DNA from: a virus
Virus record (IMG/VR): IMGVR_UViG_3300045988_116799
Coordinates: 1-64,000 of that record
Length of the DNA: 64,000 bases
Reading direction: 5' to 3' (one strand)
Positions 1 through 64,000 of the stretch are shown here, in pieces (position 1 is the stretch's first letter; every line of letters starts with the position of its first letter). The translations under genes and the position numbers were made by a program. The notes beneath the pieces were generated by a model that worked only from the letters and a program-made list of their open reading frames with translations, searched no databases and was not told the origin of the DNA.

Positions 1-2
1 GC

Positions 3-506
3 TCTGGCTCTGGCTCTGGCTATGGCGATGGCTCTGGCGTAAAAGAAATAAACGGCAATACTGTTTATATGGTAGACGATGTGCCGACAATCATCAAGTC
101 CGTTCGTGGCAACATTGCACAGGGTTATATCTTGCAAAGTGATTTGACTCAGAAGCCATGCTATATTGTCAAGGAGCAGAATAAGTTCGCCCACGGCAGC
201 ACCCTACATGACGCTTTTTCTTCCCTGCAAGAGAAGCTATATGACGGCAGCACCGAAGAAGAGCGCATCGAGGCATTCCGTAAGAAATTCCCCGAGTATG
301 ACACGCCTTATCCAAATCGTGACCTCTTCGCTTATCATCATGTGCTTACAGGTTCATGCCGAATGGGACGTGAGAGCTTCTGTGAAGACAAAGGCATCAG
401 CCTCGATGGTAGCACTACAGTTCGTAAGTTTGTCAAGTTGACAAAGGACAGCTACGGAGGTGATATAATTCGCAAGTTGCCCGAAGTTTACGGTGTAACA
501 GAGTAA
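3..506 (+). CDS. hypothetical protein, 5' end outside window; Gly/Ser/Tyr/Asp repeat followed by a globular C-terminal part
   Basis: Frame 3 is open from nt 3 (SGSGSGYGDGSGVKEINGNTVY...) and runs without a stop into the listed 69..506 ORF, so the listed Met is internal. Confidence 0.55.
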   Translation, partial: SGSGSGYGDGSGVKEINGNTVYMVDDVPTIIKSVRGNIAQGYILQSDLTQKPCYIVKEQNKFAHGSTLHDAFSSLQEKLYDGSTEEERIEAFRKKFPEYDTPYPNRDLFAYHHVLTGSCRMGRESFCEDKGISLDGSTTVRKFVKLTKDSYGGDIIRKLPEVYGVTE

Positions 507-512
507 TCATTC

Positions 513-534
513 CTCTCCCTGGCAGCAGGGAGAG
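513..534 (+). terminator. stem-loop after the first gene
   Basis: ctctccctg / cagggagag, 9-bp stem with 4-nt loop, 7 nt after the stop; no clear U tract. Confidence 0.4.
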
Positions 535-550
535 ATAAAACAATAAGAAT

Positions 551-718
551 ATGGACATTAATATATCACAATGCAACAAAGAAACAATGATTAATGGTTT
601 CGCAGCAAGAAAGCATGATGTAGCAACTCTGAAAGAAGCATTGCAAATAGCAAGAGCTGCTATAAAAGACATCCAAAAAGATTTATGTAGAAGAAATCGG
701 AGGGTTTATAATGTGTAG
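551..718 (+). CDS. small hypothetical protein (55 aa)
   Basis: ATG frame MDINISQCNKETMINGF..., below the 60-aa track cutoff; its end overlaps the next ATG at 711; coding status unproven. Confidence 0.25.
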   Translation: MDINISQCNKETMINGFAARKHDVATLKEALQIARAAIKDIQKDLCRRNRRVYNV

Positions 719-857
719 GATAACAGCAATTAATATAATTATTAATAAGAAAAATCAACTAAATAGATATAAAGAGTTAAATCTTACTACTGTTGGTATT
801 GAGGATGTTCTTATGTGGTTAGATAATATTCAAAAAGAATTGGAGGAAGAACAATGA
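711..857 (+). CDS. small hypothetical protein (48 aa)
   Basis: ATG frame MCRITAINIIINKKNQLNRYKEL...; its TGA overlaps another ATG at 854 (ATGA); coding status unproven. Confidence 0.25.
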   Translation: MCRITAINIIINKKNQLNRYKELNLTTVGIEDVLMWLDNIQKELEEEQ

Positions 858-1343
858 GCAAAGGAAAAGGATGTGTCTCCTGGAACACATCCCCGAAAGA
901 ACAAGCGTAATACTTACGCTGTTACATAGCGTAATGGAAGTACTTGCCATTCTTAGGGTAGATAATCTTACCTGCCTTGCGAATGTATCGGCAAAACACT
1001 TCCTTCATGTTACTTTCTTGCAAATTAGAATCTTTCATGAGGCAACAACCTCCTTTCTGGCATTTATACTCTTCAGCGAAATTGCTTGGAGTACTTTGCA
1101 TGGAGCCACCATACAAAGAAAAACCCCAGCACAGGACTGGGGGAAATGTCTTAGAGCTGGAGGGCTGGAAGGACTTTTTTCTTGGCTGTTTCGCCAGAGG
1201 TTGTTAACCTCGATTCTAATTTGCGCTACAAAGTTAATCATTTATATGATTATATAAACAGTAACAAAGTTAATGAAGTTTAAATAGAATCTAATTTAGG
1301 TTACTATAAAATAGTATATAAATTTAAAGTACATATTTTTATT

Positions 1344-1697
1344 ATGAACAGACAACAAGCGAAAGACCTTCTGCCTATTATACAGGGATATGTTGACGGT
1401 AAAAAGATAGAGAAACGGCCAAAAGGTAGGTACGATGTAGAGTGGCAAGAAACAGTCCTTCCTGCATTCAATCCTCATACATGCGACTATCGCATCAAGC
1501 CAGAACCCAAGTATCGCCCTTTCGCCAATGCTGAAGAGTGCTGGCAAGAAATGCTCAAGCATCAACCGTTCGGGTGGGTTAAAACAGACGAGGGGTATGA
1601 ACAAATTTGGCATGCAAATAAAGGTGACGATTTCAATGCAACATTAAAAACTTGCACATTCGCCGACGGCACGCCCTTTGGCATAAAGGAGGAATAA
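1344..1697 (+). CDS. hypothetical protein
   Basis: ORF track, ATG start, 3-nt gap to the next gene; no family recognised. Confidence 0.6.
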   Translation: MNRQQAKDLLPIIQGYVDGKKIEKRPKGRYDVEWQETVLPAFNPHTCDYRIKPEPKYRPFANAEECWQEMLKHQPFGWVKTDEGYEQIWHANKGDDFNATLKTCTFADGTPFGIKEE

Positions 1698-1700
1698 ACA

Positions 1701-2153
1701 ATGAGAACAATCAAATTTCGTGGCAAAGATGTCTTCACGGACGCTTGGAGATACGGTGACTTAGTTCACAATCAAAGGGTCACAACAACTGGCTTAGTAC
1801 CTCGCACTAAGGTTGGTGGGTATGAAGTAAATCCCGAGACTGTTGGACAGTTCACTGGCTTCAAGGACAATAACGGTAAAGAGATATACGAGGGCGATGT
1901 ACTACGGTCTGATAAATATCCGTTCAGTTGTATCGAAGCCAATGAGTATGACAATTATTACGGCACAATAGGCTGGGACGAAAAAGAAGCATCTTTCTAC
2001 ATCATGGCCGTCAAGAACCCCAAGTCGTCCGTGCGCGGCATATCCGATGGCATCTGCGACACCATAAAGCAAAGAACCTTACAATACTGCGAGGTGGTAG
2101 GCTCCATCCACGATAAGGAATGGCAGGAGAAATTTAAACTCAAAACCGAATAG
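1701..2153 (+). CDS. YopX-like phage protein
   Basis: MRTIKFRGKD...TVGQFTGFKDNNGKEIYEGDVL matches the N-terminal pattern I recall for the YopX family. Confidence 0.75.
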   Translation: MRTIKFRGKDVFTDAWRYGDLVHNQRVTTTGLVPRTKVGGYEVNPETVGQFTGFKDNNGKEIYEGDVLRSDKYPFSCIEANEYDNYYGTIGWDEKEASFYIMAVKNPKSSVRGISDGICDTIKQRTLQYCEVVGSIHDKEWQEKFKLKTE

Positions 2154-2157
2154 CCTT

Positions 2158-2358
2158 ATGAAGCACCGCATTCTGAAGAAATTCGTTAAAGCCTACCGCC
2201 CTTATGGTCTCAGTCGCGAAGGCGTTCTTCTCGGCATGAAAGAGGAAGGGCATGGTAAGTACTGGCATCGTGGTTCTATTGTCAGATGGTGGACTCACGA
2301 AAGGCATAAACAGAAAAAGCATGTAAGGAAGCATCCTGAATGTGTAATTTGGATTTAA
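2158..2358 (+). CDS. small basic hypothetical protein
   Basis: ORF track, 66 aa, Lys/Arg/His-rich, 4 nt after the previous stop. Confidence 0.45.
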   Translation: MKHRILKKFVKAYRPYGLSREGVLLGMKEEGHGKYWHRGSIVRWWTHERHKQKKHVRKHPECVIWI

Positions 2359-2383
2359 CAACAATCATAAAGAATTTTAAAAC

Positions 2384-2554
2384 ATGGATATAATAGAACT
2401 GGGTTTATTTGAACGTCTTATCAATGCCGTCAAGAACAAATGCACAAGAACAGCGCGTGCAAGAATACGCGACATTGCAAATTATCGAGAGCAAACGAGA
2501 GGAGTAAGCAATATCATAACTAAACATGAACTTACTCAAAAGTATTTAGTATAA
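2384..2554 (+). CDS. small hypothetical protein (56 aa)
   Basis: ATG frame MDIIELGLFERLINAVKNKCTRTARARIRDIANYRE..., below the track cutoff; ends just before a strong terminator. Confidence 0.35.
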   Translation: MDIIELGLFERLINAVKNKCTRTARARIRDIANYREQTRGVSNIITKHELTQKYLV

Positions 2555-2560
2555 CTAATA

Positions 2561-2590
2561 AAATAAGGTGTGGACTAACACACCTTATTT
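2561..2590. terminator. bidirectional stem-loop between convergent genes
   Basis: aaataaggtgtg / cacaccttattt, 12-bp stem with 6-nt loop, A/T runs on both sides; overlaps the integrase stop. Confidence 0.6.
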
Positions 2591-3760
2591 TATATTATAT
2601 AAGACATAATCTATTACTTTACGATTAGCTTCATCAACCTTGTTTAAATCTTTCTTTATATATATTTCCGTGATACGATGTGCTGATTTGTGCCCTAAGC
2701 AATCAGCAATAGTATCTGTTGGTATTCCTATTTCATAGGCTATTGTTGCAAATGTATGTCTTGCCCAATAAGAACTTATGTTAGGTAACCCTATATCTGC
2801 ACAGATTTTGGTTAAGTTATCGTTAAGTGCGACTTCGTAATACCTGTAAGATACGATATTGTCGAAGACCTTCAGTAAATGCTCTTTGCCTCTATATCTT
2901 TCAATAATGGACATTGCTTCAGGCTCTACTCTTATATCATACAAAGTTCCTGTCTTAGCTCTTCGGTATGTAACTCTTCCGTTTTCTATCTTTGTCAATC
3001 GCGAAAGGTCTATCATATTAATACCCATAAGGAAAAACATAAGAAAAAACACATCTCTATGCTTACTTCTGATTTTTGTTAATTTGGCGTGATATAAAGT
3101 GCGCAACTGTTCAACAGTCAAAGACCTCTTCACTGTCTCTTCTGTCTTAATGCGATACATACTGAAAACATACTCTTTCGTAACACCTCTTTTACGGGCA
3201 AAATTCAATACCGCTCTTATACACCTAAGATGTATTGCTATAGAGTTTGTGCGGTTGTGTTCTTTCCTTAATTTTTCAACATATCCATTCAACCAATCAA
3301 TATCTATTTCTTCAATACTAAGACTGTCAAAATCACAGTACTCTTTGATTCTATTCATTGTAATTCTATAGAGATTTATAGTAGTTTCGTTACTTTTGGT
3401 AGCAATGAAATCTTCGTATTGCGTTTTCAGCAATTTTTGGATGTTTTCTTCTTCTGATTCTTGATTGGTTAAATATTGTACGAGTTTCTTGTTGGAGTAA
3501 AAACGAAGCTTTCCTTCATTTTGTAACTCCATAATCTTGTCGTTAAGCAAAGCTATCTGTTTGCCTAATTTAATATTAATAATACGCCTGTCTGTGTGAT
3601 TTTTGACTTTCTCGTTGCTTTCATCCCATTCTTCAGCTTTTAATTCATACCCAGTAGGTATGTATACAGCACTGTCCTTCCGGGCAATTTTATATTTCAA
3701 CGGGTACTTGCCATTTTTCAATTTTCTTCGTTTATCCAACTTTATTGAAACCTTAATCAT
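2585..3760 (-). CDS. int: tyrosine recombinase (phage integrase)
   Basis: C-terminal ARHTFAT, LGHKS and ITEIYIKKD contexts fit the R-H-R-Y catalytic set. The N-terminal KVSIKLDKRRKLKNGKYPLKYKI looks like an arm-binding domain. Start moved to Met28 (ATG 3758-3760, preceded by aaggaga); the ORF as listed runs to 3841. Confidence 0.9.
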   Translation of the reverse strand: MIKVSIKLDKRRKLKNGKYPLKYKIARKDSAVYIPTGYELKAEEWDESNEKVKNHTDRRIINIKLGKQIALLNDKIMELQNEGKLRFYSNKKLVQYLTNQESEEENIQKLLKTQYEDFIATKSNETTINLYRITMNRIKEYCDFDSLSIEEIDIDWLNGYVEKLRKEHNRTNSIAIHLRCIRAVLNFARKRGVTKEYVFSMYRIKTEETVKRSLTVEQLRTLYHAKLTKIRSKHRDVFFLMFFLMGINMIDLSRLTKIENGRVTYRRAKTGTLYDIRVEPEAMSIIERYRGKEHLLKVFDNIVSYRYYEVALNDNLTKICADIGLPNISSYWARHTFATIAYEIGIPTDTIADCLGHKSAHRITEIYIKKDLNKVDEANRKVIDYVLYNIK

Positions 3761-3782
3761 AAAATGTATCTCCTTTATTTGT

Positions 3783-3805
3783 TTGCACGCTTTTTGCACG
3801 TTTTG
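3783..3805 (+). repeat. 23-nt direct repeat, copy 1 (TTGCACGcTTTTTGCACGTTTTG)
   Basis: Matches 3992..4014 at 22 of 23 positions; each copy contains two TGCACG units 11 nt apart. Confidence 0.6.
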
Positions 3806-3864
3806 AGATAAAGAATGTGCATAATTGCGTTGGTTTGACAATCGTTCATAAGTAAATACTATCG

Positions 3865-3872
3865 CAAAGATA
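3865..3872 (-). promoter_or_regulatory. candidate -7 promoter box TATCTTTG for int
   Basis: The reverse complement of caaagata fits the Bacteroides TAnnTTTG consensus, upstream of int. Confidence 0.35.
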
Positions 3873-3991
3873 GCTTTTTTTAGCGATATTACAATGTTTC
3901 TTTCTTTTGTATGCTCTTATTTAAGAAATAACTGCATATAATTTCTTTTTACGTTAAATATCAGTGTATTACAAATACTCTTTTTTATGCC

Positions 3992-4014
3992 TTGCACGTT
4001 TTTTGCACGTTTTG
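3992..4014 (+). repeat. 23-nt direct repeat, copy 2 (TTGCACGtTTTTTGCACGTTTTG)
   Basis: See 3783..3805; lies just downstream of the repressor stop. Confidence 0.6.
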
Positions 4015-4026
4015 CTGTTTAGAAAG

Positions 4027-4653
4027 CTACTTAACGGTAATACAGCAGCGTACCCTATACCAACCTCTGACCTCTGATGTATTCACTATAAAGTCCGCAA
4101 AGTTCGGATTAACAGAACGGCATATGATTTTTGTGTCATCGTCTTTGACGGGCAAGACATTTTTTACAATCGCTCCGTTTTCCGTGTCCAACACATAAGT
4201 GCAACCCCATTCTATGAATGATTGTTCGTTGACACGCTGAACGAATACTTTAGAGCCATTCGGATATTCTGGCGACATGCTGTCTCCGTTTACCGTTATT
4301 GCAAGACTAACATCTCGAACCGGGCAAATGATTTTTTCGCATTCATAATTCTCTACCTGACTTTCAAAGTTATCTGGAGCTCCCCCCTGCGCTGCTATGG
4401 GTAACAACGGCACGAGGTAATTGTCTATATTGACACAATTCTCTTTATCTCGTAACATTTCCCCTTTACCTGTGGCAAGCCAATCTACGTTTATTTCAGG
4501 GTACAGGTCTTCTATAACTTTCGCAACTTTGCGTGAAATGGTTGTCGTGTTGTAGAAATGTCCTGCACTCAATCCTAGTGTTTCTTGCCATCTGACCAAA
4601 GACATTTTGTAATGTCTCGCTGCACTCTGCGCTCTATCCTTAAGCAAACTCAT
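4027..4653 (-). CDS. CI/LexA-like repressor (HTH plus S24 peptidase domain)
   Basis: VNGDSMSPEYPNGSKVFV (GDSM serine motif) with a downstream Lys region; N-terminal HTH-like segment; sits between int and the divergent early operon. Confidence 0.85.
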   Translation of the reverse strand: MSLLKDRAQSAARHYKMSLVRWQETLGLSAGHFYNTTTISRKVAKVIEDLYPEINVDWLATGKGEMLRDKENCVNIDNYLVPLLPIAAQGGAPDNFESQVENYECEKIICPVRDVSLAITVNGDSMSPEYPNGSKVFVQRVNEQSFIEWGCTYVLDTENGAIVKNVLPVKDDDTKIICRSVNPNFADFIVNTSEVRGWYRVRCCITVK

Positions 4654-4676
4654 AATATATTAATTTGTATTAAAAT

Positions 4677-4693
4677 ACTAATAGAAAATTAGT
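4677..4693. promoter_or_regulatory. inverted repeat ACTAAT-N5-ATTAGT (candidate operator)
   Basis: Perfect 6-bp arms; the left arm is part of the ACTAATAGAAA motif that recurs at four other promoter regions. Confidence 0.4.
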
Positions 4694-4712
4694 GTAACTA
4701 AAAAATTATTAT

Positions 4713-4720
4713 TAACTTTG
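4713..4720 (+). promoter_or_regulatory. -7 box TAACTTTG of the rightward early promoter
   Basis: Fits TAnnTTTG; part of TTATTAACTTTGTGGTG, repeated at 48.4 and 55.7 kb. Confidence 0.5.
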
Positions 4721-4722
4721 TG

Positions 4723-4750
4723 GTGTGAAAAATCATATATTACTTCACAC
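4723..4750. promoter_or_regulatory. inverted repeat GTGTGAA-N14-TTCACAC (candidate operator)
   Basis: Perfect 7-bp arms lying between the two facing -7 boxes. Confidence 0.45.
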
Positions 4751-4752
4751 AA

Positions 4753-4760
4753 CAAAGGTA
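4753..4760 (-). promoter_or_regulatory. -7 box TACCTTTG of the leftward (repressor) promoter
   Basis: The reverse complement of caaaggta fits TAnnTTTG, about 100 nt upstream of the repressor ATG. Confidence 0.4.
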
Positions 4761-4801
4761 TTAATAATATATTAATTTATATATAAATGTATAGTTAAAT
4801 A

Positions 4802-4981
4802 ATGGTAATAGGACAAAAATCCAAAGAGCGAGCAATCTGCGATAAGGTAGATGCTTATTTACGGCAAGGCTTTAAGAAATCAGAGGCTGTGCGGAAGACA
4901 AAGGATGATTTCATGTACGCAACCGAGGCTGCAATATATGGCATATTGCGTCGTAACAAAGAGAAAATCAATGACAAATGA
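4802..4981 (+). CDS. small protein (59 aa) in the Cro-like position
   Basis: ATG frame MVIGQKSKERAICDKVDAYLRQGFKKSEAVRKTKDDF...; first gene after the early promoter; its stop overlaps the next ATG. Confidence 0.4.
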   Translation: MVIGQKSKERAICDKVDAYLRQGFKKSEAVRKTKDDFMYATEAAIYGILRRNKEKINDK

Positions 4982-5168
4982 AAAACCCGATGTTGTACCT
5001 AAGGGGCGATATACCTTTAAGGAAGCAGCTCAAAAACTAGATATTAGTATCACAACAATATATAGATACGTATCGAGTAATATTATTAATTGTCTCACAC
5101 GTTCTAATGGGCAGCGTGTTATATTAGGTTCTGAGATTACACGTTTTTGGGGCGGTGAATACATCTAA
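4971..5168 (+). CDS. MerR/excisionase-type HTH protein
   Basis: MTNEKPDVVPKGRYTFKEAAQKLDISITTIYRYVSS. The internal Met of ORF 4851..5168 was chosen because the upstream part looks non-protein-like. Confidence 0.6.
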   Translation: MTNEKPDVVPKGRYTFKEAAQKLDISITTIYRYVSSNIINCLTRSNGQRVILGSEITRFWGGEYI

Positions 5169-5179
5169 ATCGCAGAAAA

Positions 5180-5548
5180 ATGGAAAAGGAGATACAACAA
5201 GCGATAGATTTGCTAATTGCGAATGGTTACGAGGTTACGCCTCCACAAACAGACATCGAAATAAATGAGGAGTTTGAGCGTTGGTGGAACATGTACAACA
5301 AAAAGCGTGGAAGAGAGAAATGTCTGAAACGATGGTTGTGCCTATCTAAAAAGGATAGGACGGCTTGTATAAATGCTACACCAGCTTATGTTCGTTCTAT
5401 CACGGTCAAGCGATATCAAAAAGACCCGTTTACGTACTTGAACCAACGTGGATGGGAAGACGAAATAATAGATGAATATGAAGAATCTGCAAACCGTACA
5501 GCTATCGAATTCGCAACGAGAGCAGCAAACATCTTTAACTCTAAGTAG
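5180..5548 (+). CDS. hypothetical protein
   Basis: ORF track, ATG start, protein-like composition. Confidence 0.6.
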   Translation: MEKEIQQAIDLLIANGYEVTPPQTDIEINEEFERWWNMYNKKRGREKCLKRWLCLSKKDRTACINATPAYVRSITVKRYQKDPFTYLNQRGWEDEIIDEYEESANRTAIEFATRAANIFNSK

Positions 5549-6137
5549 AAATCTTAGTAGAATTCTGTCTAAATACCCATTGATTAGTCAACGGGAGAAC
5601 ACAATACCTTCTTTGTACGAAGCCGTTACAGCGAGCCATTGGGATTTGTATTCAATCGACAAGGAACTTAACGACAAAGTAACAGTTCAGTGGATAAAAG
5701 GACAGCTTATAGATGTCTTAAGATTTTGTGGTGCTTTCGATGATGTTGAGGACTTCCAAATAATAGTTACTGCGAAACAGATTCGTAGCGATTATTACTA
5801 TCTGACGTTGCCAGAGCTTACGTTCTTCTTTGAGAAATTTATTAAAGGAAAATTTGGCAAGTTGTACGCAGGAAAAAAGGTCAATTGTCAGATATTCTTA
5901 CAAGCAATAAGCAATTTTGAAAATGAAGTAATAAACAAAAGAGCCAAGGTGCAAGAGGAATATGAACAACAAAGGAAACAACGTGAGAAAGAAACCGTTC
6001 GAAATGGTAAAACAGGTATTGACGGATGGCGTGAATATTGCCAAACTCACGGTATAAAAGGTCAGCCTTTACCGATGCAAGATTTCCTCAGAGAAATGAA
6101 AAAGAAGAGTTTAATGTCAAAAATGTTACAACAATGA
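5472..6137 (+). CDS. hypothetical protein (start uncertain)
   Basis: ORF track. The first ~25 codons overlap the previous gene and look like out-of-frame sequence; an in-frame TTG at 5580 is an alternative start. Confidence 0.55.
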   Translation: MNMKNLQTVQLSNSQREQQTSLTLSRNLSRILSKYPLISQRENTIPSLYEAVTASHWDLYSIDKELNDKVTVQWIKGQLIDVLRFCGAFDDVEDFQIIVTAKQIRSDYYYLTLPELTFFFEKFIKGKFGKLYAGKKVNCQIFLQAISNFENEVINKRAKVQEEYEQQRKQREKETVRNGKTGIDGWREYCQTHGIKGQPLPMQDFLREMKKKSLMSKMLQQ

Positions 6138-8062
6138 AAATTGAACTAAAAACAATGACCCTCCAAAACTTTAAAAAAGTACGGAGTAAAACGATTGATT
6201 TTTCGCACAATGTAATTATTAGTGGCGGAAACGAAGTAGGCAAAACTACAATATACGATGCCTATCTGTGGTGTCTATTCGGTGTGACAAGTCGCCCTGA
6301 TACGACTGTGCAAACATTGGATGCGAACAACAATGTAGCACGTAAATTAGTAACATCTGTAACGCTTGTTATTAATTACAATGACGAGCGAGACATTAAA
6401 ATAGAACGTCGCTTGACAGAACGCTATAAAGCCGAGAATACTGTAGAAGAAAAGTTTCTTGGCACAACACAGGCTCGTCTTGTTGATGATGTTCCGTATT
6501 CCGTTACGGCTTTCAAGGAAAAACTGAACTCGTTATGTAACTATGACGATTGGTTCTTACTTTCTAATATCAATTTGTTTTGGGCATATAAGGTTGACGA
6601 ACGCAGAAAAATACTTATGTCTTTAGCTGGTGAAATCAACGAAGCGGAAATAATGAATGATTATCCGGCTGTGTACAATGCTGTAATGGTAGAAAAGAAA
6701 GATTTGTCGGAACTACTTATACAACAGAAGTCAACACGAAAGAAGGCTAATGACGAACTGCAAACAATACCAGCTAAAGTACAAGCACAAGATGCATTGA
6801 AGACGAATGAAGATTTTAATGCCATTGAAATCGAAATAAAAGACGTTGATGCACAAATAGTTTCTGTTGACGCTGCTCTACAAGGAATTGTAACAAATAC
6901 TCCTGAACAGCAGAAGTTTGAAGAAAAATTATCTCTTGAAACAAGTAATTATAACAAAATTCGTGAGGAGTGGCAAAAAGAACATTTTAATAAAGTAAAT
7001 GATGCGTTTAAGGATGTTACTGACGCATCTGATACTTTGCAAAAAACAAGAAAGTCACAAAAAGAGCATTCTGATGCTTATGTGCAAAACAAGACAAAAG
7101 TGGCGGAATTGACAGTGGAGTTTAATAAGTTAATGCAACAATGGAAAAATGTTAACGAAAAGGAATTTAACTTTACCCAAACAGATGTATGTCCCGTTTG
7201 TGGTCGTCCTTATACGGACGCAATGAAAGAACAAGAATATGAAAATGCCGTTAATGAGTTCAATACTCACAAGGCAAGTCAATTGTCGGATATTCAGAAT
7301 AAAGCGGCAGAAAGGAACGAACAGCTAACGGTGCTCAAGGGACTTGTAAATACTTACGAACAAGTAACATCCGTAAGTGACAAGCAGACTCTGAAAACAA
7401 ACGAAGAAGCGTATGATACCCTTGTCAAAAAGCGTTCCGAGATACAATCAGAAACTTGGGAATCAAGTAATGAAAAAGCAAAGGCAGATGCGTCACTGCA
7501 AGCTTTTATGAAAACCAAGCCTGTAATCGCTACAAATACAACACAAGAAGAAAATAAACTCAAGAAGAAAGAGCTTACAAAAAAACGCGATGGTTTGATA
7601 AAACGTTTGTCTGCTCGTGATACTAACGAACGTATAGAGAAAGAGAAAACAAAACTCGACAAACGTTCTCGAGAACTTGCTCAAATAGTGGCGGATTGTA
7701 ACGAAATAATCCGCCAGATAAAAGAATACAAAAAGGCTAAGATAACAGTCGTTGAGAGCAAGGTTAATTCTCTTTTCTCTCTTATTCGTTGGAAATTCTA
7801 CGAACAGAACATAACGAATGATGACGAAAAAGACGTATGTACAGCGGTCGGATTAAATGGTGTTGATTACAACAATACTAACGATGGAACCGTTATTAAT
7901 ATGGGCATAGATATTATTAACGGCATCAGCAAAGCGAAAGATATGTACGTACCTCTTTTCGTAGACCGCAAAGAATCTGTAGAACACGCATTGCCGTCAA
8001 CGCAACAGACTATTTATCTACAATGCATATATAACGAACCTTTTAAAGTAGAAACAATTTAA
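6134..8062 (+). CDS. AAA/SMC-like ATPase (SbcC/Rad50-like)
   Basis: Walker A GGNEVGKTT near Met (MKIELKTMTLQNFKK); long coiled-coil centre with CPVCGRPY (CxxC hook-like); ATGA overlap with the upstream gene. Confidence 0.8.
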   Translation: MKIELKTMTLQNFKKVRSKTIDFSHNVIISGGNEVGKTTIYDAYLWCLFGVTSRPDTTVQTLDANNNVARKLVTSVTLVINYNDERDIKIERRLTERYKAENTVEEKFLGTTQARLVDDVPYSVTAFKEKLNSLCNYDDWFLLSNINLFWAYKVDERRKILMSLAGEINEAEIMNDYPAVYNAVMVEKKDLSELLIQQKSTRKKANDELQTIPAKVQAQDALKTNEDFNAIEIEIKDVDAQIVSVDAALQGIVTNTPEQQKFEEKLSLETSNYNKIREEWQKEHFNKVNDAFKDVTDASDTLQKTRKSQKEHSDAYVQNKTKVAELTVEFNKLMQQWKNVNEKEFNFTQTDVCPVCGRPYTDAMKEQEYENAVNEFNTHKASQLSDIQNKAAERNEQLTVLKGLVNTYEQVTSVSDKQTLKTNEEAYDTLVKKRSEIQSETWESSNEKAKADASLQAFMKTKPVIATNTTQEENKLKKKELTKKRDGLIKRLSARDTNERIEKEKTKLDKRSRELAQIVADCNEIIRQIKEYKKAKITVVESKVNSLFSLIRWKFYEQNITNDDEKDVCTAVGLNGVDYNNTNDGTVINMGIDIINGISKAKDMYVPLFVDRKESVEHALPSTQQTIYLQCIYNEPFKVETI

Positions 8063-8073
8063 AATATACAACT

Positions 8074-8898
8074 ATGGACAACAAAACAGGTATTACAGTC
8101 ACTCAGTCAACAGCAACAGCTACACCCCTTAATATGTTTGCGAACCAAGAAAGTTTTAATACAGGTTATAAGATGGCGCAGATTTTGTCGGCTTCGACAA
8201 TTGTGCCTAAAACCTTTCAGGGCAATATTGGTAACACAATGATTGCAATAGACATGGCTCAGAGATTGCACACGAATCCACTCATGCTAATGCAGAATAT
8301 ATATATCGTCTACGGAATGCCATCTTTCTCGGCTAAGTTCCTTATTGCATGCATCAACGCAAGCGGTCTTTTTGCCACGCCGCTAAAATATGAATTTGTT
8401 GGCGAAGAAGGTAAAGACACCTGGGGGTGTTATGCTTATGCGATTGACAAACAGGGTGAACTTATAAAAGGGTCTACCATAACCATCGATATCGCAAAGA
8501 AAAAAGGTTGGTATCAGAAAGATGGTAGCAACTGGAAAGTTGAACCTGAGCAGATGCTTCGTTACCGCGCCGCTACTCGTTTTCAGACAGCACATTGTCC
8601 AGAAATCACTTGTGGTCTCGCTGTTAAAGAAGAACTGGAAGATGTCGAATATACAGAAATTACAGAAGACAACGTAGACCAGCTTTCCGCAGAGGAGAAG
8701 CTCACACAGGCTCAGGAAAAAGAACAAAAAGAGGCTAATACTCAGTCTCTAAACTTGAATACAGGTAGCACAACATCAGAAGAAACACAGACTATCCCCA
8801 ATAAACCTCAAAGTCAAGCCGCCACAGTTACGTCTTCTTCAAGCAAACCACAGCCAATGGGCAAGCAGGAAATGCCCGACATGTTTAAACAGTCATAA
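8074..8898 (+). CDS. RecT-like single-strand annealing protein
   Basis: The pattern STIVPKTFQGN...NPLMLMQNIYIVYGMPSFSAKFLIACINASG...MLRYRAATRF resembles RecT as I recall it. The context (ATPase plus MBL nuclease-like gene) fits. Confidence 0.55.
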   Translation: MDNKTGITVTQSTATATPLNMFANQESFNTGYKMAQILSASTIVPKTFQGNIGNTMIAIDMAQRLHTNPLMLMQNIYIVYGMPSFSAKFLIACINASGLFATPLKYEFVGEEGKDTWGCYAYAIDKQGELIKGSTITIDIAKKKGWYQKDGSNWKVEPEQMLRYRAATRFQTAHCPEITCGLAVKEELEDVEYTEITEDNVDQLSAEEKLTQAQEKEQKEANTQSLNLNTGSTTSEETQTIPNKPQSQAATVTSSSSKPQPMGKQEMPDMFKQS

Positions 8899-8930
8899 CG
8901 CTTCATTTCTTCAATAATAAAACAGAGTAG

Positions 8931-8954
8931 GGGAGTGAGAATATTCTTACTCCC
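8931..8954 (+). terminator. weak stem-loop after the RecT-like gene
   Basis: gggagtgag / cttactccc, imperfect 9-bp stem. Confidence 0.3.
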
Positions 8955-8975
8955 TTATTATATAAATATATTAAA

Positions 8976-9716
8976 ATGAACATAACAACTTTAGGAAGCG
9001 GTAGCTCTGGTAACGGATATGTAATCCAAAACAAGTCAGAAGCACTTATAATAGAATGTGGCATAAATTACAAGCATGCCGTTGAAGCCTTAAAAGGCAA
9101 CGTTGGCAAAGTGAGTGGCTGTCTTGTTACTCATAGTCATAGCGACCATGCAGGTTTTATAAAAAATTACGCCAAAGTCTTTAATGTATATGCGACAGAA
9201 GAAACACTTCAAGAATGCGATATAAAACCGAACACTTTTCATTTCTGTCCTATACCTTTATTTAAAGAGTTTAAGGTCGGTAATTTTGTCGTTAAAGCGT
9301 TTGATACGGAACACGACACGAAAGCACCGTGTGGTTTTATTATCTTTCATAAAGAAATGGGAACAATGCTGTTCCTTACGGACACCCATCATATAAAATA
9401 TAAGTTTGACTTCCCTATAGATTACATATTTATCGAGTGCAATCATACCGACGAGCTTGTTGAAAACAGTATTAAGGATGGTATCATTCCTCGCAAGGTA
9501 GGTATACGAGCTAAAGCAACACACATGAGCCTTGAAAGATGCATCTGTTGTCTTAAAGCAAGCAACACGCACAACACAAAGGCTATTGTTCTTATTCATA
9601 TTTCTGCAAACAACGGTGATAGTGAGATGTTTCGGAAGATAGTTGCACAACAAATAGGAAAACCCACATATTGCGCAACAAAAGGCTTTAAACTTGATTT
9701 TGTTGTCAATATATAG
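8976..9716 (+). CDS. MBL-fold metallo-hydrolase
   Basis: HSHSDHAG (HxHxDH) motif and the N-terminal ITTLGSGSSGNG beta-lactamase-fold start. Confidence 0.85.
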   Translation: MNITTLGSGSSGNGYVIQNKSEALIIECGINYKHAVEALKGNVGKVSGCLVTHSHSDHAGFIKNYAKVFNVYATEETLQECDIKPNTFHFCPIPLFKEFKVGNFVVKAFDTEHDTKAPCGFIIFHKEMGTMLFLTDTHHIKYKFDFPIDYIFIECNHTDELVENSIKDGIIPRKVGIRAKATHMSLERCICCLKASNTHNTKAIVLIHISANNGDSEMFRKIVAQQIGKPTYCATKGFKLDFVVNI

Positions 9717-9751
9717 CTAACTCTTGTACTCCAGTACGATAAAACACAACA

Positions 9752-9784
9752 AAGGAGAAGGTTTCACAATAAAGCCTTCTCCTT
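9752..9784. terminator. bidirectional terminator between convergent operons
   Basis: aaggagaagg / ccttctcctt, 10-bp stem with 13-nt loop, flanked by A and T runs. Confidence 0.6.
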
Positions 9785-9793
9785 TTGCATATG

Positions 9794-10282
9794 CTATATG
9801 TTACCTAACACCTTCCATGCCTTCTCACCCTTGAATGGCGTGTCATCATCATTTAGCCAATTTACCGTTATCTCGCAGAATTTCAACAACATTATACACC
9901 AATCTTCATTACGCCACCACGAAAAAAGAAGATTGTGATAATCGGCAATGATATTATTAAGTACTACAGAAAAGTCATATAGATTATAACCTTTAATTTG
10001 CGGTTTGTATTCTTCGTACAGTTCCGCACACTCACGCTCCGATACGAAAGGTGCATGTATAATACAACCGTCAGTCGTTGTATAATACATCTGCGAAATA
10101 CGCTGCTTTGCGCTGTAGGCATCAAAATGATTGCCCACAATAGCCTTTCGTATAGTTGACCTTAAGGCTGTTTTTTCGTCATCGTTTAAACGTTCGTCGA
10201 GTATCGCTGTAATAGTAGCGATAACATTGTTCTTTGCCTGTTCGTTTTTGCAAGCATAAACTTCGTTAAATAAGTCTGTCAT
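9794..10282 (-). CDS. hypothetical protein
   Basis: ORF track; last gene of the leftward arm. Confidence 0.6.
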   Translation of the reverse strand: MTDLFNEVYACKNEQAKNNVIATITAILDERLNDDEKTALRSTIRKAIVGNHFDAYSAKQRISQMYYTTTDGCIIHAPFVSERECAELYEEYKPQIKGYNLYDFSVVLNNIIADYHNLLFSWWRNEDWCIMLLKFCEITVNWLNDDDTPFKGEKAWKVLGNI

Positions 10283-10308
10283 AATGCAATAGGTTTTTTA
10301 TGTTTATG

Positions 10309-10686
10309 TTATAAAGAATTGAATATTTTTTCACAAAGCTCACCCATGATATAGCACGGATGTTCGCTCTGCATTTCTATTCCGTCATTATCGCAGATGT
10401 GCGCTACAACATGAAGAAGCTCATGTCCTATAGTGTTCACCAAGCTCCCTTTGTTGTCAGAAGCGCCAACTGCGACAACACTCTCTCGTTTTCCTACATT
10501 AGAGTAGGTTAGCCCTCGTTCATTGCTCGCCAATGATAGATGCCTGTATGCCGTTTCAAGAGAGTGACCATTACAGCCTATACCCTCTAAAGCATGGCAT
10601 ATCTCATCAGCATCGTCGGCTGTATACCCGATGAAACACGTAACGCTCCACTTATACTGCACCAAGTGAATCTCACGCTTTATCAT
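10309..10686 (-). CDS. small HExxH-motif protein (putative Zn-metallopeptidase-like)
   Basis: GHELLHVVAH motif. Start set at MIKREIH, where ATGA overlaps the upstream stop. Confidence 0.55.
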   Translation of the reverse strand: MIKREIHLVQYKWSVTCFIGYTADDADEICHALEGIGCNGHSLETAYRHLSLASNERGLTYSNVGKRESVVAVGASDNKGSLVNTIGHELLHVVAHICDNDGIEMQSEHPCYIMGELCEKIFNSL

Positions 10687-11111
10687 AGCAAATCTTCCCA
10701 AGGAATAGGCATACCATTGTGGCAGCAATCAGCATAAAAGCGGTTGAACACAAAACCGTCCTTTTGGTCTACATCGTCTATTGTGTCCTTTACATATTGC
10801 GCCAAGCTCGCTTCGTCCTTTATGGACTTGCCCCAAAAGTCAGCCTTACACATGTTTGCTACATACACATGGTCATAGCCGACAAGGTTTTCAAGAGTCA
10901 GTCCATTTGTCTGCATCATTTCCTCTACCTTGTCCTTGCTTATAGGCTCAATCGGCTCTTCTTTACCGCTCGCCTTGTTAACCTTGCGCATCCGACCGAC
11001 CGCCCACTCGCACATCTTCTTGTTGAAATGATAGCCGTTATATCTGAGATAAGCTATCATTCCTTCTGGCTTCAAATCGTAGACATCTAAAGGCATTTTA
11101 CATTTTCCCAT
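10683..11111 (-). CDS. hypothetical protein
   Basis: ORF track, ATG start. Confidence 0.6.
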   Translation of the reverse strand: MGKCKMPLDVYDLKPEGMIAYLRYNGYHFNKKMCEWAVGRMRKVNKASGKEEPIEPISKDKVEEMMQTNGLTLENLVGYDHVYVANMCKADFWGKSIKDEASLAQYVKDTIDDVDQKDGFVFNRFYADCCHNGMPIPWEDLL

Positions 11112-11167
11112 AGTCTTTCCTTGTTAATACAGGTAGGAAACAGTATTCCCTACCTGTCGGTTATTAC

Positions 11168-11434
11168 TTAGTAGCGTCTGCCACCATAGTAGCCGCCACC
11201 ATAACGCTCTCCGTAACGTCCTTCATCGTCGTAGTCCATGCCACGCTCATAGCGTCTTCGCTCGTCACGACCCATGTCTCGATAGTCCGGCATAGGCGAA
11301 CGCTCGCCCATACGACCGTCACCATGTTTCAAACTTTCAATGCAGGACATTACCTTGCCGCCGTATTTAAGCATCTTCTCGGCATTCTCCACAAGCTCGT
11401 CAAACTTGTTTTCTGTTATCTCAACCATATACAT
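11168..11434 (-). CDS. hypothetical protein with Arg/Gly/Tyr-rich tail
   Basis: ORF track; C-terminus GRYGERYGGGYYGGRRY. Confidence 0.55.
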   Translation of the reverse strand: MYMVEITENKFDELVENAEKMLKYGGKVMSCIESLKHGDGRMGERSPMPDYRDMGRDERRRYERGMDYDDEGRYGERYGGGYYGGRRY

Positions 11435-11445
11435 AATGTTCAGTA

Positions 11446-11967
11446 TTAAGTGTTTCCGTTCGACTTCTTGTTCAAGGCTCTTTGCAGCATAGTCTCTATA
11501 TTAGACAATGTGCCTTTCATGCCGCTCACATCGGCTTCAAGATTACCTATCCTCTGTTCCTGCGCCTTTTCCTTGGCTATCTGCGGATTGAGGATGCCCA
11601 ACATCTGCTCACAGTTCTTTACCACTTTCTCATGGTAGTCCTTACTGTCAAGCACCTCCTTTGAGTGTCTGAACATCGCTTCTACCTCTGCGCTCATAGC
11701 CTCACGGCTCTCAGATACAACGAGGTCTCCCGAGTTAGCAATCTGTCCGTTCGATGGCAATTGCTTAAACTCCGCCTCACCATCTGGCATCTTGACCTTT
11801 ACATCTACCGTTGTTTCCATTGGCTGCGGATTAAACTGCCCAGGCTGATACGAAGGAAACTTGGGTTGCGGATTGCTCACGCTTACCACTTGCCCTATTT
11901 TCAGTGTCGGTTCTCCCGACTTGTCAAGCACATAAAATATGCTATTTGGTCTTAGTCCTTGAAACAT
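11446..11967 (-). CDS. hypothetical protein
   Basis: ORF track; C-terminal coiled-coil-like segment. Confidence 0.6.
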   Translation of the reverse strand: MFQGLRPNSIFYVLDKSGEPTLKIGQVVSVSNPQPKFPSYQPGQFNPQPMETTVDVKVKMPDGEAEFKQLPSNGQIANSGDLVVSESREAMSAEVEAMFRHSKEVLDSKDYHEKVVKNCEQMLGILNPQIAKEKAQEQRIGNLEADVSGMKGTLSNIETMLQRALNKKSNGNT

Positions 11968-11987
11968 AGAAGTCGAATTTTAACTTG

Positions 11988-12332
11988 TTATACAATACCC
12001 GTCATCAACTGAAGGGTGTTAGTGTCTCTCTCGAACCACAACTGATATACACCAGTTCCGGCTACATCGGCAACGGTCAGTGCTGCTCCGTTGAACTTGG
12101 TAACTGCCTGTGTCGTGCCGTTGGTCTCAAAGAGGATTGGCAGCGTGGTCGTTGTACCTGTCGGTATAGCCTGTAGCAGATTGACGAAAATCGTTCCTCT
12201 GTAGTTGGCATTCACGAAGGCGTGGTTCTTAAAGGTAAACACCACGTTGTCAGTATTCACCTTGACACTCGTTGAGCCTATCGCTGCAGAACCTCTTCTA
12301 TTGACCCATGAAAAAGGATAGCCCCAAATCAT
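11988..12332 (-). CDS. hypothetical beta-rich protein
   Basis: ORF track. TGVYQLWFERD and the overall Thr/Asn/Val-rich pattern suggest a jelly-roll (C1q/BclA-like) fold; this is only an impression. Confidence 0.55.
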   Translation of the reverse strand: MIWGYPFSWVNRRGSAAIGSTSVKVNTDNVVFTFKNHAFVNANYRGTIFVNLLQAIPTGTTTTLPILFETNGTTQAVTKFNGAALTVADVAGTGVYQLWFERDTNTLQLMTGIV

Positions 12333-12350
12333 AGTCTTGTCCTCCTTTCT

Positions 12351-13352
12351 TTAAGTCCAGAAGCTAGCACCATTCACGGCATTAAAACCATACAGTCCCA
12401 TCTGAGCTGCTACACAGTTAGGAACGGCTGTAAAGGGGCTGTAAGCAACAGTCGCTGTCTCGGGCAATTTGCACTTGATTCCTGCTACTTCTTGCTGCAG
12501 ACCTGTCAATACGGCATTGATAGGTGCTATAGCCTGACCTACAATCTGCGAAGTCATGGCTGAAGATTTGAAGGTGCTGTTCTCTTCACGCAGAGCGTCT
12601 ATCTTGTTCTGCATCTCGCGCATCTCAGCCTGCTTCTGACCGTTTACGATGGTCTGGGTGCTATCCTTAATGGCGTTGTGCAAGTCGCAAGTCTGACGCT
12701 GCGTCTCGTAAGCAACATTAGAGAAACCACGCTCCTGACCAACAGCCACGTTGTTGATAGCGTTCGTCAAAGCTCCCGTCTGCTGACACATTGCCAGCTT
12801 CACGTTACCGTCCATTGCGGTAATGGCGTTGTTGGTCTTGCAGCAACACTCAGCCAACTGTGTGGCAATAGCGTTGTTACCCTGCATGAGAGCGGTGATT
12901 ATCTGATTGGTATTCAACCCCATCTGATTACCGATGTTGCATACCTGCTGACCCAAGCTGTTGATAGCAGCCATTACAGCATCGCTCGAAGTGTTGAGGG
13001 CTGTTGCCAAGCTCTGAACATCATAGCCATTGCGCTGAACAGCTTGCATGATAACAGCTGTGTTCGCATCGTTGTTAATCATTGGCACAACGCCACCCTG
13101 TCCGTTAGGCATCATGCCGCCGCCAAAACCGCCGCCAAAGAAGTTACCTCTACCCATGAGGATAAACAGAAGCAAGATAGCGAACAGATTTTCACCCCAA
13201 CCATTGCCGTTGCTCTTGCCGTTGCAAAGGGCAAACAAGCTTGGGTCTACGCCCTGCTTCTGCATGAGTGCTGGGAGCATAGCCAAAATGCTATTAAGAC
13301 CGCCACCAGTACCAGGACCATTCTCTCCGAATACGTAAGTTTTACTCTCCAT
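12351..13352 (-). CDS. Gly-rich, Cys-containing protein with one hydrophobic segment
   Basis: ORF track; GGGFGGG and LFAILLLFILMG near the N-terminus, Asn/Ala/Gln-rich repeats with a CCC cluster, then a coiled coil. Confidence 0.65.
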   Translation of the reverse strand: MESKTYVFGENGPGTGGGLNSILAMLPALMQKQGVDPSLFALCNGKSNGNGWGENLFAILLLFILMGRGNFFGGGFGGGMMPNGQGGVVPMINNDANTAVIMQAVQRNGYDVQSLATALNTSSDAVMAAINSLGQQVCNIGNQMGLNTNQIITALMQGNNAIATQLAECCCKTNNAITAMDGNVKLAMCQQTGALTNAINNVAVGQERGFSNVAYETQRQTCDLHNAIKDSTQTIVNGQKQAEMREMQNKIDALREENSTFKSSAMTSQIVGQAIAPINAVLTGLQQEVAGIKCKLPETATVAYSPFTAVPNCVAAQMGLYGFNAVNGASFWT

Positions 13353-13417
13353 AATAACAATCTTTTTTCAGTTTTTACCTTAATAGATTTACTAACACTA
13401 TTGTAACGTTACAGACA

Positions 13418-13425
13418 CAAAATTA
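13418..13425 (-). promoter_or_regulatory. -7 box TAATTTTG for the 12351..13352 operon
   Basis: The reverse complement of caaaatta fits TAnnTTTG, about 65 nt upstream of the ATG. Confidence 0.4.
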
Positions 13426-13457
13426 GCGTGTTACGACAAATAAAGCCATAACACGCT
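13425..13457. terminator. stem-loop between two leftward units
   Basis: agcgtgtta / taacacgct, 9-bp stem with 15-nt loop, T runs on both sides. Confidence 0.45.
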
Positions 13458-13511
13458 CACACTTTTTATTATCCCTTGTAAATCAGTTATTTAGGTTGAT
13501 AGCATATACTA

Positions 13512-13859
13512 TCATTTCTTATGGGTCTTTCTTATAAACGGCAGTATGTCCCATTTCTTCCACCATCTAACATGACCTCCTACGTCTTGCTGTCCGTTTG
13601 GAATATCTCCTCTTTTTACCATTCTGTTGAGTGTAGCTTCACTGACACCAAGCTTACGTTGTACTTCTTCTTTAGACATCATAGGATTCATCAGATTCGG
13701 AAGATAGTCTTCGCATAATTCTTCTATATCTTCATCTGACATTCCACAAGCTGTTACCTTTTCTCCGTTTTTCTGTTGTTCCCACGCTTTCATACAGCTC
13801 TCATACAGAGATTTCAGAATTTGAGCCAAGGTGTAGTAATTAAAAACTTTCCTTTTCAT
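13512..13859 (-). CDS. AlpA/excisionase-type HTH protein
   Basis: SKEEVQRKLGVSEATLNRMVKRGDIPNG...RWWKKWDILPFI. Confidence 0.6.
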   Translation of the reverse strand: MKRKVFNYYTLAQILKSLYESCMKAWEQQKNGEKVTACGMSDEDIEELCEDYLPNLMNPMMSKEEVQRKLGVSEATLNRMVKRGDIPNGQQDVGGHVRWWKKWDILPFIRKTHKK

Positions 13860-13870
13860 ATTTTTCGCAT

Positions 13871-14377
13871 TTAGAAGAAAATTCTTTTGCCTATCCTTGT
13901 TCTTGTTAAGAACCAGTCAATCGTCCAATACAGGTAGAATACTCCTGTCATCACTATTATAGACATACATGACATTACCATTTCATTTGTGGTATACCAC
14001 GACCAGTACGTAAGGTGTATTGCATTGACACCGAAGTAGTAAAAGAACGGAATCCTGTACACCCAACACAGCCAGAAGAATCTACTGAATAGTATAAGCA
14101 AAATCGGCAGCACATACAGTAACACATATATAAATGTGTAGCTGGGCCAATGCTCTGAATGCACGATAAACATTTCTCGTGGATTTTGCGAGAAGTCCCA
14201 CATAGCAAAGCTGTGCCACACCATTATACATATAGGTAGCCATTTAGTTATCCATTTAATAAATTTCAACAGCCTTCTTGAATAGCTGTTGCCGCTCATA
14301 ATTAACAGCGAGATTACCTCGCTCACGTCCATTCCATCCATGACAGAAAGGAGTGTCTTTTTCTTTTCATCTGTCAT
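13871..14377 (-). CDS. multi-pass membrane protein
   Basis: ORF track; four to five long hydrophobic segments rich in Trp, Tyr and Phe. Confidence 0.65.
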   Translation of the reverse strand: MTDEKKKTLLSVMDGMDVSEVISLLIMSGNSYSRRLLKFIKWITKWLPICIMVWHSFAMWDFSQNPREMFIVHSEHWPSYTFIYVLLYVLPILLILFSRFFWLCWVYRIPFFYYFGVNAIHLTYWSWYTTNEMVMSCMSIIVMTGVFYLYWTIDWFLTRTRIGKRIFF

Positions 14378-14406
14378 AATCGTTTTGTTTATTATCTGAC
14401 ATCGTG

Positions 14407-14414
14407 CAAATATA
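14407..14414 (-). promoter_or_regulatory. -7 box TATATTTG
   Basis: The reverse complement of caaatata, about 30 nt upstream of the 14377 start. Confidence 0.4.
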
Positions 14415-14534
14415 ACAAAAAATGTCAGAATGCAGTTATTTTGATTGTTAATTTTTCGAATTGTTAGTATATACTTGATTTATGTGATAAAAAAATACAC
14501 AAAAGAGGTTTATTGTAACAATTTGGAAATAAAA

Positions 14535-14565
14535 GCCTTGCCTATCTATCACAGACAAGCAAGGC
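14535..14565 (-). terminator. terminator ending the lysis region
   Basis: gccttgc / gcaaggc stem followed on the - strand by TTTTATTT. Confidence 0.5.
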
Positions 14566-14599
14566 ACATCCTAAAACAATCTAATTACCTAAAACATAC

Positions 14600-14758
14600 C
14601 TAATTATTCCTTTTTTCAGTTGTTAAGCGTTTCTTAATAACTGAATGTTTCTTGTCAGTTGTCAAATTATCTTTGACAACTTGGCTATTTTCATACTTTG
14701 GCATAAATGCCGAGATAACAGCAAAGATACCAAAAAATATCAATATTACGTATTTCAT
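14600..14758 (-). CDS. small secreted or membrane-anchored protein (52 aa)
   Basis: MKYVILIFFGIFAVISAF signal-like N-terminus; the internal Met of ORF 14600..14797 was chosen. Confidence 0.4.
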   Translation of the reverse strand: MKYVILIFFGIFAVISAFMPKYENSQVVKDNLTTDKKHSVIKKRLTTEKRNN

Positions 14759-14759
14759 A

Positions 14760-15260
14760 TTACTTACCGAATGAAAATAGTTTATACCCGACACCAACGC
14801 CTATATAAGGCTGTAAGCCGTTATAGGGAGTAAGCCCATAGCCAATGTTTAAGCTAATCACAAACCTATTAGGAGGTTCTTTTATTATCTTGCTTACCGT
14901 CACCACCTCTCGTTTCTTATACACCCTTATACTATCCAATGATGGTTCATATCCGCTCACCCAGGCAGTATAGGTGCTGTCGCAATACTGTTTCTGAATG
15001 ATAGGTATATTAACACCAGCACTATCTATACAGATAGGGTGCACTGTATCATGTACAATAGGCAGTTTCTTGGTCACATACCTCACCACCACGCTGTCCC
15101 TCGCTACAGGCTTCATGTAGGGGACAGTGTCCACCACCGTCACCCTCGTTGTGTCCGTTTTTATCCGCCCTTCTATCCGCCCTTTGCCATTTTCGCAGTA
15201 TAAAAGCCAATTCAGGCACAGCGAACACACCAGCACAAAGCACACAATCCACTTTTTCAT
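14760..15260 (-). CDS. exported protein, possible spanin-type component
   Basis: MKKWIVCFVLVCSLCLNWLLYC signal/lipobox-like start; lies in the lysis region. Confidence 0.55.
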   Translation of the reverse strand: MKKWIVCFVLVCSLCLNWLLYCENGKGRIEGRIKTDTTRVTVVDTVPYMKPVARDSVVVRYVTKKLPIVHDTVHPICIDSAGVNIPIIQKQYCDSTYTAWVSGYEPSLDSIRVYKKREVVTVSKIIKEPPNRFVISLNIGYGLTPYNGLQPYIGVGVGYKLFSFGK

Positions 15261-15269
15261 ACCTTCTGA

Positions 15270-15656
15270 TTAATAACCATTTTGTGGGTCACGTTTCATG
15301 CAACCCTTAATTACACACTTATAGCGCTGTAGTTCAAGTTCTAACTGCGCCTTTTCCTTATTTATCTGCAAAATATCTAAATTCTGCTTTCTCACCAAAT
15401 CGGTCTGTTCTGCAAACCGTTGCTCTTTCTCTTTGAGCTGTGTTTGCAAAAAGTCCATAGCCTCTCGTAAAACGTTAAATTCCACGTTGTCGGCTTCGGC
15501 TTCCTCCTTTCGGCGGTTGGTCTTTCTGTTCATGCAGTACTTAATCATTTCCCAACCACCCAAAGCAGTTATGACCGATACTACAATTTCTACTACTTGC
15601 ATATTCTCCATTCCTTTTTCTAAATGATTAATTATTAATGTCATTCCCTCTGCCAC
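15270..15656 (-). CDS. membrane-anchored coiled-coil protein (holin/spanin-like position)
   Basis: Hydrophobic VVEIVVSVITALGGW segment followed by a coiled coil; directly downstream of the endolysin. Confidence 0.55.
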   Translation of the reverse strand: MAEGMTLIINHLEKGMENMQVVEIVVSVITALGGWEMIKYCMNRKTNRRKEEAEADNVEFNVLREAMDFLQTQLKEKEQRFAEQTDLVRKQNLDILQINKEKAQLELELQRYKCVIKGCMKRDPQNGY

Positions 15657-15675
15657 ACCTACACCATTCTAACTC

Positions 15676-16239
15676 TCACTTGCATATCCCCAACGCTCTC
15701 TTCGCTCTCGCCAGATACCCGCACCGTTCCTTCAATCCGTTCTGACCGCCGTTTATCTTCTTCGTGATTTTCACCACGTCGTCGTTGTCTGCAAGTATGT
15801 TCAGACCGTGCGTCTTCCACCACCACATCGAGCTTTTCACCGCACCCAAAGGCTTCTCCAGCAGCTCAGGATTCGCCATCACGTCGCCCTTGCAGTAAGC
15901 TGAGCGGTTATAAGCGTCATAATTCGAGCGTCCAGTAATCTGAATCAGACCCCTGCCACGGTACTTGTAGCCGTCGCCGTCCCTCTGTGGAGTGTTCCCA
16001 AGCATCTTCGCCAGTTTCCCCGTATCGTACTTGTCAAAGTAGCCCTTGCTGCCCTGTTCCACCGTCCACCTCAGCTCACCGCTCTCATGTGCTATCTGAG
16101 CCAAGTAGTGAGCCATGCGCAGATAAGTGTCAATCTCGAACACTTCCGCATAGCTGTTGATATACGAGAGGAATTTGTCAATCCTGCTCGCAGCTGTAGG
16201 CATAATCTGCAACAGCTGCACCTTAGTAACCTTTACCAT
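15676..16239 (-). CDS. GH19-type endolysin
   Basis: AHYLAQIAHESGELRW and YRGRGLIQITGRSNY motifs of glycoside hydrolase family 19 lysozymes. Confidence 0.85.
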   Translation of the reverse strand: MVKVTKVQLLQIMPTAASRIDKFLSYINSYAEVFEIDTYLRMAHYLAQIAHESGELRWTVEQGSKGYFDKYDTGKLAKMLGNTPQRDGDGYKYRGRGLIQITGRSNYDAYNRSAYCKGDVMANPELLEKPLGAVKSSMWWWKTHGLNILADNDDVVKITKKINGGQNGLKERCGYLARAKRALGICK

Positions 16240-16261
16240 TCTCTTTTCTTTTTTAAATATT

Positions 16262-16594
16262 TCACTTTTTTACTATATATTCTCTCCATGCATATTTGTT
16301 CCTCAGATCCAAATATATCAAGTTAGGCTCGTAAGTGTATGCCTCCCTTTCGAAAGAGACGGCTCTGTAAGCCTTGTGGCAGTCTCTGAGCATTGCCAAC
16401 TTGATTAGCCACTCCACCAGATACCAAACGTAATACAACACATACCCCATTTCCTTCATCTGGGCAGTATGTATCATTTCGTGGTTGATGTCCGTCTCCC
16501 TCATCGTGCATCCCTTGCGCACGAACAGCACTCCAAACAGGTTAATCGCCTTGAAGCCCGGAAAGGGAATGATGCTGTTATATATCACCTTCAT
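16262..16594 (-). CDS. small HExxH-motif protein
   Basis: INHEMIHTAQM motif; ORF track. Confidence 0.55.
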   Translation of the reverse strand: MKVIYNSIIPFPGFKAINLFGVLFVRKGCTMRETDINHEMIHTAQMKEMGYVLYYVWYLVEWLIKLAMLRDCHKAYRAVSFEREAYTYEPNLIYLDLRNKYAWREYIVKK

Positions 16595-16595
16595 A

Positions 16596-16651
16596 ACTCA
16601 ACATTTAACATTTAACATTTAACACTCAACATTTAACATCCAACACTTACC
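16596..16651. repeat. tandem heptamer array (8 units: ACTCAAC, ATTTAAC x3, ACTCAAC, ATTTAAC, ATCCAAC, ACTTACC)
   Basis: Read directly; fills the whole spacer between the stop at 16647 and the start at 16594. Confidence 0.85.
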
Positions 16652-17123
16652 CCACCGTGCTCCAATACGTCAGCAGCACCATCCATATCGCCGTCACCTC
16701 CGCCATAAGCCACGGATGGTCGTCCTCGCTCCTACATGCCCAGTACACTGCATACCACCCTAATAATGCAACCACAATCCTCCAGTTCACCGTAAGACAC
16801 CATCCGACGCTCGCCACAGCCGATATTATAGCACCCGTCTTATGCACCTTCCTCTCGCTCTCATCCAGGAACCTCGGCACAGCACCCACGAACATCAGCC
16901 CTGCACAAGCCAAGAAAGCAAGGCACTGCACACCCAGTCCGCTGTCAAGCAAGCACACCATCATCATTGCACCGAATGCAATCATCACCAGCTGAAACAC
17001 CCAACCTCTCTTGCCAAGCAAGTAGTAGATAGTGCTCACCATATCCGGCACACCGTACTTATTAATCACCACGCAGAGCATCGCTATAAACAGCAGCTCT
17101 GCAACAAAACTCAATACTACCAT
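16647..17123 (-). CDS. multi-pass membrane protein
   Basis: ORF track; about five hydrophobic segments. Confidence 0.65.
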   Translation of the reverse strand: MVVLSFVAELLFIAMLCVVINKYGVPDMVSTIYYLLGKRGWVFQLVMIAFGAMMMVCLLDSGLGVQCLAFLACAGLMFVGAVPRFLDESERKVHKTGAIISAVASVGWCLTVNWRIVVALLGWYAVYWACRSEDDHPWLMAEVTAIWMVLLTYWSTVG

Positions 17124-17126
17124 ATT

Positions 17127-17215
17127 CTTAAAGTTAAAAGTTAAAAGTGAAGAGTGAAAAATCCATGTGCTCTCTTAACTATCGGATTCTTCACTTTTCA
17201 CTCTTCGTTTTTCAC
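17127..17215. repeat. heptamer-built imperfect inverted repeat
   Basis: CTTAAAG, TTAAAAG, TTAAAAG, TGAAGAG, TGAAAAA on the left and YTTCACT-type units on the right. The arms around 17144-17164 and 17184-17204 pair imperfectly across a 19-nt centre. Confidence 0.7.
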
Positions 17216-17803
17216 TTAAACACTCATTTCCAGCATCTTTGGATAGCCTGCGGTATAATCATACCCAAGTACCTCCTCAACCGTGCTCATTTCCGCTACC
17301 GCCTTCTTGTGCGCAGCCGTAACGTTGAAGCACTCAAGGGCATACATCTCCAGTGCCGAGAGCAGCTGTATCGCCTTGTCGCACTCCACCACCAGCTTCA
17401 CATCGCCCAGCCACAGCGTCGTTGTAGCCTGTCCCATGGCCTTCGCAATGGTCGTCGAGTTCATCAGTCCTACACGCGTAGCCTTGTCGAGCCACACACG
17501 CTGTCCGTTGAGGATAAAGCCGTTGACGGCAGAAGACGTGTCATGCTTCTCAATCTCCGCAAGCACCATCTTCTGTGCGGCAGCAGTAAGAGCTGCCTCC
17601 GAAGTCATGCCGCCAGTCTCCAGGCGCACACCGTCATACACCCACACCTTGCGTTCCACCACAGCCCACATGTCTTTCAAGTCAGAACTAAAAGTTTCCG
17701 GACGTTCTATTTGCGTCTTCTCCTGACCGTTGATAAGCAGCAACACAACACCATCGCCAACAGTCAATCGTGGCTGTGCCTCGCTAAAATAATATTTCTC
17801 CAT
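17216..17803 (-). CDS. hypothetical protein, possibly a tail-fibre-associated (DUF4376-like) domain
   Basis: ATG at 17803 (the listed start is TTG at 17809). The pattern INGQ..WLDKATRVGL...LWLGD...AIQLLSALEMYALECFNVTAAHK...YDYTAGYP resembles DUF4376 from memory. Confidence 0.55.
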   Translation of the reverse strand: MEKYYFSEAQPRLTVGDGVVLLLINGQEKTQIERPETFSSDLKDMWAVVERKVWVYDGVRLETGGMTSEAALTAAAQKMVLAEIEKHDTSSAVNGFILNGQRVWLDKATRVGLMNSTTIAKAMGQATTTLWLGDVKLVVECDKAIQLLSALEMYALECFNVTAAHKKAVAEMSTVEEVLGYDYTAGYPKMLEMSV

Positions 17804-17813
17804 AATCAAAATA

Positions 17814-17834
17814 ATTTAACATTTAACACTTAAA
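17814..17834. repeat. heptamers ATTTAAC, ATTTAAC, ACTTAAA
   Basis: Same unit as the array at 16596..16651; lies between the RT stop and the next start. Confidence 0.75.
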
Positions 17835-17836
17835 AT

Positions 17837-19222
17837 TCAGCATTCGATATACTCCATCTGATTAGTCGAGCCTTCAAAGATATATCCGCACTCGTCCACA
17901 ATCCTCACGTCCTCCAACGGCAGCAAGGTCTTCTTGCCATATTCCTTCTCTGCTTCCACCATCCACGCCACGATACCCATCATGCCACCATGCACCTCTC
18001 TGGCTATTGTCTTGCCCGTCAGCTCACCATCAGCAGTCACCTCCGGCATACCGATAAGCATCTTTATCCAATTAGGTTCGCCCGTTTTCTCGCTCTTGCG
18101 TATCTCGTAGTCGAAGACAGTGAACGCCTGTCCGCTACGTGCCAACTCCAGTGGCTTTATATTCGGAGCGTCCATCTTGCGGTCTATGCGTATCTTCTTT
18201 GTCAGTTCTCGTAGCTTCATATCTTTCTCAATTTTCACCATCTCTCCGAATCCGTCAGTATGACGCATCAGTCCGAAGTAGCTGCCCCACGAATTATCGT
18301 TATTGCACATTCTCGCTCTCAATAGCGTGTCTTTGCGTATAAGGCAATAGCCCTTGTTCGAGTCCGTCACGCTCTTGTCGTTGTTGCGTATCACCCTATA
18401 ACCGCAGAAGTCAATCCCTCGCTTGTCGTTGATGTCGGTAATCCTTGTATCGCCACGCTTCGCCCTCATCTTCAGCTCATACCACCAGTACTGCCTTATC
18501 CTCCACTTCATCCGTTGCGCTTCCTCCCTTGTTCGGCAAGCCACCATGCAATTATCTGCATAGCACAATCGCCATTCAGTGTTTCGGCACAGCCACTCAT
18601 GGAATCTCAGCATCAGTATATGGTGAGCAAGCGGACTCGTCGGTGTGCCTACAGGCAGTTGCCCGTCAACAAAGCACAACTCCACGGCAAAGTCTATCAG
18701 CCACTTGTCACCAATAAGGTATTTCAGCTCCTTGCGCAGCACGCTCGGCTTCACGTGCATATAGCATTTTCGTTGATCGGCAGTCACTACCCAGTCCATT
18801 TCGCGCAGATCGTAAAACAGGTGCTTCACTCTTGGAAGAACATAGTTGCTTTTCAGCTCCTTGTGCTTTGCCGACGGAGTAATACCGCACCCTTCCTTGC
18901 AGTTAAGCGACACCAACGGGTCGCGTCTGCGGTATATCGGCTCCAACTTGTTCTTCAGCAGATGTTCATACACTAAAGTTCTGAACGTAGGCGCGTCGAT
19001 ATGCCTCACCTTCTTGTTGTTGTTCACCTTGGTCAGCTTCCAGTACTTGATGTCCTCATGCCAGCTTCCATCTTTGAGATGTTGTTCAATACTTGCGCAT
19101 AGCCCTTTTACATCCTTCAATGCCTCCGCCACCTCTGGGCGTTTCTTTCTGCCCTTAGCGGCACTCTCCACTGCTCTGAGGTAGTCGTCAGCAACGAAGG
19201 GTATGTAGTTGGGTCTATGCAC
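17837..19222 (-). CDS. DGR reverse transcriptase (divergent)
   Basis: RT motifs: AAKGRKKRPEV (N-terminus), VVTADQRKCY (motif A Asp), QLPVGTPTSPLAHHIL (motif B), CYADNCMV (motif C), GIDFCGYRV (motif E). GTG start. Lies 220 nt downstream of the TR. Confidence 0.9.
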   Translation of the reverse strand: MHRPNYIPFVADDYLRAVESAAKGRKKRPEVAEALKDVKGLCASIEQHLKDGSWHEDIKYWKLTKVNNNKKVRHIDAPTFRTLVYEHLLKNKLEPIYRRRDPLVSLNCKEGCGITPSAKHKELKSNYVLPRVKHLFYDLREMDWVVTADQRKCYMHVKPSVLRKELKYLIGDKWLIDFAVELCFVDGQLPVGTPTSPLAHHILMLRFHEWLCRNTEWRLCYADNCMVACRTREEAQRMKWRIRQYWWYELKMRAKRGDTRITDINDKRGIDFCGYRVIRNNDKSVTDSNKGYCLIRKDTLLRARMCNNDNSWGSYFGLMRHTDGFGEMVKIEKDMKLRELTKKIRIDRKMDAPNIKPLELARSGQAFTVFDYEIRKSEKTGEPNWIKMLIGMPEVTADGELTGKTIAREVHGGMMGIVAWMVEAEKEYGKKTLLPLEDVRIVDECGYIFEGSTNQMEYIEC

Positions 19223-19447
19223 GTTAATAATATGTTTTGTGCGGATTGCTCCGTTGTTAATAATCAGTGTCGGGCTAAAAAGTTGACGGAACTGTCTGCC
19301 CGTCAGAATGTCTCTCGGTCACGTTCGCCGCATCACGTACAGCCATCGTGCTACGCTCACATCCCTTGTCTTTGATATTTTCTGCTTCTCCTGAGCGAGA
19401 GTGGTGTTCCCGTGTTATTGGTTCTGCATCATTTATGATGCCCGACG

Positions 19448-19556
19448 TTGGGCAGAACCGCCATTATTCACGTTCGTATTAGCAGCCGAGTTGTTCGCAT
19501 TCAGATACCGAGGCGAACAATTCGCATTATTCGCATTGCCACGAAAGCGCACGGCT
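19448..19556 (-). repeat. DGR template repeat (TR)
   Basis: Aligns without gaps to 19814..19922 (offset 366). Every mismatch is a T on the + strand, which is an A in the coding sense. Confidence 0.9.
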
Positions 19557-19743
19557 CGGAGACACCAACCTCTTTAGCCATCATCTATATGGATAGCGTC
19601 ACCTCTCATGCAGGCTTCAGAGGCTTCGGCCCTCATGCCGAGCTTGTTCTGGTTTTGAGGAAATATTTTGTCTTGATTCATTTTATTCTATCTTTTAAAC
19701 CACTATAAAGTTACTAATTTTGTTTCTGATTGCCAAAGACATG

Positions 19744-19760
19744 GCGCGGTTGCACCGCGC
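19744..19760. promoter_or_regulatory. GC-rich hairpin downstream of the VR
   Basis: gcgcggt-tgc-accgcgc, 7-bp stem with 3-nt loop, 36 nt past the target-gene stop. Confidence 0.6.
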
Positions 19761-19800
19761 TGCACAACGTTGCACTAAGTTGCACCCGGCTGCGCCTATT
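19751..19800. repeat. five phased 10-nt units starting TGCAC (x4) and TGCGC
   Basis: TGCACCGCGC, TGCACAACGT, TGCACTAAGT, TGCACCCGGC, TGCGCCTATT, with an exact 10-nt period, running up to the target stop codon at 19796-19798. Confidence 0.8.
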
Positions 19801-22672
19801 GCACGATGCGACACTGGGCAGAACCGCCATAAAACACGTGCGGAATAGCAGCCGAGTGGTTCGCATTCAGAAACCGAGGCGAACAATACGCATGACTCGC
19901 ATCGCCACGAAAGCGCACGGCTATGCGCACGCGCTGGTTGAGAGTAGAACTCCAGTACGGAAATGCCCACGAGTAGAAGCATTGCCAACTGCTAAGATTT
20001 CCTCCATCGGCAATCTTGTATGGGATATACCCAAGTCTATTCTTACAGTAACCGTCCGACAAGATAGGAGAACCGAAAGTACCAATCTTACCATACGTAG
20101 ACTCGAAGCCGAATGTGCCAAGATTGTTCTTGCTGACACCAGACTCATTCACCCACTTTGACTGGTTGGGTTCAAGATAGAAATCTATGTAGTTCTTTAA
20201 CAGCTGCTCGGCATTGTAGCTGCCGTTGGTCTGCACCTTGTTAGTGCCCACCATCTCACAGCCGCCTCCCCAATAAGCAAAGACATCACCACTGACGTTC
20301 ATGCCGTGCATGAGACTCATTCTAAGACTTAGCTCAAGGTCGTATGTAGCAAGCGTGTTAGCGTCTTTGTAGCCCTTACAAGTGCCAATCTTCTTGCGAT
20401 ACACCTTACAGTTCATCACTCCGTCAGCCAAGCCCTTTACGCCCGTTATGTTCTTATAGCGGTACGTTACGCCATACGCCTCATACTCGGTGTTCTCAGC
20501 AATTCCGAACTCTGCTGCCCACGATGCTGCCATCTGGCTCTCCATGCACTGCTCCTTTGAACGATATAAATTCACGAACCACGAAAAGTTATTCTTTTCC
20601 AACTTTTCGTTATGTCCAAATGGTGTGCTATCGCCAAATCCGCGATATGTCCATTCTTCCGTACCCTGTTCCTTGCATCGCACACCGCCATTGTCGAGCC
20701 ATGTATTCTCCGAGTTGCAAGCGTCATTGCTTGATATGCCCGAACCAAACAAATTATTGTCGTGCAAGTACTTTGTTCCATACAGCAGCTCCATACACAG
20801 TATAAAGGTGTTGACACCATGAAAACCTCCTTCGGCAAAGGGCAGTGGCGCATTGGTGTCAGCATTGTTGGCACGAGCCTTTTGCATGTTGCTCACCTGA
20901 GTCATATCCGATATACGAGGATATGTTCTACCATCGTTTACGTACATCGAACACATATTCTCGCCTGCTCCGCTCGGTCCGTTGGTGGTGTTTGTGTCAC
21001 CCACGGCATAGACGTAGAAGAAGTTGCGTGTCTTGTTGCCTACCGTAGTAACAGGACAAGGAGACAGAGCCGTTCCAAGCAGAGGGTATCTGCCAGTATC
21101 AATGCCATCATAGCGCACCTGACGCTTGAAGATGCCCGTCAACACCTTACCGCTATCGCCAGTCTGACGGTCTACTGGATATAGGGTGTCGTAGCGACCG
21201 ATCATCACCGAATACTTTGTCTCTGTGGTCTCCCAAGGCAACAGCTGACGCACCTTGTTACCCTCTCCGTCGTACAAGTCTACCAAACCAAGCGAGTTGT
21301 ACACCTCTGTTGCATCGTAAGGATGTGCGCCAGCCTTATCTGTCACAACAACACCATTTTTCAGCGTCAATGGAGTTGTGTGCTCGGCATCGGTATAGAG
21401 TTGTACATCACACGCAGCACGCATCGCCTCCGTAATACCCACGGTAGGCGCAAACGCACCCGACACAAAGCGGAAGTGATTATTGTCCATCAACTGACCT
21501 ACAGGGTGTGTAGCCTCGCCAGTGTTGTCGGTTTGGTCGATAAGGTACGGATGCCAATCGCCCAAGAACTCCTTGTTTCCCTTGCAGTTCTTGAAGTGAG
21601 GGTCGCCCGTCACCTCGTCGTTCTCGCCTACATAGTAATCCTTAACGTTCTCCTTCAGTTCGGCAATGTCAGCAGCGTTCTGTGCCACAGCCTCCTTAGT
21701 CTCCTTCATGTCCACTACAAGCTGATTCACCTTCTCGCCCTCACCGACTTTCACACTCTTGCTTTCACCCTCGCGATTGGTAACAGTCAGCAATCCGTCG
21801 TCGGCAAGAGTGGCATTGACGTTCTCGGCTGCTCTCACCGCATCCACTGTCGAGGCCGCACCCTTGTTGGCAGCATCAGCAGCAGCGTTGGCAGTGTCAG
21901 CAGCCGACTGTGCAGACATCACAGCCTGCTGGCTGGCATCAGCACGCTCCTGCTCAGCCGATACTCGCAGCTTCTCGTTAGCCATACGTCGCGCCTCCGC
22001 TTCCGCTCTCAGCTTCTCGTCGTTGCCTCGTGTGTTCTCAGCCTCCGTGCGGTTCGTCTCGTTGCTCGCACGCTGCGTCTCAGCCTCCGTGCGCTGAGTT
22101 TCAGCCTCTGCACGCTCATGCTCAGCCTTCACGCGCTCCTGCTCATTAGCTGTTGCCGTATTGTTAATAGCCACAGCCTTATCCACCTCCGCCTTAGCCT
22201 TACGCAGCGTGTCGGTAAGCTGTAGGTTGAGAGCTTCGCCCTGCTCAGCAGCCTCCTGCGCACGACTCGCCTGAGCCTGTGCCGATGCCGATGCCGAAGT
22301 CGCAGCCGTAGCCGCTGCATCCACCTTGTCCAAAGCAGCCTGTAGCCCAGCCGTAGCTGTAGTCACGCTCTCCGCAGCCTTAGCCGCTTCCGCTGCCTTG
22401 TCGTTAGCAGTTTTAGCAGCAGCGTTGGCAGCCGTAGCAGCCTCCTGCGCACTCTGAGCACCGTCGTGAGCGCTCTTAGCGTCCACGAGCAGGCTCCACC
22501 ACTCGTCCTCACCCACAGGCTCGTGCCCGATGTTGCCGTCCGCCTTGCTCAGATAGGTGTTGCCGCCGTGCGTCACAAGCTGTAGCTTACAGTAAGTCAC
22601 ACTCGCGTCGTATGCCCCTTTAGGGTGCATGCCGACACTACCCATGTCAATGTACTTCTTTTCCATATTCAC
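19796..22672 (-). CDS. tail fibre / receptor-binding protein, DGR target
   Basis: 958 aa; Ala/Glu-rich coiled coil with AEAETQRTEAETQR repeats; large C-terminal globular part ending in the VR (…RFRGDASHAYCSPRFLNANHSAAIPHVFYGGSAQCRIVQ). Confidence 0.85.
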   Translation of the reverse strand: MNMEKKYIDMGSVGMHPKGAYDASVTYCKLQLVTHGGNTYLSKADGNIGHEPVGEDEWWSLLVDAKSAHDGAQSAQEAATAANAAAKTANDKAAEAAKAAESVTTATAGLQAALDKVDAAATAATSASASAQAQASRAQEAAEQGEALNLQLTDTLRKAKAEVDKAVAINNTATANEQERVKAEHERAEAETQRTEAETQRASNETNRTEAENTRGNDEKLRAEAEARRMANEKLRVSAEQERADASQQAVMSAQSAADTANAAADAANKGAASTVDAVRAAENVNATLADDGLLTVTNREGESKSVKVGEGEKVNQLVVDMKETKEAVAQNAADIAELKENVKDYYVGENDEVTGDPHFKNCKGNKEFLGDWHPYLIDQTDNTGEATHPVGQLMDNNHFRFVSGAFAPTVGITEAMRAACDVQLYTDAEHTTPLTLKNGVVVTDKAGAHPYDATEVYNSLGLVDLYDGEGNKVRQLLPWETTETKYSVMIGRYDTLYPVDRQTGDSGKVLTGIFKRQVRYDGIDTGRYPLLGTALSPCPVTTVGNKTRNFFYVYAVGDTNTTNGPSGAGENMCSMYVNDGRTYPRISDMTQVSNMQKARANNADTNAPLPFAEGGFHGVNTFILCMELLYGTKYLHDNNLFGSGISSNDACNSENTWLDNGGVRCKEQGTEEWTYRGFGDSTPFGHNEKLEKNNFSWFVNLYRSKEQCMESQMAASWAAEFGIAENTEYEAYGVTYRYKNITGVKGLADGVMNCKVYRKKIGTCKGYKDANTLATYDLELSLRMSLMHGMNVSGDVFAYWGGGCEMVGTNKVQTNGSYNAEQLLKNYIDFYLEPNQSKWVNESGVSKNNLGTFGFESTYGKIGTFGSPILSDGYCKNRLGYIPYKIADGGNLSSWQCFYSWAFPYWSSTLNQRVRIAVRFRGDASHAYCSPRFLNANHSAAIPHVFYGGSAQCRIVQ
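19814..19922 (-). repeat. DGR variable repeat (VR)
   Basis: Encodes the last ~36 residues of the 958-aa protein and differs from the TR only at TR adenines. Confidence 0.9.
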
Positions 22673-22699
22673 TTGTTATTATAAAAATCGTTCTTCGTA

Positions 22700-23482
22700 T
22701 TAGTTCTGTGCTACGAGCAGATGTCCTTCTTCCGACAATTTGAATCTGTCCATATCGCCCTCCGTGATACAGGCAATCAGCTTACCTTCTACCACGTCAA
22801 ACGTCGGGTAATCAAACGAACCCTTGGAGTATTTGTCTGTTTTTTCATATTCTCCCGTCTCCTCATTCCACTTCATCCAATATCCGTCCTCACCGATGAT
22901 GTTCGGATGGTCAGCCAGCGCCTTGGCACGGTCGCCCTGCTCGTTAGCATATCCGGCAGCGGTATTAGCCGATATGGTAGCAGCGCCAGCATCCCCTACA
23001 GCCTTGTCTATGCGCACGTCCACCTCGCTCAGTTTAGCGTCCACATTGCCGATAGCCTCGCCAGCGCTCTCAATCAGCTTGCCCAGCTCCACGCTCGGAG
23101 GCAGCACAACGATAGCCGTGTCCATCTCCACCGAGTCCTCGCCCTCTATCACCTCGCCAAACGCCGTATCACCCTTTGCATTATTGTCCACGAGCATAAT
23201 CTGCTCATACTCGTTACTGCGCCAAGAACAGCCGAACAGCTTTCCGTGTACCTCCAGGGCGTATGAGCCGAGTGCCATTTCCGAGCTTCGCACCGTAGCC
23301 TCTATCAGCGAGTCGTCTTCCGCACTAATCGCGAACGTCAGCTTTCTGCGCCTGAAGGCATTCACAAGATTCACCTCCACCTCCTCACAGGCAGGCAACG
23401 GAAACTTCTCCGTCTGTCCGCCCACGATTTTACGCACCGGGATGCGAAGCGTAAAATCATTACCTCTTACAATCTTTTTCAT
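22700..23482 (-). CDS. tail-associated protein
   Basis: ORF track; lies between the tail tip protein and the fibre. AAGYANEQGDRAKALADHPNIIGEDGYW resembles fibre N-terminal modules. Confidence 0.55.
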   Translation of the reverse strand: MKKIVRGNDFTLRIPVRKIVGGQTEKFPLPACEEVEVNLVNAFRRRKLTFAISAEDDSLIEATVRSSEMALGSYALEVHGKLFGCSWRSNEYEQIMLVDNNAKGDTAFGEVIEGEDSVEMDTAIVVLPPSVELGKLIESAGEAIGNVDAKLSEVDVRIDKAVGDAGAATISANTAAGYANEQGDRAKALADHPNIIGEDGYWMKWNEETGEYEKTDKYSKGSFDYPTFDVVEGKLIACITEGDMDRFKLSEEGHLLVAQN

Positions 23483-23505
23483 AGTTCCATCATTTATAAA
23501 TAGCC

Positions 23506-26500
23506 TTAATACTCACTCATTCGGCCTGTAATGTACGTGCAATTCCAATCCGTGCCGTCATAGATAAACAGAGATATTTGTCCTCGCGAGTTAGACAGAC
23601 GCTGTTGCGTCACATCTGTTCCTCCTGCGGTTCGGATATTCTTTTTGTTGCTCTTTATGTAGACCTTTCCGCCACCCTTCTGTATCACTGTCACCTGCTG
23701 ACCTGCGATTGGTTGTGTCGGTAACGATACGGTGATTGCGTAACTTTCATTTTTAGCTACCACAAGCCCCGTACTGTTGCCCATGCCCGAATCACTTCCG
23801 GTGTCATGCACATGATTTACAAACACACCACGGATAGCCGCATTAGTCTCCATCACGATGCCTCCTTGAGGTTTGTAAAGATATACTGCCGGAGTCTCAC
23901 CCCCGAATGGCGAATATACATAAGCAGTCAGTTGTGCTGTACCAAACGTAGCACCGGGTATCGCGTAGCCCGTCGGCAAGCCCCAATCGTTTGTGGCGCC
24001 TCTTGCAACGGTGTAAGCCGACTTGCCCAGCCAGATGCCAGTATAATTGCCGGCACCGTCACCACAACCGAACTCAGTCACCTGTGCTCCAGTACGCATA
24101 TATCCTGAAATTGGGTTGCCGCTGCGCACAAAAGCAGGTGTGTACTGTATCATGCTGCCGCTTATATTTACGTTTCCTACTGTCGTGTCGTTAGCTGTGA
24201 TAATGTCGCAACCAAGATTTTCATCGTGCTCAATCGCCCAAATTCCGAATCTACTGCTGCCTGTCACATTCAGATTCCCTGCTTCCACGCTCTCGGTTCT
24301 CAGAGTGTCGATTACCGCTTGCTTAGCTTTTATAAGATTAGCATTAATAGCACCGTCCTTGAACACAGCGGTCTCTTTACCGCTTTGGTCTCTGAACACC
24401 GTCTTGTCTGCCGTCAGCGTTATCTGCTTGCTGTTAATATCAATGCCAGCAGCAAGCAGTCGCGACGACATAGAGCGACTTGTCGTGTACTCCGTCACCG
24501 TAGCGCCGTATTCCAGCTTCGGCTGAGATACATAGAGGTCACAACCCTGCATACAGCGTATAAGCACGTATTTAGGCAGATTGCCGCCTACCACTCTCCA
24601 GTGCACCCAGTATCGTTTCCATACATAGTCTTCCTTAAACTCCACCTGAGCGTTGCCGTCTGCTGCTTGATGTTGATTAGGACCGTCTACTCTGTCTAAT
24701 ACCTCAGTATATACAACTTGATTACCGTCTTTGTATAAGTACGCTACGAACTTACCTCCGATATTACCCTTTGCCATAAACGAGAGCATATAGTCCTGTC
24801 CTTTTTTCACCACATCGTCACCTAAAGTCCACTCCAGCATATTAATGCTATTGACATTAGTAGCATTTCTAATGTCAGTATTCAGCGTAGGCAGACCGTT
24901 ATACGTCTGCCTAATTTTTTCGTCAGCGCTGTCATTTTTAGGATGTAGAGTCGAATAGCTTTCATCACGCCAAGTCAGATTGCCTCCTACATGCAACGTA
25001 TCAGTATTATCAAGCAAATTGCCCCCGACATAATCCGCATCCTCCTTCGACAGCGACCAACCTACATATTCGTCGCCCTCGACGAGCATAGGCTGGCTGA
25101 GGTAAAATGCGCCATCTTTATCAAGATTTGTAAGTATGTCTACCTGTATGTATTCATAAGGAGCATCAGGTTGCACTGTTATAACTCCTTCAATACGTTC
25201 CCATTGTGTTCCAACCGTTTTCTGCGCCACAAAGCCACTGCCATTAGGCCCTTTATATCCTTCTGCCGAATCGACACTTGTAGCATTCTTTGTCCAAACC
25301 GCCTCTAATGCCACAGTAATGGGTGTCGTCGCTTTTGCCATCACGGAAAAATGGTATTTCTTACCCTTTTCGACTTTGATATTACGACCGCCTACATACG
25401 TATTATAACACCATTTTAGGCCGGTGAAACCTTTTTTTGAACAACAACACGAATTAACTCCGTTATATTGTTCAAGTATAGAAATAAAGGAATCACCAAC
25501 GAGAAACACTCCTTCACCCTGCCTTCTCAGCGCACTCCCAACAAGCAAATTCTTCCTGCCCACAGCCGTTTCGCTCACCTTCAGCGAAATATCCCGTGCC
25601 GTCTGCTTGATAGTCGAAGTGTAGTCCGTCAGCTCGCCCTGTGTCTTCAGAGGTAGGTTATTGTATTTGTTGCTAATCTCAGAGAAACTACTTGTCAACC
25701 CGTACATATTCATCTCGATGCCGCCCCACACCGCCGACACTTCAATGTCCACCTTCAGCGTGGTATAGATATAGCTGTCCGTACCATCAGCAGCTTTATA
25801 CCTCGCAGCTAAAGTGACACTCGCAGTAGTCACTGGCACCAGAATGGTCGTGCCGTCAGATGCCGTGACAGTATGTTGAAAGACATCCTTGATACGGACG
25901 TAAAAACCATCGTTGTCTGCTTCCACTACCGCGTCACAACCTCTCGGTTGCGCGGAAGGGTAGCCGAGAATATGACTCATACCCCAGTCCTCACCGTCAC
26001 GACTGAATTTTACCCGTGCTACACTGTCCGAATCTATCACAGCAGACACATTGCCGTCGCTGTCCCGTTCAGTAGAGAGTACGAGAGGATTAGGATTCCA
26101 TAACGCAACAATAGCGCTCTCACCGTCCTTACCTGGTTTGCCTTGCGCTCCTGGTTGTCCGTCCGCTCCTGGCTCTCCTTGCGCTCCCTGAGGGCCACGG
26201 TCGCCAGTATCACCCTTCTCGCCCTTCTCCGCCTTCATCACCAGCTGCCAGTCGGCGTTGCCCTCCTTAGGCTCCGTAGTGCTGCCCTCGCTGTTAGTAC
26301 ACAGCCACACACCGTTATTATGCGAAACCTGGTCATAATAGCTGTAGCTCACACCATTCTGCCACTCGCCTCTGTAGTTCACAATGTGTATCGTGTCACC
26401 AGTAGGCGACACCCACTCAAACGACGTAGACACAAACTTACAGCCATCAGGCGAAACATAGAACACCTCGCAGCCCTCATGCGAATATCCCAAAACACCC

Positions 26501-29109
26501 TTATACGCCACAATACGAGGAGTGCCAGGCCCCGTCGTCTCCAGTATCATCACGCCCTGGCGGTCACGCTCGTTAGGATTCTGATTGCCGTCAAGCACAA
26601 TTGTGTCGCCAGCCATCGGCACGTCGCTGCCCAGCTCGCAGTTGTCCTTGGCTATCTCTATCCACCCGAACTTCTTGCCGTCATACAGCACATTGCCTTC
26701 CTCGTCAGTCAGCGCCACATTCTCATCGCTCACAGCCGTCACCAGTCGCCACCACGAGCGCGTCGGCTTCTGCTTGTTGGCAAGCCCGAACGTCTGGCAG
26801 CGGGCCTGGTCGCCCACACGCCACAAGTTCTGCGTAGCCGTAGTGCCGTCGTCGGCCAGCAGCCAGCAGCGCCAGCCTTTCAGCACGCCAGCCTCTATCA
26901 GCTCCTCAGTCTTGAATATCTTGCCGCCCGAACCGCTCAGGTACACATTGCCACCGGCATACGACAGCTTCCTCACCTCTAACTCTTGGAAAATAGCCTT
27001 GCCCCACACCTGTAGTTCGTGAATGTCAAGCCTATACTTGCCGTCGCCACGGTCTACGATGCCAAACCCCTGCTGTGTCGCCCCGTTATAGCCCAGTGAC
27101 ACGATACGTCGCAGCACAGCGTTGCCCAACACTGCATTACCCTCCGCATCGACACCCTTTTCACCGTCACCTATCTTAAGACCCTTCATAAAGCGTATCT
27201 GTCCCTGAGCAATATCGTCATATTGCTTCGACAGAAAGTACTTGCTGCCATATTTAGAGACGATACTATTAAATTGTGAACCAGAATAGCTACTGCCGTT
27301 ACCATTTGAACTATTAGCAATGATTGTCTGCACATCATCTTTTAATTGTGTGACAGTTCCCTTGTTCGCCTGATTGCCGACTGTGATTTCTTGAATAAAA
27401 TCATAATCCAGATTGGTCGTTACCTTTAAAATTCGAGTGTCAAGTGTATAACCTTGACCATCGCTATATTTTACCTTTTGTCCAATTTGTAATCTCGGAT
27501 TATTTGCTTCAAACACCTGCGGATATACAGAAAATTCGTAGTTGTTTAAATCTGAATTTAACCGTTCAATTTCTTTTATCGCTTTGTTCAACAATTTTTC
27601 TTGTGCGTCTTTCTGATATTGTTCAGACATCGCGATATTGTACAGGACAGTAATATTACAGCTTAAATTTGGCAAAGATTCGCCACGAGGTATCAACCTT
27701 TCATTTTCATTTGTCGGTATTATAAGATTATTCTCTTCTTGATAAATTATCTCATAGTCACCGCTCAAAATATTAAAATTGGCTGAATCTACATCATCAG
27801 AATCATGCGCTGAATAATTGTCCTTGTGATATTTCAGCTCAAAACCAACATGCTCTCCATTTGTTCCACGACCTGCCAACGGGGTAGACAATGCATTAAT
27901 GTTCGTATTCGCTTCGAATGAGCATGACAATGTTTTGCCGTTAACAATTAAATTGTCGGTTATTTCAAAGTCATACCAATAATGTGTTACCCCATCGTCT
28001 ACAGTTTTATTCACAAGTTTTTTGGTCTTGTCTTCTGTATTTGTGCAGTACGCAAGGCGCATATACCACACCGTGAAGGTTTTATACGTTGCAACACTGC
28101 CGTCAGCATTATATGTAAGTGGTATTTTCTTTTTCGTAGTATCATCAAGAACATATTTTTGTCTTCCTCTAACTTTGTAAACATAAGTGTTTAGCGAAGG
28201 GAAAACGTCAGAGAAATTCAGTACTTTTGTCAGCAAAGGTTCTTTGGTCTTGTCTTTGCGCAAGTCTATCGTAGAGAAATCGTCTACAGTGTATTCAACT
28301 TCTTTACCGTTAATGCTGACAATCCCTTTTCCGCTTGCTAATTGCAATCGTATATCACTTGAAGAAACGTTCTCTCCTAAACTGTTTGTCTGTGTAATAT
28401 TACGTGTACCACCAAACACGGTGTATGCATTATAGTAATTCTCTTTGCTTTCTGTGACAGATGGAGTTCCTATATTTCTTCCTACTTCTAACGGCACAGC
28501 AACTTCATCCAAGACAACTTTGCCAAGATAAATGTCTTCGTTGTCGTAATCTATATGCCATTCACACGTATCTCCTTCCGCATTTGCTATAGAAGACAAA
28601 GCAGACAATACGTCATTATCAGAAAACGATACGGATAAAGAATTTTTTAATTCACCAGACAAAACTGACTTCCATCCGCATTTGCCAAACTGAATATCAT
28701 TGTTTAGGAAATCGCATATTTTACCCATTATAACATCAGGCGTACCAACGAAAGTCCAGTTAGTCTGTTTTATGGTCTCGTTTTGCGAGTTTTTTGTTTT
28801 TATATAGAAAGGTATTTTGCCTAACAACATTTTCGGATGCTGAAACTCCGGCGTATACTTCCACGACATTTCGTCAGTTTGCACTGGCTCGTAAGGTTCA
28901 AGCAGAGAAAAACGCTGTGTCACCTTGCGTGTCTGGTCTATATAATACGTGTGTACAATGTAAGCTCCGACGGGTAAAATGATTTTACAAGCAGCACTAA
29001 AAGACAACGAGATAAAGTCGGACTTTGAAAGCTCTTCTTCTCGTTGTGCTTCTTTTGTGATAGGCGCTTGCATTATTATCTCGCCGTCAAGATTGTATAT
29101 GTTTATCAT
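23506..29109 (-). CDS. giant tail tip / host-specificity protein with a collagen-like segment
   Basis: 1867 aa, downstream of the tape measure gene; an 11-triplet Gly-X-Y run is encoded at 26122..26223. Confidence 0.8.
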   Translation of the reverse strand: MINIYNLDGEIIMQAPITKEAQREEELSKSDFISLSFSAACKIILPVGAYIVHTYYIDQTRKVTQRFSLLEPYEPVQTDEMSWKYTPEFQHPKMLLGKIPFYIKTKNSQNETIKQTNWTFVGTPDVIMGKICDFLNNDIQFGKCGWKSVLSGELKNSLSVSFSDNDVLSALSSIANAEGDTCEWHIDYDNEDIYLGKVVLDEVAVPLEVGRNIGTPSVTESKENYYNAYTVFGGTRNITQTNSLGENVSSSDIRLQLASGKGIVSINGKEVEYTVDDFSTIDLRKDKTKEPLLTKVLNFSDVFPSLNTYVYKVRGRQKYVLDDTTKKKIPLTYNADGSVATYKTFTVWYMRLAYCTNTEDKTKKLVNKTVDDGVTHYWYDFEITDNLIVNGKTLSCSFEANTNINALSTPLAGRGTNGEHVGFELKYHKDNYSAHDSDDVDSANFNILSGDYEIIYQEENNLIIPTNENERLIPRGESLPNLSCNITVLYNIAMSEQYQKDAQEKLLNKAIKEIERLNSDLNNYEFSVYPQVFEANNPRLQIGQKVKYSDGQGYTLDTRILKVTTNLDYDFIQEITVGNQANKGTVTQLKDDVQTIIANSSNGNGSSYSGSQFNSIVSKYGSKYFLSKQYDDIAQGQIRFMKGLKIGDGEKGVDAEGNAVLGNAVLRRIVSLGYNGATQQGFGIVDRGDGKYRLDIHELQVWGKAIFQELEVRKLSYAGGNVYLSGSGGKIFKTEELIEAGVLKGWRCWLLADDGTTATQNLWRVGDQARCQTFGLANKQKPTRSWWRLVTAVSDENVALTDEEGNVLYDGKKFGWIEIAKDNCELGSDVPMAGDTIVLDGNQNPNERDRQGVMILETTGPGTPRIVAYKGVLGYSHEGCEVFYVSPDGCKFVSTSFEWVSPTGDTIHIVNYRGEWQNGVSYSYYDQVSHNNGVWLCTNSEGSTTEPKEGNADWQLVMKAEKGEKGDTGDRGPQGAQGEPGADGQPGAQGKPGKDGESAIVALWNPNPLVLSTERDSDGNVSAVIDSDSVARVKFSRDGEDWGMSHILGYPSAQPRGCDAVVEADNDGFYVRIKDVFQHTVTASDGTTILVPVTTASVTLAARYKAADGTDSYIYTTLKVDIEVSAVWGGIEMNMYGLTSSFSEISNKYNNLPLKTQGELTDYTSTIKQTARDISLKVSETAVGRKNLLVGSALRRQGEGVFLVGDSFISILEQYNGVNSCCCSKKGFTGLKWCYNTYVGGRNIKVEKGKKYHFSVMAKATTPITVALEAVWTKNATSVDSAEGYKGPNGSGFVAQKTVGTQWERIEGVITVQPDAPYEYIQVDILTNLDKDGAFYLSQPMLVEGDEYVGWSLSKEDADYVGGNLLDNTDTLHVGGNLTWRDESYSTLHPKNDSADEKIRQTYNGLPTLNTDIRNATNVNSINMLEWTLGDDVVKKGQDYMLSFMAKGNIGGKFVAYLYKDGNQVVYTEVLDRVDGPNQHQAADGNAQVEFKEDYVWKRYWVHWRVVGGNLPKYVLIRCMQGCDLYVSQPKLEYGATVTEYTTSRSMSSRLLAAGIDINSKQITLTADKTVFRDQSGKETAVFKDGAINANLIKAKQAVIDTLRTESVEAGNLNVTGSSRFGIWAIEHDENLGCDIITANDTTVGNVNISGSMIQYTPAFVRSGNPISGYMRTGAQVTEFGCGDGAGNYTGIWLGKSAYTVARGATNDWGLPTGYAIPGATFGTAQLTAYVYSPFGGETPAVYLYKPQGGIVMETNAAIRGVFVNHVHDTGSDSGMGNSTGLVVAKNESYAITVSLPTQPIAGQQVTVIQKGGGKVYIKSNKKNIRTAGGTDVTQQRLSNSRGQISLFIYDGTDWNCTYITGRMSEY

Positions 29110-29552
29110 ATTTTTTCTCTGTCGTTAGGGTTGTTTTCCGTTAATCGCAATGTAAAGTTACTTTTTTTCAAGCCGTAATCCCCATATTTTGAGCATTGCG
29201 AATAAACAAACTTAAAGACACGTTTTAGACAAGGTACTTTTAGACAAAATTCTCCACTGTAAGCTATTTTGTCAAGAAAAGCTTCGTATTTGTCGAGATA
29301 ATCTTCTTGTGTCGAACCTTCTAAAAAGAAAGATAGACTAACCTCCCGTTTGTCTTTCTTTGCATATTTTGCAGCTGCCAACACTGACACTCCATTTTCT
29401 AAACGACTATCGTTCGAGACGAATGATTTTACAGGAGGAGGAGTAAGCAGAGCTTCCCTCCATCCTCTTGTTAATGTTACACCGTAGGTAGATATGTCGA
29501 TATAAGCATCATTATTTTCGCTTACCAATTTTATAAATGCTTGATTTTTCAT
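29106..29552 (-). CDS. tail protein in the distal-tail position
   Basis: Immediately after the tape measure gene; ATGA overlap with the downstream gene. Confidence 0.45.
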   Translation of the reverse strand: MKNQAFIKLVSENNDAYIDISTYGVTLTRGWREALLTPPPVKSFVSNDSRLENGVSVLAAAKYAKKDKREVSLSFFLEGSTQEDYLDKYEAFLDKIAYSGEFCLKVPCLKRVFKFVYSQCSKYGDYGLKKSNFTLRLTENNPNDREKI

Positions 29553-29553
29553 T

Positions 29554-32500
29554 TTAATAATTTTTCTTCATTAAGTTATACATGTTCGCAATATCCTCAC
29601 GTATCAGTATGATAGGAGCTGTATTTTTTACTATTTGTTGTAACTGCCCAAGACCTTCATATTGAATGTCACGCATTTCGGTCATATTTACAGCCATATT
29701 TTCAGCAAAGCTGCGCATTACACTTATATCTGCACATATCTGCGCTCTTGTCTCATTTCCTTGTTCAACTGCTATTTGCATAGCATAGCCAATTCCAATC
29801 AACGTGCTTGCTTGGTCAGCTGTTATTGCTTCGATAGCTTTGTTTGTAGCTGACTGGGAAGACACTTCTGCGTACCCAGTTATCTTAGCTGCTTCGTCAC
29901 GATATTGCATTCCTTTCTGAACAATGTCGTTATACTTCTTGTTAAGTTGAGATATTTCGTCAGAAGTAAGCCCGTTTTCTGCCATTTTTGCCCATTCATC
30001 ATAGAAACTTTGCAATTCATTGTCAAGCAAATCTCCGATTTTAGCATCCATGACGGCATCAAAAAGGTAACCACTGAAATCATCAGCGAAATCCTTGGCA
30101 CTCTTGCTCATATCTTTCAACGTGTTCTTGAAGTTACTTTTCAAATCATCGAATGACATGTTTGTAAGTCGTCCTGTCATTTGTTCATCAAGTTTCTTTT
30201 GAGCATTTTCGTAGTTCTTGATGTAACTCAATACCATATCTGGTATCTCGCCAGACTTTCCGTTTTTACCTCCTTCCTTACGATATTCGTTCAATATTTT
30301 GTTCAAAGTCTCACCTTGGTCATAATCTCGGATTTTTGCCATTTCTTCAGCGGAAAGGTGTAGGAAGTCCCAACTTGACTTTACTGTTCTACCAAGTAGT
30401 GATGAAACTGTCGACATCGCTGTCTTCCATCCTTTGTTGTCCTCAACTGACTTGTTTAACGAAACTCTCCATCTTCCATGTTTCTCTGCTTCATAGTACA
30501 TCTTGTTCTGCTCGTTAGCTTCGCTCTGTGCTGTTAGCTTTTTAGCATCTTCGTATGCAGCCTGTGCCTTGTATAGAGAACTATTCTGTATCGTATCGTT
30601 AAGATTATCCAAGCATTGGGCAAGGACGTTGTTCTTCTGCGTCAATGCATCAATGCTATTTTGCATTTTCGCTGTGTTGTCACCGCCTATGCCGAGAACA
30701 GAGGTAAATCCTTGTATTGCCGATACTCCCTTTGTAAGAGCACCGACATAATTCCCTGTTGCAAAATCAGCTGCTGCTCCCGAAGCATCGTTGAATGCTG
30801 ATAAACCTTCAGAAGCTTTCTTTGCAACACCGCTCATTCCGAGATTTTCAAACAGTCCTGGTAGCTCGTCGATTCCCTTCTTAGTGATAAATTCCTGCGC
30901 ATTAGTGAACCAATCAGCTACGCTCTGCGCTGATGAGCGTTTCGCTCCGTCCTCTTTGTTCTTAGCTTCTGCTGTAGCTTTTGCTGTCTTTTTTCTCGCT
31001 TCTGCCAACTTCCCTTCGAGTACTGCAAGTTTGGAAAGAAGTGTAGACATTTCATTGTATTCCTTGGTTGACTTATCTATACCGAACTTGTCAAGGTTGG
31101 ATTGTATGTCTGCCGTATCATCACCGATAGCACGTACCCCAAGGTCTGTAGCTTTGTAGTTTGCTGCTCTCAATGCCTCTTCATACTGTTTTTCAATATC
31201 TGCTTCCTTGGATTTTGCAGCGTTGAGTGCTTCTTGTGCTTCCTTAGCTTCATTGATGCGACGTATATGTTCTTGTTGCTTCTCACCAACAAAATCAAAA
31301 AGACCTCCTTGTTTGCTTATCTCAGAGTTGATGTCATTTATTTTTTCCTGTACTTTTGCTATATCCTCAATGTCTGTCAGCTTGCCACTTTTTAGCAACG
31401 TTTGAAGCTGATTGCGCAATGATTCAAGATATTTTTTAGTATGCGAAGATAAGTCGGAAAAAACATTCTCCCAATCTATCTGTTCGAAGATGTTTTCTTT
31501 GTTAATACTACGCAGTTCGTTGTCTCTTTGTTGTTCAAGAGAAGCCTTTTGATAAGCATTTTCTGCTTTTGCAATCTTGTCTGCATACTCTTCTGTTATA
31601 GCAAGTTTCTTATCTTGTATGTCGCCGTATTCTTTCAAGAAGGCATACAATCCCGACTTCTCGCTTTCTATTAAGTCGTTGTTTAGCTTCTCTATCTTTT
31701 TACTTCTATCTTGACTTGCAAGTGTTTTCGACTCTTCAATAGCTTTTGATTGCGCATCCGTTAACGTTGCTCCTTTTCCTGCTTCTTTGTTCTTTTTACG
31801 GAATTCGTCTTCTTGTTTTTCAATTTCAGCAAGACGCTTCTTATAGTCGTTGTCTATTTCTTTTAACTTCTTTTCTGTACCTTCTTGCATAAGTGCAATG
31901 GTCGCGTCGATGTTCTTCTGTTCAAGTTCCAGTAACATCTTATTTAATTCTTCTTGCGCCTTCTTTTGCTTTTCTACTGTCTTGTTTTTTTCTTGCGTTC
32001 CTTCTATACCTCCGAGCTTAACATCAGTATTGATAGTTTTCTGTTGCATCGCATAAGTACTTCTTCGCTGTCTTGATAAGAAATCATCCAAAATATCAGT
32101 ATTGAATTCTGAATATTTATTACCAGACTTTTTCAGTACATTTCTGACAACATTTTCGCCAGCATTGGCGAGTGCTACAGAACTTGCATTTTTATAACGA
32201 CGTTTGGCTGCATTTACACCTGCTTCGTACCATTTCTGTAGTCTGTCTCTTTGCTTCCTGTATAGCTCGAGGTTTTCTTTTTTATTACTTTGATAAGATT
32301 CGTTTGCGCCCATGGCTACGACTGCACTTTCAGGGAAAGCTCCCATTCCAGATGTTGCCGAATCGACATATTTCGCACTTTTTCTTGAGCCTTTATGATT
32401 CTTGTCGTAATTTTTAAGATAATTGAGTTCGTCCGCAGTTCGTGAAGCTCCTCCAATTATCCTATTAAAGAAACGCAAGATGTTTGTCAATACAGGCGTT

Positions 32501-35079
32501 AAGTTGGCATTTAATGATGTCAGAAAACCGTTCCATGCGTTGTTTAACTTCTTAAGGTTTACGTCTGCACGTGTGTTTATGTCAGCTAACAGTTCTTCTT
32601 TGGTTGCTGCGTTACCAATTGTCTTTGTGTATTTTTCTATTGCTTCGGCATTTTTGATAAAATACATAGCCGTAGCTCTATTACGAGCCATGAACTTTTC
32701 TCCGACATTTTCACCTCTATCATATGCTTCTTTAAGGTTTTTAAGTGCCGTAACCATGCCAACCATCGAAGGGTTGTATTCTTTCTGCAATTTTGACATG
32801 CTCATCAAAAGCATAGAAAATTTTGACGCAGCCTTAGAAGCACCACCGAACTGATTGCTTGAGAATCCTATCAGTGACGACATTTCCTTGAAACTTATTC
32901 CATAAAGAGACGCGGTAGAACCAGCGGACTTTATGGCTTCTGCCATTTCTCCGAATGACGATGTTGTATTGCGAGAAGCCGTAGCAATAACGTTAGACAT
33001 TTTCGTAGCTTCATCTGCCGTTAAATGGTATTCGCCAGATATTTCAGCAATGCTTTTTGCCGACTCCGCAGATGTCTTGCCTGTCAAAGCTCCAAATTCA
33101 TTAGCTGCTTTAATCATTCGCGTCAAGGCTTCGGGAGAATCATTCAGACCATCCCACACCTTTACAAACTGAGTAGCTGATTGCGCCATATCCACACAGC
33201 TTTTTGAAGTCGTTGCGGATAATGCGAGAATATTCTGTCGGAGGTCTTTTATCTTGTCGGAATCCATATAGTGGTCAAGCGGTTGTAATGACACACGGAA
33301 AGCTTCTGAAGCCTTAGACATATCATACAATCCTTTGCCTACAGCAGCTATTGCTGCTCCCCAAGCTCCGATTTTTCCAACAAACCCAAACAACGCAGAA
33401 AAATCACCTTTCATCAATCCGGCAAAAGAACTCTTCAATCCCCCGAATATTCCCTTTACTTTCTTTCCTGCTGCTTCGGCTTCTTTTCCTATGTTTTGCG
33501 TTTCTTTCGCACTCTTTTTTGCTTCTTCGGTAACATCTTTGTAAGATGCACCCATTTCGCGCAATTTTTCTTTACCTTGGATTATTTCACGGGTTATTTC
33601 ATCTTGTTTCTGTTTGTTTTCATTTGCCTTGTCACTATTCTTTCCATAAACCTGCGCAATTTCCGAATACTCGTTTTTAAGTATCTTCAATTGGTTTATA
33701 TCTTCTTGTATTACGGTTGCAATGTCGTTCTTTGACATTCCGCTCCACATATCGGTGGATGCTGTTTTTGTTTCTTCTGTAGCAGTGCGCAACTTTTCTA
33801 ACTGTGCCGTAACTTCGGCAATTTGCTGTTGCTTTTCCTTGATTGCGTCACCTTCGGCAAAATAGTCTTTGATTGTTGTAAATGGGTTGTCCCCTTTGCG
33901 CATAGTAGAAATGAAGTCACCGCCCCATCCGTTGGCGTGGTGGGCTTGCATCTGCTCCAGTTGCTCGTTTAGCTTCTTTAATTCGTCTTCTTTAGCTCGT
34001 ATTGCATCAAGTGTTTTGTTTGTGCTTTCGGTTTCTCGCTTTTGCTCGGTTTCTGCTTTTTGCGCTGTTGAAGTATATGCGTCAGAAAGTCGCTGTAAGC
34101 TACTTGCAATTTCGTTTGCTTCAGTTTTAAGTTTGTTGGCACGTTCCAGAAGGGCATCGGCAGCACGTGCGTTCATTTCGTTGTTGTTATCCACGATGTT
34201 GCCATCAACAATTTTAAATGTAGTTGCCGCTTCTCTTGCCTTCTTCTCTTTTTCTAACAAATCCGTTTGCTCGGACATTAATTGGCGATAACGTGCTTCT
34301 GCGCTTTCTTTGGCTTTAATGTATTCCTCTTCACTTGTCTTGCCTTGCAATATCCGTTCCGTAAGTTTGTCAAGTGCTGCCGCTTCTGCGTTTGCCGTTT
34401 CAGTTCGTTGTTGGTTTGCTTCTACCGCTTTCTGGTATGCTTGTGTATTATCTTTTACCGCCTGTGTTTCTGTGCCTATTTTCTCGGCATTAACACCGTG
34501 CGCCACACTTTCTGTGCCTACGGCTGCTGCCGCCCCAGCGTGAACAGTCGCATTTGCGCCAGTTGCTGCCGTTGATATAGAACGACCTGCATTCAAGGTA
34601 TCAATAGCAGCATTGAGAGTACCAACATACTGCTGAGTACTGCCAAATGTACCCAACATTGATAAATATTCGTTGTTAAGTTTCTCTACTAAACTCTGTT
34701 GAGACTTCAATTGTTCATTAATCTCATTCCATTTCTGAGAACCTTCGGTTGTTTCCGATAGTCTTTTTTGGAGCTTATCAATGGTTGCCTCCGCAGTCTG
34801 AGCCTCCGATGCAAGTTTCTTTAATGCTTCGGGCGTATCGGCAAGTGATTTGTTGATTTCTTCGATACCTTGCTTCAAGGTATGCACGGATTGCTTTGTC
34901 TTTTCGCTGTCAGATGCAGAACTTTGTGCAATATCATTCAATGCCTTAGTCATCTTAGAGCTGACTTCATCCGTTTTTACCCCGAGTAAATTAAGGTCAT
35001 TTATCAGCTTATCTAATGACTGCTGTATGTCGGAAATATCCATTTGTCCGCTTATTCCAAGTATCTCGTCTGCTGCCAT
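29554..35079 (-). CDS. tape measure protein
   Basis: 1841 aa, helical, Ala/Lys/Glu/Gln-rich with Gly-rich hydrophobic central segments; preceded by a chaperone pair. Confidence 0.85.
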   Translation of the reverse strand: MAADEILGISGQMDISDIQQSLDKLINDLNLLGVKTDEVSSKMTKALNDIAQSSASDSEKTKQSVHTLKQGIEEINKSLADTPEALKKLASEAQTAEATIDKLQKRLSETTEGSQKWNEINEQLKSQQSLVEKLNNEYLSMLGTFGSTQQYVGTLNAAIDTLNAGRSISTAATGANATVHAGAAAAVGTESVAHGVNAEKIGTETQAVKDNTQAYQKAVEANQQRTETANAEAAALDKLTERILQGKTSEEEYIKAKESAEARYRQLMSEQTDLLEKEKKAREAATTFKIVDGNIVDNNNEMNARAADALLERANKLKTEANEIASSLQRLSDAYTSTAQKAETEQKRETESTNKTLDAIRAKEDELKKLNEQLEQMQAHHANGWGGDFISTMRKGDNPFTTIKDYFAEGDAIKEKQQQIAEVTAQLEKLRTATEETKTASTDMWSGMSKNDIATVIQEDINQLKILKNEYSEIAQVYGKNSDKANENKQKQDEITREIIQGKEKLREMGASYKDVTEEAKKSAKETQNIGKEAEAAGKKVKGIFGGLKSSFAGLMKGDFSALFGFVGKIGAWGAAIAAVGKGLYDMSKASEAFRVSLQPLDHYMDSDKIKDLRQNILALSATTSKSCVDMAQSATQFVKVWDGLNDSPEALTRMIKAANEFGALTGKTSAESAKSIAEISGEYHLTADEATKMSNVIATASRNTTSSFGEMAEAIKSAGSTASLYGISFKEMSSLIGFSSNQFGGASKAASKFSMLLMSMSKLQKEYNPSMVGMVTALKNLKEAYDRGENVGEKFMARNRATAMYFIKNAEAIEKYTKTIGNAATKEELLADINTRADVNLKKLNNAWNGFLTSLNANLTPVLTNILRFFNRIIGGASRTADELNYLKNYDKNHKGSRKSAKYVDSATSGMGAFPESAVVAMGANESYQSNKKENLELYRKQRDRLQKWYEAGVNAAKRRYKNASSVALANAGENVVRNVLKKSGNKYSEFNTDILDDFLSRQRRSTYAMQQKTINTDVKLGGIEGTQEKNKTVEKQKKAQEELNKMLLELEQKNIDATIALMQEGTEKKLKEIDNDYKKRLAEIEKQEDEFRKKNKEAGKGATLTDAQSKAIEESKTLASQDRSKKIEKLNNDLIESEKSGLYAFLKEYGDIQDKKLAITEEYADKIAKAENAYQKASLEQQRDNELRSINKENIFEQIDWENVFSDLSSHTKKYLESLRNQLQTLLKSGKLTDIEDIAKVQEKINDINSEISKQGGLFDFVGEKQQEHIRRINEAKEAQEALNAAKSKEADIEKQYEEALRAANYKATDLGVRAIGDDTADIQSNLDKFGIDKSTKEYNEMSTLLSKLAVLEGKLAEARKKTAKATAEAKNKEDGAKRSSAQSVADWFTNAQEFITKKGIDELPGLFENLGMSGVAKKASEGLSAFNDASGAAADFATGNYVGALTKGVSAIQGFTSVLGIGGDNTAKMQNSIDALTQKNNVLAQCLDNLNDTIQNSSLYKAQAAYEDAKKLTAQSEANEQNKMYYEAEKHGRWRVSLNKSVEDNKGWKTAMSTVSSLLGRTVKSSWDFLHLSAEEMAKIRDYDQGETLNKILNEYRKEGGKNGKSGEIPDMVLSYIKNYENAQKKLDEQMTGRLTNMSFDDLKSNFKNTLKDMSKSAKDFADDFSGYLFDAVMDAKIGDLLDNELQSFYDEWAKMAENGLTSDEISQLNKKYNDIVQKGMQYRDEAAKITGYAEVSSQSATNKAIEAITADQASTLIGIGYAMQIAVEQGNETRAQICADISVMRSFAENMAVNMTEMRDIQYEGLGQLQQIVKNTAPIILIREDIANMYNLMKKNY

Positions 35080-35092
35080 ATTGTATATTATT

Positions 35093-35299
35093 TTAGCCCA
35101 TCATATCCATAAAGAAATCGGATGCGTGTATTGACTTTTTTATAGATTGAGGTTTGTTTTCATTTTGTTTTATGCCATCATGCCCCATATCAATATTCTC
35201 ATTTGAACCAAATGTCGGGATAGAACGATTGAGGAGCATAATGTTAAGGTATGAGCGCTTAAATACGACCTCCTCGTAACTCATACGAAAATACTTCAT
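35093..35299 (-). CDS. tail assembly chaperone, T-like -1 frame segment
   Basis: In the -1 frame relative to 35299..35781; that frame is open from 35395 downstream. Confidence 0.5.
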   Translation of the reverse strand: MKYFRMSYEEVVFKRSYLNIMLLNRSIPTFGSNENIDMGHDGIKQNENKPQSIKKSIHASDFFMDMMG

Positions 35300-35781
35300 T
35301 ACTCCTCCGATTGTTGCCCAGGGGGAGTCGTTAACGGCTCCGTTATCGTCAACACTTGGGTGAGGAAAGTTATAGAGGTTAAGAAAAAATTTGCATTAAA
35401 CGAACGACTTACGAATTTTACAAGTTCGTTGAAGGCGATAATATCCAAGTTCTTTCGGATATAACGTCCCCATAGCCAACGTTTCCATGTCTTTCTGAAT
35501 GCGCATTTTATAAATATTTCATTCATGAGACGTGCATCGTTGCCGTGTTCTGCAAGAGCTTTGAATATATTAATTTTGTCTCCTTCACCCCATGATGGTT
35601 TTTTGATATCATTAGCGTACACGGACATTTCCCATATTTGACCGAACGTCAAGGGCTTAACTTTAAATCTAAACCACCCAACTTTAATCTTGACACTTTC
35701 TTCCAAGATTGTGTCTGCCGTTATTTTCTTGTCTTTTGTTTTCATACCTATAAAATAAAAAAGCGGTGCGGTTTGGGTCAT
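35299..35781 (-). CDS. tail assembly chaperone (G-like)
   Basis: Lies between the major tail and tape measure genes. Confidence 0.6.
   Translation of the reverse strand: MTQTAPLFYFIGMKTKDKKITADTILEESVKIKVGWFRFKVKPLTFGQIWEMSVYANDIKKPSWGEGDKINIFKALAEHGNDARLMNEIFIKCAFRKTWKRWLWGRYIRKNLDIIAFNELVKFVSRSFNANFFLTSITFLTQVLTITEPLTTPPGQQSEE
35383..35389 (-). promoter_or_regulatory. slippery heptamer T_TTT_TTC
   Basis: The zero frame reads AAT TTT TTC; the X_XXY_YYZ register is correct for a -1 shift into the open downstream frame. Confidence 0.5.
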
Positions 35782-35817
35782 GCCCTTACCTCACCGCATA
35801 TCGAAGATTTGTGCTGA

Positions 35818-36387
35818 TTATACTTCCTTATCGATGTCTGCTTTTACATCTTCGAGCAAGGCCCAACGATGTCCGCTTACTTTTTCACCGCTTGCGTTGA
35901 ACACAGCCATCTGGCGGAACTCAATGTTCAGGTTTGGAAGACCTGTCTTACCGATAGAACCGCTGCGAGTAACAGTCAGTTTCATTTTTGAGAACTGGAA
36001 TACCTTAGCTGGTATGTCGTCAAGAACCTTGGTCTTAATCTGTACTGCCTTGTAGATTTGGTTATCAGTCGGGAGTTCTTCATTCCACTTGCTGTCAGTG
36101 GACGACGTATAGCCGAGGATAGCCTTGAAAGTTTCAGCGGACAAGTCGTAGGTCTGTACCGTGAAGCCTTTGGTTGCTGCCGATGATGGAAGCACTGCAT
36201 ACGGGTCTTCTGAGTCTTCTATTTCTACGTCGCTCGTTGACGCTGCGCTATCATTGAATGTCAAAGAGCCAGACACGATAGCCTTGAACTTGAACGGAAA
36301 GTTAGTCGGATAGCCACCATTCGCTACAGGGTCGGCAATGGCAAATTCCTCAATGCCGTAAACACCATTTTTTCCTGTTTTTGCCAT
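35818..36387 (-). CDS. major tail protein
   Basis: Lies directly upstream of the chaperone pair; 189 aa, beta-rich. Confidence 0.6.
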   Translation of the reverse strand: MAKTGKNGVYGIEEFAIADPVANGGYPTNFPFKFKAIVSGSLTFNDSAASTSDVEIEDSEDPYAVLPSSAATKGFTVQTYDLSAETFKAILGYTSSTDSKWNEELPTDNQIYKAVQIKTKVLDDIPAKVFQFSKMKLTVTRSGSIGKTGLPNLNIEFRQMAVFNASGEKVSGHRWALLEDVKADIDKEV

Positions 36388-36391
36388 ATCG

Positions 36392-36796
36392 TTAATTCTT
36401 TAAATTGTTAAATATTACGTGGAATTTCAAATTAATGTAGTAAGTATTGTCGTTGTCGGGTGTCGGTCGTGAATCGGAATAGAATTCAAAATACGCCCCT
36501 TCGAGATATGTGTTATCTTCGAAAAAAGCGAGCAGATTCTTTGCTATTGTAATTAGTCTTCGTGTGTTGGGTTCGTCATTGGCGGTACGTTTAACATGTA
36601 TGTTAACATTTACAACGCCTTCGTTTATTGTATCTTGCTGTACAAAAGGCAGATGGTTTATGACGACATATTCATTCAAGCTTGATTTCTTGGGGATTTC
36701 ATACTTGAAGACCCCTTGCTTATTTATGCCGATTTTTTTACATTCCTTTTTTAAAAGCTTATACATTGCACTTACAGCGTCATCCCCTAATGTCAT
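36392..36796 (-). CDS. head-tail joining or tail completion protein
   Basis: Position in the morphogenesis operon only. Confidence 0.5.
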   Translation of the reverse strand: MTLGDDAVSAMYKLLKKECKKIGINKQGVFKYEIPKKSSLNEYVVINHLPFVQQDTINEGVVNVNIHVKRTANDEPNTRRLITIAKNLLAFFEDNTYLEGAYFEFYSDSRPTPDNDNTYYINLKFHVIFNNLKN

Positions 36797-36815
36797 ACCT
36801 TACGTTTTTTTATTG

Positions 36816-37241
36816 TTAGAGCCACAATTTGAGGTATCGTCTTTTGTATGTTGTAAAGCCTTTTACCTCCATAGCTTTATTGATTGTACCGTCCTTTTTT
36901 ATTATCATTACCTTGTCACCTTCACGAGGTAGTATTTTATACTTGTGTTTGGAAAGAGGAGCAATTACTTCATACGAGTAAGCATACCGTTGCCCGTCAT
37001 TCAAACTTACAAGCTTTGCACTGGTGTTAGGATAAATAAGGCATTTGCCGAATTCTAAAAATCTTGTTGCAGTCGCTTCTACAGGATTTCCATCCTCGTC
37101 ATAACCGCCACCAATATTTTCGTGTTCCACTTCAAAATTAGGCTCTCCATTGTCGTTCATGTCAAAGAACCTGTCTCCAACCTGAACATAGCCAACATCG
37201 TAAACCTTAATCTGTACCTGTAGCTTATCCTCAAAGTTCAT
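36816..37241 (-). CDS. head-tail joining protein
   Basis: Position only. Confidence 0.5.
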   Translation of the reverse strand: MNFEDKLQVQIKVYDVGYVQVGDRFFDMNDNGEPNFEVEHENIGGGYDEDGNPVEATATRFLEFGKCLIYPNTSAKLVSLNDGQRYAYSYEVIAPLSKHKYKILPREGDKVMIIKKDGTINKAMEVKGFTTYKRRYLKLWL

Positions 37242-37254
37242 GTCTTACCCTCCT

Positions 37255-37608
37255 TTACCAAACGCTTACACTTCGCAACCAATAATCGTCCGAATCTTCA
37301 TTAAGAACAAGGTCAGCATCCAATCCAGCGTCTTTGGCGATAGATTTAATCATATCGTCAATCAAGCTGTTCTTATCCTTATAGCCTTGTGATATGCCGC
37401 CCACATTCTCGCTTGAAAGCACACGCATCTTATACAAAATGCGCATTGCAGCATAAGCTACAGGCTTCTTTACAGGCACTGAATATGTATCATCAACACT
37501 TGCCGATGTGCTATACTTGTCGGCTGCGTCGATAAACATTTTCTCTATTGCTTCGTCAGAAGTAGAGAATGGCTGTATTTCACTTGCAATAGCTTCCGAG
37601 ATTGTCAT
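37255..37608 (-). CDS. head-tail connector protein
   Basis: Position only. Confidence 0.5.
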   Translation of the reverse strand: MTISEAIASEIQPFSTSDEAIEKMFIDAADKYSTSASVDDTYSVPVKKPVAYAAMRILYKMRVLSSENVGGISQGYKDKNSLIDDMIKSIAKDAGLDADLVLNEDSDDYWLRSVSVW

Positions 37609-37664
37609 GCTGTCCTTGTCTTAATGTTACAACTTACTACATTTAGAGTTCTTAAGACAACCTT

Positions 37665-38756
37665 TTACTTGGTTGTCTTGAGAATAAAGAGGTCGTTCAA
37701 GCCGTTAAAAACAGGCTGCGCCCACATATCGTAGTTTACATGATAGCCTGTATTGTCACGCCAATAACCTACAAGGTTGTCGTCGTGAGAAGAATATGAG
37801 ACGTTCGGAATTGGGTCTACCAACTCCAATGGGTCGGAGATCTTCATTATTGCTACCGTTTCAGTACACTGTGCTACAACACGGTCGTCAACGATTAGAT
37901 TGACTGTTGAGCCGTCTGCAAGAGTTACGAACTGGTTTTCGTCAATCTGTATTGCGGGCAGCAGAACAGAGCGCAGATAAGTGTTTACTTGGTCTACTGT
38001 AAGCATCGGCACGGCAGGGTTAATCTGTACAGTGCCAAGGTTAAGCTTGAACGTGTCCTTGATTTCCTTCGCCTTACACATCTTGTAGAATGTGTTTTCA
38101 GACATACGGAGCTTCATAATCTTGCGACCCTTCTTCGTTGCCTCGTCCTTAAGCATCATGATGTCGGCAATTGGCGTTGCTGTCTCTGTACCCCAGTTGT
38201 TGGTAACGGAAAGCTCCTTGATGCCGAGGTCGAAGGTGTAGGACACGTTTGCCTTTGCGTTGTTGGTGCGAGAGACAGTTTGTTTGCCCGTGTATAATCC
38301 TTCATAATAAAGCATATCAAGACGTTTGTGTGGTGCAATAACAGCACGCTCAAACGGACGGAAAGAAAACTCTATAAGTTTGTCGTAATGTGCATTGAGT
38401 TGTTCCTGCGTATAATCACGGCCTTCAGCGTCACGATAACGACCTTCAAGCTGATGCAGCTGGTCAAGATAATTGTTGTCAAGCTCCCACTCATCACCAT
38501 AGCGACCAATAGAGCCAGTCAACTGACCAAAGTCAGGCATATGATGTACAGGCTTCTCAGCGTTCTGGGCGATAACAGAACCAACCATGGCAGCAGTGTA
38601 TTCTGCGAGATTAGCCTGATAAACCTTTGCAGCACAATATTCTACCTCTTTAATCTCGTTCTTCCACAAAGCTTTATAAGTGGAGGTCTTCATGCTTTTG
38701 TCAATATAGCTCTGAAAAGATTTTGGGTCTAATAGCTGTTTTAGAATACTATTCAT
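37665..38756 (-). CDS. major capsid protein
   Basis: 363 aa, follows scaffold-like and decoration-like genes (a lambda D-E type order). Confidence 0.7.
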   Translation of the reverse strand: MNSILKQLLDPKSFQSYIDKSMKTSTYKALWKNEIKEVEYCAAKVYQANLAEYTAAMVGSVIAQNAEKPVHHMPDFGQLTGSIGRYGDEWELDNNYLDQLHQLEGRYRDAEGRDYTQEQLNAHYDKLIEFSFRPFERAVIAPHKRLDMLYYEGLYTGKQTVSRTNNAKANVSYTFDLGIKELSVTNNWGTETATPIADIMMLKDEATKKGRKIMKLRMSENTFYKMCKAKEIKDTFKLNLGTVQINPAVPMLTVDQVNTYLRSVLLPAIQIDENQFVTLADGSTVNLIVDDRVVAQCTETVAIMKISDPLELVDPIPNVSYSSHDDNLVGYWRDNTGYHVNYDMWAQPVFNGLNDLFILKTTK

Positions 38757-38806
38757 ACCTTTCTATATTTTGTGTTATTGTTATCCTGTTAATAAATAAC
38801 TTGCTG

Positions 38807-39385
38807 TTACTGAATCTTGAACAACGCAATACCATTAGCGTTCAAGCCTGCCTTGATGTCTGCGTTAATAGGGTAGGGAAGTGAAGCTTCCTCAACCTCC
38901 ATAACACGAAGTGTAGGCTCAACCTGCTGCGAAGCGTCCTTGTCAAGTTCCTTAGTTGCGTAGGTAAAGCCAAGGATTACGTCAGAGTCCTTGTTGTAGT
39001 CAGTAACAATGTCGTTTGCATTGATAGCAGCGTCGAGTCCTGCTGAAAGCGTCACAGTGTCAAGTGTAGCAGTTCTTGCGATAGATGAGATTTTCTTGCC
39101 GCCAATGGTGTCACCCTCCTTAAAGAGAGAACCATGTGCGAGTTTCACTGTTTTGGCAGCAGCTTCAGCCTTTTCTGTAACCTTTGCAGTCTTTACAGCG
39201 ACAGCCTTGCCACCTGTGCCAAGCTTAACAACCGTACCCTTAGGCAACCATTTTAGTTCGGCTGGCAGATTGCTCTGGTCAAGGTCATAGCCGCCCTGTC
39301 TTACAACGCACTGCTCTTCCCACCAAGAACCTTCCTTAATGTCGGTAGGCACGGTCTTTTTGAGGTACATTCCTTTATAAGCCAT
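38807..39385 (-). CDS. head decoration-like protein
   Basis: Position immediately upstream of the capsid gene; beta-rich, 192 aa. Confidence 0.45.
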   Translation of the reverse strand: MAYKGMYLKKTVPTDIKEGSWWEEQCVVRQGGYDLDQSNLPAELKWLPKGTVVKLGTGGKAVAVKTAKVTEKAEAAAKTVKLAHGSLFKEGDTIGGKKISSIARTATLDTVTLSAGLDAAINANDIVTDYNKDSDVILGFTYATKELDKDASQQVEPTLRVMEVEEASLPYPINADIKAGLNANGIALFKIQ

Positions 39386-39414
39386 ACTTTACTAATTTTA
39401 AATTTTACAATTGA

Positions 39415-40104
39415 TTACTTTGTAGCACCTTCGGGCTTCGGAGCGTTACGTTCAGCAAAACCCTCCATGCGCTTGATAAAATCGTCCTGCTCGCTCTGTG
39501 GAGTACTTGTTGTCGGAGCTGTGACGAATGTGCCGTTTGCGACAAGCGACTGCTTCAATGCGGTATAATCGCTTGTTATCTGTTCAACGACATTATTAAG
39601 ATTCTCCTCGTTGTCGAGCGTGTAACGTGAACGGAATATTTCGGGAACGTCCTTGAGCTTTTCGTTGCTTTGCAGCAAAGCGGACAATCTTGCCTTTTCC
39701 TCTCGTTCTTTGTATGGTGCAAGAGCAGCGGCAACAGCGTCTGAGATAGCTTTCTGTTGGTTTGCATTAGATTCGGCAATCATCTTCGCCACGGCATCCG
39801 CTGTAAGTGGTGCATCTGTCGGAGGTGTTGGAGGTGTGGGTGGTACTGGAGGGTCAGTAGGTTTAACCCAACCTTTGTACTTCGACTCTGTCTCACTGAC
39901 CGCACGATTGAATGACGATTGCATCATGCCTACATAAGGCTCGACCGCTGTGATAGCTTTGGTAACGTCCTCGTCTGTTGACTCATCTGTTAGGCCACGA
40001 CTTGCGATAATCTGGTCTACCAGCTTTGAAAGTTCATCCTTCTTCAAACCGTACTTCGCGAATGACGTTTTGCAAGAAGCAAGCACTTTTTCTTTTATTG
40101 CCAT
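39415..40104 (-). CDS. scaffolding protein
   Basis: Helical and acidic, with a PPVPPTPPTPPT linker; first gene of the head operon. Confidence 0.6.
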   Translation of the reverse strand: MAIKEKVLASCKTSFAKYGLKKDELSKLVDQIIASRGLTDESTDEDVTKAITAVEPYVGMMQSSFNRAVSETESKYKGWVKPTDPPVPPTPPTPPTDAPLTADAVAKMIAESNANQQKAISDAVAAALAPYKEREEKARLSALLQSNEKLKDVPEIFRSRYTLDNEENLNNVVEQITSDYTALKQSLVANGTFVTAPTTSTPQSEQDDFIKRMEGFAERNAPKPEGATK

Positions 40105-40147
40105 AGTGTAATTCTGTTTAAACGTTAATGAAAATTTTATCTAACAA

Positions 40148-40155
40148 CAAAATTA
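40148..40155 (-). promoter_or_regulatory. -7 box TAATTTTG upstream of the head operon
   Basis: The reverse complement of caaaatta fits TAnnTTTG. Confidence 0.35.
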
Positions 40156-40376
40156 CATCATAAATGAATGCGTATAAAGAAATTTAAAAAGGCTGTGTAA
40201 ACAATTTTTGTTTTAGCGTGTTTTTCTTTGGTTTTGAATGATGTTTTATGTGTCTGTGTATAAGTTTACATAAATGAAAAGATATTGCATTAGATACAAA
40301 ATAAAACAGGGCACAACGCATTTGTTAGCGTTATACCCCGTAATAATGTGTTATATACAAGCTTCTATAAACTTGT

Positions 40377-40622
40377 TTATATCGTAGTGTTGTCTAAATT
40401 CTCAATATTCTGTTCTATGTTAACAGCAACAGCGTCACGTATTGCGCGAACTGTATCGACTGTCGCATCAATCACGTTTTCTCCTCCTTCTTTATCTCCA
40501 AACAGGCGTATAGCCCGCTCTTGCAATTTTAAAAAATCCCGAAGTAGGTTTAACATTTCTGATGTGGTGTTGCTTACTGTGAATACTATCTCGCTGTTGT
40601 TTGTTGATTTATTGTCGTTCAT
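40377..40622 (-). CDS. hypothetical protein
   Basis: ORF track, 81 aa. Confidence 0.5.
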   Translation of the reverse strand: MNDNKSTNNSEIVFTVSNTTSEMLNLLRDFLKLQERAIRLFGDKEGGENVIDATVDTVRAIRDAVAVNIEQNIENLDNTTI

Positions 40623-40649
40623 AATTTACTCTGATTTTAATAGTTCGTG

Positions 40650-41501
40650 TTACTTGTTTTTGTTTTCTCCGTTAATTTCGGCAATGGCTTGCTTTACATT
40701 AAAATCGTTGCCGTAAAGCGCAATAATAAAGCGTTTGCCACGCTGATTCCATACAAGGGTTGTACTGGTTGATATTTCACCATTGCTTGACTGATAGTTG
40801 TAGGTGCGTGTACCTGCCAAGTTCCAACCTTTATAAGGCATCTTTAAGTGCCATTGTCCCGATTGCGAGTAAATTATACCTAATTCTTTTAGCTTGGCGT
40901 TGAGCGAGCGTGCCGTAATGTGCAAGTCGTCGGCAACTTGCGTTGTTGTAATGCAAGTTGTTGAAGCAAGTGTGTTGTCGTAGTATTCTGCTTTAGGTGC
41001 TGCGATTTTGATTTGCTTGTCTTGCGCATCTATCTGTGCGTCTTTTTGTTCGATAACTATTTCTTGATAACGACCTTGTTCTTCAAGCTCTTTAATGCGC
41101 TTTTCGTGCTCGGCAATAACCTTGTCAGCAACTTTCATTGCACGTGCTAAAATTGTTGCAGGAGTGTCATTCTGTGTTGTTGCAATATAGCCACCTTTGG
41201 TGCGAATTTCGTGAAGGATTTTCTTTACACCTTTCTTGAACTGCTTAGCAATTGGTTTGCGTGATTGCATAAGCAATTCATAAACACCTTCCTCTGTTAA
41301 GAACCACATACTGCCACCACGACTTAACTTTAAATTAAGTCGTTCGTCCTCGTCAACATTGGCAACAGCACGTGACACATTCTTTAAACCAAGCCAATTC
41401 TGTACATCATTAGCCCGAAATAACGGGTTTTCAACAGACCCCCATACATCAATTTCCTTATCAAGGAAGGTTGATTTACTAATAATTCTGATTTCTTCCA
41501 T
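40650..41501 (-). CDS. Bro-N / KilAC antirepressor (copy 1)
   Basis: N-terminal WGSVENPLFRANDVQNWLGLKNVSRAV (Bro-N) and C-terminal AEYYDNTLASTTCITTTQVADDL...LKELGII (KilAC). Confidence 0.8.
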   Translation of the reverse strand: MEEIRIISKSTFLDKEIDVWGSVENPLFRANDVQNWLGLKNVSRAVANVDEDERLNLKLSRGGSMWFLTEEGVYELLMQSRKPIAKQFKKGVKKILHEIRTKGGYIATTQNDTPATILARAMKVADKVIAEHEKRIKELEEQGRYQEIVIEQKDAQIDAQDKQIKIAAPKAEYYDNTLASTTCITTTQVADDLHITARSLNAKLKELGIIYSQSGQWHLKMPYKGWNLAGTRTYNYQSSNGEISTSTTLVWNQRGKRFIIALYGNDFNVKQAIAEINGENKNK

Positions 41502-41714
41502 CTTGTGAACTTTTTAGAAGAATTTAGGCAAACAAAAAGCGGTCGCCATATACGCTGTTCACAAGATGGTAGTCCACTCGTAAGAGCTTCGTTTTTATCT
41601 ATACGTATTGGCGACCGTGTATATTTCGGTCTTAAAGAGCATAAAATATGCCTATCCAGACGAATGAGCATTAACCGCTGCTCCCACGTAATGGTTTACC
41701 ATCATCTTGTGAAC
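41499..41714 (-). promoter_or_regulatory. structured 5' leader of the antirepressor gene
   Basis: Three copies of the 11-mer GTTCACAAGAT (two sense, one antisense) plus a 14-bp stem followed by U5; see findings. Confidence 0.55.
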
Positions 41715-41718
41715 GCCA

Positions 41719-41726
41719 CAAAATTA
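41719..41726 (-). promoter_or_regulatory. -7 box TAATTTTG
   Basis: Within GAACGCCACAAAATTA, which also occurs at 48.3 kb. Confidence 0.45.
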
Positions 41727-41929
41727 TAAATTCTTCTGTAATGTACAAAATTTTTTTTGAGATATTTCTTATAATTTATTTTTCTATTATTTTTAACGTT
41801 GCAAAATTAATAAAAATAGACGTAAAAACCAAGAAAACTAATAAAAATATTAATATTTAATATATATTTTATATTGATATAAATTTGTATAAAAATCATT
41901 TTAATAATTTACTATTAAACAAAATTTAC

Positions 41930-41937
41930 TACATTTG
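41930..41937 (+). promoter_or_regulatory. -7 box TACATTTG
   Basis: 20 nt upstream of the ATG at 41957. Confidence 0.4.
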
Positions 41938-41956
41938 CAGCATAAAATTATTGCTT

Positions 41957-42676
41957 ATGGAATTTTTAAAAATACTTGAATGTCTTTTGAAACGACGCAG
42001 TGTCATTAAAACAGAAAATGCATCGTCAGTGTTTAATTCATGTACAGAAGAAAAGCCTGTTGTCGAATCTTCCGTGCCTACTTCGTGTGTGATAGGAAAT
42101 ATGGTTTTAAATAAAGAATACGATAACGCTATTTTAACAGGAGAAAGGATATTATCAGAATGTCCAGATGATTATTTTGCGCATTGTAATTTAATGGTGG
42201 CTTTATATAAAGTAGGAGACATAGAAAAATGCAACAAAGAGGCAAAGCTTGCTATCATTAAAGGACATCATACTGGATTTTGTGAAAATAGACTTTCTAT
42301 AAATCTATACAAACAAAAAAAATATCATCAGGTTATACAGCTGTCAGATGTTTTAGAAAATTCAAGAGTTGGATTGTTTTTCGAAGATGTTCATAAAAGA
42401 AAACTTAGAGCATTAAAACATATAAAAGAAGCTCTCGACACAGAACATGATATTCTTTTTACAGAAAAAGAAATAGAAGAACTCTATGAAAATGTGGAAA
42501 AACTAAAAAAACTACGCACGTGGTACTTAAATACAAAAAAGAGACTACATGAAATGTGTTATAATGAAGAAAATTATAAACGCTTGTTTGATGGTGATGA
42601 AGAAACGAAAAAACAAATGGATAAATATCAATCTTTAATAGCAGAATTAGATAGAAAATACGGCTATTTGCAATAA
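41957..42676 (+). CDS. AT-rich stand-alone gene, helical repeat (TPR-like) protein
   Basis: Start set at MEFLKILECLLK. Has its own promoter box and terminator, opposite strand to its neighbours, and visibly lower GC. Confidence 0.6.
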   Translation: MEFLKILECLLKRRSVIKTENASSVFNSCTEEKPVVESSVPTSCVIGNMVLNKEYDNAILTGERILSECPDDYFAHCNLMVALYKVGDIEKCNKEAKLAIIKGHHTGFCENRLSINLYKQKKYHQVIQLSDVLENSRVGLFFEDVHKRKLRALKHIKEALDTEHDILFTEKEIEELYENVEKLKKLRTWYLNTKKRLHEMCYNEENYKRLFDGDEETKKQMDKYQSLIAELDRKYGYLQ

Positions 42677-42683
42677 TTTAAAT

Positions 42684-42718
42684 TGTTCGAGATGTTGTGT
42701 ATTAATACATCTCGAACA
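42684..42718. terminator. bidirectional terminator
   Basis: tgttcgagatg / catctcgaaca, 11-bp stem with 13-nt loop. Confidence 0.65.
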
Positions 42719-42723
42719 GTTTA

Positions 42724-43878
42724 TTATAAAGCTATGTAAGAAACACCTTTCTTCGGATTTTTTGTAGCTCTGTCAAGGCTAATCTTGCCGTGATAAATGC
42801 CTTTAACAGTAGAATAGAAAGATGTGCGCTTGATGTTATCTCTTTCTACTGTTGGTATTTTGCCAATACGCTCACATTCTACGCCATTGTCGGTAAGTAT
42901 GATGTTAATCGTCATAGGACCATAATACGACTCCTCAGTGCGTGTCTGAATAACCTTACCCTCAACCTTTACGTGTGTGCCAGTTTCAAGTTTTGTTTCT
43001 GCTTTCAAGCTGTCCTCGTAATTCTTTACCATAAAGAAAGCATATACCGCTTCATCTATATAGGCATAAAAATCGTTTGCCAATCTGTGTGTTTTATCGG
43101 CAAATTCTCCGTCGATAGGTTTGCTTAAAGCGTGTTCACATACTTTGTTAACGTACTCGTTGTTGGCGTTGAATTGTTCGCCACAAAGTATTGTTTCGAT
43201 ATTAGTCAATGTAGGAGAGCGATAGTATGTATCTCTTTCACGATAAGCTTTCTTATAAATAGGGCATTTGTCATATTCAGCTTTTGCCGACATTATCAAA
43301 TCAGCTTTCTTGAAAGCATTTTTGTAAATAGCGTTCGGGTTGCCACCCCACATTTTTAACTCGTCTTTGTCTGTTGAGTAAGACAGGCTGTAGTCATAGA
43401 GTTTGTGCAACTCGTCCGTAAACTTTGAGAGGTAATCAAAACTCTTGATACCAAACTTCTTTACGCATTCGCAGCCAACTTGCAATTCCTCGCCTGTTGT
43501 TACATTCTCTATTACATACGAGTTTTTGCACCAATGTCCGCATACATCACATTTGTTGTAATCTTGTCCGTGAGCAGGATTTTTAAAGATAAGTTCTTTT
43601 GAAGTGTCAACTGGTGTGAATGCTCCGTCTTTAAATGTGCATACAAGCTTCCATCCATTTTCTTCAGGCATATTAACTGTAAGGTCGCATATTTCATGGA
43701 AGGCTTTTATGCATTTGCCTCTCATTCCGTTTTCGTTAATTACAGGATGATAAAATACCTTCATATATGGTTTACCAATTACAAAAGAAAAACCCTCAAC
43801 ATTCTTCTTTGTCTTGTTGGCAAACTTTTTAAAGCTTTCCACATTATCAGCAGGAATAAAAGTTTTGATAGTGTTCAT
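42724..43878 (-). CDS. hypothetical Cys-cluster protein
   Basis: ORF track; CDVCGHWCKN...GCEC cluster; no family recognised. Confidence 0.65.
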   Translation of the reverse strand: MNTIKTFIPADNVESFKKFANKTKKNVEGFSFVIGKPYMKVFYHPVINENGMRGKCIKAFHEICDLTVNMPEENGWKLVCTFKDGAFTPVDTSKELIFKNPAHGQDYNKCDVCGHWCKNSYVIENVTTGEELQVGCECVKKFGIKSFDYLSKFTDELHKLYDYSLSYSTDKDELKMWGGNPNAIYKNAFKKADLIMSAKAEYDKCPIYKKAYRERDTYYRSPTLTNIETILCGEQFNANNEYVNKVCEHALSKPIDGEFADKTHRLANDFYAYIDEAVYAFFMVKNYEDSLKAETKLETGTHVKVEGKVIQTRTEESYYGPMTINIILTDNGVECERIGKIPTVERDNIKRTSFYSTVKGIYHGKISLDRATKNPKKGVSYIAL

Positions 43879-43923
43879 TGTTGTATCTCCTATATTTATT
43901 AGTTGTTATTAATTTTAACACCA

Positions 43924-43931
43924 CAAAATTA
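43924..43931 (-). promoter_or_regulatory. -7 box TAATTTTG
   Basis: Within AACACCACAAAATTAATAA, the reverse complement of the TTATTAAYTTTGTGGTG cassette. Confidence 0.45.
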
Positions 43932-44036
43932 ATAACAATTCTTGAAACGACCAAATAAAACTAATAGAAGTATTAATATTTAAGACATTTTAGGTGATTT
44001 CTTGGGCGTGCAAGTTTTCTTGGAGAATGATAGCAT

Positions 44037-44822
44037 CTATTTTACGGCAGAGGTGTTTTTGAATTTGTTGATAAAATAGCACTGTCCCTTGCCAGTCACC
44101 TTTGTTGTGATTGTTGTATGCATAACGCCATCATTTCCGCTACGCACACCCTTCTTTATCTCGAAAAGTCCTTGCTCGACATATTGTTGGTTGGGGATAT
44201 TGTACCGTTCGCCTTTCTTGCCAAGATAGCCATTGTTCCGCAACCATTCAAACAACTTGTTCTGACCTATTGTAATGCCATTCTGTGTAAGAACTTTTGC
44301 AAGTTCCCCAACAAGACAGCTTGCCTTGCTTCCAACAATAGCATCGGCAAATGTGACCTTAGGCTGCATTTGCATGACCACGCCATTTAAAACAACGATT
44401 TCATGCGCTGATTCTTGCAACGCCTTTTGCTGTCGCTCGATTTTTTCTTGTTGTTCAGCCGCGAGGCGCAGAGCTTCGGCAAATGTCTGTGGCAGTCCAT
44501 ACTTTCCTGTTTTGCGGATTGAGGGTAATACATCGCCACACACCCAATCTTGGAAAGGCTCTGCGATAGGCTTGTCGGAGCGCATAATTAAACGATAGAG
44601 GTTCTGCTCGTTGATAAAGTGTGCTCTTTGTGTGCGCCCCATAGAATCTATGACCTCGATTGAATCTACCCCATCTTCTTTTAGGCGTTTCTTAGCGTCT
44701 GTGGCGTTGTTTATTCCTAATACTCGACAAATGTCTGCCAAGCAAAACAATGGCTCTTCACTCGTCCCTGCTGTTCTAATCTTTCCGAACGCAGGATTTT
44801 CAAATATTTTTATCTCGTTCAT
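44037..44822 (-). CDS. Bro-N / KilAC antirepressor (copy 2)
   Basis: MNEIKIFENPAFGKIRTAGTSEEPLFCLADICRVLG (Bro-N), PQTFAEALRLAAEQQ, and VTFADAIVGSKASCLVGELAKVL (KilAC). Confidence 0.8.
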   Translation of the reverse strand: MNEIKIFENPAFGKIRTAGTSEEPLFCLADICRVLGINNATDAKKRLKEDGVDSIEVIDSMGRTQRAHFINEQNLYRLIMRSDKPIAEPFQDWVCGDVLPSIRKTGKYGLPQTFAEALRLAAEQQEKIERQQKALQESAHEIVVLNGVVMQMQPKVTFADAIVGSKASCLVGELAKVLTQNGITIGQNKLFEWLRNNGYLGKKGERYNIPNQQYVEQGLFEIKKGVRSGNDGVMHTTITTKVTGKGQCYFINKFKNTSAVK

Positions 44823-44834
44823 GTTTGTCGCTTT

Positions 44835-45338
44835 TTATTTCGTTCCAGTAGAATTAAATCCGTGTTCACCTCGTTCCGTGTCTTTGTCTATTGTACCGAC
44901 TTCAAACGTCACGCTGGGAACTTGGACAATGCGCATTTGCGCTATCTTCGTGCCAGCAGGAATATATACGCCATGGTTACCTGCATTACATAGTTCTGGC
45001 GTAGAACCACAACCGACACGCAACAGAGCGCATACCTCACCAGTATAACCACAGTCTACAAGACCGACGAGCACATCTGCATCTATGCGTATGTCAATAT
45101 CACCGCTCCGTTTTCTTCCTTTACAAGCCATGCCCTTTAAAGACATTCCGCTACGTGGTTGTATCACGGCAGCGAGGTGCGGCGGCAACTGTATCTTAAA
45201 GCCGAGAGGGATTGCTGTTCGCTGGTAAGGTACAAGTTCTACGTCTTCTCTTGTAAAAACGTCAAATGCCGCATCTGTTGCGTGTGCTTTTTCAGGCATT
45301 TTGCCACCGCACAATTCAATTTTAATTATCTCGTTCAT
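44835..45338 (-). CDS. dut: dUTP diphosphatase
   Basis: GLVDCGYTGEV and the C-terminal RGEHGFNSTG motifs. Confidence 0.85.
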   Translation of the reverse strand: MNEIIKIELCGGKMPEKAHATDAAFDVFTREDVELVPYQRTAIPLGFKIQLPPHLAAVIQPRSGMSLKGMACKGRKRSGDIDIRIDADVLVGLVDCGYTGEVCALLRVGCGSTPELCNAGNHGVYIPAGTKIAQMRIVQVPSVTFEVGTIDKDTERGEHGFNSTGTK

Positions 45339-45360
45339 ATCTATAATTTTGTTTTAATGT

Positions 45361-45678
45361 TTATTTCAGATGTCCACAATGCCATTTAGAGCAGATAGGA
45401 CAAATGTAAATTTTATAATTCAAAGCTTTTAACTTGGGGTTCTGTTGAAGAAACTCTGCCGCTTCTTCTTCGCTTTCGTAGGCGACTTTAGCCTTCCACG
45501 AATGCTGTGCTGCTTTCGAGTCCAATGCCGAGGGTCGGGATGCAACGGTCTTACGTTGTCTTTGTTTCTTATCTTTCTATTTTTCATTGAGTCTGTTTTT
45601 TATGAGTGCAATTTTAGCCTTTACTTTGTTTATGTTCCGTGCATCGTGGTTGCTTAGTCTTACAACGTGATAGCCCAT
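45361..45678 (-). pseudogene. 105-codon frame with one in-frame TAG (45577..45579)
   Basis: MGYHVVRLSNHDARNINKVKAKIALIKNRLNEK-TAG-KDKKQRQRKTVASRPS...YKIYICPICSKWHCGHLK. The downstream part has no Met of its own. Confidence 0.4.
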
Positions 45679-45704
45679 GCGCCAAATGCCTGACGAACGG
45701 TTGC

Positions 45705-46466
45705 CTATGTAACCTTGTATCTATACATTGCACGATATACCTCTTTAGAGATTTTACCTTTATATTTTTCAGCAAGGCTTTTTATGTATTCCTCTTTATA
45801 GAATTTATATTTATCGAATGCTTCTTGTGCGGTTTGAAATGTTCCTAAGTCGTATTTTTGAGAATTGATTGTAATGTACGCCTTAAACGTTTTGCCATTA
45901 CATACAACACCTGTTGGACATTTCTTTATTATATTCCGCTTCCTTCGTTCATAAGCTCTATTTATTTCGACAGGAATGAATGCACAGTTTTCCGGCGAAT
46001 ACACCTTATTTCCTGGTTTTAATACATCTTTATCTAAGACATATCCGTCTATATAGTTATCGTCGAACCATTTTTTAAAGGTACTATAGTACTTCCATTC
46101 TTCACAGACACCACATCCTATATATGCAGGTTCTTTCCTTAAATAATTTTTATCATAGCATCTTGAAAGCATACTCGCCCATACAGCATAAGACCTTATA
46201 AAAACGCCTTTATGTCTTATGATGCCTCTGTAATCATTTATTCCCACACCATATATAGGCTTATAGTTTTGTTCTTTTGCACACTTGGGACAGCCCTTGC
46301 CTTGCAAGTGAATGTTTGCCAATTGTGTAAACACACCATGTATAGGACAGCATACGTCTATCTTATGTCTATTGTTTATATAGACTGTATTTGTGTAATC
46401 ATATTTATCTCCGTGTACCTCATGGGCTCTTTGGAGAAAATCATTTCTTGTTAATAATCGTCCCAT
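45705..46466 (-). CDS. homing-endonuclease-like protein with an AP2-type DNA-binding domain
   Basis: HGDKYDYTNTVYINNRHKIDVCCPIHGVFTQ...GKGCPKC module and NGKTFKAYITINSQKYDLGTFQTAQEAFDKY (AP2-like). Confidence 0.6.
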   Translation of the reverse strand: MGRLLTRNDFLQRAHEVHGDKYDYTNTVYINNRHKIDVCCPIHGVFTQLANIHLQGKGCPKCAKEQNYKPIYGVGINDYRGIIRHKGVFIRSYAVWASMLSRCYDKNYLRKEPAYIGCGVCEEWKYYSTFKKWFDDNYIDGYVLDKDVLKPGNKVYSPENCAFIPVEINRAYERRKRNIIKKCPTGVVCNGKTFKAYITINSQKYDLGTFQTAQEAFDKYKFYKEEYIKSLAEKYKGKISKEVYRAMYRYKVT

Positions 46467-46812
46467 TCTTTGCTTTATTTATTAACTGTTCTATTTTCTT
46501 TATGTCTCTTGCATTTTTGTTTGTTATATTAAATAAACTGTATCCAAGTCGCCTCACACCTTGACTTCTATTTTTATCTTTCCTTTTCTGATTATCAGTA
46601 AAATGGTAGCCACCGTTTACCTCAATAATCAACTTCAATGATGGAATATAGATGTCGGCAAAGTACAGCTTGCGCCCTGTCGTTATAGGCTGCTGTCTAA
46701 CAACCTTATATCCGAGTAGCTCACAGTTGCGTATCGCTGCTTTTTCTGCGTTGCTTGTCTTTGACATAAGGTCTTGACGCATTCTGTTAATTAATGCTTT
46801 GCTTGGCTTCAT
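46441..46812 (-). CDS. DUF559/Vsr-like endonuclease-fold protein
   Basis: YFADIYIPSLKLIIEVNGGYHF...RRLGYSLFNITNKN pattern. Confidence 0.6.
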   Translation of the reverse strand: MKPSKALINRMRQDLMSKTSNAEKAAIRNCELLGYKVVRQQPITTGRKLYFADIYIPSLKLIIEVNGGYHFTDNQKRKDKNRSQGVRRLGYSLFNITNKNARDIKKIEQLINKAKNGTIINKK

Positions 46813-46822
46813 TGTTGTTTAT

Positions 46823-47098
46823 TTAAAGATTACGAATAATGCGCATAGCGTTGTCAATAGCCCATCCAAACAATGTTGGTGGTGGCATTGTGATATTAGC
46901 ACCTCGTCTCCATTTTTGACAATAATGTAACAAACGAAGCGTTTCTTTTCTGGACATGATATACGTGAAATATCGACACAAATCACTACAATGTCCTTCT
47001 TTCTTGCCTATATTGCAATGGCCATATCCTTCTGTGTCTTCGTTTTTAAAGAATGGGCACTCACCGCAATAAACTTCTTTACTTATTTCTTTTTTCAT
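46823..47098 (-). CDS. Cys-rich hypothetical protein
   Basis: CGECPFFKNEDTEGYGHCNIGKKEGHCSDLC. Confidence 0.5.
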   Translation of the reverse strand: MKKEISKEVYCGECPFFKNEDTEGYGHCNIGKKEGHCSDLCRYFTYIMSRKETLRLLHYCQKWRRGANITMPPPTLFGWAIDNAMRIIRNL

Positions 47099-47447
47099 TT
47101 TTCAAAGCCTCCTTTTTACGCTGCTGCTTCTCAAAAAGCCTTTGCTGCTTCACCATTGAATCGTATATCGTGTTATATACTTTCTCGATAACAAATTTTG
47201 GTGTGTCACTTTTGCGGATAAATACCGGGTGATAGCCATATTTGTGCCTACGGTAGAAAATCTCGTCATCATCGCCTTCAATCTTTACCGATACTTTAGC
47301 AGCTATAACATAAAGGTCACAATGCCCATTTCTGTGCTTGCGACGACACTTGTACGAGACATTGTTCTCGTCAAGATGTTTTTTTAGTTTTTCGAGCTTT
47401 GTGGAATTTTTCATATGTCTATATTTTTTACAATCTATATATACCAA
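47079..47447 (-). CDS. hypothetical protein, possibly a second DUF559-like fold
   Basis: CDLYVIAAKVSVKIEGDDD resembles the core strand pair of the neighbouring nuclease; weak. Confidence 0.45.
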   Translation of the reverse strand: MVYIDCKKYRHMKNSTKLEKLKKHLDENNVSYKCRRKHRNGHCDLYVIAAKVSVKIEGDDDEIFYRRHKYGYHPVFIRKSDTPKFVIEKVYNTIYDSMVKQQRLFEKQQRKKEALKNEKRNK

Positions 47448-47450
47448 GCA

Positions 47451-48188
47451 TTAGCGCAAGGGGATGGCGCGATTTTCTTTGTTGTTGAATATTTTACTTA
47501 TAATTGTATATGTGTTAGAAGTTACGTTATAAGCGAAGTTATGTGTTGTAAATATATACCCAGGTACAGGGTATCCTCCCACCTTAGGCATAAAGGTAGA
47601 ACGAAAATGACTTTGTAAAGCAACAAAACCCTTTTCCACGGCATATCTCACGTAATTGAATGCTGTCTTTAACGAAACTCCAAAATTTCGCGCAATTCTT
47701 TTATACGATAATCCTTTCTCATTGTAAGAATCTCCGTAACCATACTTCCTTTTAAGTGCGCGAGCTTTTTTGACAACACTAATTTGTCTCGCCTCACGTG
47801 CTTGTAGAATGGTACGCTTACAGAAATCTTTATGAGATTGGATTATGCACAAAAGAATGGCGTATAATGATTTTTCTACGTCTTTAATTGTGTCATAACA
47901 AATATCTGTAATATTAATATTTCTGCCTTTATGCTTCGCAACGACTGAAAGAAAAACAAGTGAAGAACCTTCGATTTTAGCAAAGCCGAGTTGAATAAGC
48001 GTATTTATGCGTTTCTTTATAGTGTACGCATGTACGCCTGTAATGTTAGCAACCTTATTGACTGACCAGTTCTTCAATACATTTTTATTGTGTTTATGGT
48101 AAAAATACAGCAACAAGGCTATAGCTTTCAGAGAAGCTTTATCTCTGAAAAGGCTGTTAGCTATGTTGTATCGTAGGTTTTTTACCAT
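47451..48188 (-). CDS. DNA-binding protein with two HTH-like segments
   Basis: VNKVANITGVHAYTIKKRINTLIQLGF and LSYKRIARNFGVSLKTAFNYVRYAVEKGF. Confidence 0.6.
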   Translation of the reverse strand: MVKNLRYNIANSLFRDKASLKAIALLLYFYHKHNKNVLKNWSVNKVANITGVHAYTIKKRINTLIQLGFAKIEGSSLVFLSVVAKHKGRNINITDICYDTIKDVEKSLYAILLCIIQSHKDFCKRTILQAREARQISVVKKARALKRKYGYGDSYNEKGLSYKRIARNFGVSLKTAFNYVRYAVEKGFVALQSHFRSTFMPKVGGYPVPGYIFTTHNFAYNVTSNTYTIISKIFNNKENRAIPLR

Positions 48189-48320
48189 AATGTTCTAAAA
48201 AAGAAACTCCCAATGTACAGCGGACTAGGCAACACTGACAATGGGAGTTATTGTATATTTAGACCCTTTTCTATTCAGATAGGGAAATTGTTCTTTTAGT
48301 GCCTTGTCATTTGAACGCCA

Positions 48321-48328
48321 CAAAATTA
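48321..48328 (-). promoter_or_regulatory. -7 box TAATTTTG
   Basis: Within GAACGCCACAAAATTAATAA. Confidence 0.45.
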
Positions 48329-48401
48329 ATAAATTATTAGCGTGTATGCACGTTTAAAATATTAAAATATATTAAAGACTAATAGAAAAATAAGAATACT
48401 C

Positions 48402-48433
48402 TTTGTTGTTTGAAAATAAATTATTAACTTTGT
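48402..48433 (+). promoter_or_regulatory. TTTG-N20-TAACTTTG promoter
   Basis: Matches the Bacteroides -33/-7 consensus. The following ~60 nt up to the ATG is duplicated at 55736..55797. Confidence 0.55.
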
Positions 48434-48478
48434 GGTGTTAAAATTAATAGATAACTAATAAATACAGGAGATACAACA

Positions 48479-48613
48479 ATGAAGAATATGTATGGAGAAA
48501 CAGTCAAACCACAATATGAGGTGGCACAGAAATTCCAAATGGGAAAGATAGATATATCTTTAAATGGAAAGACCATAATTCTTATAAGTTGGTTAGAGGT
48601 AAAGAATGGGTAG
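48479..48613 (+). CDS. 44-codon leader ORF
   Basis: Has the conserved CAGGAGATACAACAATG start context; overlaps the next ORF in another frame. Confidence 0.3.
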   Translation: MKNMYGETVKPQYEVAQKFQMGKIDISLNGKTIILISWLEVKNG

Positions 48614-48909
48614 AAAACCGTTTGCAATCCCCAACAGGATTTAAGAATCATATAGAACGGTGGGCTTATATAAAAGACCTTGAATCTATTTGTGAGCAAC
48701 TTCAGCAAGAGCCAATTGACTGGGAGCAGCGCAGATACGAGATAGCTAAGGAAATGCTTCGCACTATCTACATAGAAGATGGTAAAGAGAAACGCAGCAC
48801 AAACCCAGGCATTGAGTTTGAGTATCAAAGTTTGGAGGGCAATGCAAGGGAAGCCGTCAGATACGCTAACGTACTTATTGAAGAACTAAAAAAGCAAAAT
48901 CATGGATAG
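48589..48909 (+). CDS. hypothetical protein (TTG start as listed)
   Basis: ORF track; protein-like, but lacks an ATG near its 5' end. Confidence 0.5.
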   Translation: MVRGKEWVENRLQSPTGFKNHIERWAYIKDLESICEQLQQEPIDWEQRRYEIAKEMLRTIYIEDGKEKRSTNPGIEFEYQSLEGNAREAVRYANVLIEELKKQNHG

Positions 48910-49348
48910 AAAACTTTTCTTTCACACCGTTTGTCTTATGCGCACAGCACAGCGTGAATATTTCAAGACGCGAAGTAGCGTAGCACTTGCTCAAAGTAAG
49001 TTGCTGGAGAAAACGATTGACGATGAAATAAAGCGAGTCAGGGCAGTAATGGCTGCGAAAGCAAAGCCTTTCTATGAACTCGTGGATGTAGATTTGCGGA
49101 TGGGGCAAGAATGGATTAATAACCATGTCGTAGCAAGCCTTGATGATTTTTTCTGTGATGTGACCATTCAACATCAAAATATGTTGGGCATTCATCTTTT
49201 CGACCACGGGTATTGCAATGCATACGATTTTCCCACACTCGTTATTAACGATGTAGGTGATGTTTCAGGTGATGATATACTTGAATTTAAGTTCGAATGT
49301 AATAATGGTAAATATAACGTATCGTTCTTACACGTACTGAAAGGTTAA
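48902..49348 (+). CDS. hypothetical protein
   Basis: ORF track. Confidence 0.6.
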   Translation: MDRKLFFHTVCLMRTAQREYFKTRSSVALAQSKLLEKTIDDEIKRVRAVMAAKAKPFYELVDVDLRMGQEWINNHVVASLDDFFCDVTIQHQNMLGIHLFDHGYCNAYDFPTLVINDVGDVSGDDILEFKFECNNGKYNVSFLHVLKG

Positions 49349-49363
49349 CAAAAACATATAAAA

Positions 49364-49759
49364 ATGGAAAATGATAATTATGGAATTCATTTTAACGCTC
49401 TGAAATATGTAAATTCAGGTGTTTTAAACATTAAAGGGCGCTCAGAAACAAAACGTTGTCTTGTCGTGCCTATAGAAGACAACCATCTATTTGAGAGCGT
49501 AAACGAAGATGGCTCACCAAAGGCAGTCTATTTGGATTTAAATGCTTTTGCTCTGCGCGAGCCAAAATACGAACAGACGCATATTGTCAAGCAATCCCTG
49601 CCTAAGGACGTTCGCGAAAGCATGACAAAGGAACAGCTGGATGCTATGCCTATACTTGGAGGCATGAAACCGCTTGTTAATCCTTCAGCTAATGCTGCTA
49701 CAGCAAGCAATGTTCCGTTTGCACAGCCAACGGAAGATGACAGTGATTTACCGTTTTAA
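49364..49759 (+). CDS. putative ssDNA-binding protein
   Basis: The acidic C-terminal tip EDDSDLPF is like the SSB DDDIPF tail. Confidence 0.5.
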   Translation: MENDNYGIHFNALKYVNSGVLNIKGRSETKRCLVVPIEDNHLFESVNEDGSPKAVYLDLNAFALREPKYEQTHIVKQSLPKDVRESMTKEQLDAMPILGGMKPLVNPSANAATASNVPFAQPTEDDSDLPF

Positions 49760-49770
49760 ATATTAAGAAT

Positions 49771-50220
49771 ATGGGAAGATACAGTAAAAAATCAGAACAG
49801 GAAGCTCAGAACAACGAAGCTCCTCAGTTTATTCCACCGTTGGAACAAGTCGAAAACGAAGAACAGGAAGCTCAGAACAACCAAAAGTTTCAGCGTATAA
49901 TTCCGCTTATTGCGAGTGAAGACGTAGTGTTACATAAAGGTGGCGTGCTTGTACCTACTGTTAATAAACTAACAGGTTTTGAAGGCGCAATTGTTATGTC
50001 AACACAAGACAATGCTATCAATGGGCTACTCGTAGAAGACAACAAACGTCTTACGTCTTCATTCGTTGTGCCAATGTCAATAATGGCAGACAGCGAAGTA
50101 AACGTTGTTGTCAACGTTGTTGACGAGGTTAATATCCTTCGACAAACGCAATATGGCACACGCATGGATAACCTTATTATCCCAGCCGGAACTCATATTG
50201 CCGACCTCGTTGTATTTTAA
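49771..50220 (+). CDS. hypothetical protein with an internal duplication
   Basis: ORF track; GAACAGGAAGCTCAGAACAAC occurs twice (EQEAQNN x2). Confidence 0.55.
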   Translation: MGRYSKKSEQEAQNNEAPQFIPPLEQVENEEQEAQNNQKFQRIIPLIASEDVVLHKGGVLVPTVNKLTGFEGAIVMSTQDNAINGLLVEDNKRLTSSFVVPMSIMADSEVNVVVNVVDEVNILRQTQYGTRMDNLIIPAGTHIADLVVF

Positions 50221-50273
50221 ACACAATCTTGGGTGCTACAAATTTAAAGTAGCACCCTTATAAAAGAATATAG

Positions 50274-50468
50274 ATGTCAAGAATTGAAAGTAACAGAAGC
50301 TTAAACGCTCAATATCGAGAATTACGCAAAGGTGAACTCGTATACCGAGTTGAGTTGTACGCTACCAATGGCGTTCATGGCATTGGCAATCGTGAAGTAA
50401 TAAACAAAATCGTGGACTTGCTTATTAACGAGTCGCAGAAACAAATAGAAAAGGAGGTGAATGAATGA
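50274..50468 (+). CDS. hypothetical protein
   Basis: ORF track. Confidence 0.5.
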   Translation: MSRIESNRSLNAQYRELRKGELVYRVELYATNGVHGIGNREVINKIVDLLINESQKQIEKEVNE

Positions 50469-50707
50469 CAAGTAAAATCAAACATCCTCGCAAGCGTATC
50501 GTTGTGCTTGAGCTTAAAAAAGAAAAAGAAACACTCGTATATAGTACGTGCGCAGAGCTTGCTGTCGCAAACGGCAAGAACAAAATAGGCATTGAATTAG
50601 GAGCCCTTTGGAATGCACTTGCCAAAAACGATGGTGTCTACGAAAATGATTTGTGTAAGATTTACTATCGCAAGATAGAAAACAATAAGAACCCAGAATG
50701 GAAATAA
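50465..50707 (+). CDS. hypothetical protein
   Basis: ORF track; ATGA overlap with the upstream gene. Confidence 0.5.
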   Translation: MTSKIKHPRKRIVVLELKKEKETLVYSTCAELAVANGKNKIGIELGALWNALAKNDGVYENDLCKIYYRKIENNKNPEWK

Positions 50708-50710
50708 TAT

Positions 50711-50947
50711 ATGGACAATATAATTATAGAAACTGATAAAGACCGTAAAAACAGTTTTACTGTTCGTCAAGGCGATAAATATAGCGACGGACTAACGTAT
50801 GACGAAATGCTCGGTACGATTAGTGCTTTAACTATGCCTACAGAACGTCCTTGTATTCATTGGATGAAGACAGAAGAACAATGGAAGGATTTCTTTGCAA
50901 ATGTATTATCAGCAAAAAAAAATAGGCATATTAAGAATGAAGTTTGA
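50711..50947 (+). CDS. hypothetical protein
   Basis: ORF track. Confidence 0.5.
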   Translation: MDNIIIETDKDRKNSFTVRQGDKYSDGLTYDEMLGTISALTMPTERPCIHWMKTEEQWKDFFANVLSAKKNRHIKNEV

Positions 50948-51332
50948 TAATTTCTTAAAACAGCAACAGCACACGAAACGAAAACCACGGCACGATGAAT
51001 CTAAGATACAAAAATCTGTTGTTAGGTGGTTTCGCTTGCAATATCCTCAGTATATTATCGCTGCTGTACCTAATGGAGGGTATCGCAATCCCAAAGAAGC
51101 TGCAATCATGCAATGTGAAGGAGTTCTTGCTGGCTTTGCCGACCTTATAATAATAGCGCAGCGCAATGTTCTGTTTTTAGAAATGAAGACAGAAAAAGGC
51201 CGTCAGTCAGAGAAGCAGAAAGAGTTTCAGAACAAGGTCAGTAAACTTGGCTTTGAGTACGTGATATGCCGCTCTTTTGACCAGTCCGTTCTTGCAATAG
51301 AACGGTGGATTAAAATCATAACAATCAAATAA
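50937..51332 (+). CDS. VRR-NUC nuclease
   Basis: ESKIQKSVVRWFRLQYP...NGGYRN...GVLAGFADLIII...LFLEMKTEKGRQSEKQKEF; start set at MKFDNF. Confidence 0.75.
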   Translation: MKFDNFLKQQQHTKRKPRHDESKIQKSVVRWFRLQYPQYIIAAVPNGGYRNPKEAAIMQCEGVLAGFADLIIIAQRNVLFLEMKTEKGRQSEKQKEFQNKVSKLGFEYVICRSFDQSVLAIERWIKIITIK

Positions 51333-51351
51333 CTTAAAAAGGAGATACACA

Positions 51352-51675
51352 ATGACAGGTCTGAATTATGTAATTGAAGCGAAAGGAGAAATACCTTACT
51401 TTGTCAAAACCAACGATGGTTGCGAACTTTTGTCTAATGATAGAAATTTGAAAATTATCATCAAGCATAGAAAAGTGTTTAACAACAATAATAATACACA
51501 ACAGGAAGTCTGTACCACTGCTTGCTGGGTAGCTTCACACAGTATATGGGAGAGGGGTAATATTTCCTCTACAATTTGCTCTATAGACGAGTACATCAAA
51601 AGTCTTGATGCGTCTCCTTACTTTACAAAAGCTACTAACGAATATCGCCAATATTTAAACACAGATATAAAATGA
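51352..51675 (+). CDS. hypothetical protein
   Basis: ORF track. Confidence 0.55.
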   Translation: MTGLNYVIEAKGEIPYFVKTNDGCELLSNDRNLKIIIKHRKVFNNNNNTQQEVCTTACWVASHSIWERGNISSTICSIDEYIKSLDASPYFTKATNEYRQYLNTDIK

Positions 51676-51866
51676 TAGAAATTGGTATAGTCACGCTGAT
51701 TATGACGGTAGTGATGTTCGTCTTATGTATGCTGAATTTTCTGCTTGGGAAAGAAAGCACTTATGTGTTTTCACAGTCAATACAGAAGTGGTATCTCGTA
51801 TTGTCATTGGCATATATCTTACTTTCGTTGTATTACATTTACAAGACCGCTTTACTTTTAAATTAA
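51672..51866 (+). CDS. small two-TM membrane protein
   Basis: ORF track; two hydrophobic helices. Confidence 0.5.
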   Translation: MIEIGIVTLIMTVVMFVLCMLNFLLGKESTYVFSQSIQKWYLVLSLAYILLSLYYIYKTALLLN

Positions 51867-51871
51867 CTAAA

Positions 51872-52690
51872 ATGGAAACTCCTATTAAATGTTTTGCCGT
51901 TGAATCTTTCGGCAATAGTTACAAGGTTTTTGCCGACCAAACAGTAGATTCATTATATGTGCAAGAAACGCTAAACATCGCAAAGGTGTCAGTATTTCAA
52001 TTTCTCTACACCGAATATCTTATCACAGATAATTGGATGTATTCAATGGAGTGGTACTTGAAAAAGAAAGGCATCTTGCGCTTTGAACTAAAAAAGAAGT
52101 TCAACGAAGCAAAGCAATCCTTACGCAAGATAATAGAACTTGTAGAAAGCAACTCGCAGGACACATATTGCAACGAGTATGCAAGCCAACTGGATGATAT
52201 GGCTTTGCCAACATTGAAAAAACTTCGTGACCAGATTGCTGAGAAGTTACAGAATCTTGGCGTGCCACGTGCAGGCGTGTGTGCTACTATGATAGTCCTT
52301 CAGAATCTTATATGCATGTCGGTTGATACTCATAAACATATATTCAAGCGCATATACGAAATACGCCACATTGACATCAAGAAGTGCTTTGAGAAGGTCT
52401 ATCCTGAGACCGCAATCAAACAAATAGACGAGATGCTTGCACTTGTTATGGGTGACGATAGGCAGAAGTATCAGAACAATATCGTCAACAACAAGACTAT
52501 TAAGCAGCTGTTTGATAAATATGCGGTAACCATTTACGACCAGAATAATATCAAAAAAGCAAGCATTGCAGCGTATGAAGCCATGCCTGAAACGGAACGT
52601 GAAAGATATATGTTGCTTGAAGACGGTGCTTGTATCCTTAAAGATAGTTACAATGGCAAGAAAAATGAAAACGACCGCAAAGCTGGTTGA
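51872..52690 (+). CDS. hypothetical protein
   Basis: The internal Met (METPIKCF) was chosen because the upstream part overlaps the previous gene. Confidence 0.6.
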   Translation: METPIKCFAVESFGNSYKVFADQTVDSLYVQETLNIAKVSVFQFLYTEYLITDNWMYSMEWYLKKKGILRFELKKKFNEAKQSLRKIIELVESNSQDTYCNEYASQLDDMALPTLKKLRDQIAEKLQNLGVPRAGVCATMIVLQNLICMSVDTHKHIFKRIYEIRHIDIKKCFEKVYPETAIKQIDEMLALVMGDDRQKYQNNIVNNKTIKQLFDKYAVTIYDQNNIKKASIAAYEAMPETERERYMLLEDGACILKDSYNGKKNENDRKAG

Positions 52691-53042
52691 CGCATTGACA
52701 AAAAAGGACTGTGCGGATAATGGTAGCGTTTGGGCTAAAGATTATCCGCTCAATCTTTTTAGTGGAGATGCTAAAGAATGTCAGTTTACTCGTGAGGACT
52801 TGCGTTCCTCGTTCGTAGCAGGAATAAAAGGTTATTTGCAAATCATATGGCATGACCCCAATAAAGAACTTTCAAATGACGGTGAGTGGTGTTTGTTACA
52901 TACAACAAGTGGCTTTCGACTTGCTGTTCGTCGAGAAACGCAATCGGGTGTACATAAATGGTGGCTTATGGATTATTCACTTTATGACGGCAAAGGACTC
53001 ATACGATGGGCGTATGTCAGCGACCTTGTGCTGTACAAATAA
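52653..53042 (+). CDS. hypothetical protein
   Basis: The internal Met (MARKMKTTAK) was chosen. Confidence 0.55.
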   Translation: MARKMKTTAKLVDALTKKDCADNGSVWAKDYPLNLFSGDAKECQFTREDLRSSFVAGIKGYLQIIWHDPNKELSNDGEWCLLHTTSGFRLAVRRETQSGVHKWWLMDYSLYDGKGLIRWAYVSDLVLYK

Positions 53043-53133
53043 TTGCTCGATGCCCTTACTACAAGTAACCCCATTGCACAATAACAGAATACTAATTTTC
53101 TGTCTGTAACACATAAATCTTAACAAAAATCAC

Positions 53134-53982
53134 ATGGCAAATTTGAAATTAACAAAAGAGAGTACGAATAGTGAAATCAAGGAGTATTTTACCGCAGTGT
53201 TAAACCTTTCACAGTCCAACAGGGAATTTCCTGTAAGTATTGATGATGTATGGCCGCTTGTATATGGCAAGAAATCGGATGCTGTAGAAGCACTCATTAA
53301 TAATGAGCAGTTCATAAAAGATGTTGACTATCAAGTTTTGCGGAAAAATCCGCAAAACCCCAAAGGGGGTAGACCTACAATAGAATACTACCTTACGACT
53401 TCTTGTCTTGAATATTTTATTGCCCGGAAAATCCGTAGTGTATTCGAGGTCTACCGGCAAGTCTTTCATAAAGCGGTACAAGCTATTGCTGTTCCTCAGA
53501 CTTTTGCCGAAGCGTTGATGCTCGCCGCTAAACAACAGCAGGCTATTGAGGAAAAACAACGGCTAATAGAGCAAAAGAATACAGAGATAGAACAAAAGAA
53601 CACAGAAATAGTTGAACTTTCAACCGCTATCACAGAAATGCAGCCTAAAGTCAGCTATGTAGACACTATTCTCCAGTGTAAAGATACTGTACAGGTGACA
53701 CTTATTGCACAAGATTATGGGAAATCAGCAAAAGCGTTCAATGTACTTCTTCGCAATATGCAAATACAGCGCAAGGTTGGCACAACATGGGTTGTACGTG
53801 CTAAATATCTACAATGTGGTTATGTTCAGTCGGAAACATTTGAATATCCGCATAGTGACGGTACAAAAGGCGCGCGTGTCTATACGAAATGGACACAAAA
53901 GGGTCGATTGTTCTTATACGAAACATTAAAAAAGCATGGTATTCTACCACTTGTCGAACAAACAGAGCAAGCAAAGAAATAA
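53134..53982 (+). CDS. antirepressor with KilAC domain (copy 3)
   Basis: PQTFAEALMLAAKQQQAIEEKQ and PKVSYVDTILQCKDTVQVTLIAQDYGKSAKAFNVLL (KilAC); a different, Ant-like N-terminus. Confidence 0.75.
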   Translation: MANLKLTKESTNSEIKEYFTAVLNLSQSNREFPVSIDDVWPLVYGKKSDAVEALINNEQFIKDVDYQVLRKNPQNPKGGRPTIEYYLTTSCLEYFIARKIRSVFEVYRQVFHKAVQAIAVPQTFAEALMLAAKQQQAIEEKQRLIEQKNTEIEQKNTEIVELSTAITEMQPKVSYVDTILQCKDTVQVTLIAQDYGKSAKAFNVLLRNMQIQRKVGTTWVVRAKYLQCGYVQSETFEYPHSDGTKGARVYTKWTQKGRLFLYETLKKHGILPLVEQTEQAKK

Positions 53983-53999
53983 TCAACTTGTAATAAATG

Positions 54000-54029
54000 G
54001 AGTGGGGCGGCAGCGTTCCACTCTTTTAT
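54000..54029 (+). terminator. rho-independent terminator
   Basis: gagtgg / ccactc stem followed by TTTTATTTG. Confidence 0.55.
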
Positions 54030-54073
54030 TTGTTAAAACCCTGTTATTTTTCTGTTATTTACAGGGAAAACAT

Positions 54074-54081
54074 TATCTTTG
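54074..54081 (+). promoter_or_regulatory. -7 box TATCTTTG only 4 nt before the ATG
   Basis: The spacing implies a leaderless or near-leaderless transcript for 54086..54562. Confidence 0.35.
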
Positions 54082-54085
54082 TGCA

Positions 54086-54562
54086 ATGGCAAAGGTAACT
54101 ATCAAAATAAAAGGTATAGAAGCTTTAAAGGAAAAGCTCATGGAAAAGAAACAAGCTGTGGATAATGTCTTAAAAACGGCATTGCCTGAGCTTGGGGAAA
54201 AGGCTGTGACCTATTCCAAAGAGAATAAAGGTTATCAAGACCAAACGGCAAATCTTAAGAACTCAATTTCTTTTGCCGTTTTCTTTGACGGTAAGCTCAT
54301 AAACACTACCATAGGCAAGATACCCGAGCCTGACAAGGTTAAAGGCGGACAATCGCAAGTGCAAAGCGCATTAGAAGAATATGCTTCCAAACCTGGAGTT
54401 GTCGCTCCTAAAGGTTATACAATAATAGTCGTTGCTGGAATGGTGTATGGCAAATATGTCGAAGACAAAGGTTACAATGTGCTGTATCTTACGAAACATT
54501 ATTTGCACAATGGTATGAAAGATATATACCAGATGATTTTTGACTTGTTAAAAGAAAAGTGA
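54086..54562 (+). CDS. hypothetical protein (faint HK97 gp10-like resemblance)
   Basis: The internal Met (MAKVTIKIKGIEALKEK) was chosen. Confidence 0.55.
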   Translation: MAKVTIKIKGIEALKEKLMEKKQAVDNVLKTALPELGEKAVTYSKENKGYQDQTANLKNSISFAVFFDGKLINTTIGKIPEPDKVKGGQSQVQSALEEYASKPGVVAPKGYTIIVVAGMVYGKYVEDKGYNVLYLTKHYLHNGMKDIYQMIFDLLKEK

Positions 54563-54582
54563 GGTTGTTACGCCTCACTTTT
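54555..54582. terminator. bidirectional terminator
   Basis: aaaagtgagg / cctcactttt, 10-bp stem with 8-nt loop. Confidence 0.6.
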
Positions 54583-54590
54583 AATCTTTT

Positions 54591-55352
54591 CTATGTATGG
54601 TGCAAAGACTTGACAGAATTTACTATTGGATTATAGTCAATTGTGATATTTTGTCCATCTTGAGACAATAAGCCTTTAAATGTTTCTCTTTGCCCGTTTT
54701 TGTCGTAAGTAAACGTTATCTGGTTGTTTGATATTTGATAGTCTGCCGCGATTGTGTATTCCTTCATATCTTCATCAAAAGCCTGTTTGTCTGTATAGGC
54801 ATAATCGGTTTCATACACAACGCTTCCTTTGCCATTGAGAGGAATGAAAAGTGTCCCATCAGCTCGATATACTCCATAGCTATTGACGGAAATAGATTCG
54901 TAGTAGTTACTATATCCAATTCTCACAACGTATGAACCTTCTGTAAACTTGTAAAGTTTCTCTGTTTTTGTGAGTTTTGCTTTTACTCTCGAACGAGACA
55001 CTTTTACATGGAAAAGACATCTGTCAGAACTAAATGACGCAGTCATAACAGAATCGCAGCCGTGTTTTTCTATTTCACATAAATCCCAGAACCAATCTTG
55101 TGCGTTTGTGTTTGATTCTTTAGCATACTCCAATCCTTGTAGTTCTCCTATTTTTGTCAGTATAATGGAGTTTTCTTCAACTTTATCGACCGCAACGTTA
55201 TCGGCATTATGAAAATTGTATTTTACAGGTTTCCAATTGGTGTTTTCTAATTTTTTATTCTCTGTATTTGAATCATTGTCGTTGCAGCAAGAAGTGCTTA
55301 ACATCGCTAAGAAGGCAAATACTAATGTGGTAATACTTGTTTTTGTTTTCAT
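54591..55352 (-). CDS. lipoprotein
   Basis: MKTKTSITTLVFAFLAMLSTSCCNDND: a signal peptide with a lipobox Cys. Confidence 0.7.
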   Translation of the reverse strand: MKTKTSITTLVFAFLAMLSTSCCNDNDSNTENKKLENTNWKPVKYNFHNADNVAVDKVEENSIILTKIGELQGLEYAKESNTNAQDWFWDLCEIEKHGCDSVMTASFSSDRCLFHVKVSRSRVKAKLTKTEKLYKFTEGSYVVRIGYSNYYESISVNSYGVYRADGTLFIPLNGKGSVVYETDYAYTDKQAFDEDMKEYTIAADYQISNNQITFTYDKNGQRETFKGLLSQDGQNITIDYNPIVNSVKSLHHT

Positions 55353-55357
55353 TTTTA

Positions 55358-55588
55358 TTATGCTAATTTAAAAATAGTACTATATCTGTTTATAATATGT
55401 TTGGCTCTTATTTCATCCCCGTGACATACACACATTGCCGCCAGCCGTAAATATTCACGCCGTCGTAAACTTCCAAGCCACAGCAATCGTTCGTAACATT
55501 GTATAGCTCGGCTTATCACCCCTAACTCCATGTATTGCTTTATAAGCTCACGGATTTCTTTAGTTGACATATTGTATATCTGTTTCAT
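55358..55588 (-). CDS. small helical protein
   Basis: ORF track; 5-nt gap to the lipoprotein gene. Confidence 0.5.
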   Translation of the reverse strand: MKQIYNMSTKEIRELIKQYMELGVISRAIQCYERLLWLGSLRRREYLRLAAMCVCHGDEIRAKHIINRYSTIFKLA

Positions 55589-55607
55589 AAACCTTGGGTT
55601 TTGATTG

Positions 55608-55615
55608 CAAAGATA
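55608..55615 (-). promoter_or_regulatory. -7 box TATCTTTG
   Basis: 20 nt upstream of the start at 55588. Confidence 0.4.
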
Positions 55616-55717
55616 GTCTTTTCCCCTGTTTTAACGCTATATTTTTATATATTTATTTATAGTATTTAGCCAAACGATTAAATAATACTAAATACTAATA
55701 GAAAGTTAATAGTTAAC

Positions 55718-55748
55718 TTTGCTGTTTGAAGATTTATTATTAACTTTG
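55718..55748 (+). promoter_or_regulatory. TTTG-N19-TAACTTTG promoter
   Basis: Consensus spacing; a duplicate of the 48.4 kb cassette. Confidence 0.55.
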
Positions 55749-55794
55749 CGGTGTTAAAACTAATAAATAATTAACAAATACAGGAGATACAACA

Positions 55795-56178
55795 ATGACA
55801 AAACAAGAAGAAATTAAAGTATTGCAATCACTTAAAGGTGATACTTATTTTGCACAGAAATTTGGTGCTGACATTGACACAATGTGCGAGAATATAAAGA
55901 ATGATTTTGCAATTGAATGCGGTTGTACATTCAACAAAGAAACTGAGGTTTTGCGCAAAGAAATAGAAAGCGTTAAAACGGTAGCGAAAGATATGATTAC
56001 AATTTTTGCGCACAACATAATCGTTGCTCTTGACAAAGGCAATGATACGGATGCTATGGCTTACCAAGCTGTGGAAGAAGTAATCGGAATAAAAGAGATA
56101 ATCAAATTCAAACATTCTCAGAATATTGAATTATCGGACAGCGAAATTAAGTATCTGGTAGAAAGTTTGGACAAATGA
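55795..56178 (+). CDS. hypothetical protein
   Basis: ORF track; conserved CAGGAGATACAACAATG start context. Confidence 0.6.
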   Translation: MTKQEEIKVLQSLKGDTYFAQKFGADIDTMCENIKNDFAIECGCTFNKETEVLRKEIESVKTVAKDMITIFAHNIIVALDKGNDTDAMAYQAVEEVIGIKEIIKFKHSQNIELSDSEIKYLVESLDK

Positions 56179-56402
56179 TAAAAATTAACGGTATCACCTA
56201 CGAGGTAGGTTTGTCAATGGAAGTGGCAGGAACGATGTGGTTCTTTCGTAAGAAAGTAGAATGGCGAGAGACCACACGCCACTTTTGGACAAAGCAGGCT
56301 CTTGAGAAATACCTCCGCACCCTGCCGAACAGGCTTATCAAGCGTGAGGTTCTTGCAATGTTAAGGCAGACGCACGGCAGGGCAGCAGCCATAAGGCGAT
56401 AA
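56175..56402 (+). CDS. hypothetical protein
   Basis: ORF track; ATGA overlap. Confidence 0.5.
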   Translation: MIKINGITYEVGLSMEVAGTMWFFRKKVEWRETTRHFWTKQALEKYLRTLPNRLIKREVLAMLRQTHGRAAAIRR

Positions 56403-56456
56403 TACGTTGGGTGAAACGTAAAGCGCAACTTTTATTAATAAAAAACAAAGAATAAT

Positions 56457-56738
56457 ATGATAGAAATTCCAAAATCAAACGCAATAGAAGAACAAGAGAA
56501 TGAACTTGCACAGTGGGTTCTTGACAATCTTAAAGACAGAAAGGAAGTACAGATACTTCAGCGAACCGAAGGCTGCTGTGCTGGCAACTGGGTCGGGAGT
56601 CTGCCAAATGAAAAATGGCACGTGTCTTCGTTTGAAGCGGTAAATAATGTTGTACGAGCGTTTCGCCGACAAGGATATGCCGTCACAGAGCATTGCTCGG
56701 CTCGTTACCCAACTGCGTATATAAACTTTAGAAAGTAA
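56457..56738 (+). CDS. hypothetical protein
   Basis: ORF track. Confidence 0.55.
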   Translation: MIEIPKSNAIEEQENELAQWVLDNLKDRKEVQILQRTEGCCAGNWVGSLPNEKWHVSSFEAVNNVVRAFRRQGYAVTEHCSARYPTAYINFRK

Positions 56739-56750
56739 AAACTGTGTATT

Positions 56751-58178
56751 ATGAACTTATTTTCAAACAATCCCGATTTTTACCCTACACCAAATGAGGT
56801 TATAGAGCAAATGATGTTAGGGGAAGATTATGTAGGCAAGACCGTATTAGAGCCTTCTGCTGGTAGCGGCAATATTGTCAAATGGCTAAAACTAAATGGC
56901 AGTTGTAATGTCGTTGCTTGTGAGAATGACCTTACTCTACGAAATTTGCTCGGCAACGTTTGCCCTCTTATTGGCGATGATTTTCTCAAGCTAACAGCTG
57001 AACAAGTTAGCTATGTTGACCTTATAGTAATGAATCCGCCATTCAGCCATGGGGCGGAGCATATTATGCACGCTTGGGAGATAGCTCCGTCCGGATGCAC
57101 AATAATTGCCTTGTGTAACAGCACAAATGTCAATGCTACTTGTTATAGAGAGTACCGTAAATTGCAAGAGGTAGTCGAGCTGTATGGCAGTTCCTAATTT
57201 TTGGGAGACGTATTCAGCACGTCTGAGCGTAAAACAAATGTAAATGTGTCGCTTGTGAAGCTCTATAAACAAGCAGATGGTGAAGATGAATTTTCAGGTT
57301 ACTTTTTCTCGCAAGAGGATGAAGATGCCGTCAACCAGAACACCAAAGAAGGTCTGATGCCATATAATGTTGTGCGTGACTTGGTTAATCGCTATATTTC
57401 TGCTGTTAAACTTTTTGATAGCGTAATGGAAGTGTCAAATCAGATTAATGAAATAGCAAAGGTAGAAAAATTCAGCTTGCCTATATATTTCACTGCCGTC
57501 AACGCAGAAGACCGTTCTACAACAATCACAAGAGCGCAGTACAAAAAAGAGTTGCAAAAATACTACTGGAGGGTTATTTTCAGAAAGTTAAACATGGAGA
57601 AGTTTGCAACTTCTAAATTGCATCAACAGATTAACCGTTTTGTTGAGAAACAAAGTAATGTCCCGTTCACTATGAAGAACGTGTATAGCGTGCTTAATAT
57701 GGTCATACAGACTACTGGGCAGCGTATGAGAACAGCTTTATCTGAAGCATTCGACCTTATATGTTCCTTGTCGGCAGAAAACAGCACAGCTGGTGAGACA
57801 TGGAAGACAAATGCGAACTACATGGTTAACAGAAAATTCATCGTGTCTTGGATTACTGAATACGACACACGCTGGCCGAATCCTTTTGTTAGGCTAAAAA
57901 TAGGAGGTAATAAAGACAGAATTGAAGATGTGTGCAAAGCATTATGTTTTCTAACCGGTACAGATTACAACAACATGGAAAGCCTAAGCTCCTTTGTGGG
58001 AGAAAATCAATTAGCATGGGGAGGTTGGTTTGATTGGGGATTTTTCCGTTGTAGAGCGTACAAAAAGGGAATTATGCACTTTGAGTTTAAAGACGAAAAA
58101 GTGTGGATGATGTTCAACCAAGAAGTAGCCAAAGAACGAGGCTGGAGCTTACCTAAAAAAACAAACAAAAACAAATAA
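56751..58178 (+). pseudogene. N6-adenine-type DNA methyltransferase reading frame with one in-frame TAA (57195..57197)
   Basis: LEPSAGSG (motif I) and NPPF (motif IV) lie in 56751..57197. The ORF 57201..58178 is in the same frame, separated only by TAA and one codon. Confidence 0.6.
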
Positions 58179-58179
58179 T

Positions 58180-58578
58180 ATGGAACAAAATAAAATATTG
58201 ACTCACGTCTATATTGTAGAGGTTGAGTCGAAAGAGCAAGACAAAGACAATAGTAATGATGTTTGTGACATCCATTCAGGTGTTCTCCGTGTCTTTGCAA
58301 ATAAAGAGGATGCGTCAGCTTACATGCGAGAATACTATGATAAATGTGAGTTGACAAGTAAGAGTATCGAAACCTTTGAGAGCGGCAACGGCGGCTTTTC
58401 AATTAAAGTAGATACCAGAAGTGAAAACATTCCTGGTTCTGTGTCTATGAGTGGTGAGAAGTTAGAAAACAGAATATGTAAAATGAAAGTCAGTTGTTAT
58501 GCAACGGAAATAACAACCAGCTTTGACAAGGAAAGAATTTCTTTTGATAATGATTACTACGATGAATTTTTTGGATAA
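58180..58578 (+). CDS. hypothetical protein
   Basis: ORF track. Confidence 0.55.
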   Translation: MEQNKILTHVYIVEVESKEQDKDNSNDVCDIHSGVLRVFANKEDASAYMREYYDKCELTSKSIETFESGNGGFSIKVDTRSENIPGSVSMSGEKLENRICKMKVSCYATEITTSFDKERISFDNDYYDEFFG

Positions 58579-58581
58579 GAC

Positions 58582-58851
58582 ATGAGCGTATACACAGAAG
58601 CGATGTTGGCAAGTTTGTTTAATGTTACAACAACTTCGCCTTATGAATGCGATTTAGAGAACCCCGTGCCTGTCAAAGGCAGGAAGTCGTACCGCAACGC
58701 AATGGCGGTATCAATACGCGTTTCAGAAAATAAAGCGTTTGGGTATGCTGTGTCGATTATGCTTTTCGTGGACGAACACTATCGTAAAATACAATGGAGA
58801 GTACTCTCAGACGAAGAGAAGAAAAACATACAAGATGCGTTGGGTATATGA
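58582..58851 (+). CDS. hypothetical protein
   Basis: ORF track. Confidence 0.55.
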   Translation: MSVYTEAMLASLFNVTTTSPYECDLENPVPVKGRKSYRNAMAVSIRVSENKAFGYAVSIMLFVDEHYRKIQWRVLSDEEKKNIQDALGI

Positions 58852-58860
58852 ACAGAAAAA

Positions 58861-58893
58861 ACCGCTGCCTGTGGAGATACGGATGGCAGCGGT
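58861..58893. terminator. stem-loop
   Basis: accgctgcc / ggcagcggt, 9-bp stem with 15-nt loop, with an A5 run on the left. Confidence 0.4.
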
Positions 58894-59017
58894 CAATTTG
58901 GAGTTTAACGTAATATCTCGTTAGAGATACAACAATGTGGTACAAAGGTAGCTTTTTTATTTGGTCAGACAAAACATAAAATGTAAATTTGCATATTATT
59001 AACTAAAACAAATAAGC

Positions 59018-59302
59018 ATGACAGCGGAAGACATCTTGAAATATTGTCATTTCTATAAAGGTGAGGTGCTAATGCCTGATTCTTTAGAAGAAACAAATGA
59101 AGGTCAGCTATGGCTGGCTGAAAAAACAGTATGCGAGGAATTCGTAAATGACATTCATGTTGACACAGCACAAAAAGACGTTGCTTCTATTGTTGCTGCC
59201 TATGTTGGGAAATGGAATCCTTATGAATTGTCGGATGTTATGAACACGTACCTTACAAAGGTTCCAGAGGTTGAAACCTTCATAAGGCAAGTGTATTTAT
59301 AG
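59018..59302 (+). CDS. hypothetical protein
   Basis: ORF track; its 3' end overlaps the stop region of the convergent MuF gene by 6 nt. Confidence 0.55.
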   Translation: MTAEDILKYCHFYKGEVLMPDSLEETNEGQLWLAEKTVCEEFVNDIHVDTAQKDVASIVAAYVGKWNPYELSDVMNTYLTKVPEVETFIRQVYL

Positions 59303-62300
59303 TTCAAATAAGGCGTTTCCTTTGATATAATAAATGGATGCGCCTTTCTTTTTAAATTCCTTGGCAATCTTTAAAATTTTATCGTGAGAACCATCTAAAA
59401 TATCGTATGGATAAGTTATGGATTCAATACAATCAATTGTAAGCTGCCCGTGGTATTGTAGTTCTAGATACGAAGATATATGTTCTTTTTTAAATTCTAC
59501 GAGGTTTGTTGTTTGTATGTCTATTGATGTTGGTGTATTATAAAAATCATCAAACGAGCACGCTTTGGGGTCGCTAACGAGAGACGGCTGATATCTAACC
59601 CCTAAAGAATCTCCTGCCGTCCACGTTGCGACAACTTTGTCTTTCTTAAAACGGACTTCCACGTTACCATAACTTCTTGCTGTGTTGTTTTGCATTGAGC
59701 GCAGTATATTGTGGTCAAGAAGGTTTCCGTATTTCTCATATTCTTTTCTGTCTAATTGCTGAACTGCAAGGTCTTTTCGCGGAAGGCCAAACATCTTATG
59801 GGCGGCACTTAAACGTGAATGTGTAGGACTAATTTTTCCTGTTGTGGACGTAGAACCTAAATAACCTCCGGATGAGCCAGTCTCGAAAGTGTTCATAAAT
59901 TTTGAATTTAAGACCTTTTCGAGTATGGAATCTTTTATATTCATTCCTAAATCATGCTCACTGAACACTTTTTGCATCAGTAATTCTATCTCATTCTTAT
60001 GCGTTTTTGCTGTGACACCATAATAACGGCTGTTCTTCTCGTATTCGCTTATTGCATCTTCAAGATATTCAAGAGTCTTTGGAAATTTCGTACCAAGGCG
60101 TTTTTTCAAGTCTTCTATTGTTTCGTGATTAACTGCTGTTTCTTTTAATAGCTTTGGCGATTTCAATTTGTTTTTTAATAGTTGCTGATATTTTCTATTA
60201 ATCTCCTGCGCTTTGCTTTTTGCCAAATCCAAGTCAACATTTCTCCGTGTCAGTATATGATTTATCTCTGATGCCAGTTCTTTGATTTTTCTACTTTTTG
60301 ATAGAGTAGCATATGCGAGTGCATCGCTGACACTGTCGGCAACGGCTTTAATGTCAATCTTTCTCTCTACTATACGTAATTCTTTCTTATACGCATCTTG
60401 AGCAACTTTCCATGTATCGTATTTTTTATGTTCTTCAACCCATTTAATCTCAGATTCCAGAAAGCGTTTCCTTGGAAGTAATTCAACGCTTTCTCTTGCC
60501 AGTCTTGCTTCAATAGCTTTGTTAATTGCAATAGCTTCTGACATTGAGTAATTGCGAGCGACAAGGATAGGATTTTCAAGGCGTGACAGAGATAAAATCT
60601 TTTTCCCTTGTTCTTTCAATGCTTTGGCTTCTTCATAAATATTTACATAATCTCTTGCTTCAAGAGCTGTCTTTAATGCCGATGTGTCCACATCTTTAAT
60701 GCCATTCATATAGCGTAAGACGCTTTCGCCATAATGAACGTAAGCTCTTTCTGTTGCAAGTCGTCTTTGTCGTTGTTCGGCTCTTCTTTTGATTGATTCT
60801 GCGTCTCGCTTTGCGTGTCGTGCCTTAGCAATCTCTTGTATGGCATCACGGCGTGACATTGCGTCAGCACCCATTTGTTTGCGCTGTGTTGCATCCAAAA
60901 ACTTCACCCAATAACTTTTATTGTTTGCCAAGTGCCACGCCAACTTGTCCCGTTTATAAGCGTCCACGATTTTGTTTGCATTATCCTCAATGTACCGTTT
61001 ATATTGGTCGGGCATATCTTTAATACGGTTAGGAGATACGTAATTGGACATATCTTCTCCGTTGAACAGCCGTTTGTAGAATTGCTTGCGTTCTTCGCCA
61101 CTTATCATTATAGGGTCACTGGTACACATGCAGTTTGAGCCCCAAAAGCATTTGCCGTCTTTCTGTATATACATGATGTGATTGTTCTCAAGTGTAACGT
61201 CGTACACAAAGCCGATGTATTCAACTTTCTCCTTGTTAAATACAGTGGCGGTTGCTGAATCGCATTCACTTATTCTGTAACAGTCATATCGCTGCTTTAT
61301 AACTGTACCATCTTTTTTGACAGTATTTTTAGGTGACATTATTCTATATGACGGTCGATGTCCTACTTTTAACAATAGCAAACCTATTTCAGCTGCCATT
61401 TGAGGAGAAGATGTAAAATACATTCTTTCTCCATGATTTGGAGTACATACATGACCTCTGTTGCCCATAAAAGGACGTGGCTTCTTGATATGTCCGTCGC
61501 ACACAATAAAAGCATCAAGAAATATTTGGATTTGTCTCTTTGATGCATTTAAAATTTCTTGTGGTATATATTTATAATGTGCAGTTCCGTATTTTAAAAG
61601 CTCTTGACCAAAAGCACGGTGATATAAAACAATGGTGCTTTTATAAACGTGTGGCGTAAAACCCATCTTCTTGATACAAGTTTGCATACGTTTCCAAGCA
61701 GGCTGTCCTTTTTCTTGCGACAAAACAATACCGTAGTCATGTTGCATACTACCGTCTGCAAGGTAATACCCCATAAATTCACAATACACATCAAAAGGTA
61801 TATTTTTGTCGCCAAACATAATGTTCGTGCGGTCTTTGGCGGTATTGACAGCGGAACGATAGAAAGCCCCCATACTTGGCTTGTATTCCGTAGCGTTGCA
61901 TTTTTTTATTTCGTGAGCACCGCTTTTGCTGATATACACCATTTGATGTTCTGGAGTAACAAGACATTCCAATGAACGGTTAAAAAAGTGTATAAGTTCT
62001 CCATTGTAAGGGTATTTTTGTACTCCTACAATATTTGTTTCTTCTATTTCACGTGTCTGTGGATTTAAAGAATATACAACATCCTGAGTCGTAACATCTT
62101 TAAATTCTTTCCATCCTTTTGTAGTCAGAACCTGAGTACCTTCGGCATAACATTGAGGGTGCCAGCCATTCCACACAAAGCCTTTAGGATAGTACCCTTC
62201 AAGCTCGTCGCAAATGTCAGCATCTTCGTCTGGGTCGTGCTGTGGAGATACGTGTATATGCTGCCCTATGACGAAAGGCTCGTTTGCCCAACGCTCGTTC

Positions 62301-63055
62301 CTTGCTGTGTGGTATGCTGCATTGATTTCGGTACGAGCCACACGTAAAGCATTCTTTCTTGCGGAGCGATATACGCCCAGCCCTACATGTTCGAGCGGTT
62401 CTTCTACAAAGCGTACACGTCCGTCAATAATGCGCTTCCTGCGCCAAGTGACAATATCTTTCTTCTGTCCGTTCTTTAACACTTTTACTGTGTGGTAACG
62501 ACGATACATCATATCCGGGTTATTCAAATATTGTCGTATTCTTCTACCCACTTCCTCTGCGGATTCACCCTTTCCCAGTCCGTCGGCTATCACGTTAGAC
62601 ATCGCCATCTCGAACTCTGCTTTTGTTTGCTGACAGTAGTTCCATACGGACCGCGCGAGGTTCAAGCCTATCTTAGAATTGAGTCTATTGGCTATGAACG
62701 TCGCAGCAGCCGTTTTTCTTGCGGTTTCTAATGCTTTGTCTGTTAGCACAGAGAATTGCCCTATTGTATCATTGTCGTGCGCATACGCAAGAGAAACGCC
62801 GCTTGTTATGCCGCTTTTGTAGCATAACATGCTATTTTGGAAATAGTCGTTAAATATGTCTTCAAGTCGAGCTTTAAGCAAAGGAAAATTGTCAAAATTG
62901 AAAAGAGCGTCATTTTCGAGCACGTCTTCGCTATAGCCAAGAGCGAGCAGCTTCCTGACATAACTTCCGTACAACATGCCAAGTCGGCGGTTGTATTCGG
63001 CGAATAGCCTGTTTAAATCTTCCTTTCGCTTTTTAGCTGTAAGTTTTTCTGCCAT
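59297..63055 (-). CDS. MuF/SPP1 gp7-family head morphogenesis protein with an intein and a long C-terminal extension
   Basis: Directly downstream of the portal gene. The residue 1-301 region ends in WHPQ and resumes CMCT after the intein, restoring the family HPxCxC motif. About 600 further residues follow. Confidence 0.8.
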   Translation of the reverse strand: MAEKLTAKKRKEDLNRLFAEYNRRLGMLYGSYVRKLLALGYSEDVLENDALFNFDNFPLLKARLEDIFNDYFQNSMLCYKSGITSGVSLAYAHDNDTIGQFSVLTDKALETARKTAAATFIANRLNSKIGLNLARSVWNYCQQTKAEFEMAMSNVIADGLGKGESAEEVGRRIRQYLNNPDMMYRRYHTVKVLKNGQKKDIVTWRRKRIIDGRVRFVEEPLEHVGLGVYRSARKNALRVARTEINAAYHTARNERWANEPFVIGQHIHVSPQHDPDEDADICDELEGYYPKGFVWNGWHPQCYAEGTQVLTTKGWKEFKDVTTQDVVYSLNPQTREIEETNIVGVQKYPYNGELIHFFNRSLECLVTPEHQMVYISKSGAHEIKKCNATEYKPSMGAFYRSAVNTAKDRTNIMFGDKNIPFDVYCEFMGYYLADGSMQHDYGIVLSQEKGQPAWKRMQTCIKKMGFTPHVYKSTIVLYHRAFGQELLKYGTAHYKYIPQEILNASKRQIQIFLDAFIVCDGHIKKPRPFMGNRGHVCTPNHGERMYFTSSPQMAAEIGLLLLKVGHRPSYRIMSPKNTVKKDGTVIKQRYDCYRISECDSATATVFNKEKVEYIGFVYDVTLENNHIMYIQKDGKCFWGSNCMCTSDPIMISGEERKQFYKRLFNGEDMSNYVSPNRIKDMPDQYKRYIEDNANKIVDAYKRDKLAWHLANNKSYWVKFLDATQRKQMGADAMSRRDAIQEIAKARHAKRDAESIKRRAEQRQRRLATERAYVHYGESVLRYMNGIKDVDTSALKTALEARDYVNIYEEAKALKEQGKKILSLSRLENPILVARNYSMSEAIAINKAIEARLARESVELLPRKRFLESEIKWVEEHKKYDTWKVAQDAYKKELRIVERKIDIKAVADSVSDALAYATLSKSRKIKELASEINHILTRRNVDLDLAKSKAQEINRKYQQLLKNKLKSPKLLKETAVNHETIEDLKKRLGTKFPKTLEYLEDAISEYEKNSRYYGVTAKTHKNEIELLMQKVFSEHDLGMNIKDSILEKVLNSKFMNTFETGSSGGYLGSTSTTGKISPTHSRLSAAHKMFGLPRKDLAVQQLDRKEYEKYGNLLDHNILRSMQNNTARSYGNVEVRFKKDKVVATWTAGDSLGVRYQPSLVSDPKACSFDDFYNTPTSIDIQTTNLVEFKKEHISSYLELQYHGQLTIDCIESITYPYDILDGSHDKILKIAKEFKKKGASIYYIKGNALFEL
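61133..62152 (-). mobile_element. 340-aa intein with a LAGLIDADG homing endonuclease
   Basis: Block A CYAEGTQVLT, block B LVTPEHQ (TxxH), LAGLIDADG motifs GYYLADGS and LDAFIVCDGH, C-terminal VYDVTLENNHIMYI...FWGSN followed by a +1 Cys. Confidence 0.8.
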
Positions 63056-63057
63056 AC

Positions 63058-64000
63058 TTATTCTTCATTCGTCACAGACTGCGATGCGTTCGCCGACTCA
63101 CCAACACCCATAAACGCCGCCTGTTGCATCATTTCACTTTCCTGCTCTTCTTTCATTTCTTTCTCCACGCTGTCGGCATCATCGTTGAGCGGATTAAGCT
63201 CAATAGAACGACGTTGTGAAGTAGAAGGCTTACCTCCATTGCTCTGTGTGATAAGTTGTAGCAGTTCAACATCATTCTTGGGTATGTAAGGTTCAAACAG
63301 GGGCTCAAAATCAATGTCCTCCGCTACGCTTGCATCAATACCCTTAACGTATATGCCTGCATTGCAAATACCGTTAGCAACGATGTTGCTTCTGCGTGTG
63401 AACATTTCTCCGTACATTTCAGTTTTGTTGCCGACTTTCATAAATGGGTCGGTAAACATAAGACGTATGGCAGCACCGCTTGTGTTGTTGCCTAATGTCT
63501 TCATGTTTTCAAATGAAATGTCGGGAGTTTGCGTGAACGAGAATATGATATTAAACAGGTAAGCAATCTCGCCTTTCACACTCTCTGGAGAGTGGTCCCA
63601 TGACAGCACTCTCATTTCCGTTTCTTTTCCACCTTGGAATACCGAACCTTGCTCGCCTTTTTCGGCAAAACCTTCCAGACGACCTTGAATAAAGTACTTT
63701 GGCGTGCCAAAATAATCGTTCGTGTCGCCCCAGTTCGATATACATTCTTCTACACGGTCGCACGCCCACTGAACATCTGCCCATTCCGATTTGTATTGGT
63801 AGTAATAAACTACTGGTATCTTCGTGAAGCCATGTGCCTTTGCTTCGGTGAGTGTCCATCCCGAGCCATTATTGATGTACTTATACACGAATCTATCTGT
63901 GTAGACATCAAAATGCAGCTCTTGTGTTCCAAGCTCGTCAAACGTGTAGTATTCACGTCCGAAACCATCCATCCGATGCCAATCATTAAAATGCGGATAT
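63058..64000 (-). CDS. portal protein (5' end outside window)
   Basis: The frame stays open upstream of the listed Met to the window edge. Its position before MuF and a general SPP1 gp6-like look support the call. Confidence 0.7.
   Translation of the reverse strand, partial: YPHFNDWHRMDGFGREYYTFDELGTQELHFDVYTDRFVYKYINNGSGWTLTEAKAHGFTKIPVVYYYQYKSEWADVQWACDRVEECISNWGDTNDYFGTPKYFIQGRLEGFAEKGEQGSVFQGGKETEMRVLSWDHSPESVKGEIAYLFNIIFSFTQTPDISFENMKTLGNNTSGAAIRLMFTDPFMKVGNKTEMYGEMFTRRSNIVANGICNAGIYVKGIDASVAEDIDFEPLFEPYIPKNDVELLQLITQSNGGKPSTSQRRSIELNPLNDDADSVEKEMKEEQESEMMQQAAFMGVGESANASQSVTNEE

What the first reader, a model, noticed from the sequence alone, without database searches (positions are those of the whole stretch)
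17837..22672. Complete phage DGR: reverse transcriptase, TR, and VR at the 3' end of a 958-aa tail-fibre gene
Seen directly: 19449..19556 (TR) aligns without gaps to 19815..19922 (VR), offset 366, over 108 nt. There are 12 mismatches, and every one has T in the TR on the + strand, which is A in the coding (-) sense. So 12 of the 26 TR adenines are substituted and no C, G or T position differs. A 13th difference of the same kind sits at the 3' edge (19448 vs 19814). In frame, the TR reads VRFRGNANNANCSPRYLNANNSAANTNVNNGGSAQ and the VR reads VRFRGDASHAYCSPRFLNANHSAAIPHVFYGGSAQ. Nine of the 11 AAY Asn codons in the TR are altered at their first or second base. The VR is the extreme C-terminus of the gene in the tail-fibre position, the TR lies 235 nt downstream, and an RT gene starts 220 nt after the TR. 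Adenine-specific TR-to-VR differences with AAY codons are the defining signature of diversity-generating retroelements (Bordetella phage BPP-1 Mtd is the paradigm). This is the strongest system-level signal in the window. It implies programmed hypervariation of the receptor-binding tip.
Basis: partly seen in the sequence, partly recalled or inferred. Interest (0 to 1): 0.88.

Follow-up and report, generated by a model that had tools for sequence, protein, structure and literature searches.

The report
Active phage diversity-generating retroelement (DGR)
A gut-phage reverse transcriptase and its template repeat rewrite the last 35 codons of a tail protein at adenine-templated positions; the system is real and clearly active in related phages, but it belongs to a kind already described.

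Summary
TR 19449-19556 and VR 19815-19922 (both read on the minus strand) align without gaps. All 12 mismatches fall on the 26 TR adenines (P = 3.5e-9).

Relatives confirm activity. Three IMG/VR phages that are 82-88% identical carry the same TR but different VRs. Across 14 loci of this subclade, 178 of 338 TR adenine sites differ from the VR, against 18 of 1146 other sites. Among 121 close homologues of the target there are 116 distinct VR peptides, and variation is confined to adenine-containing TR codons.

The element has the avd-less order target-VR, TR, RT. Its RT belongs to the GxxxSP family published in 2024 for epsilon crAss-like phages (crAssE-Sib: RT 46% identical, target 40%). Here the host phage is different: temperate, long-tailed, with related contigs of about 100 kb.

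Three details go beyond the finding. The RT subclade has YADN instead of YxDD in its catalytic motif, yet is active. The RT carries a roughly 120-aa C-terminal domain found only in this family. The RNA around the TR has covarying helices that parallel the Bordetella phage DGR RNA, and GCA-loop hairpins follow the VR.

A C-type-lectin fold for the target could not be confirmed here.

Verdict: new member of a known kind, moderate interest.

The parts
19796..22672 (-). DGR target gene, 958 aa. It has an N-terminal domain, an Ala/Glu-rich repeat stalk, and a roughly 670-aa globular C-terminal part that ends in the VR.
   Evidence: ORF. It is 40% identical over residues 285-953 to the crAssE-Sib 'putative tail fiber protein', which carries an annotated VR/IMH. 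It lies downstream of the tape measure gene (29554-35079) and of a 1867-aa tail protein with collagen-like repeats. The best BFVD fold matches are phage proteins, including one named 'Receptor binding complex'.
19815..19922 (-). Variable repeat (VR). It encodes residues 918-953, and the stop codon lies 16 nt downstream.
   Evidence: 12 of 12 mismatches to the TR fall at TR adenines. There are four different VRs in four phages that share the same TR. There are 116 distinct VR peptides among 121 homologues.
19815..19829 (-). IMH-like box at the 3' end of the VR (TGGCGGTTCTGCCCA), identical to the TR. VR-specific sequence follows from 19814 downward.
   Evidence: The box is identical in the VR and TR of all four phages. 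The VR reads CCCAGTGTCG and the TR reads CCCAACGTCG in all of them. The adenine in this box (Gln953 codon CAR) is invariant in 121 homologues.
19744..19760 (-). G+C-rich hairpin 3' of the VR: GCGCGGT-GCA-ACCGCGC. It is the last of an array of GTGCAA / GCA-loop motifs spanning 19744-19805.
   Evidence: In relatives the stem changes in a compensatory way (CCCGGT-GCA-ACCGGG). Every clade of this RT family has one to four N-GCA-N' hairpins after the VR, with unrelated stem sequences.
19788..19796 (-). Mini-hairpin GGC-GCA-GCC directly after the stop codon. It is the conserved GGCGCAGCC motif.
   Evidence: The window as a whole predicts 0.015 such hairpins per 70 nt; two are observed here.
19557..19690 (-). 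Conserved non-coding leader upstream of the TR. It includes hairpin 19627-19640 and the strand 19557-19567 (TGGTGTCTCCG), which pairs with the spacer.
   Evidence: It is nearly 100% identical in four phages that are otherwise 82-88% identical. The long-range duplex with the spacer covaries across clades.
19449..19556 (-). Template repeat (TR), non-coding, 26 adenines, 11 AAY codons in the VR frame.
   Evidence: It is 118/118 identical in the window and in three IMG/VR relatives.
19270..19448 (-). Spacer RNA between the TR and the RT. Elements: 19420-19427 GCAGAACC (complement of the TR 3' box at 19452-19459); 19402-19412 (pairs with the leader); P1 hairpin 19384-19396; conserved single strand ...UAUCAAAGACAA 19366-19381; P2 19359-19365 with 19305-19311; P3 hairpin 19285-19304 followed by a U tract at 19275-19284.
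   Evidence: Conservation. P1 covariation. Alternative P2 and P3 helix sequences across clades. Cognate versus non-cognate leader:spacer duplex scores. P3 plus U tract is flagged as terminator-like.
17837..19222 (-). Reverse transcriptase, 461 aa. Motif 4 is GTPTSP (18632-18649). Motif C is YADN (18551-18562). A family-specific C-terminal domain is encoded by about 17840-18190.
   Evidence: Pfam RVT_1 E = 2.6e-9. A profile built from homologues finds the BPP-1 DGR RT 8ub7_A as the best PDB match, E = 4.5e-10, covering profile positions 9-327. The AF2 model has pLDDT 89, and Foldseek gives 8ub7_A E = 3e-14 with TM 0.76. The C-terminal domain occurs only in this RT family.

Best explanation
This is a functional diversity-generating retroelement of a temperate, long-tailed phage of gut Bacteroidales, arranged as target(VR) - TR - RT with no accessory gene.

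Proposed mechanism, with inferred steps marked:
- An RNA running from about 130 nt upstream of the TR to about 170 nt downstream is made (extent inferred from conservation).
- That RNA folds so that the TR is looped out between two duplexes. One joins the leader to the spacer. The other joins the TR 3' box GGUUCUGC to the spacer GCAGAACC. This parallels the 'cPRT stop' and template:primer duplexes of the Bordetella phage BPP-1 DGR RNA (the first duplex is shown by covariation; the second is a candidate).
- The RT copies the TR from that point, misincorporating opposite template adenines (inferred from the outcome).
- The cDNA replaces the VR. The shared GC-rich box and the GCA-loop hairpins 3' of the VR mark the recipient site (inferred by analogy with IMH and the cruciform of BPP-1).

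The shown result is unlimited variation at 13 codons, mostly AAY, at the extreme C-terminus of a probable receptor-binding tail protein, while the TR stays constant.
For: - Adenine-only TR/VR differences: 12/12, P = 3.5e-9.
- The TR is 118/118 identical in four phages that are 82-88% identical overall, while their four VRs all differ: 49 differences at A sites and one elsewhere.
- Across the 14 loci of this RT subclade, 178/338 A sites differ against 18/1146 non-A sites. Fourteen of those 18 come from one locus, L017.
- 121 homologues of the target (87-93% identical) have near-zero column entropy over the last 400 residues, except at codons whose TR codon contains A. They give 116 distinct VR peptides, and AAY sites show only residues reachable by changing the two adenines.
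- The RT is intact. Its closest solved relative by profile is the BPP-1 DGR RT.
- About 65 of the 80 IMG/VR loci with this RT family have a TR 150-330 nt upstream of the RT and an A-mismatched VR 255-477 nt further up. In at least seven of the loci without a call, too little upstream sequence was fetched to hold a VR.
- The flanks of the TR are conserved and carry covarying helices. GCA-loop hairpins with covarying stems follow the VR in all clades.
- The closest annotated relative, crAssE-Sib (OR575929.1), has VR, IMH, TR, IMH* and RT annotated in the same order (PMC11054128).
Against: - Motif 4 is GTPTSP, not the DGR signature [LIV]GxxxSQ.
- Motif C is YADN, so the second aspartate of YxDD is missing.
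- No Avd or other accessory gene lies within about 10 kb, whereas the BPP-1 RT is inactive without Avd (10.1101/2023.10.23.563531).
- My structure model of the target gave no C-type-lectin match.
- Single-sequence folding energies of the spacer RNA (z = -0.9) and of the hairpin DNA (z = -0.3) do not differ from shuffles. The structural claims therefore rest on comparison only.
- No read-level data were available to show variation within one population.
- cDNA synthesis, priming and homing are all inferred.
Confidence: 0.93

Rival explanations
1. It is a fossil DGR. The cassette diversified the gene in the past, but the RT of this subclade is now dead because the second catalytic aspartate is lost (YADN). 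The present VR is therefore frozen.
For: YADN replaces YADD in the window and its subclade, while most of the family keeps YADD. No Avd gene is present.
Against: All 14 YADN loci carry different VRs with 7-20 adenine-site changes. Four of them share an identical TR. The diversification therefore postdates the D-to-N change, which is shared by RTs down to 59% identity (P0011) and by P0112 at 50%. The RT ORF is intact, and the TR flanks are conserved far above the genome background.
Confidence: 0.04
2. It is a chance or ordinary duplication. A 108-nt segment of the gene's 3' end was copied downstream and the two copies drifted apart, with no retroelement involved.
For: None beyond the existence of a direct repeat.
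Against: All 12 differences fall on one base of one copy (P = 3.5e-9). The same asymmetry appears in about 65 independent loci. One copy is invariant and the other hypervariable in relatives.
Confidence: 0.005
3. It is an active DGR, but not self-sufficient. It depends on an Avd-like or other accessory factor encoded outside the 64-kb window (related contigs reach about 100 kb) or by the host.
For: BPP-1 bRT needs Avd. The window covers only part of the genome. 74% of DGRs have avd (PMC5758913).
Against: Avd genes normally sit inside the cassette. Wu et al. found no remote avd in genomes with avd-less DGRs, and one whole RT lineage lacks it. The crAssE-Sib paper, which analysed that genome and its DGR cassette, does not mention Avd or any accessory gene. 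This RT has an extra conserved C-terminal domain that bRT lacks.
Confidence: 0.15
4. The diversified protein is not a receptor-binding tail fibre. It is another virion or secreted ligand-binding protein, such as a mucus or glycan adhesin.
For: There is no Pfam or NCBIfam hit. The function of the N-terminal PHROG family is unknown. My model has no confident similarity to a known receptor-binding fold in the PDB.
Against: The gene sits last in the tail module, directly after the tape measure gene, a 148-aa ORF, the 1867-aa collagen-repeat tail protein and a 260-aa ORF. The best fold matches are phage proteins, including one labelled 'Receptor binding complex' and several labelled tail collar fibre.
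Confidence: 0.15

Closest known systems
DGR of phage crAssE-Sib and other Epsilonunovirus (epsilon crAss-like) phages. Babkin et al., Viruses 2024;16:513 (PMC11054128); GenBank OR575929.1.
   Same: It has the same RT family (46% identity over the full length, including the C-terminal domain) and the same GxxxSP motif 4. The target family is homologous (40% identity over about 670 aa). The order is the same: target-VR-IMH, then about 350 nt, TR-IMH*, RT. No accessory gene is annotated.
   Different: The host phage is unrelated: a long-tailed temperate phage with a tape measure gene and an integrase, whose related contigs are about 100 kb, against a 151-kb crAss-like podovirus. Motif C here is YADN, against YADD in crAssE-Sib. 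The target here has an additional 285-aa N-terminal stalk.
Bordetella phage BPP-1 DGR (mtd-avd-TR-brt), the paradigm.
   Same: Both show adenine-specific TR-to-VR transfer into the C-terminus of a tail protein. Both have a GC-rich box shared by the 3' ends of the VR and TR, followed by divergent sequence, and a G+C-rich inverted repeat after the VR. In both, the TR is flanked by required or conserved upstream and downstream RNA. The leader:spacer duplex, stem-loop, single-stranded stretch and further helices occur in the same order as the cPRT-stop, stem-loop, thumb ring and protein-binding elements of the BPP-1 RNA (searches compared). The RT core aligns with bRT over its whole length.
   Different: There is no Avd. 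The RT is 133 aa longer, with an alpha/beta C-terminal domain. It has GTPTSP and YADN instead of GxxxSQ and YMDD. Several GCA-loop hairpins replace one cruciform. The target has no detectable sequence similarity to Mtd.
Accessory-free DGRs (architecture A1, TR-RT core; avd-less 'Lineage 3') of Wu et al., NAR 2018 (PMC5758913).
   Same: The cassette consists only of target, TR and RT on one strand. Wu et al. proposed an Avd-independent mode of mutagenic homing for such elements.
   Different: I did not test whether this RT family falls inside their Lineage 3. Their survey relied on the canonical RT signature, which this family lacks.
Group II intron reverse transcriptases (e.g. GsI-IIC RT, PDB 6AR1).
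   Same: They are the best Foldseek E-value for the RT model (2.8e-15) and share the GxxxSP form of motif 4. NCBIfam's best, sub-threshold, hit is the group II RT/maturase model.
   Different: There is no intron RNA (no Rfam hit) and no maturase or endonuclease domain. The NCBIfam score of 54.9 is far below the 300-bit cut-off. The RT is tied to a TR/VR pair in about 65 of 80 related loci.

Membership tests
Diversity-generating retroelement (DGR) | A TR/VR repeat pair whose differences fall (almost) only at adenines of the TR | tested here: met
   12/12 in the window, P = 3.5e-9. 178/338 A sites against 18/1146 other sites over 14 related loci.
Diversity-generating retroelement (DGR) | The TR is invariant while the VR is hypervariable among close relatives (ongoing activity) | tested here: met
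   An identical 118-nt TR with four different VRs. 116 distinct VR peptides among 121 homologues, with variation confined to A-containing TR codons. Variation within a single population was not testable because no reads were available.
Diversity-generating retroelement (DGR) | An adjacent reverse transcriptase of the DGR RT clade | tested here: inconclusive
   An RT domain is present. The best PDB profile hit is the BPP-1 DGR RT (E = 4.5e-10), only slightly ahead of group II intron RTs. Foldseek ranks a group II RT first and bRT fourth. No phylogeny against the published DGR clades was made.
Diversity-generating retroelement (DGR) | RT motif 4 signature [LIV]GxxxSQ | tested here: not met
   Motif 4 is VGTPTSP in the window and GTP(T/A)SP in all 80 related loci. 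The same deviation is published for the crAssE-Sib DGR and makes myDGR miss it.
Diversity-generating retroelement (DGR) | Catalytic YxDD in RT motif C | tested here: not met
   YADN at 18551-18562. The motif is YADD in most of the family and YADN in the window subclade.
Diversity-generating retroelement (DGR) | VR at the 3' end of a protein-coding target, with a non-coding TR next to the RT on the same strand | tested here: met
   The VR ends 16 nt before the stop codon of the 958-aa ORF. The TR lies 239 nt downstream and the RT starts 226 nt after the TR.
Diversity-generating retroelement (DGR) | IMH at the VR 3' end (a GC-rich box shared with the TR, then sequence that differs from IMH*) | tested here: met
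   The 15-nt box TGGCGGTTCTGCCCA is shared. Downstream sequence is fixed and different in the VR and TR of four phages. Its function is not testable here.
Diversity-generating retroelement (DGR) | A G+C-rich inverted repeat (hairpin/cruciform) downstream of the VR and absent after the TR | tested here: met
   A 7-bp GCA-loop hairpin at 19744-19760 and a mini-hairpin at 19788-19796. Stems covary across clades. The single-sequence folding energy is not exceptional.
Diversity-generating retroelement (DGR) | An accessory gene (avd, HRDC, MSL or CH1). Present in most DGRs but not all. | tested here: not met
   No such Pfam or NCBIfam hit in the ORFs from 9.8 to 23.5 kb, nor in the intergenic 35-aa ORF region. 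The RT C-terminal domain contains long beta strands, so it is not an Avd-like helix bundle. The rest of the phage genome outside the window was not examined.
Diversity-generating retroelement (DGR) | The VR lies in a C-type-lectin (or Ig-like) ligand-binding fold | tested here: inconclusive
GxxxSP DGR RT family (Epsilonunovirus type) | Full-length homology including the C-terminal extension, and GxxxSP in motif 4 | tested here: met
   46% identity over residues 5-460 to the crAssE-Sib RT. The alignment shows conserved C-terminal blocks NWIKCLIG and GYIFxGSTNQ.
Group II intron / retron | An associated intron or msr-msd RNA, and family-level RT scores | tested here: not met
   No Rfam family reaches threshold anywhere in the window. 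The NCBIfam group II RT score is 54.9 against a cut-off of 300, and the retron score is 18.9 against 235.

The most novel reading that the evidence does not exclude
The cassette represents an Avd-independent way of building the DGR ribonucleoprotein. A lineage-specific alpha/beta C-terminal domain of about 120 aa on the RT would take over the RNA-positioning role that pentameric Avd plays in BPP-1. Within this lineage, a subclade would perform adenine-mutagenic reverse transcription with a natural YADN active site that lacks the second aspartate of YxDD.
Probability: 0.35. Interest if true: 0.55.

Novelty: new member of a known kind. Interest (0 to 1): 0.35.

Why it matters
It adds a clearly active, well-delimited example of the GxxxSP, avd-less DGR type, in a phage group unrelated to the crAss-like phages where that type was described. 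Standard DGR finders that require the GxxxSQ signature would miss it.

The relatives supply a large natural data set: a constant TR alongside more than a hundred distinct VRs. That is useful for studying which receptor-binding variants survive in the gut.

Three features are concrete handles on how DGR RTs prime and misread adenines without Avd: the active YADN subclade, the family-specific C-terminal domain, and a spacer RNA whose layout can be compared element by element with the solved BPP-1 RNP.

Tried and rejected
- Megablast of 17000-23500 against the GenBank phage collection: no match. The phage is not represented there; its major capsid protein is only 25% identical to that of Bacteroides phage BS-TP2.
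- Rfam at gathering thresholds over the whole window: nothing. tRNA scan: none.
- TR pattern with N at the adenines. In species-representative genomes: 0 hits. In JGI metagenomes: one contig of 102,237 bp, the same length as an IMG/VR contig already found (L002/L008) and probably the same one. The nucleotide-level sample of very close relatives is therefore small, and I used protein clusters instead.
- C-type-lectin test: AF2 model plus Foldseek against the PDB, and a profile search of PDB sequences, both negative or uninformative.
- RNAalifold on a plain MAFFT alignment of the spacer recovered only P1, because the variable insert misaligns the rest. P2, P3 and the long-range duplex were analysed with scripts instead. 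No covariance model was built.
- My helix search for P2 has a search space large enough that a 5-bp stem alone is not significant. The argument rests on its fixed position after AAGACAA and after a conserved GAG, across clades.
- Single-sequence folding z-scores were not significant.
- The sigma-70 promoter scan found no more sites than shuffles do. Bacteroidales promoters are not covered by that tool.
- The 35-aa ORF in the TR leader was considered as a mini accessory protein and rejected as unlikely. Its conservation is at the nucleotide level, third codon positions included, and other clades have only about 140 nt between the VR and TR.
- The RT C-terminal domain as a fused Avd: rejected on secondary structure, which shows three long beta strands.
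- The literature search for 'YADN' with 'reverse transcriptase' found nothing relevant.

Full report
OBSERVATION. On the + strand, 19449-19556 and 19815-19922 align without gaps at offset 366. Of 108 positions 12 differ, and at each one the TR copy has T, which is A in the coding (minus) sense. With 26 adenines among 108 bases, the chance that all 12 differences fall on adenines is 3.5e-9. No third copy exists in the window. The ORFs are as described: RT at 17837-19222 (461 aa, GTG start) and target at 19796-22672 (958 aa), both on the minus strand.

Two corrections are needed. The gaps are 239 nt (stop codon to TR) and 226 nt (TR to RT). The '13th difference' at 19448/19814 is a fixed boundary difference rather than a mutagenesis event (see below).

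TEST IN RELATIVES. A pattern made of the TR with N at every adenine found three IMG/VR contigs. They are 82-88% identical to the window across 15.7-25 kb. Their TR is identical to the window's over 118 nt, while all four VRs are different. Within the repeat proper, the four VRs show 49 differences from the TR at adenine sites and one T>G elsewhere. The A>G plus C>T pair at the 3' edge is the same in all four VRs.

With all 14 loci of the subclade, each compared with its own TR, 178 of 338 adenine sites differ against 18 of 1146 other sites. Fourteen of those 18 come from one locus, L017, whose TR 5' part does not align.

At the protein level, 120 homologues of the target's C-terminal part are 87-93% identical to it. 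Over the last 400 residues, column entropy is near zero except at residues 924, 926, 927, 929, 934, 936, 938, 939, 943, 944, 945, 947 and 948, the codons whose TR counterpart holds an adenine. Two further sites differ between sub-lineages. There are 116 distinct VR peptides among 121 sequences. At AAY sites only residues reachable by changing the first two bases occur. Gln953, whose CAA codon lies inside the 3' box, never varies.

THE PARTS. The RT has a Pfam RVT_1 domain. A profile of 71 homologues finds the BPP-1 DGR RT (8ub7_A, 328 aa) as the best solved relative (E = 4.5e-10), aligned over profile positions 9-327. The AF2 model (pLDDT 89) matches it with TM 0.76. A group II intron RT has a marginally better E-value.

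About 130 residues extend beyond the end of bRT. After a long helix they form three long beta strands and further helices. An exhaustive search of 1.84 billion representative proteins finds this domain only at the C-terminus of RTs of about 450 aa, or in fragments. It is not an Avd-like helix bundle.

Motif 4 is GTPTSP throughout the family. Motif C is YADD in most members but YADN in the window, in P0001-P0011 (down to 59% identity), in P0112, and in all 13 close IMG/VR loci. Those loci show fresh adenine-site variation, so the YADN enzyme evidently works. I found no paper mentioning this motif in an RT.

No Avd, HRDC or other accessory gene is detectable in the ORFs between 9.8 and 23.5 kb.

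THE TARGET. Residues 285-953 are 40% identical to the crAssE-Sib protein annotated as a putative tail fibre, which carries a VR and IMH. The gene is the last of the tail module. That module runs: tape measure 29554-35079, a 148-aa ORF, a 1867-aa tail protein with collagen-like repeats, a 260-aa ORF, then the target. The RT follows, then a DUF4376 protein and a lysis cassette with a GH19 endolysin.

NON-CODING ELEMENTS. From about 130 nt upstream of the TR to about 200 nt downstream, the four phages are almost identical although they differ by 12-18% elsewhere. I used 80 loci found with the RT profile in IMG/VR. About 65 of them have a TR 150-330 nt upstream of the RT and an adenine-mismatched VR 255-477 nt further up. 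These loci let me compare several clades whose flanks share no overall similarity. The recurring elements are:

(i) A duplex between the 11-16 nt just upstream of the TR and a spacer segment 23-36 nt after the TR. In the window this is 19557-19567 with 19402-19412, with one C·A mismatch. Cognate pairs score 25.3 on average against 15.2 for non-cognate pairs. Only 1% of non-cognate pairs reach the cognate median.

(ii) Directly after it, hairpin P1 with conserved loop YNGGARN and a covarying stem. Five to nine of 16 sequences are changed on both sides at three pairs.

(iii) A conserved single strand ending in AAGACAA.

(iv) Helix P2, which starts right after AAGACAA and closes right after a conserved GAG. 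At least six unrelated helix sequences occur.

(v) Hairpin P3, again with unrelated stems, usually followed by a U tract.

In the window clade the spacer also holds GCAGAACC (19420-19427), the exact complement of the TR 3' box GGTTCTGC. Other clades have only 4-5 bp at the corresponding place, so this pairing is a candidate only.

The order (TR-3':spacer duplex, leader:spacer duplex, stem-loop, single strand, further helices) is that of the BPP-1 DGR RNA seen by cryo-EM: template:primer duplex, cPRT stop, stem-loop, thumb ring, protein-binding RNA (10.1101/2023.10.23.563531).

Downstream of the VR, every clade has one to four hairpins of the form N-GCA-N', preceded by GGCGCAGCC, which is itself GGC-GCA-GCC. 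The stems differ between clades. The window keeps two perfect ones (19788-19796 and 19744-19760), and the GTGCAA motifs between them are decayed copies. This matches the position of the G+C-rich inverted repeat that promotes homing in BPP-1 (PMC5758913).

Single-sequence folding energies of these regions are not better than shuffles. The evidence is comparative only.

MECHANISM. Shown: the asymmetry and its restriction to adenines; TR constancy and VR hypervariability in relatives; an intact RT tied to such repeat pairs across a whole family; conserved and covarying RNA and DNA elements. Inferred by analogy with BPP-1: transcription of the leader-TR-spacer RNA; cis-priming next to the TR 3' box (consistent with the never-mutated adenine in that box); adenine-mutagenic cDNA synthesis; and replacement of the VR guided by the shared box and the downstream hairpins. 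Whether the RT acts without any partner is open. My preferred reading (0.35) is that the extra C-terminal domain substitutes for Avd.

CONTEXT AND NOVELTY. The window is part of a temperate long-tailed phage. It has an integrase at 2585-3841, a major capsid protein at 37665-38756, and a portal gene at 63058-63972. Related contigs are about 100 kb. It is not close to any GenBank phage. The RT family occurs in genomes and MAGs of Bacteroides, Parabacteroides, Phocaeicola, Prevotellaceae, Odoribacter and others.

DGRs in gut Bacteroidales phages are common knowledge, and the accessory-free architecture is catalogued. The GxxxSP RT family, with this target family and gene order, was published for epsilon crAss-like phages in 2024. 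The finding is therefore a new member of a known kind. The YADN active site, the family-specific RT domain and the RNA and hairpin layout are details I did not find described. Interest: 0.35.

Noticed in passing
window 18551-18562 (-): RT motif C reads YADN instead of YxDD. This is conserved in the whole subclade (14 of 14 loci; homologues down to 59% identity; also P0112), although those loci show fresh adenine-site variation. No paper with this motif in an RT was found.
   Followed up: partly
window 17840-18190 (-), RT residues ~345-461: Conserved alpha/beta C-terminal domain of the RT, absent from the BPP-1 RT. Among 1.84 billion representative proteins it occurs only in this RT family. Its function is unknown; it may replace Avd.
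   Followed up: partly
window 19574-19681 (-): A 35-aa ORF (MNQDKIFPQNQNKLGMRAEASEACMRGDAIHIDDG) lies inside the conserved TR leader. Its frame is kept in relatives, but conservation is at the nucleotide level and other clades lack room for it. It is probably RNA rather than protein.
   Followed up: partly
window ~16000-28000: G+C content is 47-54% in this block (tail-fibre genes, DGR, part of the lysis genes) against 35-45% on either side. This suggests a mosaic or recently acquired module.
   Followed up: no
window 59297-63055 (-): 1252-aa protein. Its N-terminal ~320 residues match PHROG families annotated as head morphogenesis and the family annotated 'Bxa ADP-ribosyl transferase' (E = 3e-79). 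It may be a virion-borne toxin or effector fusion.
   Followed up: no
window 22036-22128 (-), inside the target gene: Three to four 21-nt tandem repeats encode a 7-aa repeat (AEAETQR-like) in the Ala/Glu-rich N-terminal stalk. Most relatives' targets are about 807 aa against 958 here, so stalk length varies between phages.
   Followed up: partly
window 23506-29109 (-), repeats at 26132-26187: 1867-aa tail protein with collagen-like G-X-Y repeats, matching tail-fibre PHROG families.
   Followed up: no
window 16596-16649: Nested 7/14/28-nt tandem repeats (AACATTT) in the intergenic region between the 110-aa and 158-aa ORFs of the lysis region.
   Followed up: no
window 2585-3841 (-) and 6038-8062 (+): A tyrosine-integrase-like gene and an SbcC-like/recombinase gene. 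The phage is probably temperate.
   Followed up: no
window 9794-10282 (-) and 10683-11111 (-): Two paralogous DUF7841 proteins separated by a 139-aa ORF.
   Followed up: no
L003, L004 and L017, between the VR hairpins and the TR leader (corresponds to window ~19690-19740): Relatives carry tandem TTAGGA(A/G) repeats where the window has unique AT-rich sequence. The promoter region of the TR RNA is thus not conserved even though the RNA itself is.
   Followed up: no
window 19285-19304 versus 19444-19457 (-): In the window clade only, the P3 5' strand and loop (GACGGGCAGA) is complementary to the TR 3' box plus IMH* (TCTGCCC..CGTC). This gives an alternative fold in the minimum-free-energy structure, possibly a resting conformation or a coincidence.
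   Followed up: no
protein P0022 (MAG Bacteroidales), alignment A1: Some public gene calls extend the RT ORF upstream through the TR. The 'protein' then starts with a TR translation (…NNANNGNLSARYLNANNSAGNTN…), which is an annotation artefact to watch for.
   Followed up: no
L111 (Caecibacteroides pullorum AN421) and L088 (Parabacteroides faecalis AGMB00274): Cultured isolates carry members of this RT family (47-48% identity). They could serve as experimental systems.
   Followed up: no

Follow-up and report, generated by a model that had tools for sequence, protein, structure and literature searches.

A recurrent YADN variant in a family of long reverse transcriptases from Avd-less phage DGRs

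The window is a stretch of 64,000 nucleotides (positions 1 to 64,000 of the IMG/VR virus record IMGVR_UViG_3300045988_116799) which belongs to a complete gut-phage genome of 77.5 kb with direct terminal repeats. The gene at 17837..19222 encodes a DGR reverse transcriptase (RT) of 461 aa, which is the only RT of the whole genome. Like all the parts of the cassette described here, it is located on the minus strand. The GTG start codon is kept in 15 of 15 close relatives, and it is aligned with an ATG in relatives which are 66% identical. RVT_1 is the only Pfam match of the protein (37.5 bits, for a cut-off of 29.6), and the search in PHROGs also leads to an RT family.

The polymerase motifs are easily located. 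The catalytic Asp of motif A is D149 (codon at 18776..18778), which is invariant in 67 family members. Motif B, which reads in full L189-P-V-G-T-P-T-S-P197-LAHHIL (V191 to P197 at 18632..18652), begins with a hydrophobic residue of the DGR type but has an SP ending instead of SQ; G192, P194 and S196 are invariant. Motif C is Y221-A-D-N224 (18551..18562), in the context CYADNCMV. D223 is at least 90% conserved, and the residue at position 224 is either D or N across the family; the AAT codon of N224 (18551..18553) is one transition away from GAT. R73, the equivalent of R74 in bRT (the RT of BPP-1), is invariant across the family. The thumb-proximal motif GIDFCGYRV (residues 269-277) is followed by the rest of the palm and the thumb (18221..18391), for which the secondary structure of the AF2 model gives helices at residues 297-304, 309-319 and 325-334, that is, a thumb of normal size.

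A first-pass annotation of this DNA had listed three departures of the RT from the signatures of DGR RTs: YADN at residues 221-224, TSP instead of SQ, and an extension of about 130 aa in a protein of 461 aa. All three are present in the sequence, with the AAT codon at the expected place, VGTPTSP as motif B, and some 127 residues following a thumb of normal size. The same annotation hesitated between a functional divergent lineage and an element that the D-to-N change had frozen, and this choice is discussed below.

The other parts of the cassette lie next to the RT gene. The target gene (19796..22672) encodes a putative tail-fibre or receptor-binding protein of 958 aa, whose PHROG matches are only to families of unknown function; target, TR and RT are arranged in this order in the relatives too. 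The VR is at the 3' end of the target gene (19809..19922). The TR (19443..19556) is 114 nt long and contains 27 adenines, and the comparison of the two repeats gives 13 A-to-N mismatches and one other.

A spacer RNA region of 220 nt (19223..19442) with a conserved AAGAC core and covarying pairing separates the TR from the RT gene. The AAGAC core, which is downstream of a small stem, is invariant in the TR-to-RT spacers of both YADN and YADD relatives. In the YADN clade, the sequence GTCGGGC at the 3' boundary of the TR (19440-19446) pairs with GCCCGAC (19269-19275), about 170 nt downstream, and compensatory changes in this pairing are found in two related loci (L003 and L020). The pairing resembles the TR:Sp duplex of BPP-1, which is the primer of cDNA synthesis.

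No match to Avd, a four-helix-bundle protein (PF05635), was obtained in the complete 77.5-kb genome, no ORF of the size of Avd is present between the VR and the RT gene, and no avd is annotated or called in the cassettes of the relatives. The cassette is thus devoid of the avd gene of canonical, Avd-dependent DGRs of the BPP-1 type. The gene which is just downstream of the RT gene codes for a small protein of about 130-150 aa that is common to the relatives; in the window, a tail-fibre-like protein of about 197 aa occupies this position. It was considered as a conserved accessory gene and rejected, because the proteins of the relatives and that of the window align poorly.

A search of 5.8 billion proteins returned 381 homologues of the RT, nearly all of 440-470 aa and with 96-100% query coverage, and an exhaustive HMMER scan of 1.84 billion representatives returned 235 cluster representatives at E<=0.001. 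Beyond its own family, the RT matches canonical DGR RTs with the IGxxxSQ signature, which are 330-360 aa long and 23-30% identical. The family is therefore compact and made of long RTs (about 440-470 aa) devoid of Avd, in phages which appear to infect Bacteroidales. Megablast of the cassette against the GenBank phages gave no match, and the only GenBank phage record in which tblastn detected a family member is that of csAssE-Sib.

The AF2 model of the RT (pLDDT 87.5) was compared to known structures using Foldseek. The top match is the RT of the group II intron GsI-IIC (PDB 6ar1, E 8e-15), but the match to bRT (8ub7_A; TMt 0.74, rmsd 3.7 Å, 20% identity) has the lowest rmsd and the highest identity among the structural matches. 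Like the group II intron RTs, in which motif B is QGxxxSP, the RT has a motif B ending in SP and a domain that is C-terminal to the thumb. Unlike these enzymes, it has V rather than Q at the beginning of motif B, no intron RNA, and no match to a D/En domain. Its assignment as a group II intron RT/maturase was rejected based on this first residue of motif B and on the score of the NCBIfam model TIGR04416 (54.9 bits, for a cut-off of 300). The retron RT model NF038233 scores only 18.9 bits, for a cut-off of 235, and the label "retron-type" that the csAssE-Sib homologue carries in GenBank is a generic name. The protein has the RT fold and motifs 1-7, its nearest relatives in sequence and in structure are DGR RTs, and a TR/VR pair whose mismatches are at TR adenines adjoins its gene. 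It departs from DGR RTs in two signatures, [I/V/L]GxxxSQ, which is VGTPTSP here, and YxDD, which is YADN here.

The prototype of the DGR RTs is bRT from the Bordetella phage BPP-1. The palm, fingers, thumb and N-terminal extension of the two enzymes adopt a similar fold, both enzymes have a hydrophobic first residue in motif B and a fingertip Arg, and in both systems the TR and VR are adjoining and the mutagenesis is specific to adenines, with a density of about 50%. However, bRT consists of 328 aa with YMDD and IGxxxSQ motifs, requires the pentameric Avd and has no extra domains, whereas the RT of the window consists of 461 aa with YADN and VGxxxSP motifs, has no Avd, and carries a conserved linker and a C-terminal domain.

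The survey of Wu et al. (2018, PMC5758913) provides further counterparts of this organisation. In this survey, about 20% of the DGR RTs carry a C-terminal extension that is not explained, 29% of the DGRs are devoid of accessory genes, and a lineage of DGRs linked to Bacteroides has no avd. Architecture A/Lineage 3 of this survey, which occurs in Bacteroides and relatives, has a target, a TR and an RT without any accessory gene, and about 100-150 aa, in which no motif is recognisable, extend the RT beyond the thumb. A YxDN active site is not mentioned in the survey, which also leaves the extension uncharacterised.

The RT of the phage csAssE-Sib (OR575929.1, WOZ57271.1) belongs to the same family. 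It is 46% identical to that of the window over 99% of the length, it has the GTPTSP motif and the C-terminal domain, and its cassette is annotated with the same target-VR-TR-RT layout, without avd. The differences are that motif C is YADD in csAssE-Sib (as in L048 and similar loci), and that this phage is 151 kb long, compared to 77.5 kb for the phage studied here. In metagenomic genomes related to csAssE-Sib, the RT is often broken.

How unusual the three departures are was assessed using a sample of 120 canonical DGR RTs, of which 120 have YxDD and 117 have SQ, for a median length of 348 aa; these 120 were taken as the best matches to a profile, which biases the sample towards consensus-like enzymes. 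The three departures of the RT of the window are therefore real. Two of them are not particular to this gene. GTPTSP and a subsequent HH are found in essentially all family members, which makes GTPTSP a trait of the family rather than a lesion, and the extension too is family-wide; only YADN is restricted to a part of the family.

The SP ending of motif B is unlikely to be a handicap for mutagenesis. The signature of DGR RTs is [I/V/L]GxxxSQ, compared to QGxxxSP in other RTs, and studies of bRT established that I181 and the fingertip residue R74 promote the misincorporation at adenines, while the Q187P substitution leaves its frequency unchanged (PMC7826257). As V191 and the invariant R73 are kept in the RT of the window, the functional portion of the signature is intact as regards mutagenesis. 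Adenine mutagenesis would thus be retained via V191 (the equivalent of bRT I181) and R73, and the terminal Q-to-P change would be neutral in this respect.

The YxDD motif is treated as near-inviolable in RTs. In the present family, the second position of motif C is Asn in 26 of the 143 sampled sequences and Asp in the other 117; Asn was never found at this position in the 120 canonical DGR RTs. The RT of the window belongs to a clade in which all sequences have Asn (support 99/95), whose members are 57-93% identical to it; the sister sequence of this clade has Asp. The mixture-model tree has five D/N changes, at least four of which are forced by supported branches, and a single origin was obtained in 0 of 200 bootstrap trees. 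According to these phylogenies, YADN arose or reverted at least four to five times within the family. In a scan for residues that co-vary with N224, position 91 is Asn in seven of the eight N lineages, compared to 15% of the D sequences, but no link is claimed, as the D set is dominated by one clade. No description of YADN in RTs was found in the searched literature.

The RT genes of the YADN clade, which are 66-100% identical, were read as DNA. All 18 are intact and all 18 encode Asn224, by AAC in 14 cases and AAT in four, so that N224 is fixed in this clade. Here, dS reaches about 1.5-2 and dN/dS is between 0.05 and 0.13, and this ratio is low in the polymerase part and in the C-terminal part alike. 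This comparison indicates that the YADN form is maintained by purifying selection, and YADN is best described as a recurrent, selected variant which the searched literature does not describe.

The VRs carry the mark of a DGR activity. In the 15 close relatives, 8-21 mismatches between the TR and the VR are at adenines, and the others mostly number 1-2; L017 and L020 have higher non-A counts because their alignments extend beyond the repeat. Mismatches which are specific to adenines are also found in the 66%-identical loci L001-L005, as well as in L089/L090 and L094, which represent two additional YADN lineages of independent origin. This pattern was observed in every one of the related YADN cassettes examined, which are more than 20. 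When the YADN loci are pooled, 51% of the TR adenines are changed, compared to 0.4% of the other bases; in the pooled YADD relatives, these values are 48% and 2.3%, and both groups have a T>C>G spectrum. A density of about 50% has been reported for the DGRs of Bordetella and Bacteroides.

These mismatches could in principle have been made before the change in motif C. According to this explanation, the polymerase was inactivated by the D-to-N substitution, which left the DGR as a frozen relic with TR/VR mismatches that predate the mutation. The second Asp of YxDD is indeed treated as catalytic in retroviral RTs, the D186N variant of HIV-1 RT being used as a dead control, and YxDD was found in every canonical DGR RT sampled. 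However, YADN has persisted through dS values above 1 under the low dN/dS given above, with none of the 18 genes broken. The decay of an RT is detectable where it is present, since related YADD genes of csAssE-like phages are broken: L095 by a frameshift, L096 and L099 by nonsense codons (TGA where an invariant Trp is expected), and L098 by a deletion. A recoding of TGA as W in L096 and L099 is unlikely, considering that table 11 gives uninterrupted reading frames for the long genes nearby.

The comparison of near-identical genomes which encode the same YADN RT is even more informative. L001 and L002, which have the same RT protein, differ at 12 positions in 6.2 kb, all in the VR, and 11 of these are at TR adenines. 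In the independent YADN lineage of L089 and L090, there are 14 differences in 11.4 kb, of which 12 are in the VR, all at TR adenines. In both cases, the two contigs come from different samples, and each contig is a consensus sequence. The window and the loci L009, L010 and L011 have one identical TR and four different VRs, and across the clade 24 of the 27 adenine sites vary in the VR, compared to 2 of 27 in the TR. That near-identical contigs differ at VR adenines points to recent mutagenic retrohoming and contradicts the frozen relic, as do the four genomes with a single TR and four VRs; this explanation is extremely unlikely. Of the two possibilities raised by the first-pass annotation, the functional divergent lineage is the one which agrees with the data, with YADN fixed under purifying selection in a clade, its recurrence in at least four lineages, and fresh, adenine-specific changes in the VR, whereas the proposal that the D-to-N change froze the element does not fit the intact genes, the low dN/dS and the contigs that differ at VR adenines.

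Retrohoming might nevertheless be catalysed by another enzyme. The YADN protein could be kept for a different role, such as RNA binding or targeting, while the cDNA would be made in trans by an RT of the host or of a co-infecting element. Purifying selection alone does not say which activity is selected, and gut Bacteroides commonly have DGRs of their own. But there is only one RT in the phage genome, and the polymerase motifs of the YADN lineages, including D149, D223, R73 and V/I191, show little or no variation, which makes a trans-acting RT unlikely. In addition, DGR RTs need cognate RNA elements around the TR, and the spacer is here specific to the lineage; the footprint of mutagenesis also equals that of the YADD relatives. 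The contribution of an RT in trans is thus very improbable. Based on the sequence data as a whole, the YADN protein is likely the working RT of a complete, Avd-less phage DGR of the long-RT family.

The position of the metal ligands in bRT suggests how such an enzyme may function. In the cryo-EM structure of bRT, the modelled Mg2+ ion is 2.2 and 2.3 Å away from D138 in motif A and D215, the first of the two Asp residues in motif C; D216 is included among the catalytic residues, but not among the ligands that are named. D149 is probably the equivalent of D138, considering its position in the motif. In the proposed mechanism, catalysis would rest on D149 and on D223, the first Asp of motif C, which the alignment of the motifs matches to the two bRT residues that adjoin Mg2+. 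The second position of motif C would tolerate Asn, maybe at a cost in efficiency. A DGR may well afford such a further loss: the RTs of these elements are by nature very inefficient, and their inefficiency has been linked to adenine mutagenesis (PMC7826257). The primer for the cDNA would presumably be provided in cis by the conserved RNA of the spacer that separates the TR from the RT gene.

The D186N variant of HIV-1 RT bears the same chemical change, Asn replacing the second acidic residue of motif C in the palm. It is an inactive control in that enzyme, whereas in the present family Asn is natural, selected and, judging from the VRs, apparently compatible with activity. The activity of the YADN enzymes would thus run against the precedent from another RT lineage. 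A motif C with Asn exists in other polymerases: that of the L polymerases of mononegaviruses, which are RNA-dependent RNA polymerases, is GDN.

The C-terminal region is the third departure. After position 285 of the alignment, the RT of the window has 177 residues, compared to 52-84 in canonical DGR RTs, and the true excess is therefore about 100-125 aa, starting from M335. In the AF2 model, a normal three-helix thumb ends near residue 334. It is followed by a basic linker (residues 335-352, MKLRELTKKIRIDRKMDA; 18167..18220) with a pI of 10.4, which is predicted to be disordered (pLDDT <50 at residues 337-349). M335, L337, L340, T341, R348, D351 and A352 are nonetheless invariant, and such a number of invariant residues despite the predicted disorder suggests that the linker becomes ordered on a partner, possibly RNA. 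The rest of the protein (residues 353-461; 17840..18166) is modelled as a family-specific alpha/beta domain, acidic (pI 4.7), in which three long antiparallel strands are accompanied by one long helix and additional short strands between residues 353 and 453 approximately. Its dN/dS is 0.02-0.06. The domain has no match in Pfam, no sequence match in the PDB and no significant Foldseek match in the PDB (best E-value 0.15), and its matches in BFVD are only other phage RTs. According to the model, the C-terminal region is thus a separate, conserved linker and domain that is specific to the family, and not the ordinary long thumb that had been considered at first. Its domain is close in pI to CH1, an acidic accessory protein described by Wu et al., and a homology between the two was considered on this basis.

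Standalone proteins of 120-160 aa which correspond to the C-terminal domain exist. They were considered as a natural split between the RT and the domain (a Rosetta-stone relation), but in their genomic context they turn out to be fragments left by broken RT genes of csAssE-like phages, and they were rejected as support for a fused accessory protein.

What the C-terminal region does can be discussed by reference to Avd, which positions the template-primer duplex via the N-terminal extension of the RT, about 40 Å from the active site. The linker and the acidic domain may have taken over the job of Avd in holding the DGR RNA and the template-primer duplex in place, but this proposal is tentative, and the acidity of the domain (pI 4.7) counts against it, since Avd is basic; no fold match speaks for it either. 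A different function is conceivable, although rather unlikely: the region could be a module for recognition of the DNA target or for integration, like the D/En domain of group II introns, or a domain for oligomerisation or for docking of a host factor. The group II intron RTs, which are structural neighbours, do bear C-terminal DNA-binding domains, and an acidic domain fits a protein-protein contact better than nucleic-acid binding, only the linker being basic. On the other hand, the domain does not resemble, in fold or in sequence, any DNA-binding, endonuclease or other known domain, which argues against this alternative.

A more ambitious proposal, which is possible but unlikely, combines the two features. 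The second carboxylate of motif C would be dispensable, Asn would be an adaptive tuning of the use of the metal or of the efficiency, and the linker and the C-terminal domain would complete a self-sufficient, Avd-free DGR RT.

Since D186N is a standard dead mutant of HIV-1 RT, a natural lineage of RTs with Asn at this position is notable and informative. The YADN lineage is a ready-made system for learning what the second aspartate does, and it bears on the relation between low catalytic efficiency and adenine mutagenesis. A DGR RT devoid of Avd, with a conserved domain built into it, is also a candidate for a minimal DGR, made of the RT and RNA, which would be useful for studies of Avd-independent retrohoming and for tools of targeted diversification.

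The spacer that separates the template repeat (TR) from the RT gene (within 19223-19446, minus strand) was compared with those of five loci carrying relatives of the cassette (L001, L003, L004, L013 and L020), and an AAGAC core is invariant in all of them. The TR is directly followed by a small hairpin (CATCAT-AA-ATGATG). In the window, GTCGGGC at 19440-19446 can also form a long-range pairing with GCCCGAC at 19269-19275, which is kept by compensatory changes in L003 (GCCGAGC/GCTCGGC) and in L020 (GCCGGGC/GCCCGGC). This pairing may be the counterpart of the TR:Sp duplex that primes cDNA synthesis in the Bordetella phage BPP-1.

A small protein of about 130-150 aa, with the motif AINAAEMEAYNL, is conserved directly downstream of the RT among relatives (L001:7394-7840, L003:7377-7793, L004:7380-7790, L089:6397-6777). 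In L092 (1512-2285) it forms a fusion with a domain that shares homology with the C-terminal part of the tail-fibre-like protein of the window (197 aa, phrog_1807; 17216-17809, minus strand). The gene for the small protein may belong to the phage tail or be an accessory gene of the DGR.

At residue 91 of the family alignment (query numbering), which lies within HLLKNKLEPIY and follows motif 2, 7 of the 8 YxDN lineages have Asn, as against just 15% of the YxDD sequences. Residue 91 may co-vary with the YxDN/YxDD state, but one large YADD clade confounds the comparison.

The YADD-type RT genes of L095-L099, phages of about 75-150 kb that resemble the GenBank phage csAssE-Sib, are broken by lesions that differ from sample to sample: a frameshift near the linker, TGA in place of Trp codons that are otherwise invariant, a deletion of 45 aa, and frameshifts inside the gene. 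L099 combines YADN and a nonsense codon in one RT gene. On many contigs, the 123-aa C-terminal ORF of the broken RTs is still called separately, as a "hypothetical protein".

The window's RT starts with GTG (19220-19222, minus strand), as do 15 of 15 close relatives, whereas more distant ones start with ATG. This conserved GTG is consistent with a deliberately low expression of the RT.

What the first reader, a model, noticed from the sequence alone, without database searches (positions are those of the whole stretch)
61133..62152. LAGLIDADG intein inserted in the conserved HPxCxC motif of the MuF head protein
Seen: residues 302-641 of the 1252-aa protein begin with CYAEGTQVLT (block A). They contain LVTPEHQ (TxxH block B) and two LAGLIDADG-type motifs (FMGYYLADGSM, FLDAFIVCDGHI). 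They end ...VYDVTLENNHIMYIQKDGKCFWGSN, followed by Cys. Removing them joins ...VWNGWHPQ to CMCTSDP, giving HPQCMC. That matches the HPNCRC-type motif I recall at the end of the Phage_Mu_F domain. The penultimate intein residue is Ser rather than the usual His. Phage inteins usually sit in terminase, polymerase, helicase or ribonucleotide reductase genes, so a MuF host protein is unusual as far as I know.
Basis: partly seen in the sequence, partly recalled or inferred. Interest (0 to 1): 0.68.

Follow-up and report, generated by a model that had tools for sequence, protein, structure and literature searches.

The report
Mobile intein in phage MuF protein
A 340-residue self-splicing, self-copying protein insert (an intein with a homing endonuclease) sits exactly inside a conserved motif of a gut Bacteroidales phage head/toxin-delivery protein; it is real and seems to have moved recently, but it is a new example of a known kind of element.

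Summary
Window 61133-62152 (minus strand) encodes residues 302-641 of a 1252-aa protein, CYAEGTQVLT...CFWGSN, followed by Cys.

It is an intein by sequence, by predicted fold and by comparison with homologues:
- Hundreds of homologues at 85-93% identity lack exactly these 1020 nt and read WHPQ|CMCTSDP.
- The confident model (pLDDT 91.9) matches endonuclease-containing inteins best (TliVMA, PI-SceI, PI-PfuI).
- Splicing and endonuclease catalytic residues are conserved across 105 relatives at this site.
- The penultimate Ser is a family trait (Ser or Gly in 104 of 105).

The intein appears to have moved recently. Its DNA is 99.3% identical in a second phage whose flanking extein DNA is only 94% and 87% identical. 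It also occurs with three different C-terminal tails. A Prevotella assembly carries a 144-aa mini-intein at the same site.

The host protein is a divergent MuF-type head protein next to an SPP1-type portal. Homologues carry different C-terminal toxin domains.

The rarity claim does not hold. MuF inteins were reported in 2004 and in a 2025 preprint, at the same site in Gordonia phage Vivi2. At least 104 clusters (50% identity) in metagenomes carry this intein family there.

Verdict: new member of a known kind. Splicing and DNA cleavage are untested.

The parts
59297..63055 (-). Host gene: 1252-aa precursor of a MuF-type head-morphogenesis / minor capsid protein with a long C-terminal extension (912 aa after splicing)
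   Evidence: ORF. The spliced extein hits phrog_16625 at 6.8e-84 and phrog_7625 'head morphogenesis' at 6.8e-37, each as a single stretch across the junction. hhalign to PF04233-positive MuF proteins gives 98.3%. The gene lies directly downstream of an SPP1-type portal gene. The identical protein is on ENA and Logan contigs.
62153..63055 (-). N-extein (residues 1-301), ending ...ICDELEGYYPKGFVWNGWHPQ
   Evidence: DNA is 96.2% identical to the intein-less contig L001.
61133..62152 (-). Intein, 340 aa (residues 302-641): Cys1 ... Ser339-Asn340
   Evidence: Exactly this 1020-nt block is absent from L001. GC is 37.5%, against 46.1% in the N-extein and 38.2% in the C-extein.
61853..62152 (-). N-terminal splicing (HINT) region, intein residues about 1-100. 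It includes block A (Cys1, codon 62150-62152) and block B LVTPEHQ (61943-61963; Thr66, His69).
   Evidence: PDB phmmer match to the AceL NrdHF intein over residues 4-98, E = 3.8e-8. This part is retained in the L017 mini-intein. T66 is conserved in 104 of 105 relatives and H69 in 105 of 105.
61226..61852 (-). LAGLIDADG homing-endonuclease domain, intein residues about 101-309. Motif 1 FMGYYLADGSM is at 61745-61777 (Asp133); motif 2 FLDAFIVCDGHI is at 61487-61522 (Asp219).
   Evidence: Foldseek hits to PI-SceI, PI-PfuI, TliVMA and I-Tsp061I. Pfam LAGLIDADG_3 E = 5.5e-4, below its cut-off. Acidic residues are conserved in 105 of 105 and 104 of 105 relatives. This is the part deleted in the L017 mini-intein.
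61133..61225 (-). C-terminal splicing region, intein residues about 310-340: block F VYDVTLENNHIMY (Asp318, His325) and block G CFWGSN (Ser339, Asn340)
   Evidence: Mja KlbA intein C-block match. NCBIfam intein_Cterm 15.3 bits against a 15.6 cut-off.
61130..61132 (-). Codon of Cys642, the +1 residue of the C-extein. It is the first Cys of the restored HPQ-C-M-C motif.
   Evidence: Cys is invariant at this column in host families A4 and A5.
59297..61129 (-). Rest of the C-extein: a conserved linker to about 60800, then a variable C-terminal region
   Evidence: Homology to L001 stops near 60800 and resumes at 59007. Homologues carry Gln_amidase, ATLF-like or ADP-ribosyltransferase tails. The window's own tail has no Pfam or PDB sequence match.
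63058..64000 (-). 3' part of the upstream SPP1-type portal gene, cut by the window end (context, not part of the intein)
   Evidence: Pfam SPP1_portal E = 1.8e-27. Full-length 497-aa portal on L002.

Best explanation
Window 61133-62152 (minus strand) encodes a class-1 intein with an in-frame double-motif LAGLIDADG homing endonuclease. It is inserted between Gln301 and the first Cys of the HPQ|CMC motif that ends the MuF domain of a temperate Bacteroidales siphophage head protein.

Inferred mechanism, which is standard class-1 chemistry:
1. The 1252-aa precursor is translated.
2. Cys1 makes an N-S acyl shift.
3. The +1 Cys642 attacks the thioester, giving a branched intermediate.
4. Asn340 cyclises and releases the intein. 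In this family that step works without a penultimate His.
5. An S-N shift yields a 912-aa MuF protein with HPQCMC restored.

The freed intein, through its endonuclease domain, would cut intein-less alleles at ...TGGCATCCTCAA|TGCATGTGTACC... during co-infection or in a lysogen. Repair from the intein-bearing copy would then insert the 1020 nt (homing).

Shown here: the identity of the element, its exact boundaries, the empty sites, conservation of the catalytic residues, and the signature of horizontal transfer.

Inferred only: that it splices, and that the endonuclease cuts.
For: Identity:
- PDB sequence hits to inteins.
- AlphaFold2 model with pLDDT 91.9, whose best Foldseek matches are endonuclease-containing inteins TliVMA, PhoVMA, PI-SceI and PI-PfuI, E = 7e-17 to 1e-10.

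Clean insertion:
- 785 homologues of the spliced extein. The best 120 are 432-758 aa long, all too short to hold the intein, and 84-93% identical. The nine I read all show WH[PSA][QN]|CMC[TA]SDP uninterrupted.
- At DNA level, L001 has ...CATCCTCAA|TGCATGTGT... with exactly the 1020 nt missing.

Functional constraint across 105 inteins at this site:
- Cys or Ser at position 1 in all 105
- Thr66 in 104, His69 in 105, Asn340 in 105
- LAGLIDADG acidic residues in 105 and 104
- uninterrupted ORFs in 11 Bacteroidales genome loci

Mobility:
- Intein DNA is 99.3% identical between the window and L004, against 94.4% (N-extein) and 87.1% (C-extein). The nearest flank mismatches lie 7 nt upstream and 22 nt downstream.
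- P0141 has a 99.7% identical intein in an N-extein only 79.7% identical. P0142 has a 95.3% identical intein with another toxin tail.

Homing cycle: empty sites, full inteins and a 144-aa mini-intein lacking the endonuclease (L017) all occur in this protein family.
Against: - There is no experimental evidence of splicing or DNA cleavage.
- The penultimate His that normally assists Asn cyclisation is Ser.
- Curated intein and LAGLIDADG models score below their cut-offs.
- MuF (SPP1 gp7) is reported as needed for efficient infection rather than strictly essential. Selection for splicing may therefore be weaker than in a terminase.
- The window and the two other contigs carrying the identical protein may come from one sample.
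Confidence: 0.88

Rival explanations
1. It is a HINT-type autoproteolytic 'release' module that belongs to the polymorphic toxin. It sits between the MuF trafficking domain and the C-terminal effector and would cleave off the effector rather than splice.
For: The position between the conserved MuF domain and variable C-terminal toxin domains is where release domains are expected in polymorphic toxins. I recall HINT domains being described in that role in PMC3482391, a paper listed that I did not read. Bacterial intein-like and Hedgehog HINT structures appear among the weaker Foldseek hits.
Against: Most close homologues, including toxin-bearing ones such as P0021 (Gln_amidase), lack the segment entirely, so it is not an integral part of the protein. 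It cuts inside the invariant HPxCxC motif, not in a linker. It has the full splicing set of Cys1, TxxH, Asn and +1 Cys, plus a homing endonuclease, which a release peptidase does not need. Its DNA is more conserved than its flanks, as expected for a mobile element. Ser in place of the penultimate His would weaken C-terminal cleavage, not strengthen it.
Confidence: 0.04
2. It is a splicing-dead or decaying intein: a tolerated in-frame insertion, or an inactivated MuF gene in a phage that can do without MuF.
For: The penultimate residue is Ser instead of His. Curated intein models score below threshold. MuF is not strictly essential in SPP1 (background cited in PMC5576092). Intein-bearing alleles are a small minority among close homologues.
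Against: All splicing residues are intact here and across 105 diverged relatives. The ORF is uninterrupted here and in 11 genome loci. Between the window and L004 the intein differs at 7 nt, in 5 synonymous and 2 non-synonymous codons. A mini-intein that lost the endonuclease but kept both splicing regions is what selection for splicing predicts. Ser or Gly at the penultimate position is the family norm, in 104 of 105, not a lesion in this copy.
Confidence: 0.07
3. It is an assembly or annotation artefact, for example a chimeric contig joining an intein-bearing gene to a MuF gene.
For: The window comes from metagenomic-type data. One related contig (L004) shows ORF breaks in this gene.
Against: The identical 1252-aa protein is encoded on separate ENA and Logan assemblies. 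The same junctions occur in at least 104 clusters at 50% identity and in 11 genome loci, including a 395-kb contig of the isolate Prevotella vespertina A2879. The L004 break within the intein is a run of N from scaffolding; a second ORF break, in its C-terminal tail, was not examined.
Confidence: 0.01

Closest known systems
Actinobacteriophage 'minor capsid, MuF-like' inteins (bioRxiv 10.1101/2025.01.02.630785), e.g. Gordonia phage Vivi2 gp14, KU963250
   Same: The host protein family is the same (MuF / IPR006528). The insertion point is also the same, immediately before the Cys of the C-x-C that ends the MuF domain. Vivi2 reads APHEVIN|CFVADT...YIARN|CRCTML. The preprint also infers ongoing horizontal spread.
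   Different: There is no detectable sequence similarity between the two inteins. The preprint says that minor-capsid inteins in actinobacteriophages carry only non-canonical endonucleases, either VSR-like or antisense LAGLIDADG. This one has a canonical in-frame double-motif LAGLIDADG domain. The host clade differs too: Bacteroidales rather than Actinobacteria.
Intein in protein F (Mu gp30) of the Mu-like prophage of Methylococcus capsulatus Bath (Ward et al. 2004, PMC517821)
   Same: It is an intein in a MuF head-assembly protein of a temperate phage.
   Different: That one is described as a degenerate mini-intein without an endonuclease, and as most similar to archaeal IF-2 inteins. I could not check its insertion site.
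Endonuclease-containing class-1 inteins with solved structures: TliVMA and PhoVMA (7qsu, 7qss, 7qst), PI-SceI (1vde), PI-PfuI (1dq3)
   Same: The overall two-part architecture matches: a HINT splicing domain interrupted by a double-motif LAGLIDADG endonuclease. Foldseek E = 7e-17 to 1e-10, TM 0.50-0.60 normalised to the query.
   Different: Sequence identity is only 9-18%. The hosts are cellular (V-ATPase, ribonucleotide reductase). This intein is shorter (340 aa). I did not check the terminal residues of those inteins; this family ends in Ser/Gly-Asn.
Mycobacteriophage cluster C1 nucleotidyltransferase inteins and a Lak megaphage intein
   Same: These are the closest relatives among 50,697 deposited phage genomes: tblastn gives 23-25% identity, full length in Lak phage and EBPR siphovirus 2 and 86% of the query in the mycobacteriophages.
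   Different: They have different host proteins and insertion sites. No deposited phage genome carried a member of this intein lineage at a MuF site at this sensitivity.
MuF polymorphic toxins of temperate phages (Jamet et al. 2017, PMC5576092; Bxa-type ADP-ribosyltransferase, phrog_16625)
   Same: The host protein architecture matches: an N-terminal MuF domain next to the portal gene, with a variable C-terminal toxin domain in homologues.
   Different: That paper's text does not contain the words intein or Hint. The window protein's own C-terminal domain is unidentified.

Membership tests
Intein (class 1 protein-splicing element) | Nucleophile (Cys/Ser) as first residue | tested here: met
   Cys302 of the precursor is intein Cys1. 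Among 105 relatives it is Cys in 100 and Ser in 5.
Intein (class 1 protein-splicing element) | Block B Thr-x-x-His | tested here: met
   LVTPEHQ, Thr66 and His69. Conserved in 104 of 105 and 105 of 105.
Intein (class 1 protein-splicing element) | C-terminal Asn followed by a Cys/Ser/Thr +1 residue | tested here: met
   ...WGSN|C. Asn is present in 105 of 105.
Intein (class 1 protein-splicing element) | Penultimate His (usual, not obligatory) | tested here: not met
   Ser339. Across the family it is Ser 75, Gly 29, His 1. From my own knowledge, not checked in a paper here, inteins without this His are known to splice, so this does not exclude membership.
Intein (class 1 protein-splicing element) | HINT fold | tested here: met
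   Model with pLDDT 91.9. Foldseek matches endonuclease-containing inteins and mini-inteins; AceL NrdHF aligns at rmsd 1.4 A over 99 columns.
Intein (class 1 protein-splicing element) | In-frame insertion absent from close homologues, whose removal restores a conserved motif | tested here: met
Intein (class 1 protein-splicing element) | Curated profile hits above threshold | tested here: inconclusive
   TIGR01445 16.9 bits against 24.5. TIGR01443 15.3 against 15.6. No Pfam intein model hit the window protein.
Intein (class 1 protein-splicing element) | Protein splicing actually occurs | not testable with these tools
   Needs expression and mass spectrometry.
Class 3 intein | Trp (B:12) - Cys (F:4) - Thr (G:5) triplet (positions recalled from my own knowledge) | tested here: not met
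   By my block numbering B:12 is Met, F:4 is Asp318 and G:5 is Gly338. 18 of 105 relatives do have Cys at F:4; I did not follow that up.
LAGLIDADG homing endonuclease (double-motif) | Two LAGLIDADG helices, each with a catalytic acidic residue | tested here: met
   FMGYYLADGS (Asp133) and FLDAFIVCDGH (Asp219) lie at the ends of helices 120-133 and 205-219 of the model. Conserved in 105 of 105 and 104 of 105.
LAGLIDADG homing endonuclease (double-motif) | Pfam LAGLIDADG model above gathering score | tested here: inconclusive
   PF14528 scores 20.6 bits against a 22.5 cut-off, E = 5.5e-4.
LAGLIDADG homing endonuclease (double-motif) | Cuts the intein-less allele; homing | not testable with these tools
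   Indirect support only. The intein is 99.3% identical across exteins that are 94% and 87% identical, and it occurs in three toxin-tail backgrounds.
MuF / SPP1 gp7 head-morphogenesis family (Pfam PF04233) | Match to the Pfam Phage_Mu_F model | tested here: not met
   Neither the precursor nor the spliced protein hits it, even at E <= 10. An annotated MuF-like protein, Gordonia phage Yikes gp13, also fails, so the model misses divergent members.
MuF / SPP1 gp7 head-morphogenesis family (Pfam PF04233) | Homology to bona fide PF04233 proteins by a more sensitive method | tested here: met
   hhalign of A4 against A5: probability 98.3%, E = 1.2e-14, with WHPxCxC aligned on HPNCRC. Five of the seven hosts tested, which make up five of the eight A5 sequences, pass the PF04233 gathering score after in-silico splicing. 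BLASTP to Yikes MuF-like protein 1e-9. PHROG 'head morphogenesis' 6.8e-37.
MuF / SPP1 gp7 head-morphogenesis family (Pfam PF04233) | Gene next to the portal gene in the head module | tested here: met
   The SPP1_portal gene ends 3 nt upstream.
MuF polymorphic toxin | Conserved MuF N-terminus with variable C-terminal toxin domains across close homologues | tested here: met
   Gln_amidase in P0021 (2e-14). ATLF-like domain in P0040 (weak). ADPrib_exo_Tox in Bacteroides phage Versailles, with an ADP-ribosylglycohydrolase gene nearby. The cassette boundary lies near 60800.
MuF polymorphic toxin | Recognisable toxin domain in this protein | tested here: inconclusive
   The C-terminal ~317 aa have no Pfam hit and the C-terminal ~367 aa no PDB sequence hit.

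The most novel reading that the evidence does not exclude
The intein could be more than a parasite. It splits a putative metal- or redox-sensitive Cys/His cluster (C-x16-H-P-x-C-x-C) at the boundary between the virion-targeting MuF domain and the delivered effector. Its +1 nucleophile is one of the cluster's cysteines. Splicing might therefore be conditional on redox state or zinc, and so time the maturation of a virion-packaged toxin or head protein. No evidence here bears on this either way.
Probability: 0.08. Interest if true: 0.7.

Novelty: new member of a known kind. Interest (0 to 1): 0.4.

Why it matters
This is a well-resolved natural example of the intein homing cycle in human-gut-type Bacteroidales phages. 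Empty sites, a full intein that looks recently transferred, and a mini-intein all occur in one protein family.

It shows that the HPNC|xC end of the MuF domain is a recurrent intein landing site, used by at least two unrelated intein lineages in different phyla.

It also shows that a large family is absent from the 50,697 deposited phage genomes I searched: at least 104 clusters at 50% identity among the best 148 hits.

In practice, gene callers and domain scans will mis-size MuF/toxin proteins unless the intein is removed. The family also offers class-1 inteins with a Ser/Gly-Asn C-terminus, and new LAGLIDADG specificities, for protein and genome engineering. Prevotella vespertina A2879 provides a cultured host for a relative about 52% identical.

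Tried and rejected
- Megablast of the gene against deposited phages found nothing.
- AlphaFold2 of the MuF N-terminal domain (alignment A2, 13 sequences) gave pLDDT 45.3. It was too poor for a fold search and I discarded it. MuF membership was tested by profile-profile comparison instead.
I repeated it with a tighter alignment, A3.
- I considered a natural split intein, because the L004 gene is called as several ORFs. The break within the intein is a scaffold gap of N with duplicated flanks; a second break, in the C-terminal tail, I did not examine. The L004 ORF at 2937-3275 lies upstream of where the gene alignment begins, so I took it as a separate gene.
- I considered that the intein carries the downstream toxin cassette along when it homes. 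The flanks diverge within 7 nt and 22 nt of the intein, and the same intein sits upstream of three different tails. It entered pre-existing alleles.
- Class 3 mechanism: rejected, as there is no Trp-Cys-Thr triplet.
- Literature searches for 'intein' with 'MuF' or 'MupF' gave nothing relevant. The precedents came from searches on 'head morphogenesis' and 'minor capsid protein'.
- I could not obtain the Methylococcus MuF intein sequence to compare insertion sites.
Full report
**1. The observation**

ORF 59297..63055 on the minus strand encodes 1252 aa. Residues 302-641 correspond exactly to window 61133-62152. They read CYAEGTQVLT...IQKDGKCFWGSN and are followed by Cys642. All the quoted motifs are present at intein positions 64-70 (LVTPEHQ), 126-136, 211-222, 316-328 and 335-340. 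Deleting the segment joins ...GWHPQ to CMCTSDP....

**2. Is it an intein?**

Curated domain models alone are only suggestive. LAGLIDADG_3 scores 20.6 bits against a 22.5 cut-off, intein_Nterm 16.9 against 24.5, and intein_Cterm 15.3 against 15.6.

Stronger evidence comes from three directions.

- *Solved structures by sequence.* The segment matches the AceL NrdHF intein (E = 3.8e-8, residues 4-98) and the Mja KlbA intein, the latter with both N- and C-terminal blocks. It also matches archaeal V-ATPase inteins weakly over the LAGLIDADG region.
- *Predicted fold.* An AlphaFold2 model built on 18 sequences is confident (pLDDT 91.9, pTM 0.89). Its best Foldseek matches in the PDB are all endonuclease-containing inteins: TliVMA, PhoVMA, PI-SceI and PI-PfuI, with E = 7e-17 to 1e-10. 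Mini-inteins and free LAGLIDADG enzymes follow.
- *Comparative test.* The spliced extein finds 785 homologues. The best 120 are 432-758 aa long, all too short to hold the intein, and 84-93% identical. The nine I read all show the junction uninterrupted, as WH[PSA][QN]|CMC[TA]SDP. On the contig that encodes one of them (L001), the DNA reads ...TGGCATCCTCAA|TGCATGTGTACC.... The window has exactly 1020 nt between these two halves.

**3. Is it under selection for function?**

An exhaustive HMMER search of 1.84 billion representative proteins gave 6478 hits, 340 of them at E <= 1e-30. Among the best 148, both junctions could be resolved in 124. Of those, 104 sit at the same H-x-x|C...N|C site.

I aligned these 104 plus the window intein, 105 in all:
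- position 1 is Cys in 100 and Ser in 5
- Thr66 is kept in 104, His69 in 105 and Asn340 in 105
- the two LAGLIDADG acidic residues are kept in 105 and 104
- block F Asp318 is kept in 87, with Cys in 18
- the penultimate residue is Ser in 75, Gly in 29 and His in 1

So the 'unusual' Ser is the family norm, not a defect of this copy. Eleven loci in Bacteroidales genomes all have uninterrupted ORFs with the same junctions. One of them is a 395-kb contig of the isolate Prevotella vespertina A2879.

**4. Is it mobile?**

A second contig, L004, carries the same intein. Its DNA is 99.3% identical over the intein (7 differences), but only 94.4% over the N-extein and 87.1% over the conserved part of the C-extein. 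The nearest flank mismatches lie 7 nt upstream and 22 nt downstream of the intein.

At protein level, P0141 has a 99.7% identical intein in an N-extein that is 79.7% identical, with a glutamine-deamidase-type tail. P0142 has a 95.3% identical intein with a metalloprotease-type tail. The window has a third, unidentified tail.

This is the expected signature of horizontal transfer by homing into diverged alleles. Intein GC is 37.5% against 46.1% in the N-extein, although the C-extein is 38.2%, so this is only weak support.

An uncultured Prevotella assembly (L017) has a 144-aa mini-intein at the same site. It keeps roughly residues 1-100 and 310-340 and lacks the endonuclease. Its host is a homologue whose C-terminus visibly resembles the window protein's; I did not quantify this. 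Empty, full and mini forms together are the three stages of the classical homing cycle.

An apparent split of the gene within the intein in L004 is a scaffold gap of N, not biology.

**5. The host protein**

The gene follows an SPP1-type portal gene directly (Pfam 1.8e-27). The window is a temperate siphophage genome, with an integrase, tape-measure protein, tail fibre and major head protein.

The spliced protein matches PHROG 'head morphogenesis' families, and phrog_16625 at 6.8e-84, in single stretches across the junction. It does not hit Pfam Phage_Mu_F, but neither does an annotated MuF-like protein of Gordonia phage Yikes.

Two tests settle membership of the MuF superfamily and the identity of the motif.
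- Distant hosts of the same intein family, spliced in silico, pass the PF04233 gathering score in 5 of 7 cases. Scores reach 64 bits, and the match ends at profile position 111 of 112, just past HPNCRC.
- A profile of the Bacteroidales-type hosts aligns to a profile of those hosts at hhalign probability 98.3% (E = 1.2e-14), with WHPxCxC placed on HPNCRC.

Close intein-less homologues carry different C-terminal toxin domains: Gln_amidase, an ATLF-like domain, and ADP-ribosyltransferase in Bacteroides phage Versailles, which has an ADP-ribosylglycohydrolase gene nearby. The host is therefore a MuF polymorphic-toxin-type protein. The window's own tail is unidentified.

**6. Mechanism**

The residue set fits a class-1 intein and not class 3, since there is no Trp-Cys-Thr triplet. 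The proposed steps are: a Cys1 thioester, trans-thioesterification to Cys+1, cyclisation of Asn340 without a penultimate His, and an S-N shift that restores HPQCMC. The endonuclease domain would cut the empty site and trigger gene conversion. The chemistry and the cleavage are inferred. Identity, boundaries, conservation and transfer are shown.

**7. Rivals**

- *A toxin-release HINT domain.* Contradicted by the many toxin-bearing homologues without the segment, by the position inside an invariant motif, by the endonuclease, and by the mobile-element signature.
- *A dead intein.* Contradicted by family-wide conservation and by the mini-intein, which kept both splicing regions.
- *An assembly artefact.* Excluded by independent assemblies and genomes.

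**8. Comparison with what is known**

Kelley et al. 2016 list no MuF host. But there are precedents.
- Ward et al. 2004 reported a mini-intein in Mu F (gp30) of a Methylococcus prophage.
- A 2025 preprint lists 'minor capsid, MuF-like (IPR006528)' inteins in actinobacteriophages, all with non-canonical endonucleases.

I checked one of the latter, Gordonia phage Vivi2 gp14. Its intein sits at the homologous point...APHEVIN|C...N|CRC..., yet shows no sequence similarity to the window's intein. The site is thus a hot spot used by unrelated inteins.

Among 50,697 deposited phage genomes, the nearest relatives of the window's intein are only 23-25% identical and sit in other proteins. This canonical-LAGLIDADG lineage at the MuF site therefore appears to be uncatalogued, although it is abundant in metagenomes.

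**9. Verdict**

This is a real, well-supported intein with a homing endonuclease, and it shows the sequence signature of recent horizontal transfer. It is a new member of a known kind.

Interest is moderate. It is a tidy natural system for intein dynamics in gut phages and a caution for annotating MuF toxins. It is not a new kind of element.

Noticed in passing
window 17837-22672 (minus strand): A diversity-generating retroelement. It has a reverse transcriptase ORF at 17837-19222 (phrog_1423, 6.7e-24), a 114-nt template repeat at 19443-19556, and an 88% identical variable repeat at 19809-19922, in the 3' end of the 958-aa ORF 19796-22672. 13 of the 14 mismatches fall at template adenines.
   Followed up: partly
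window 59008-60800, including ORF 59018-59302 (+): This is a swapped cassette. Homology to the intein-less contig L001 stops near 60800 and resumes at 59007 (97.7% identity beyond). The C-terminal domain of the MuF protein and the small convergent 94-aa ORF just downstream are therefore replaced together, as in a toxin plus immunity pair. Neither has a Pfam hit.
   Followed up: partly
L017 3095-6448 (uncultured Prevotella sp. MAG): A 144-aa mini-intein at the same WHPA|C...GSN|CMC site. The endonuclease domain is deleted. The host is a 1117-aa homologue whose C-terminus visibly resembles the window protein's, though I did not quantify that.
   Followed up: yes
relatives P0141-P0288 of the intein: 18 of 105 inteins at the MuF site have Cys instead of Asp at block F position 4, which is the class-3 branch nucleophile position. 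Five start with Ser. Twenty of the 124 resolved hits sit in other, unidentified host sites with Ser/Thr/Cys at +1. More distant relatives lie in GTP cyclohydrolase I (P0019) and RNA polymerase beta (P0020).
   Followed up: no
window 2585-3841 and 6038-8062: A tyrosine-type integrase (phrog_1, 1.4e-27) and an SbcC-like / recombinase-type protein. The element is a temperate phage or prophage. No tRNA genes were found in the window.
   Followed up: no
L004 about 4595-4611 (scaffold gap), and the gene calls at 4879-6081 and 6139-6468: The intein-bearing MuF gene is called as several ORFs. The break within the intein comes from a 10-N scaffold gap with duplicated flanks. Protein P0012 in the database is a fragment that starts inside the intein. 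A second break, in the C-terminal tail, was not examined.
   Followed up: yes
window 57201-58178 (+): The DUF4942 protein (Pfam 3e-27) is 325 aa here (listed from a TTG start). It is called as 310 aa on L002 and 475 aa on L001 and L004. The start or length of this neighbour varies between relatives.
   Followed up: no
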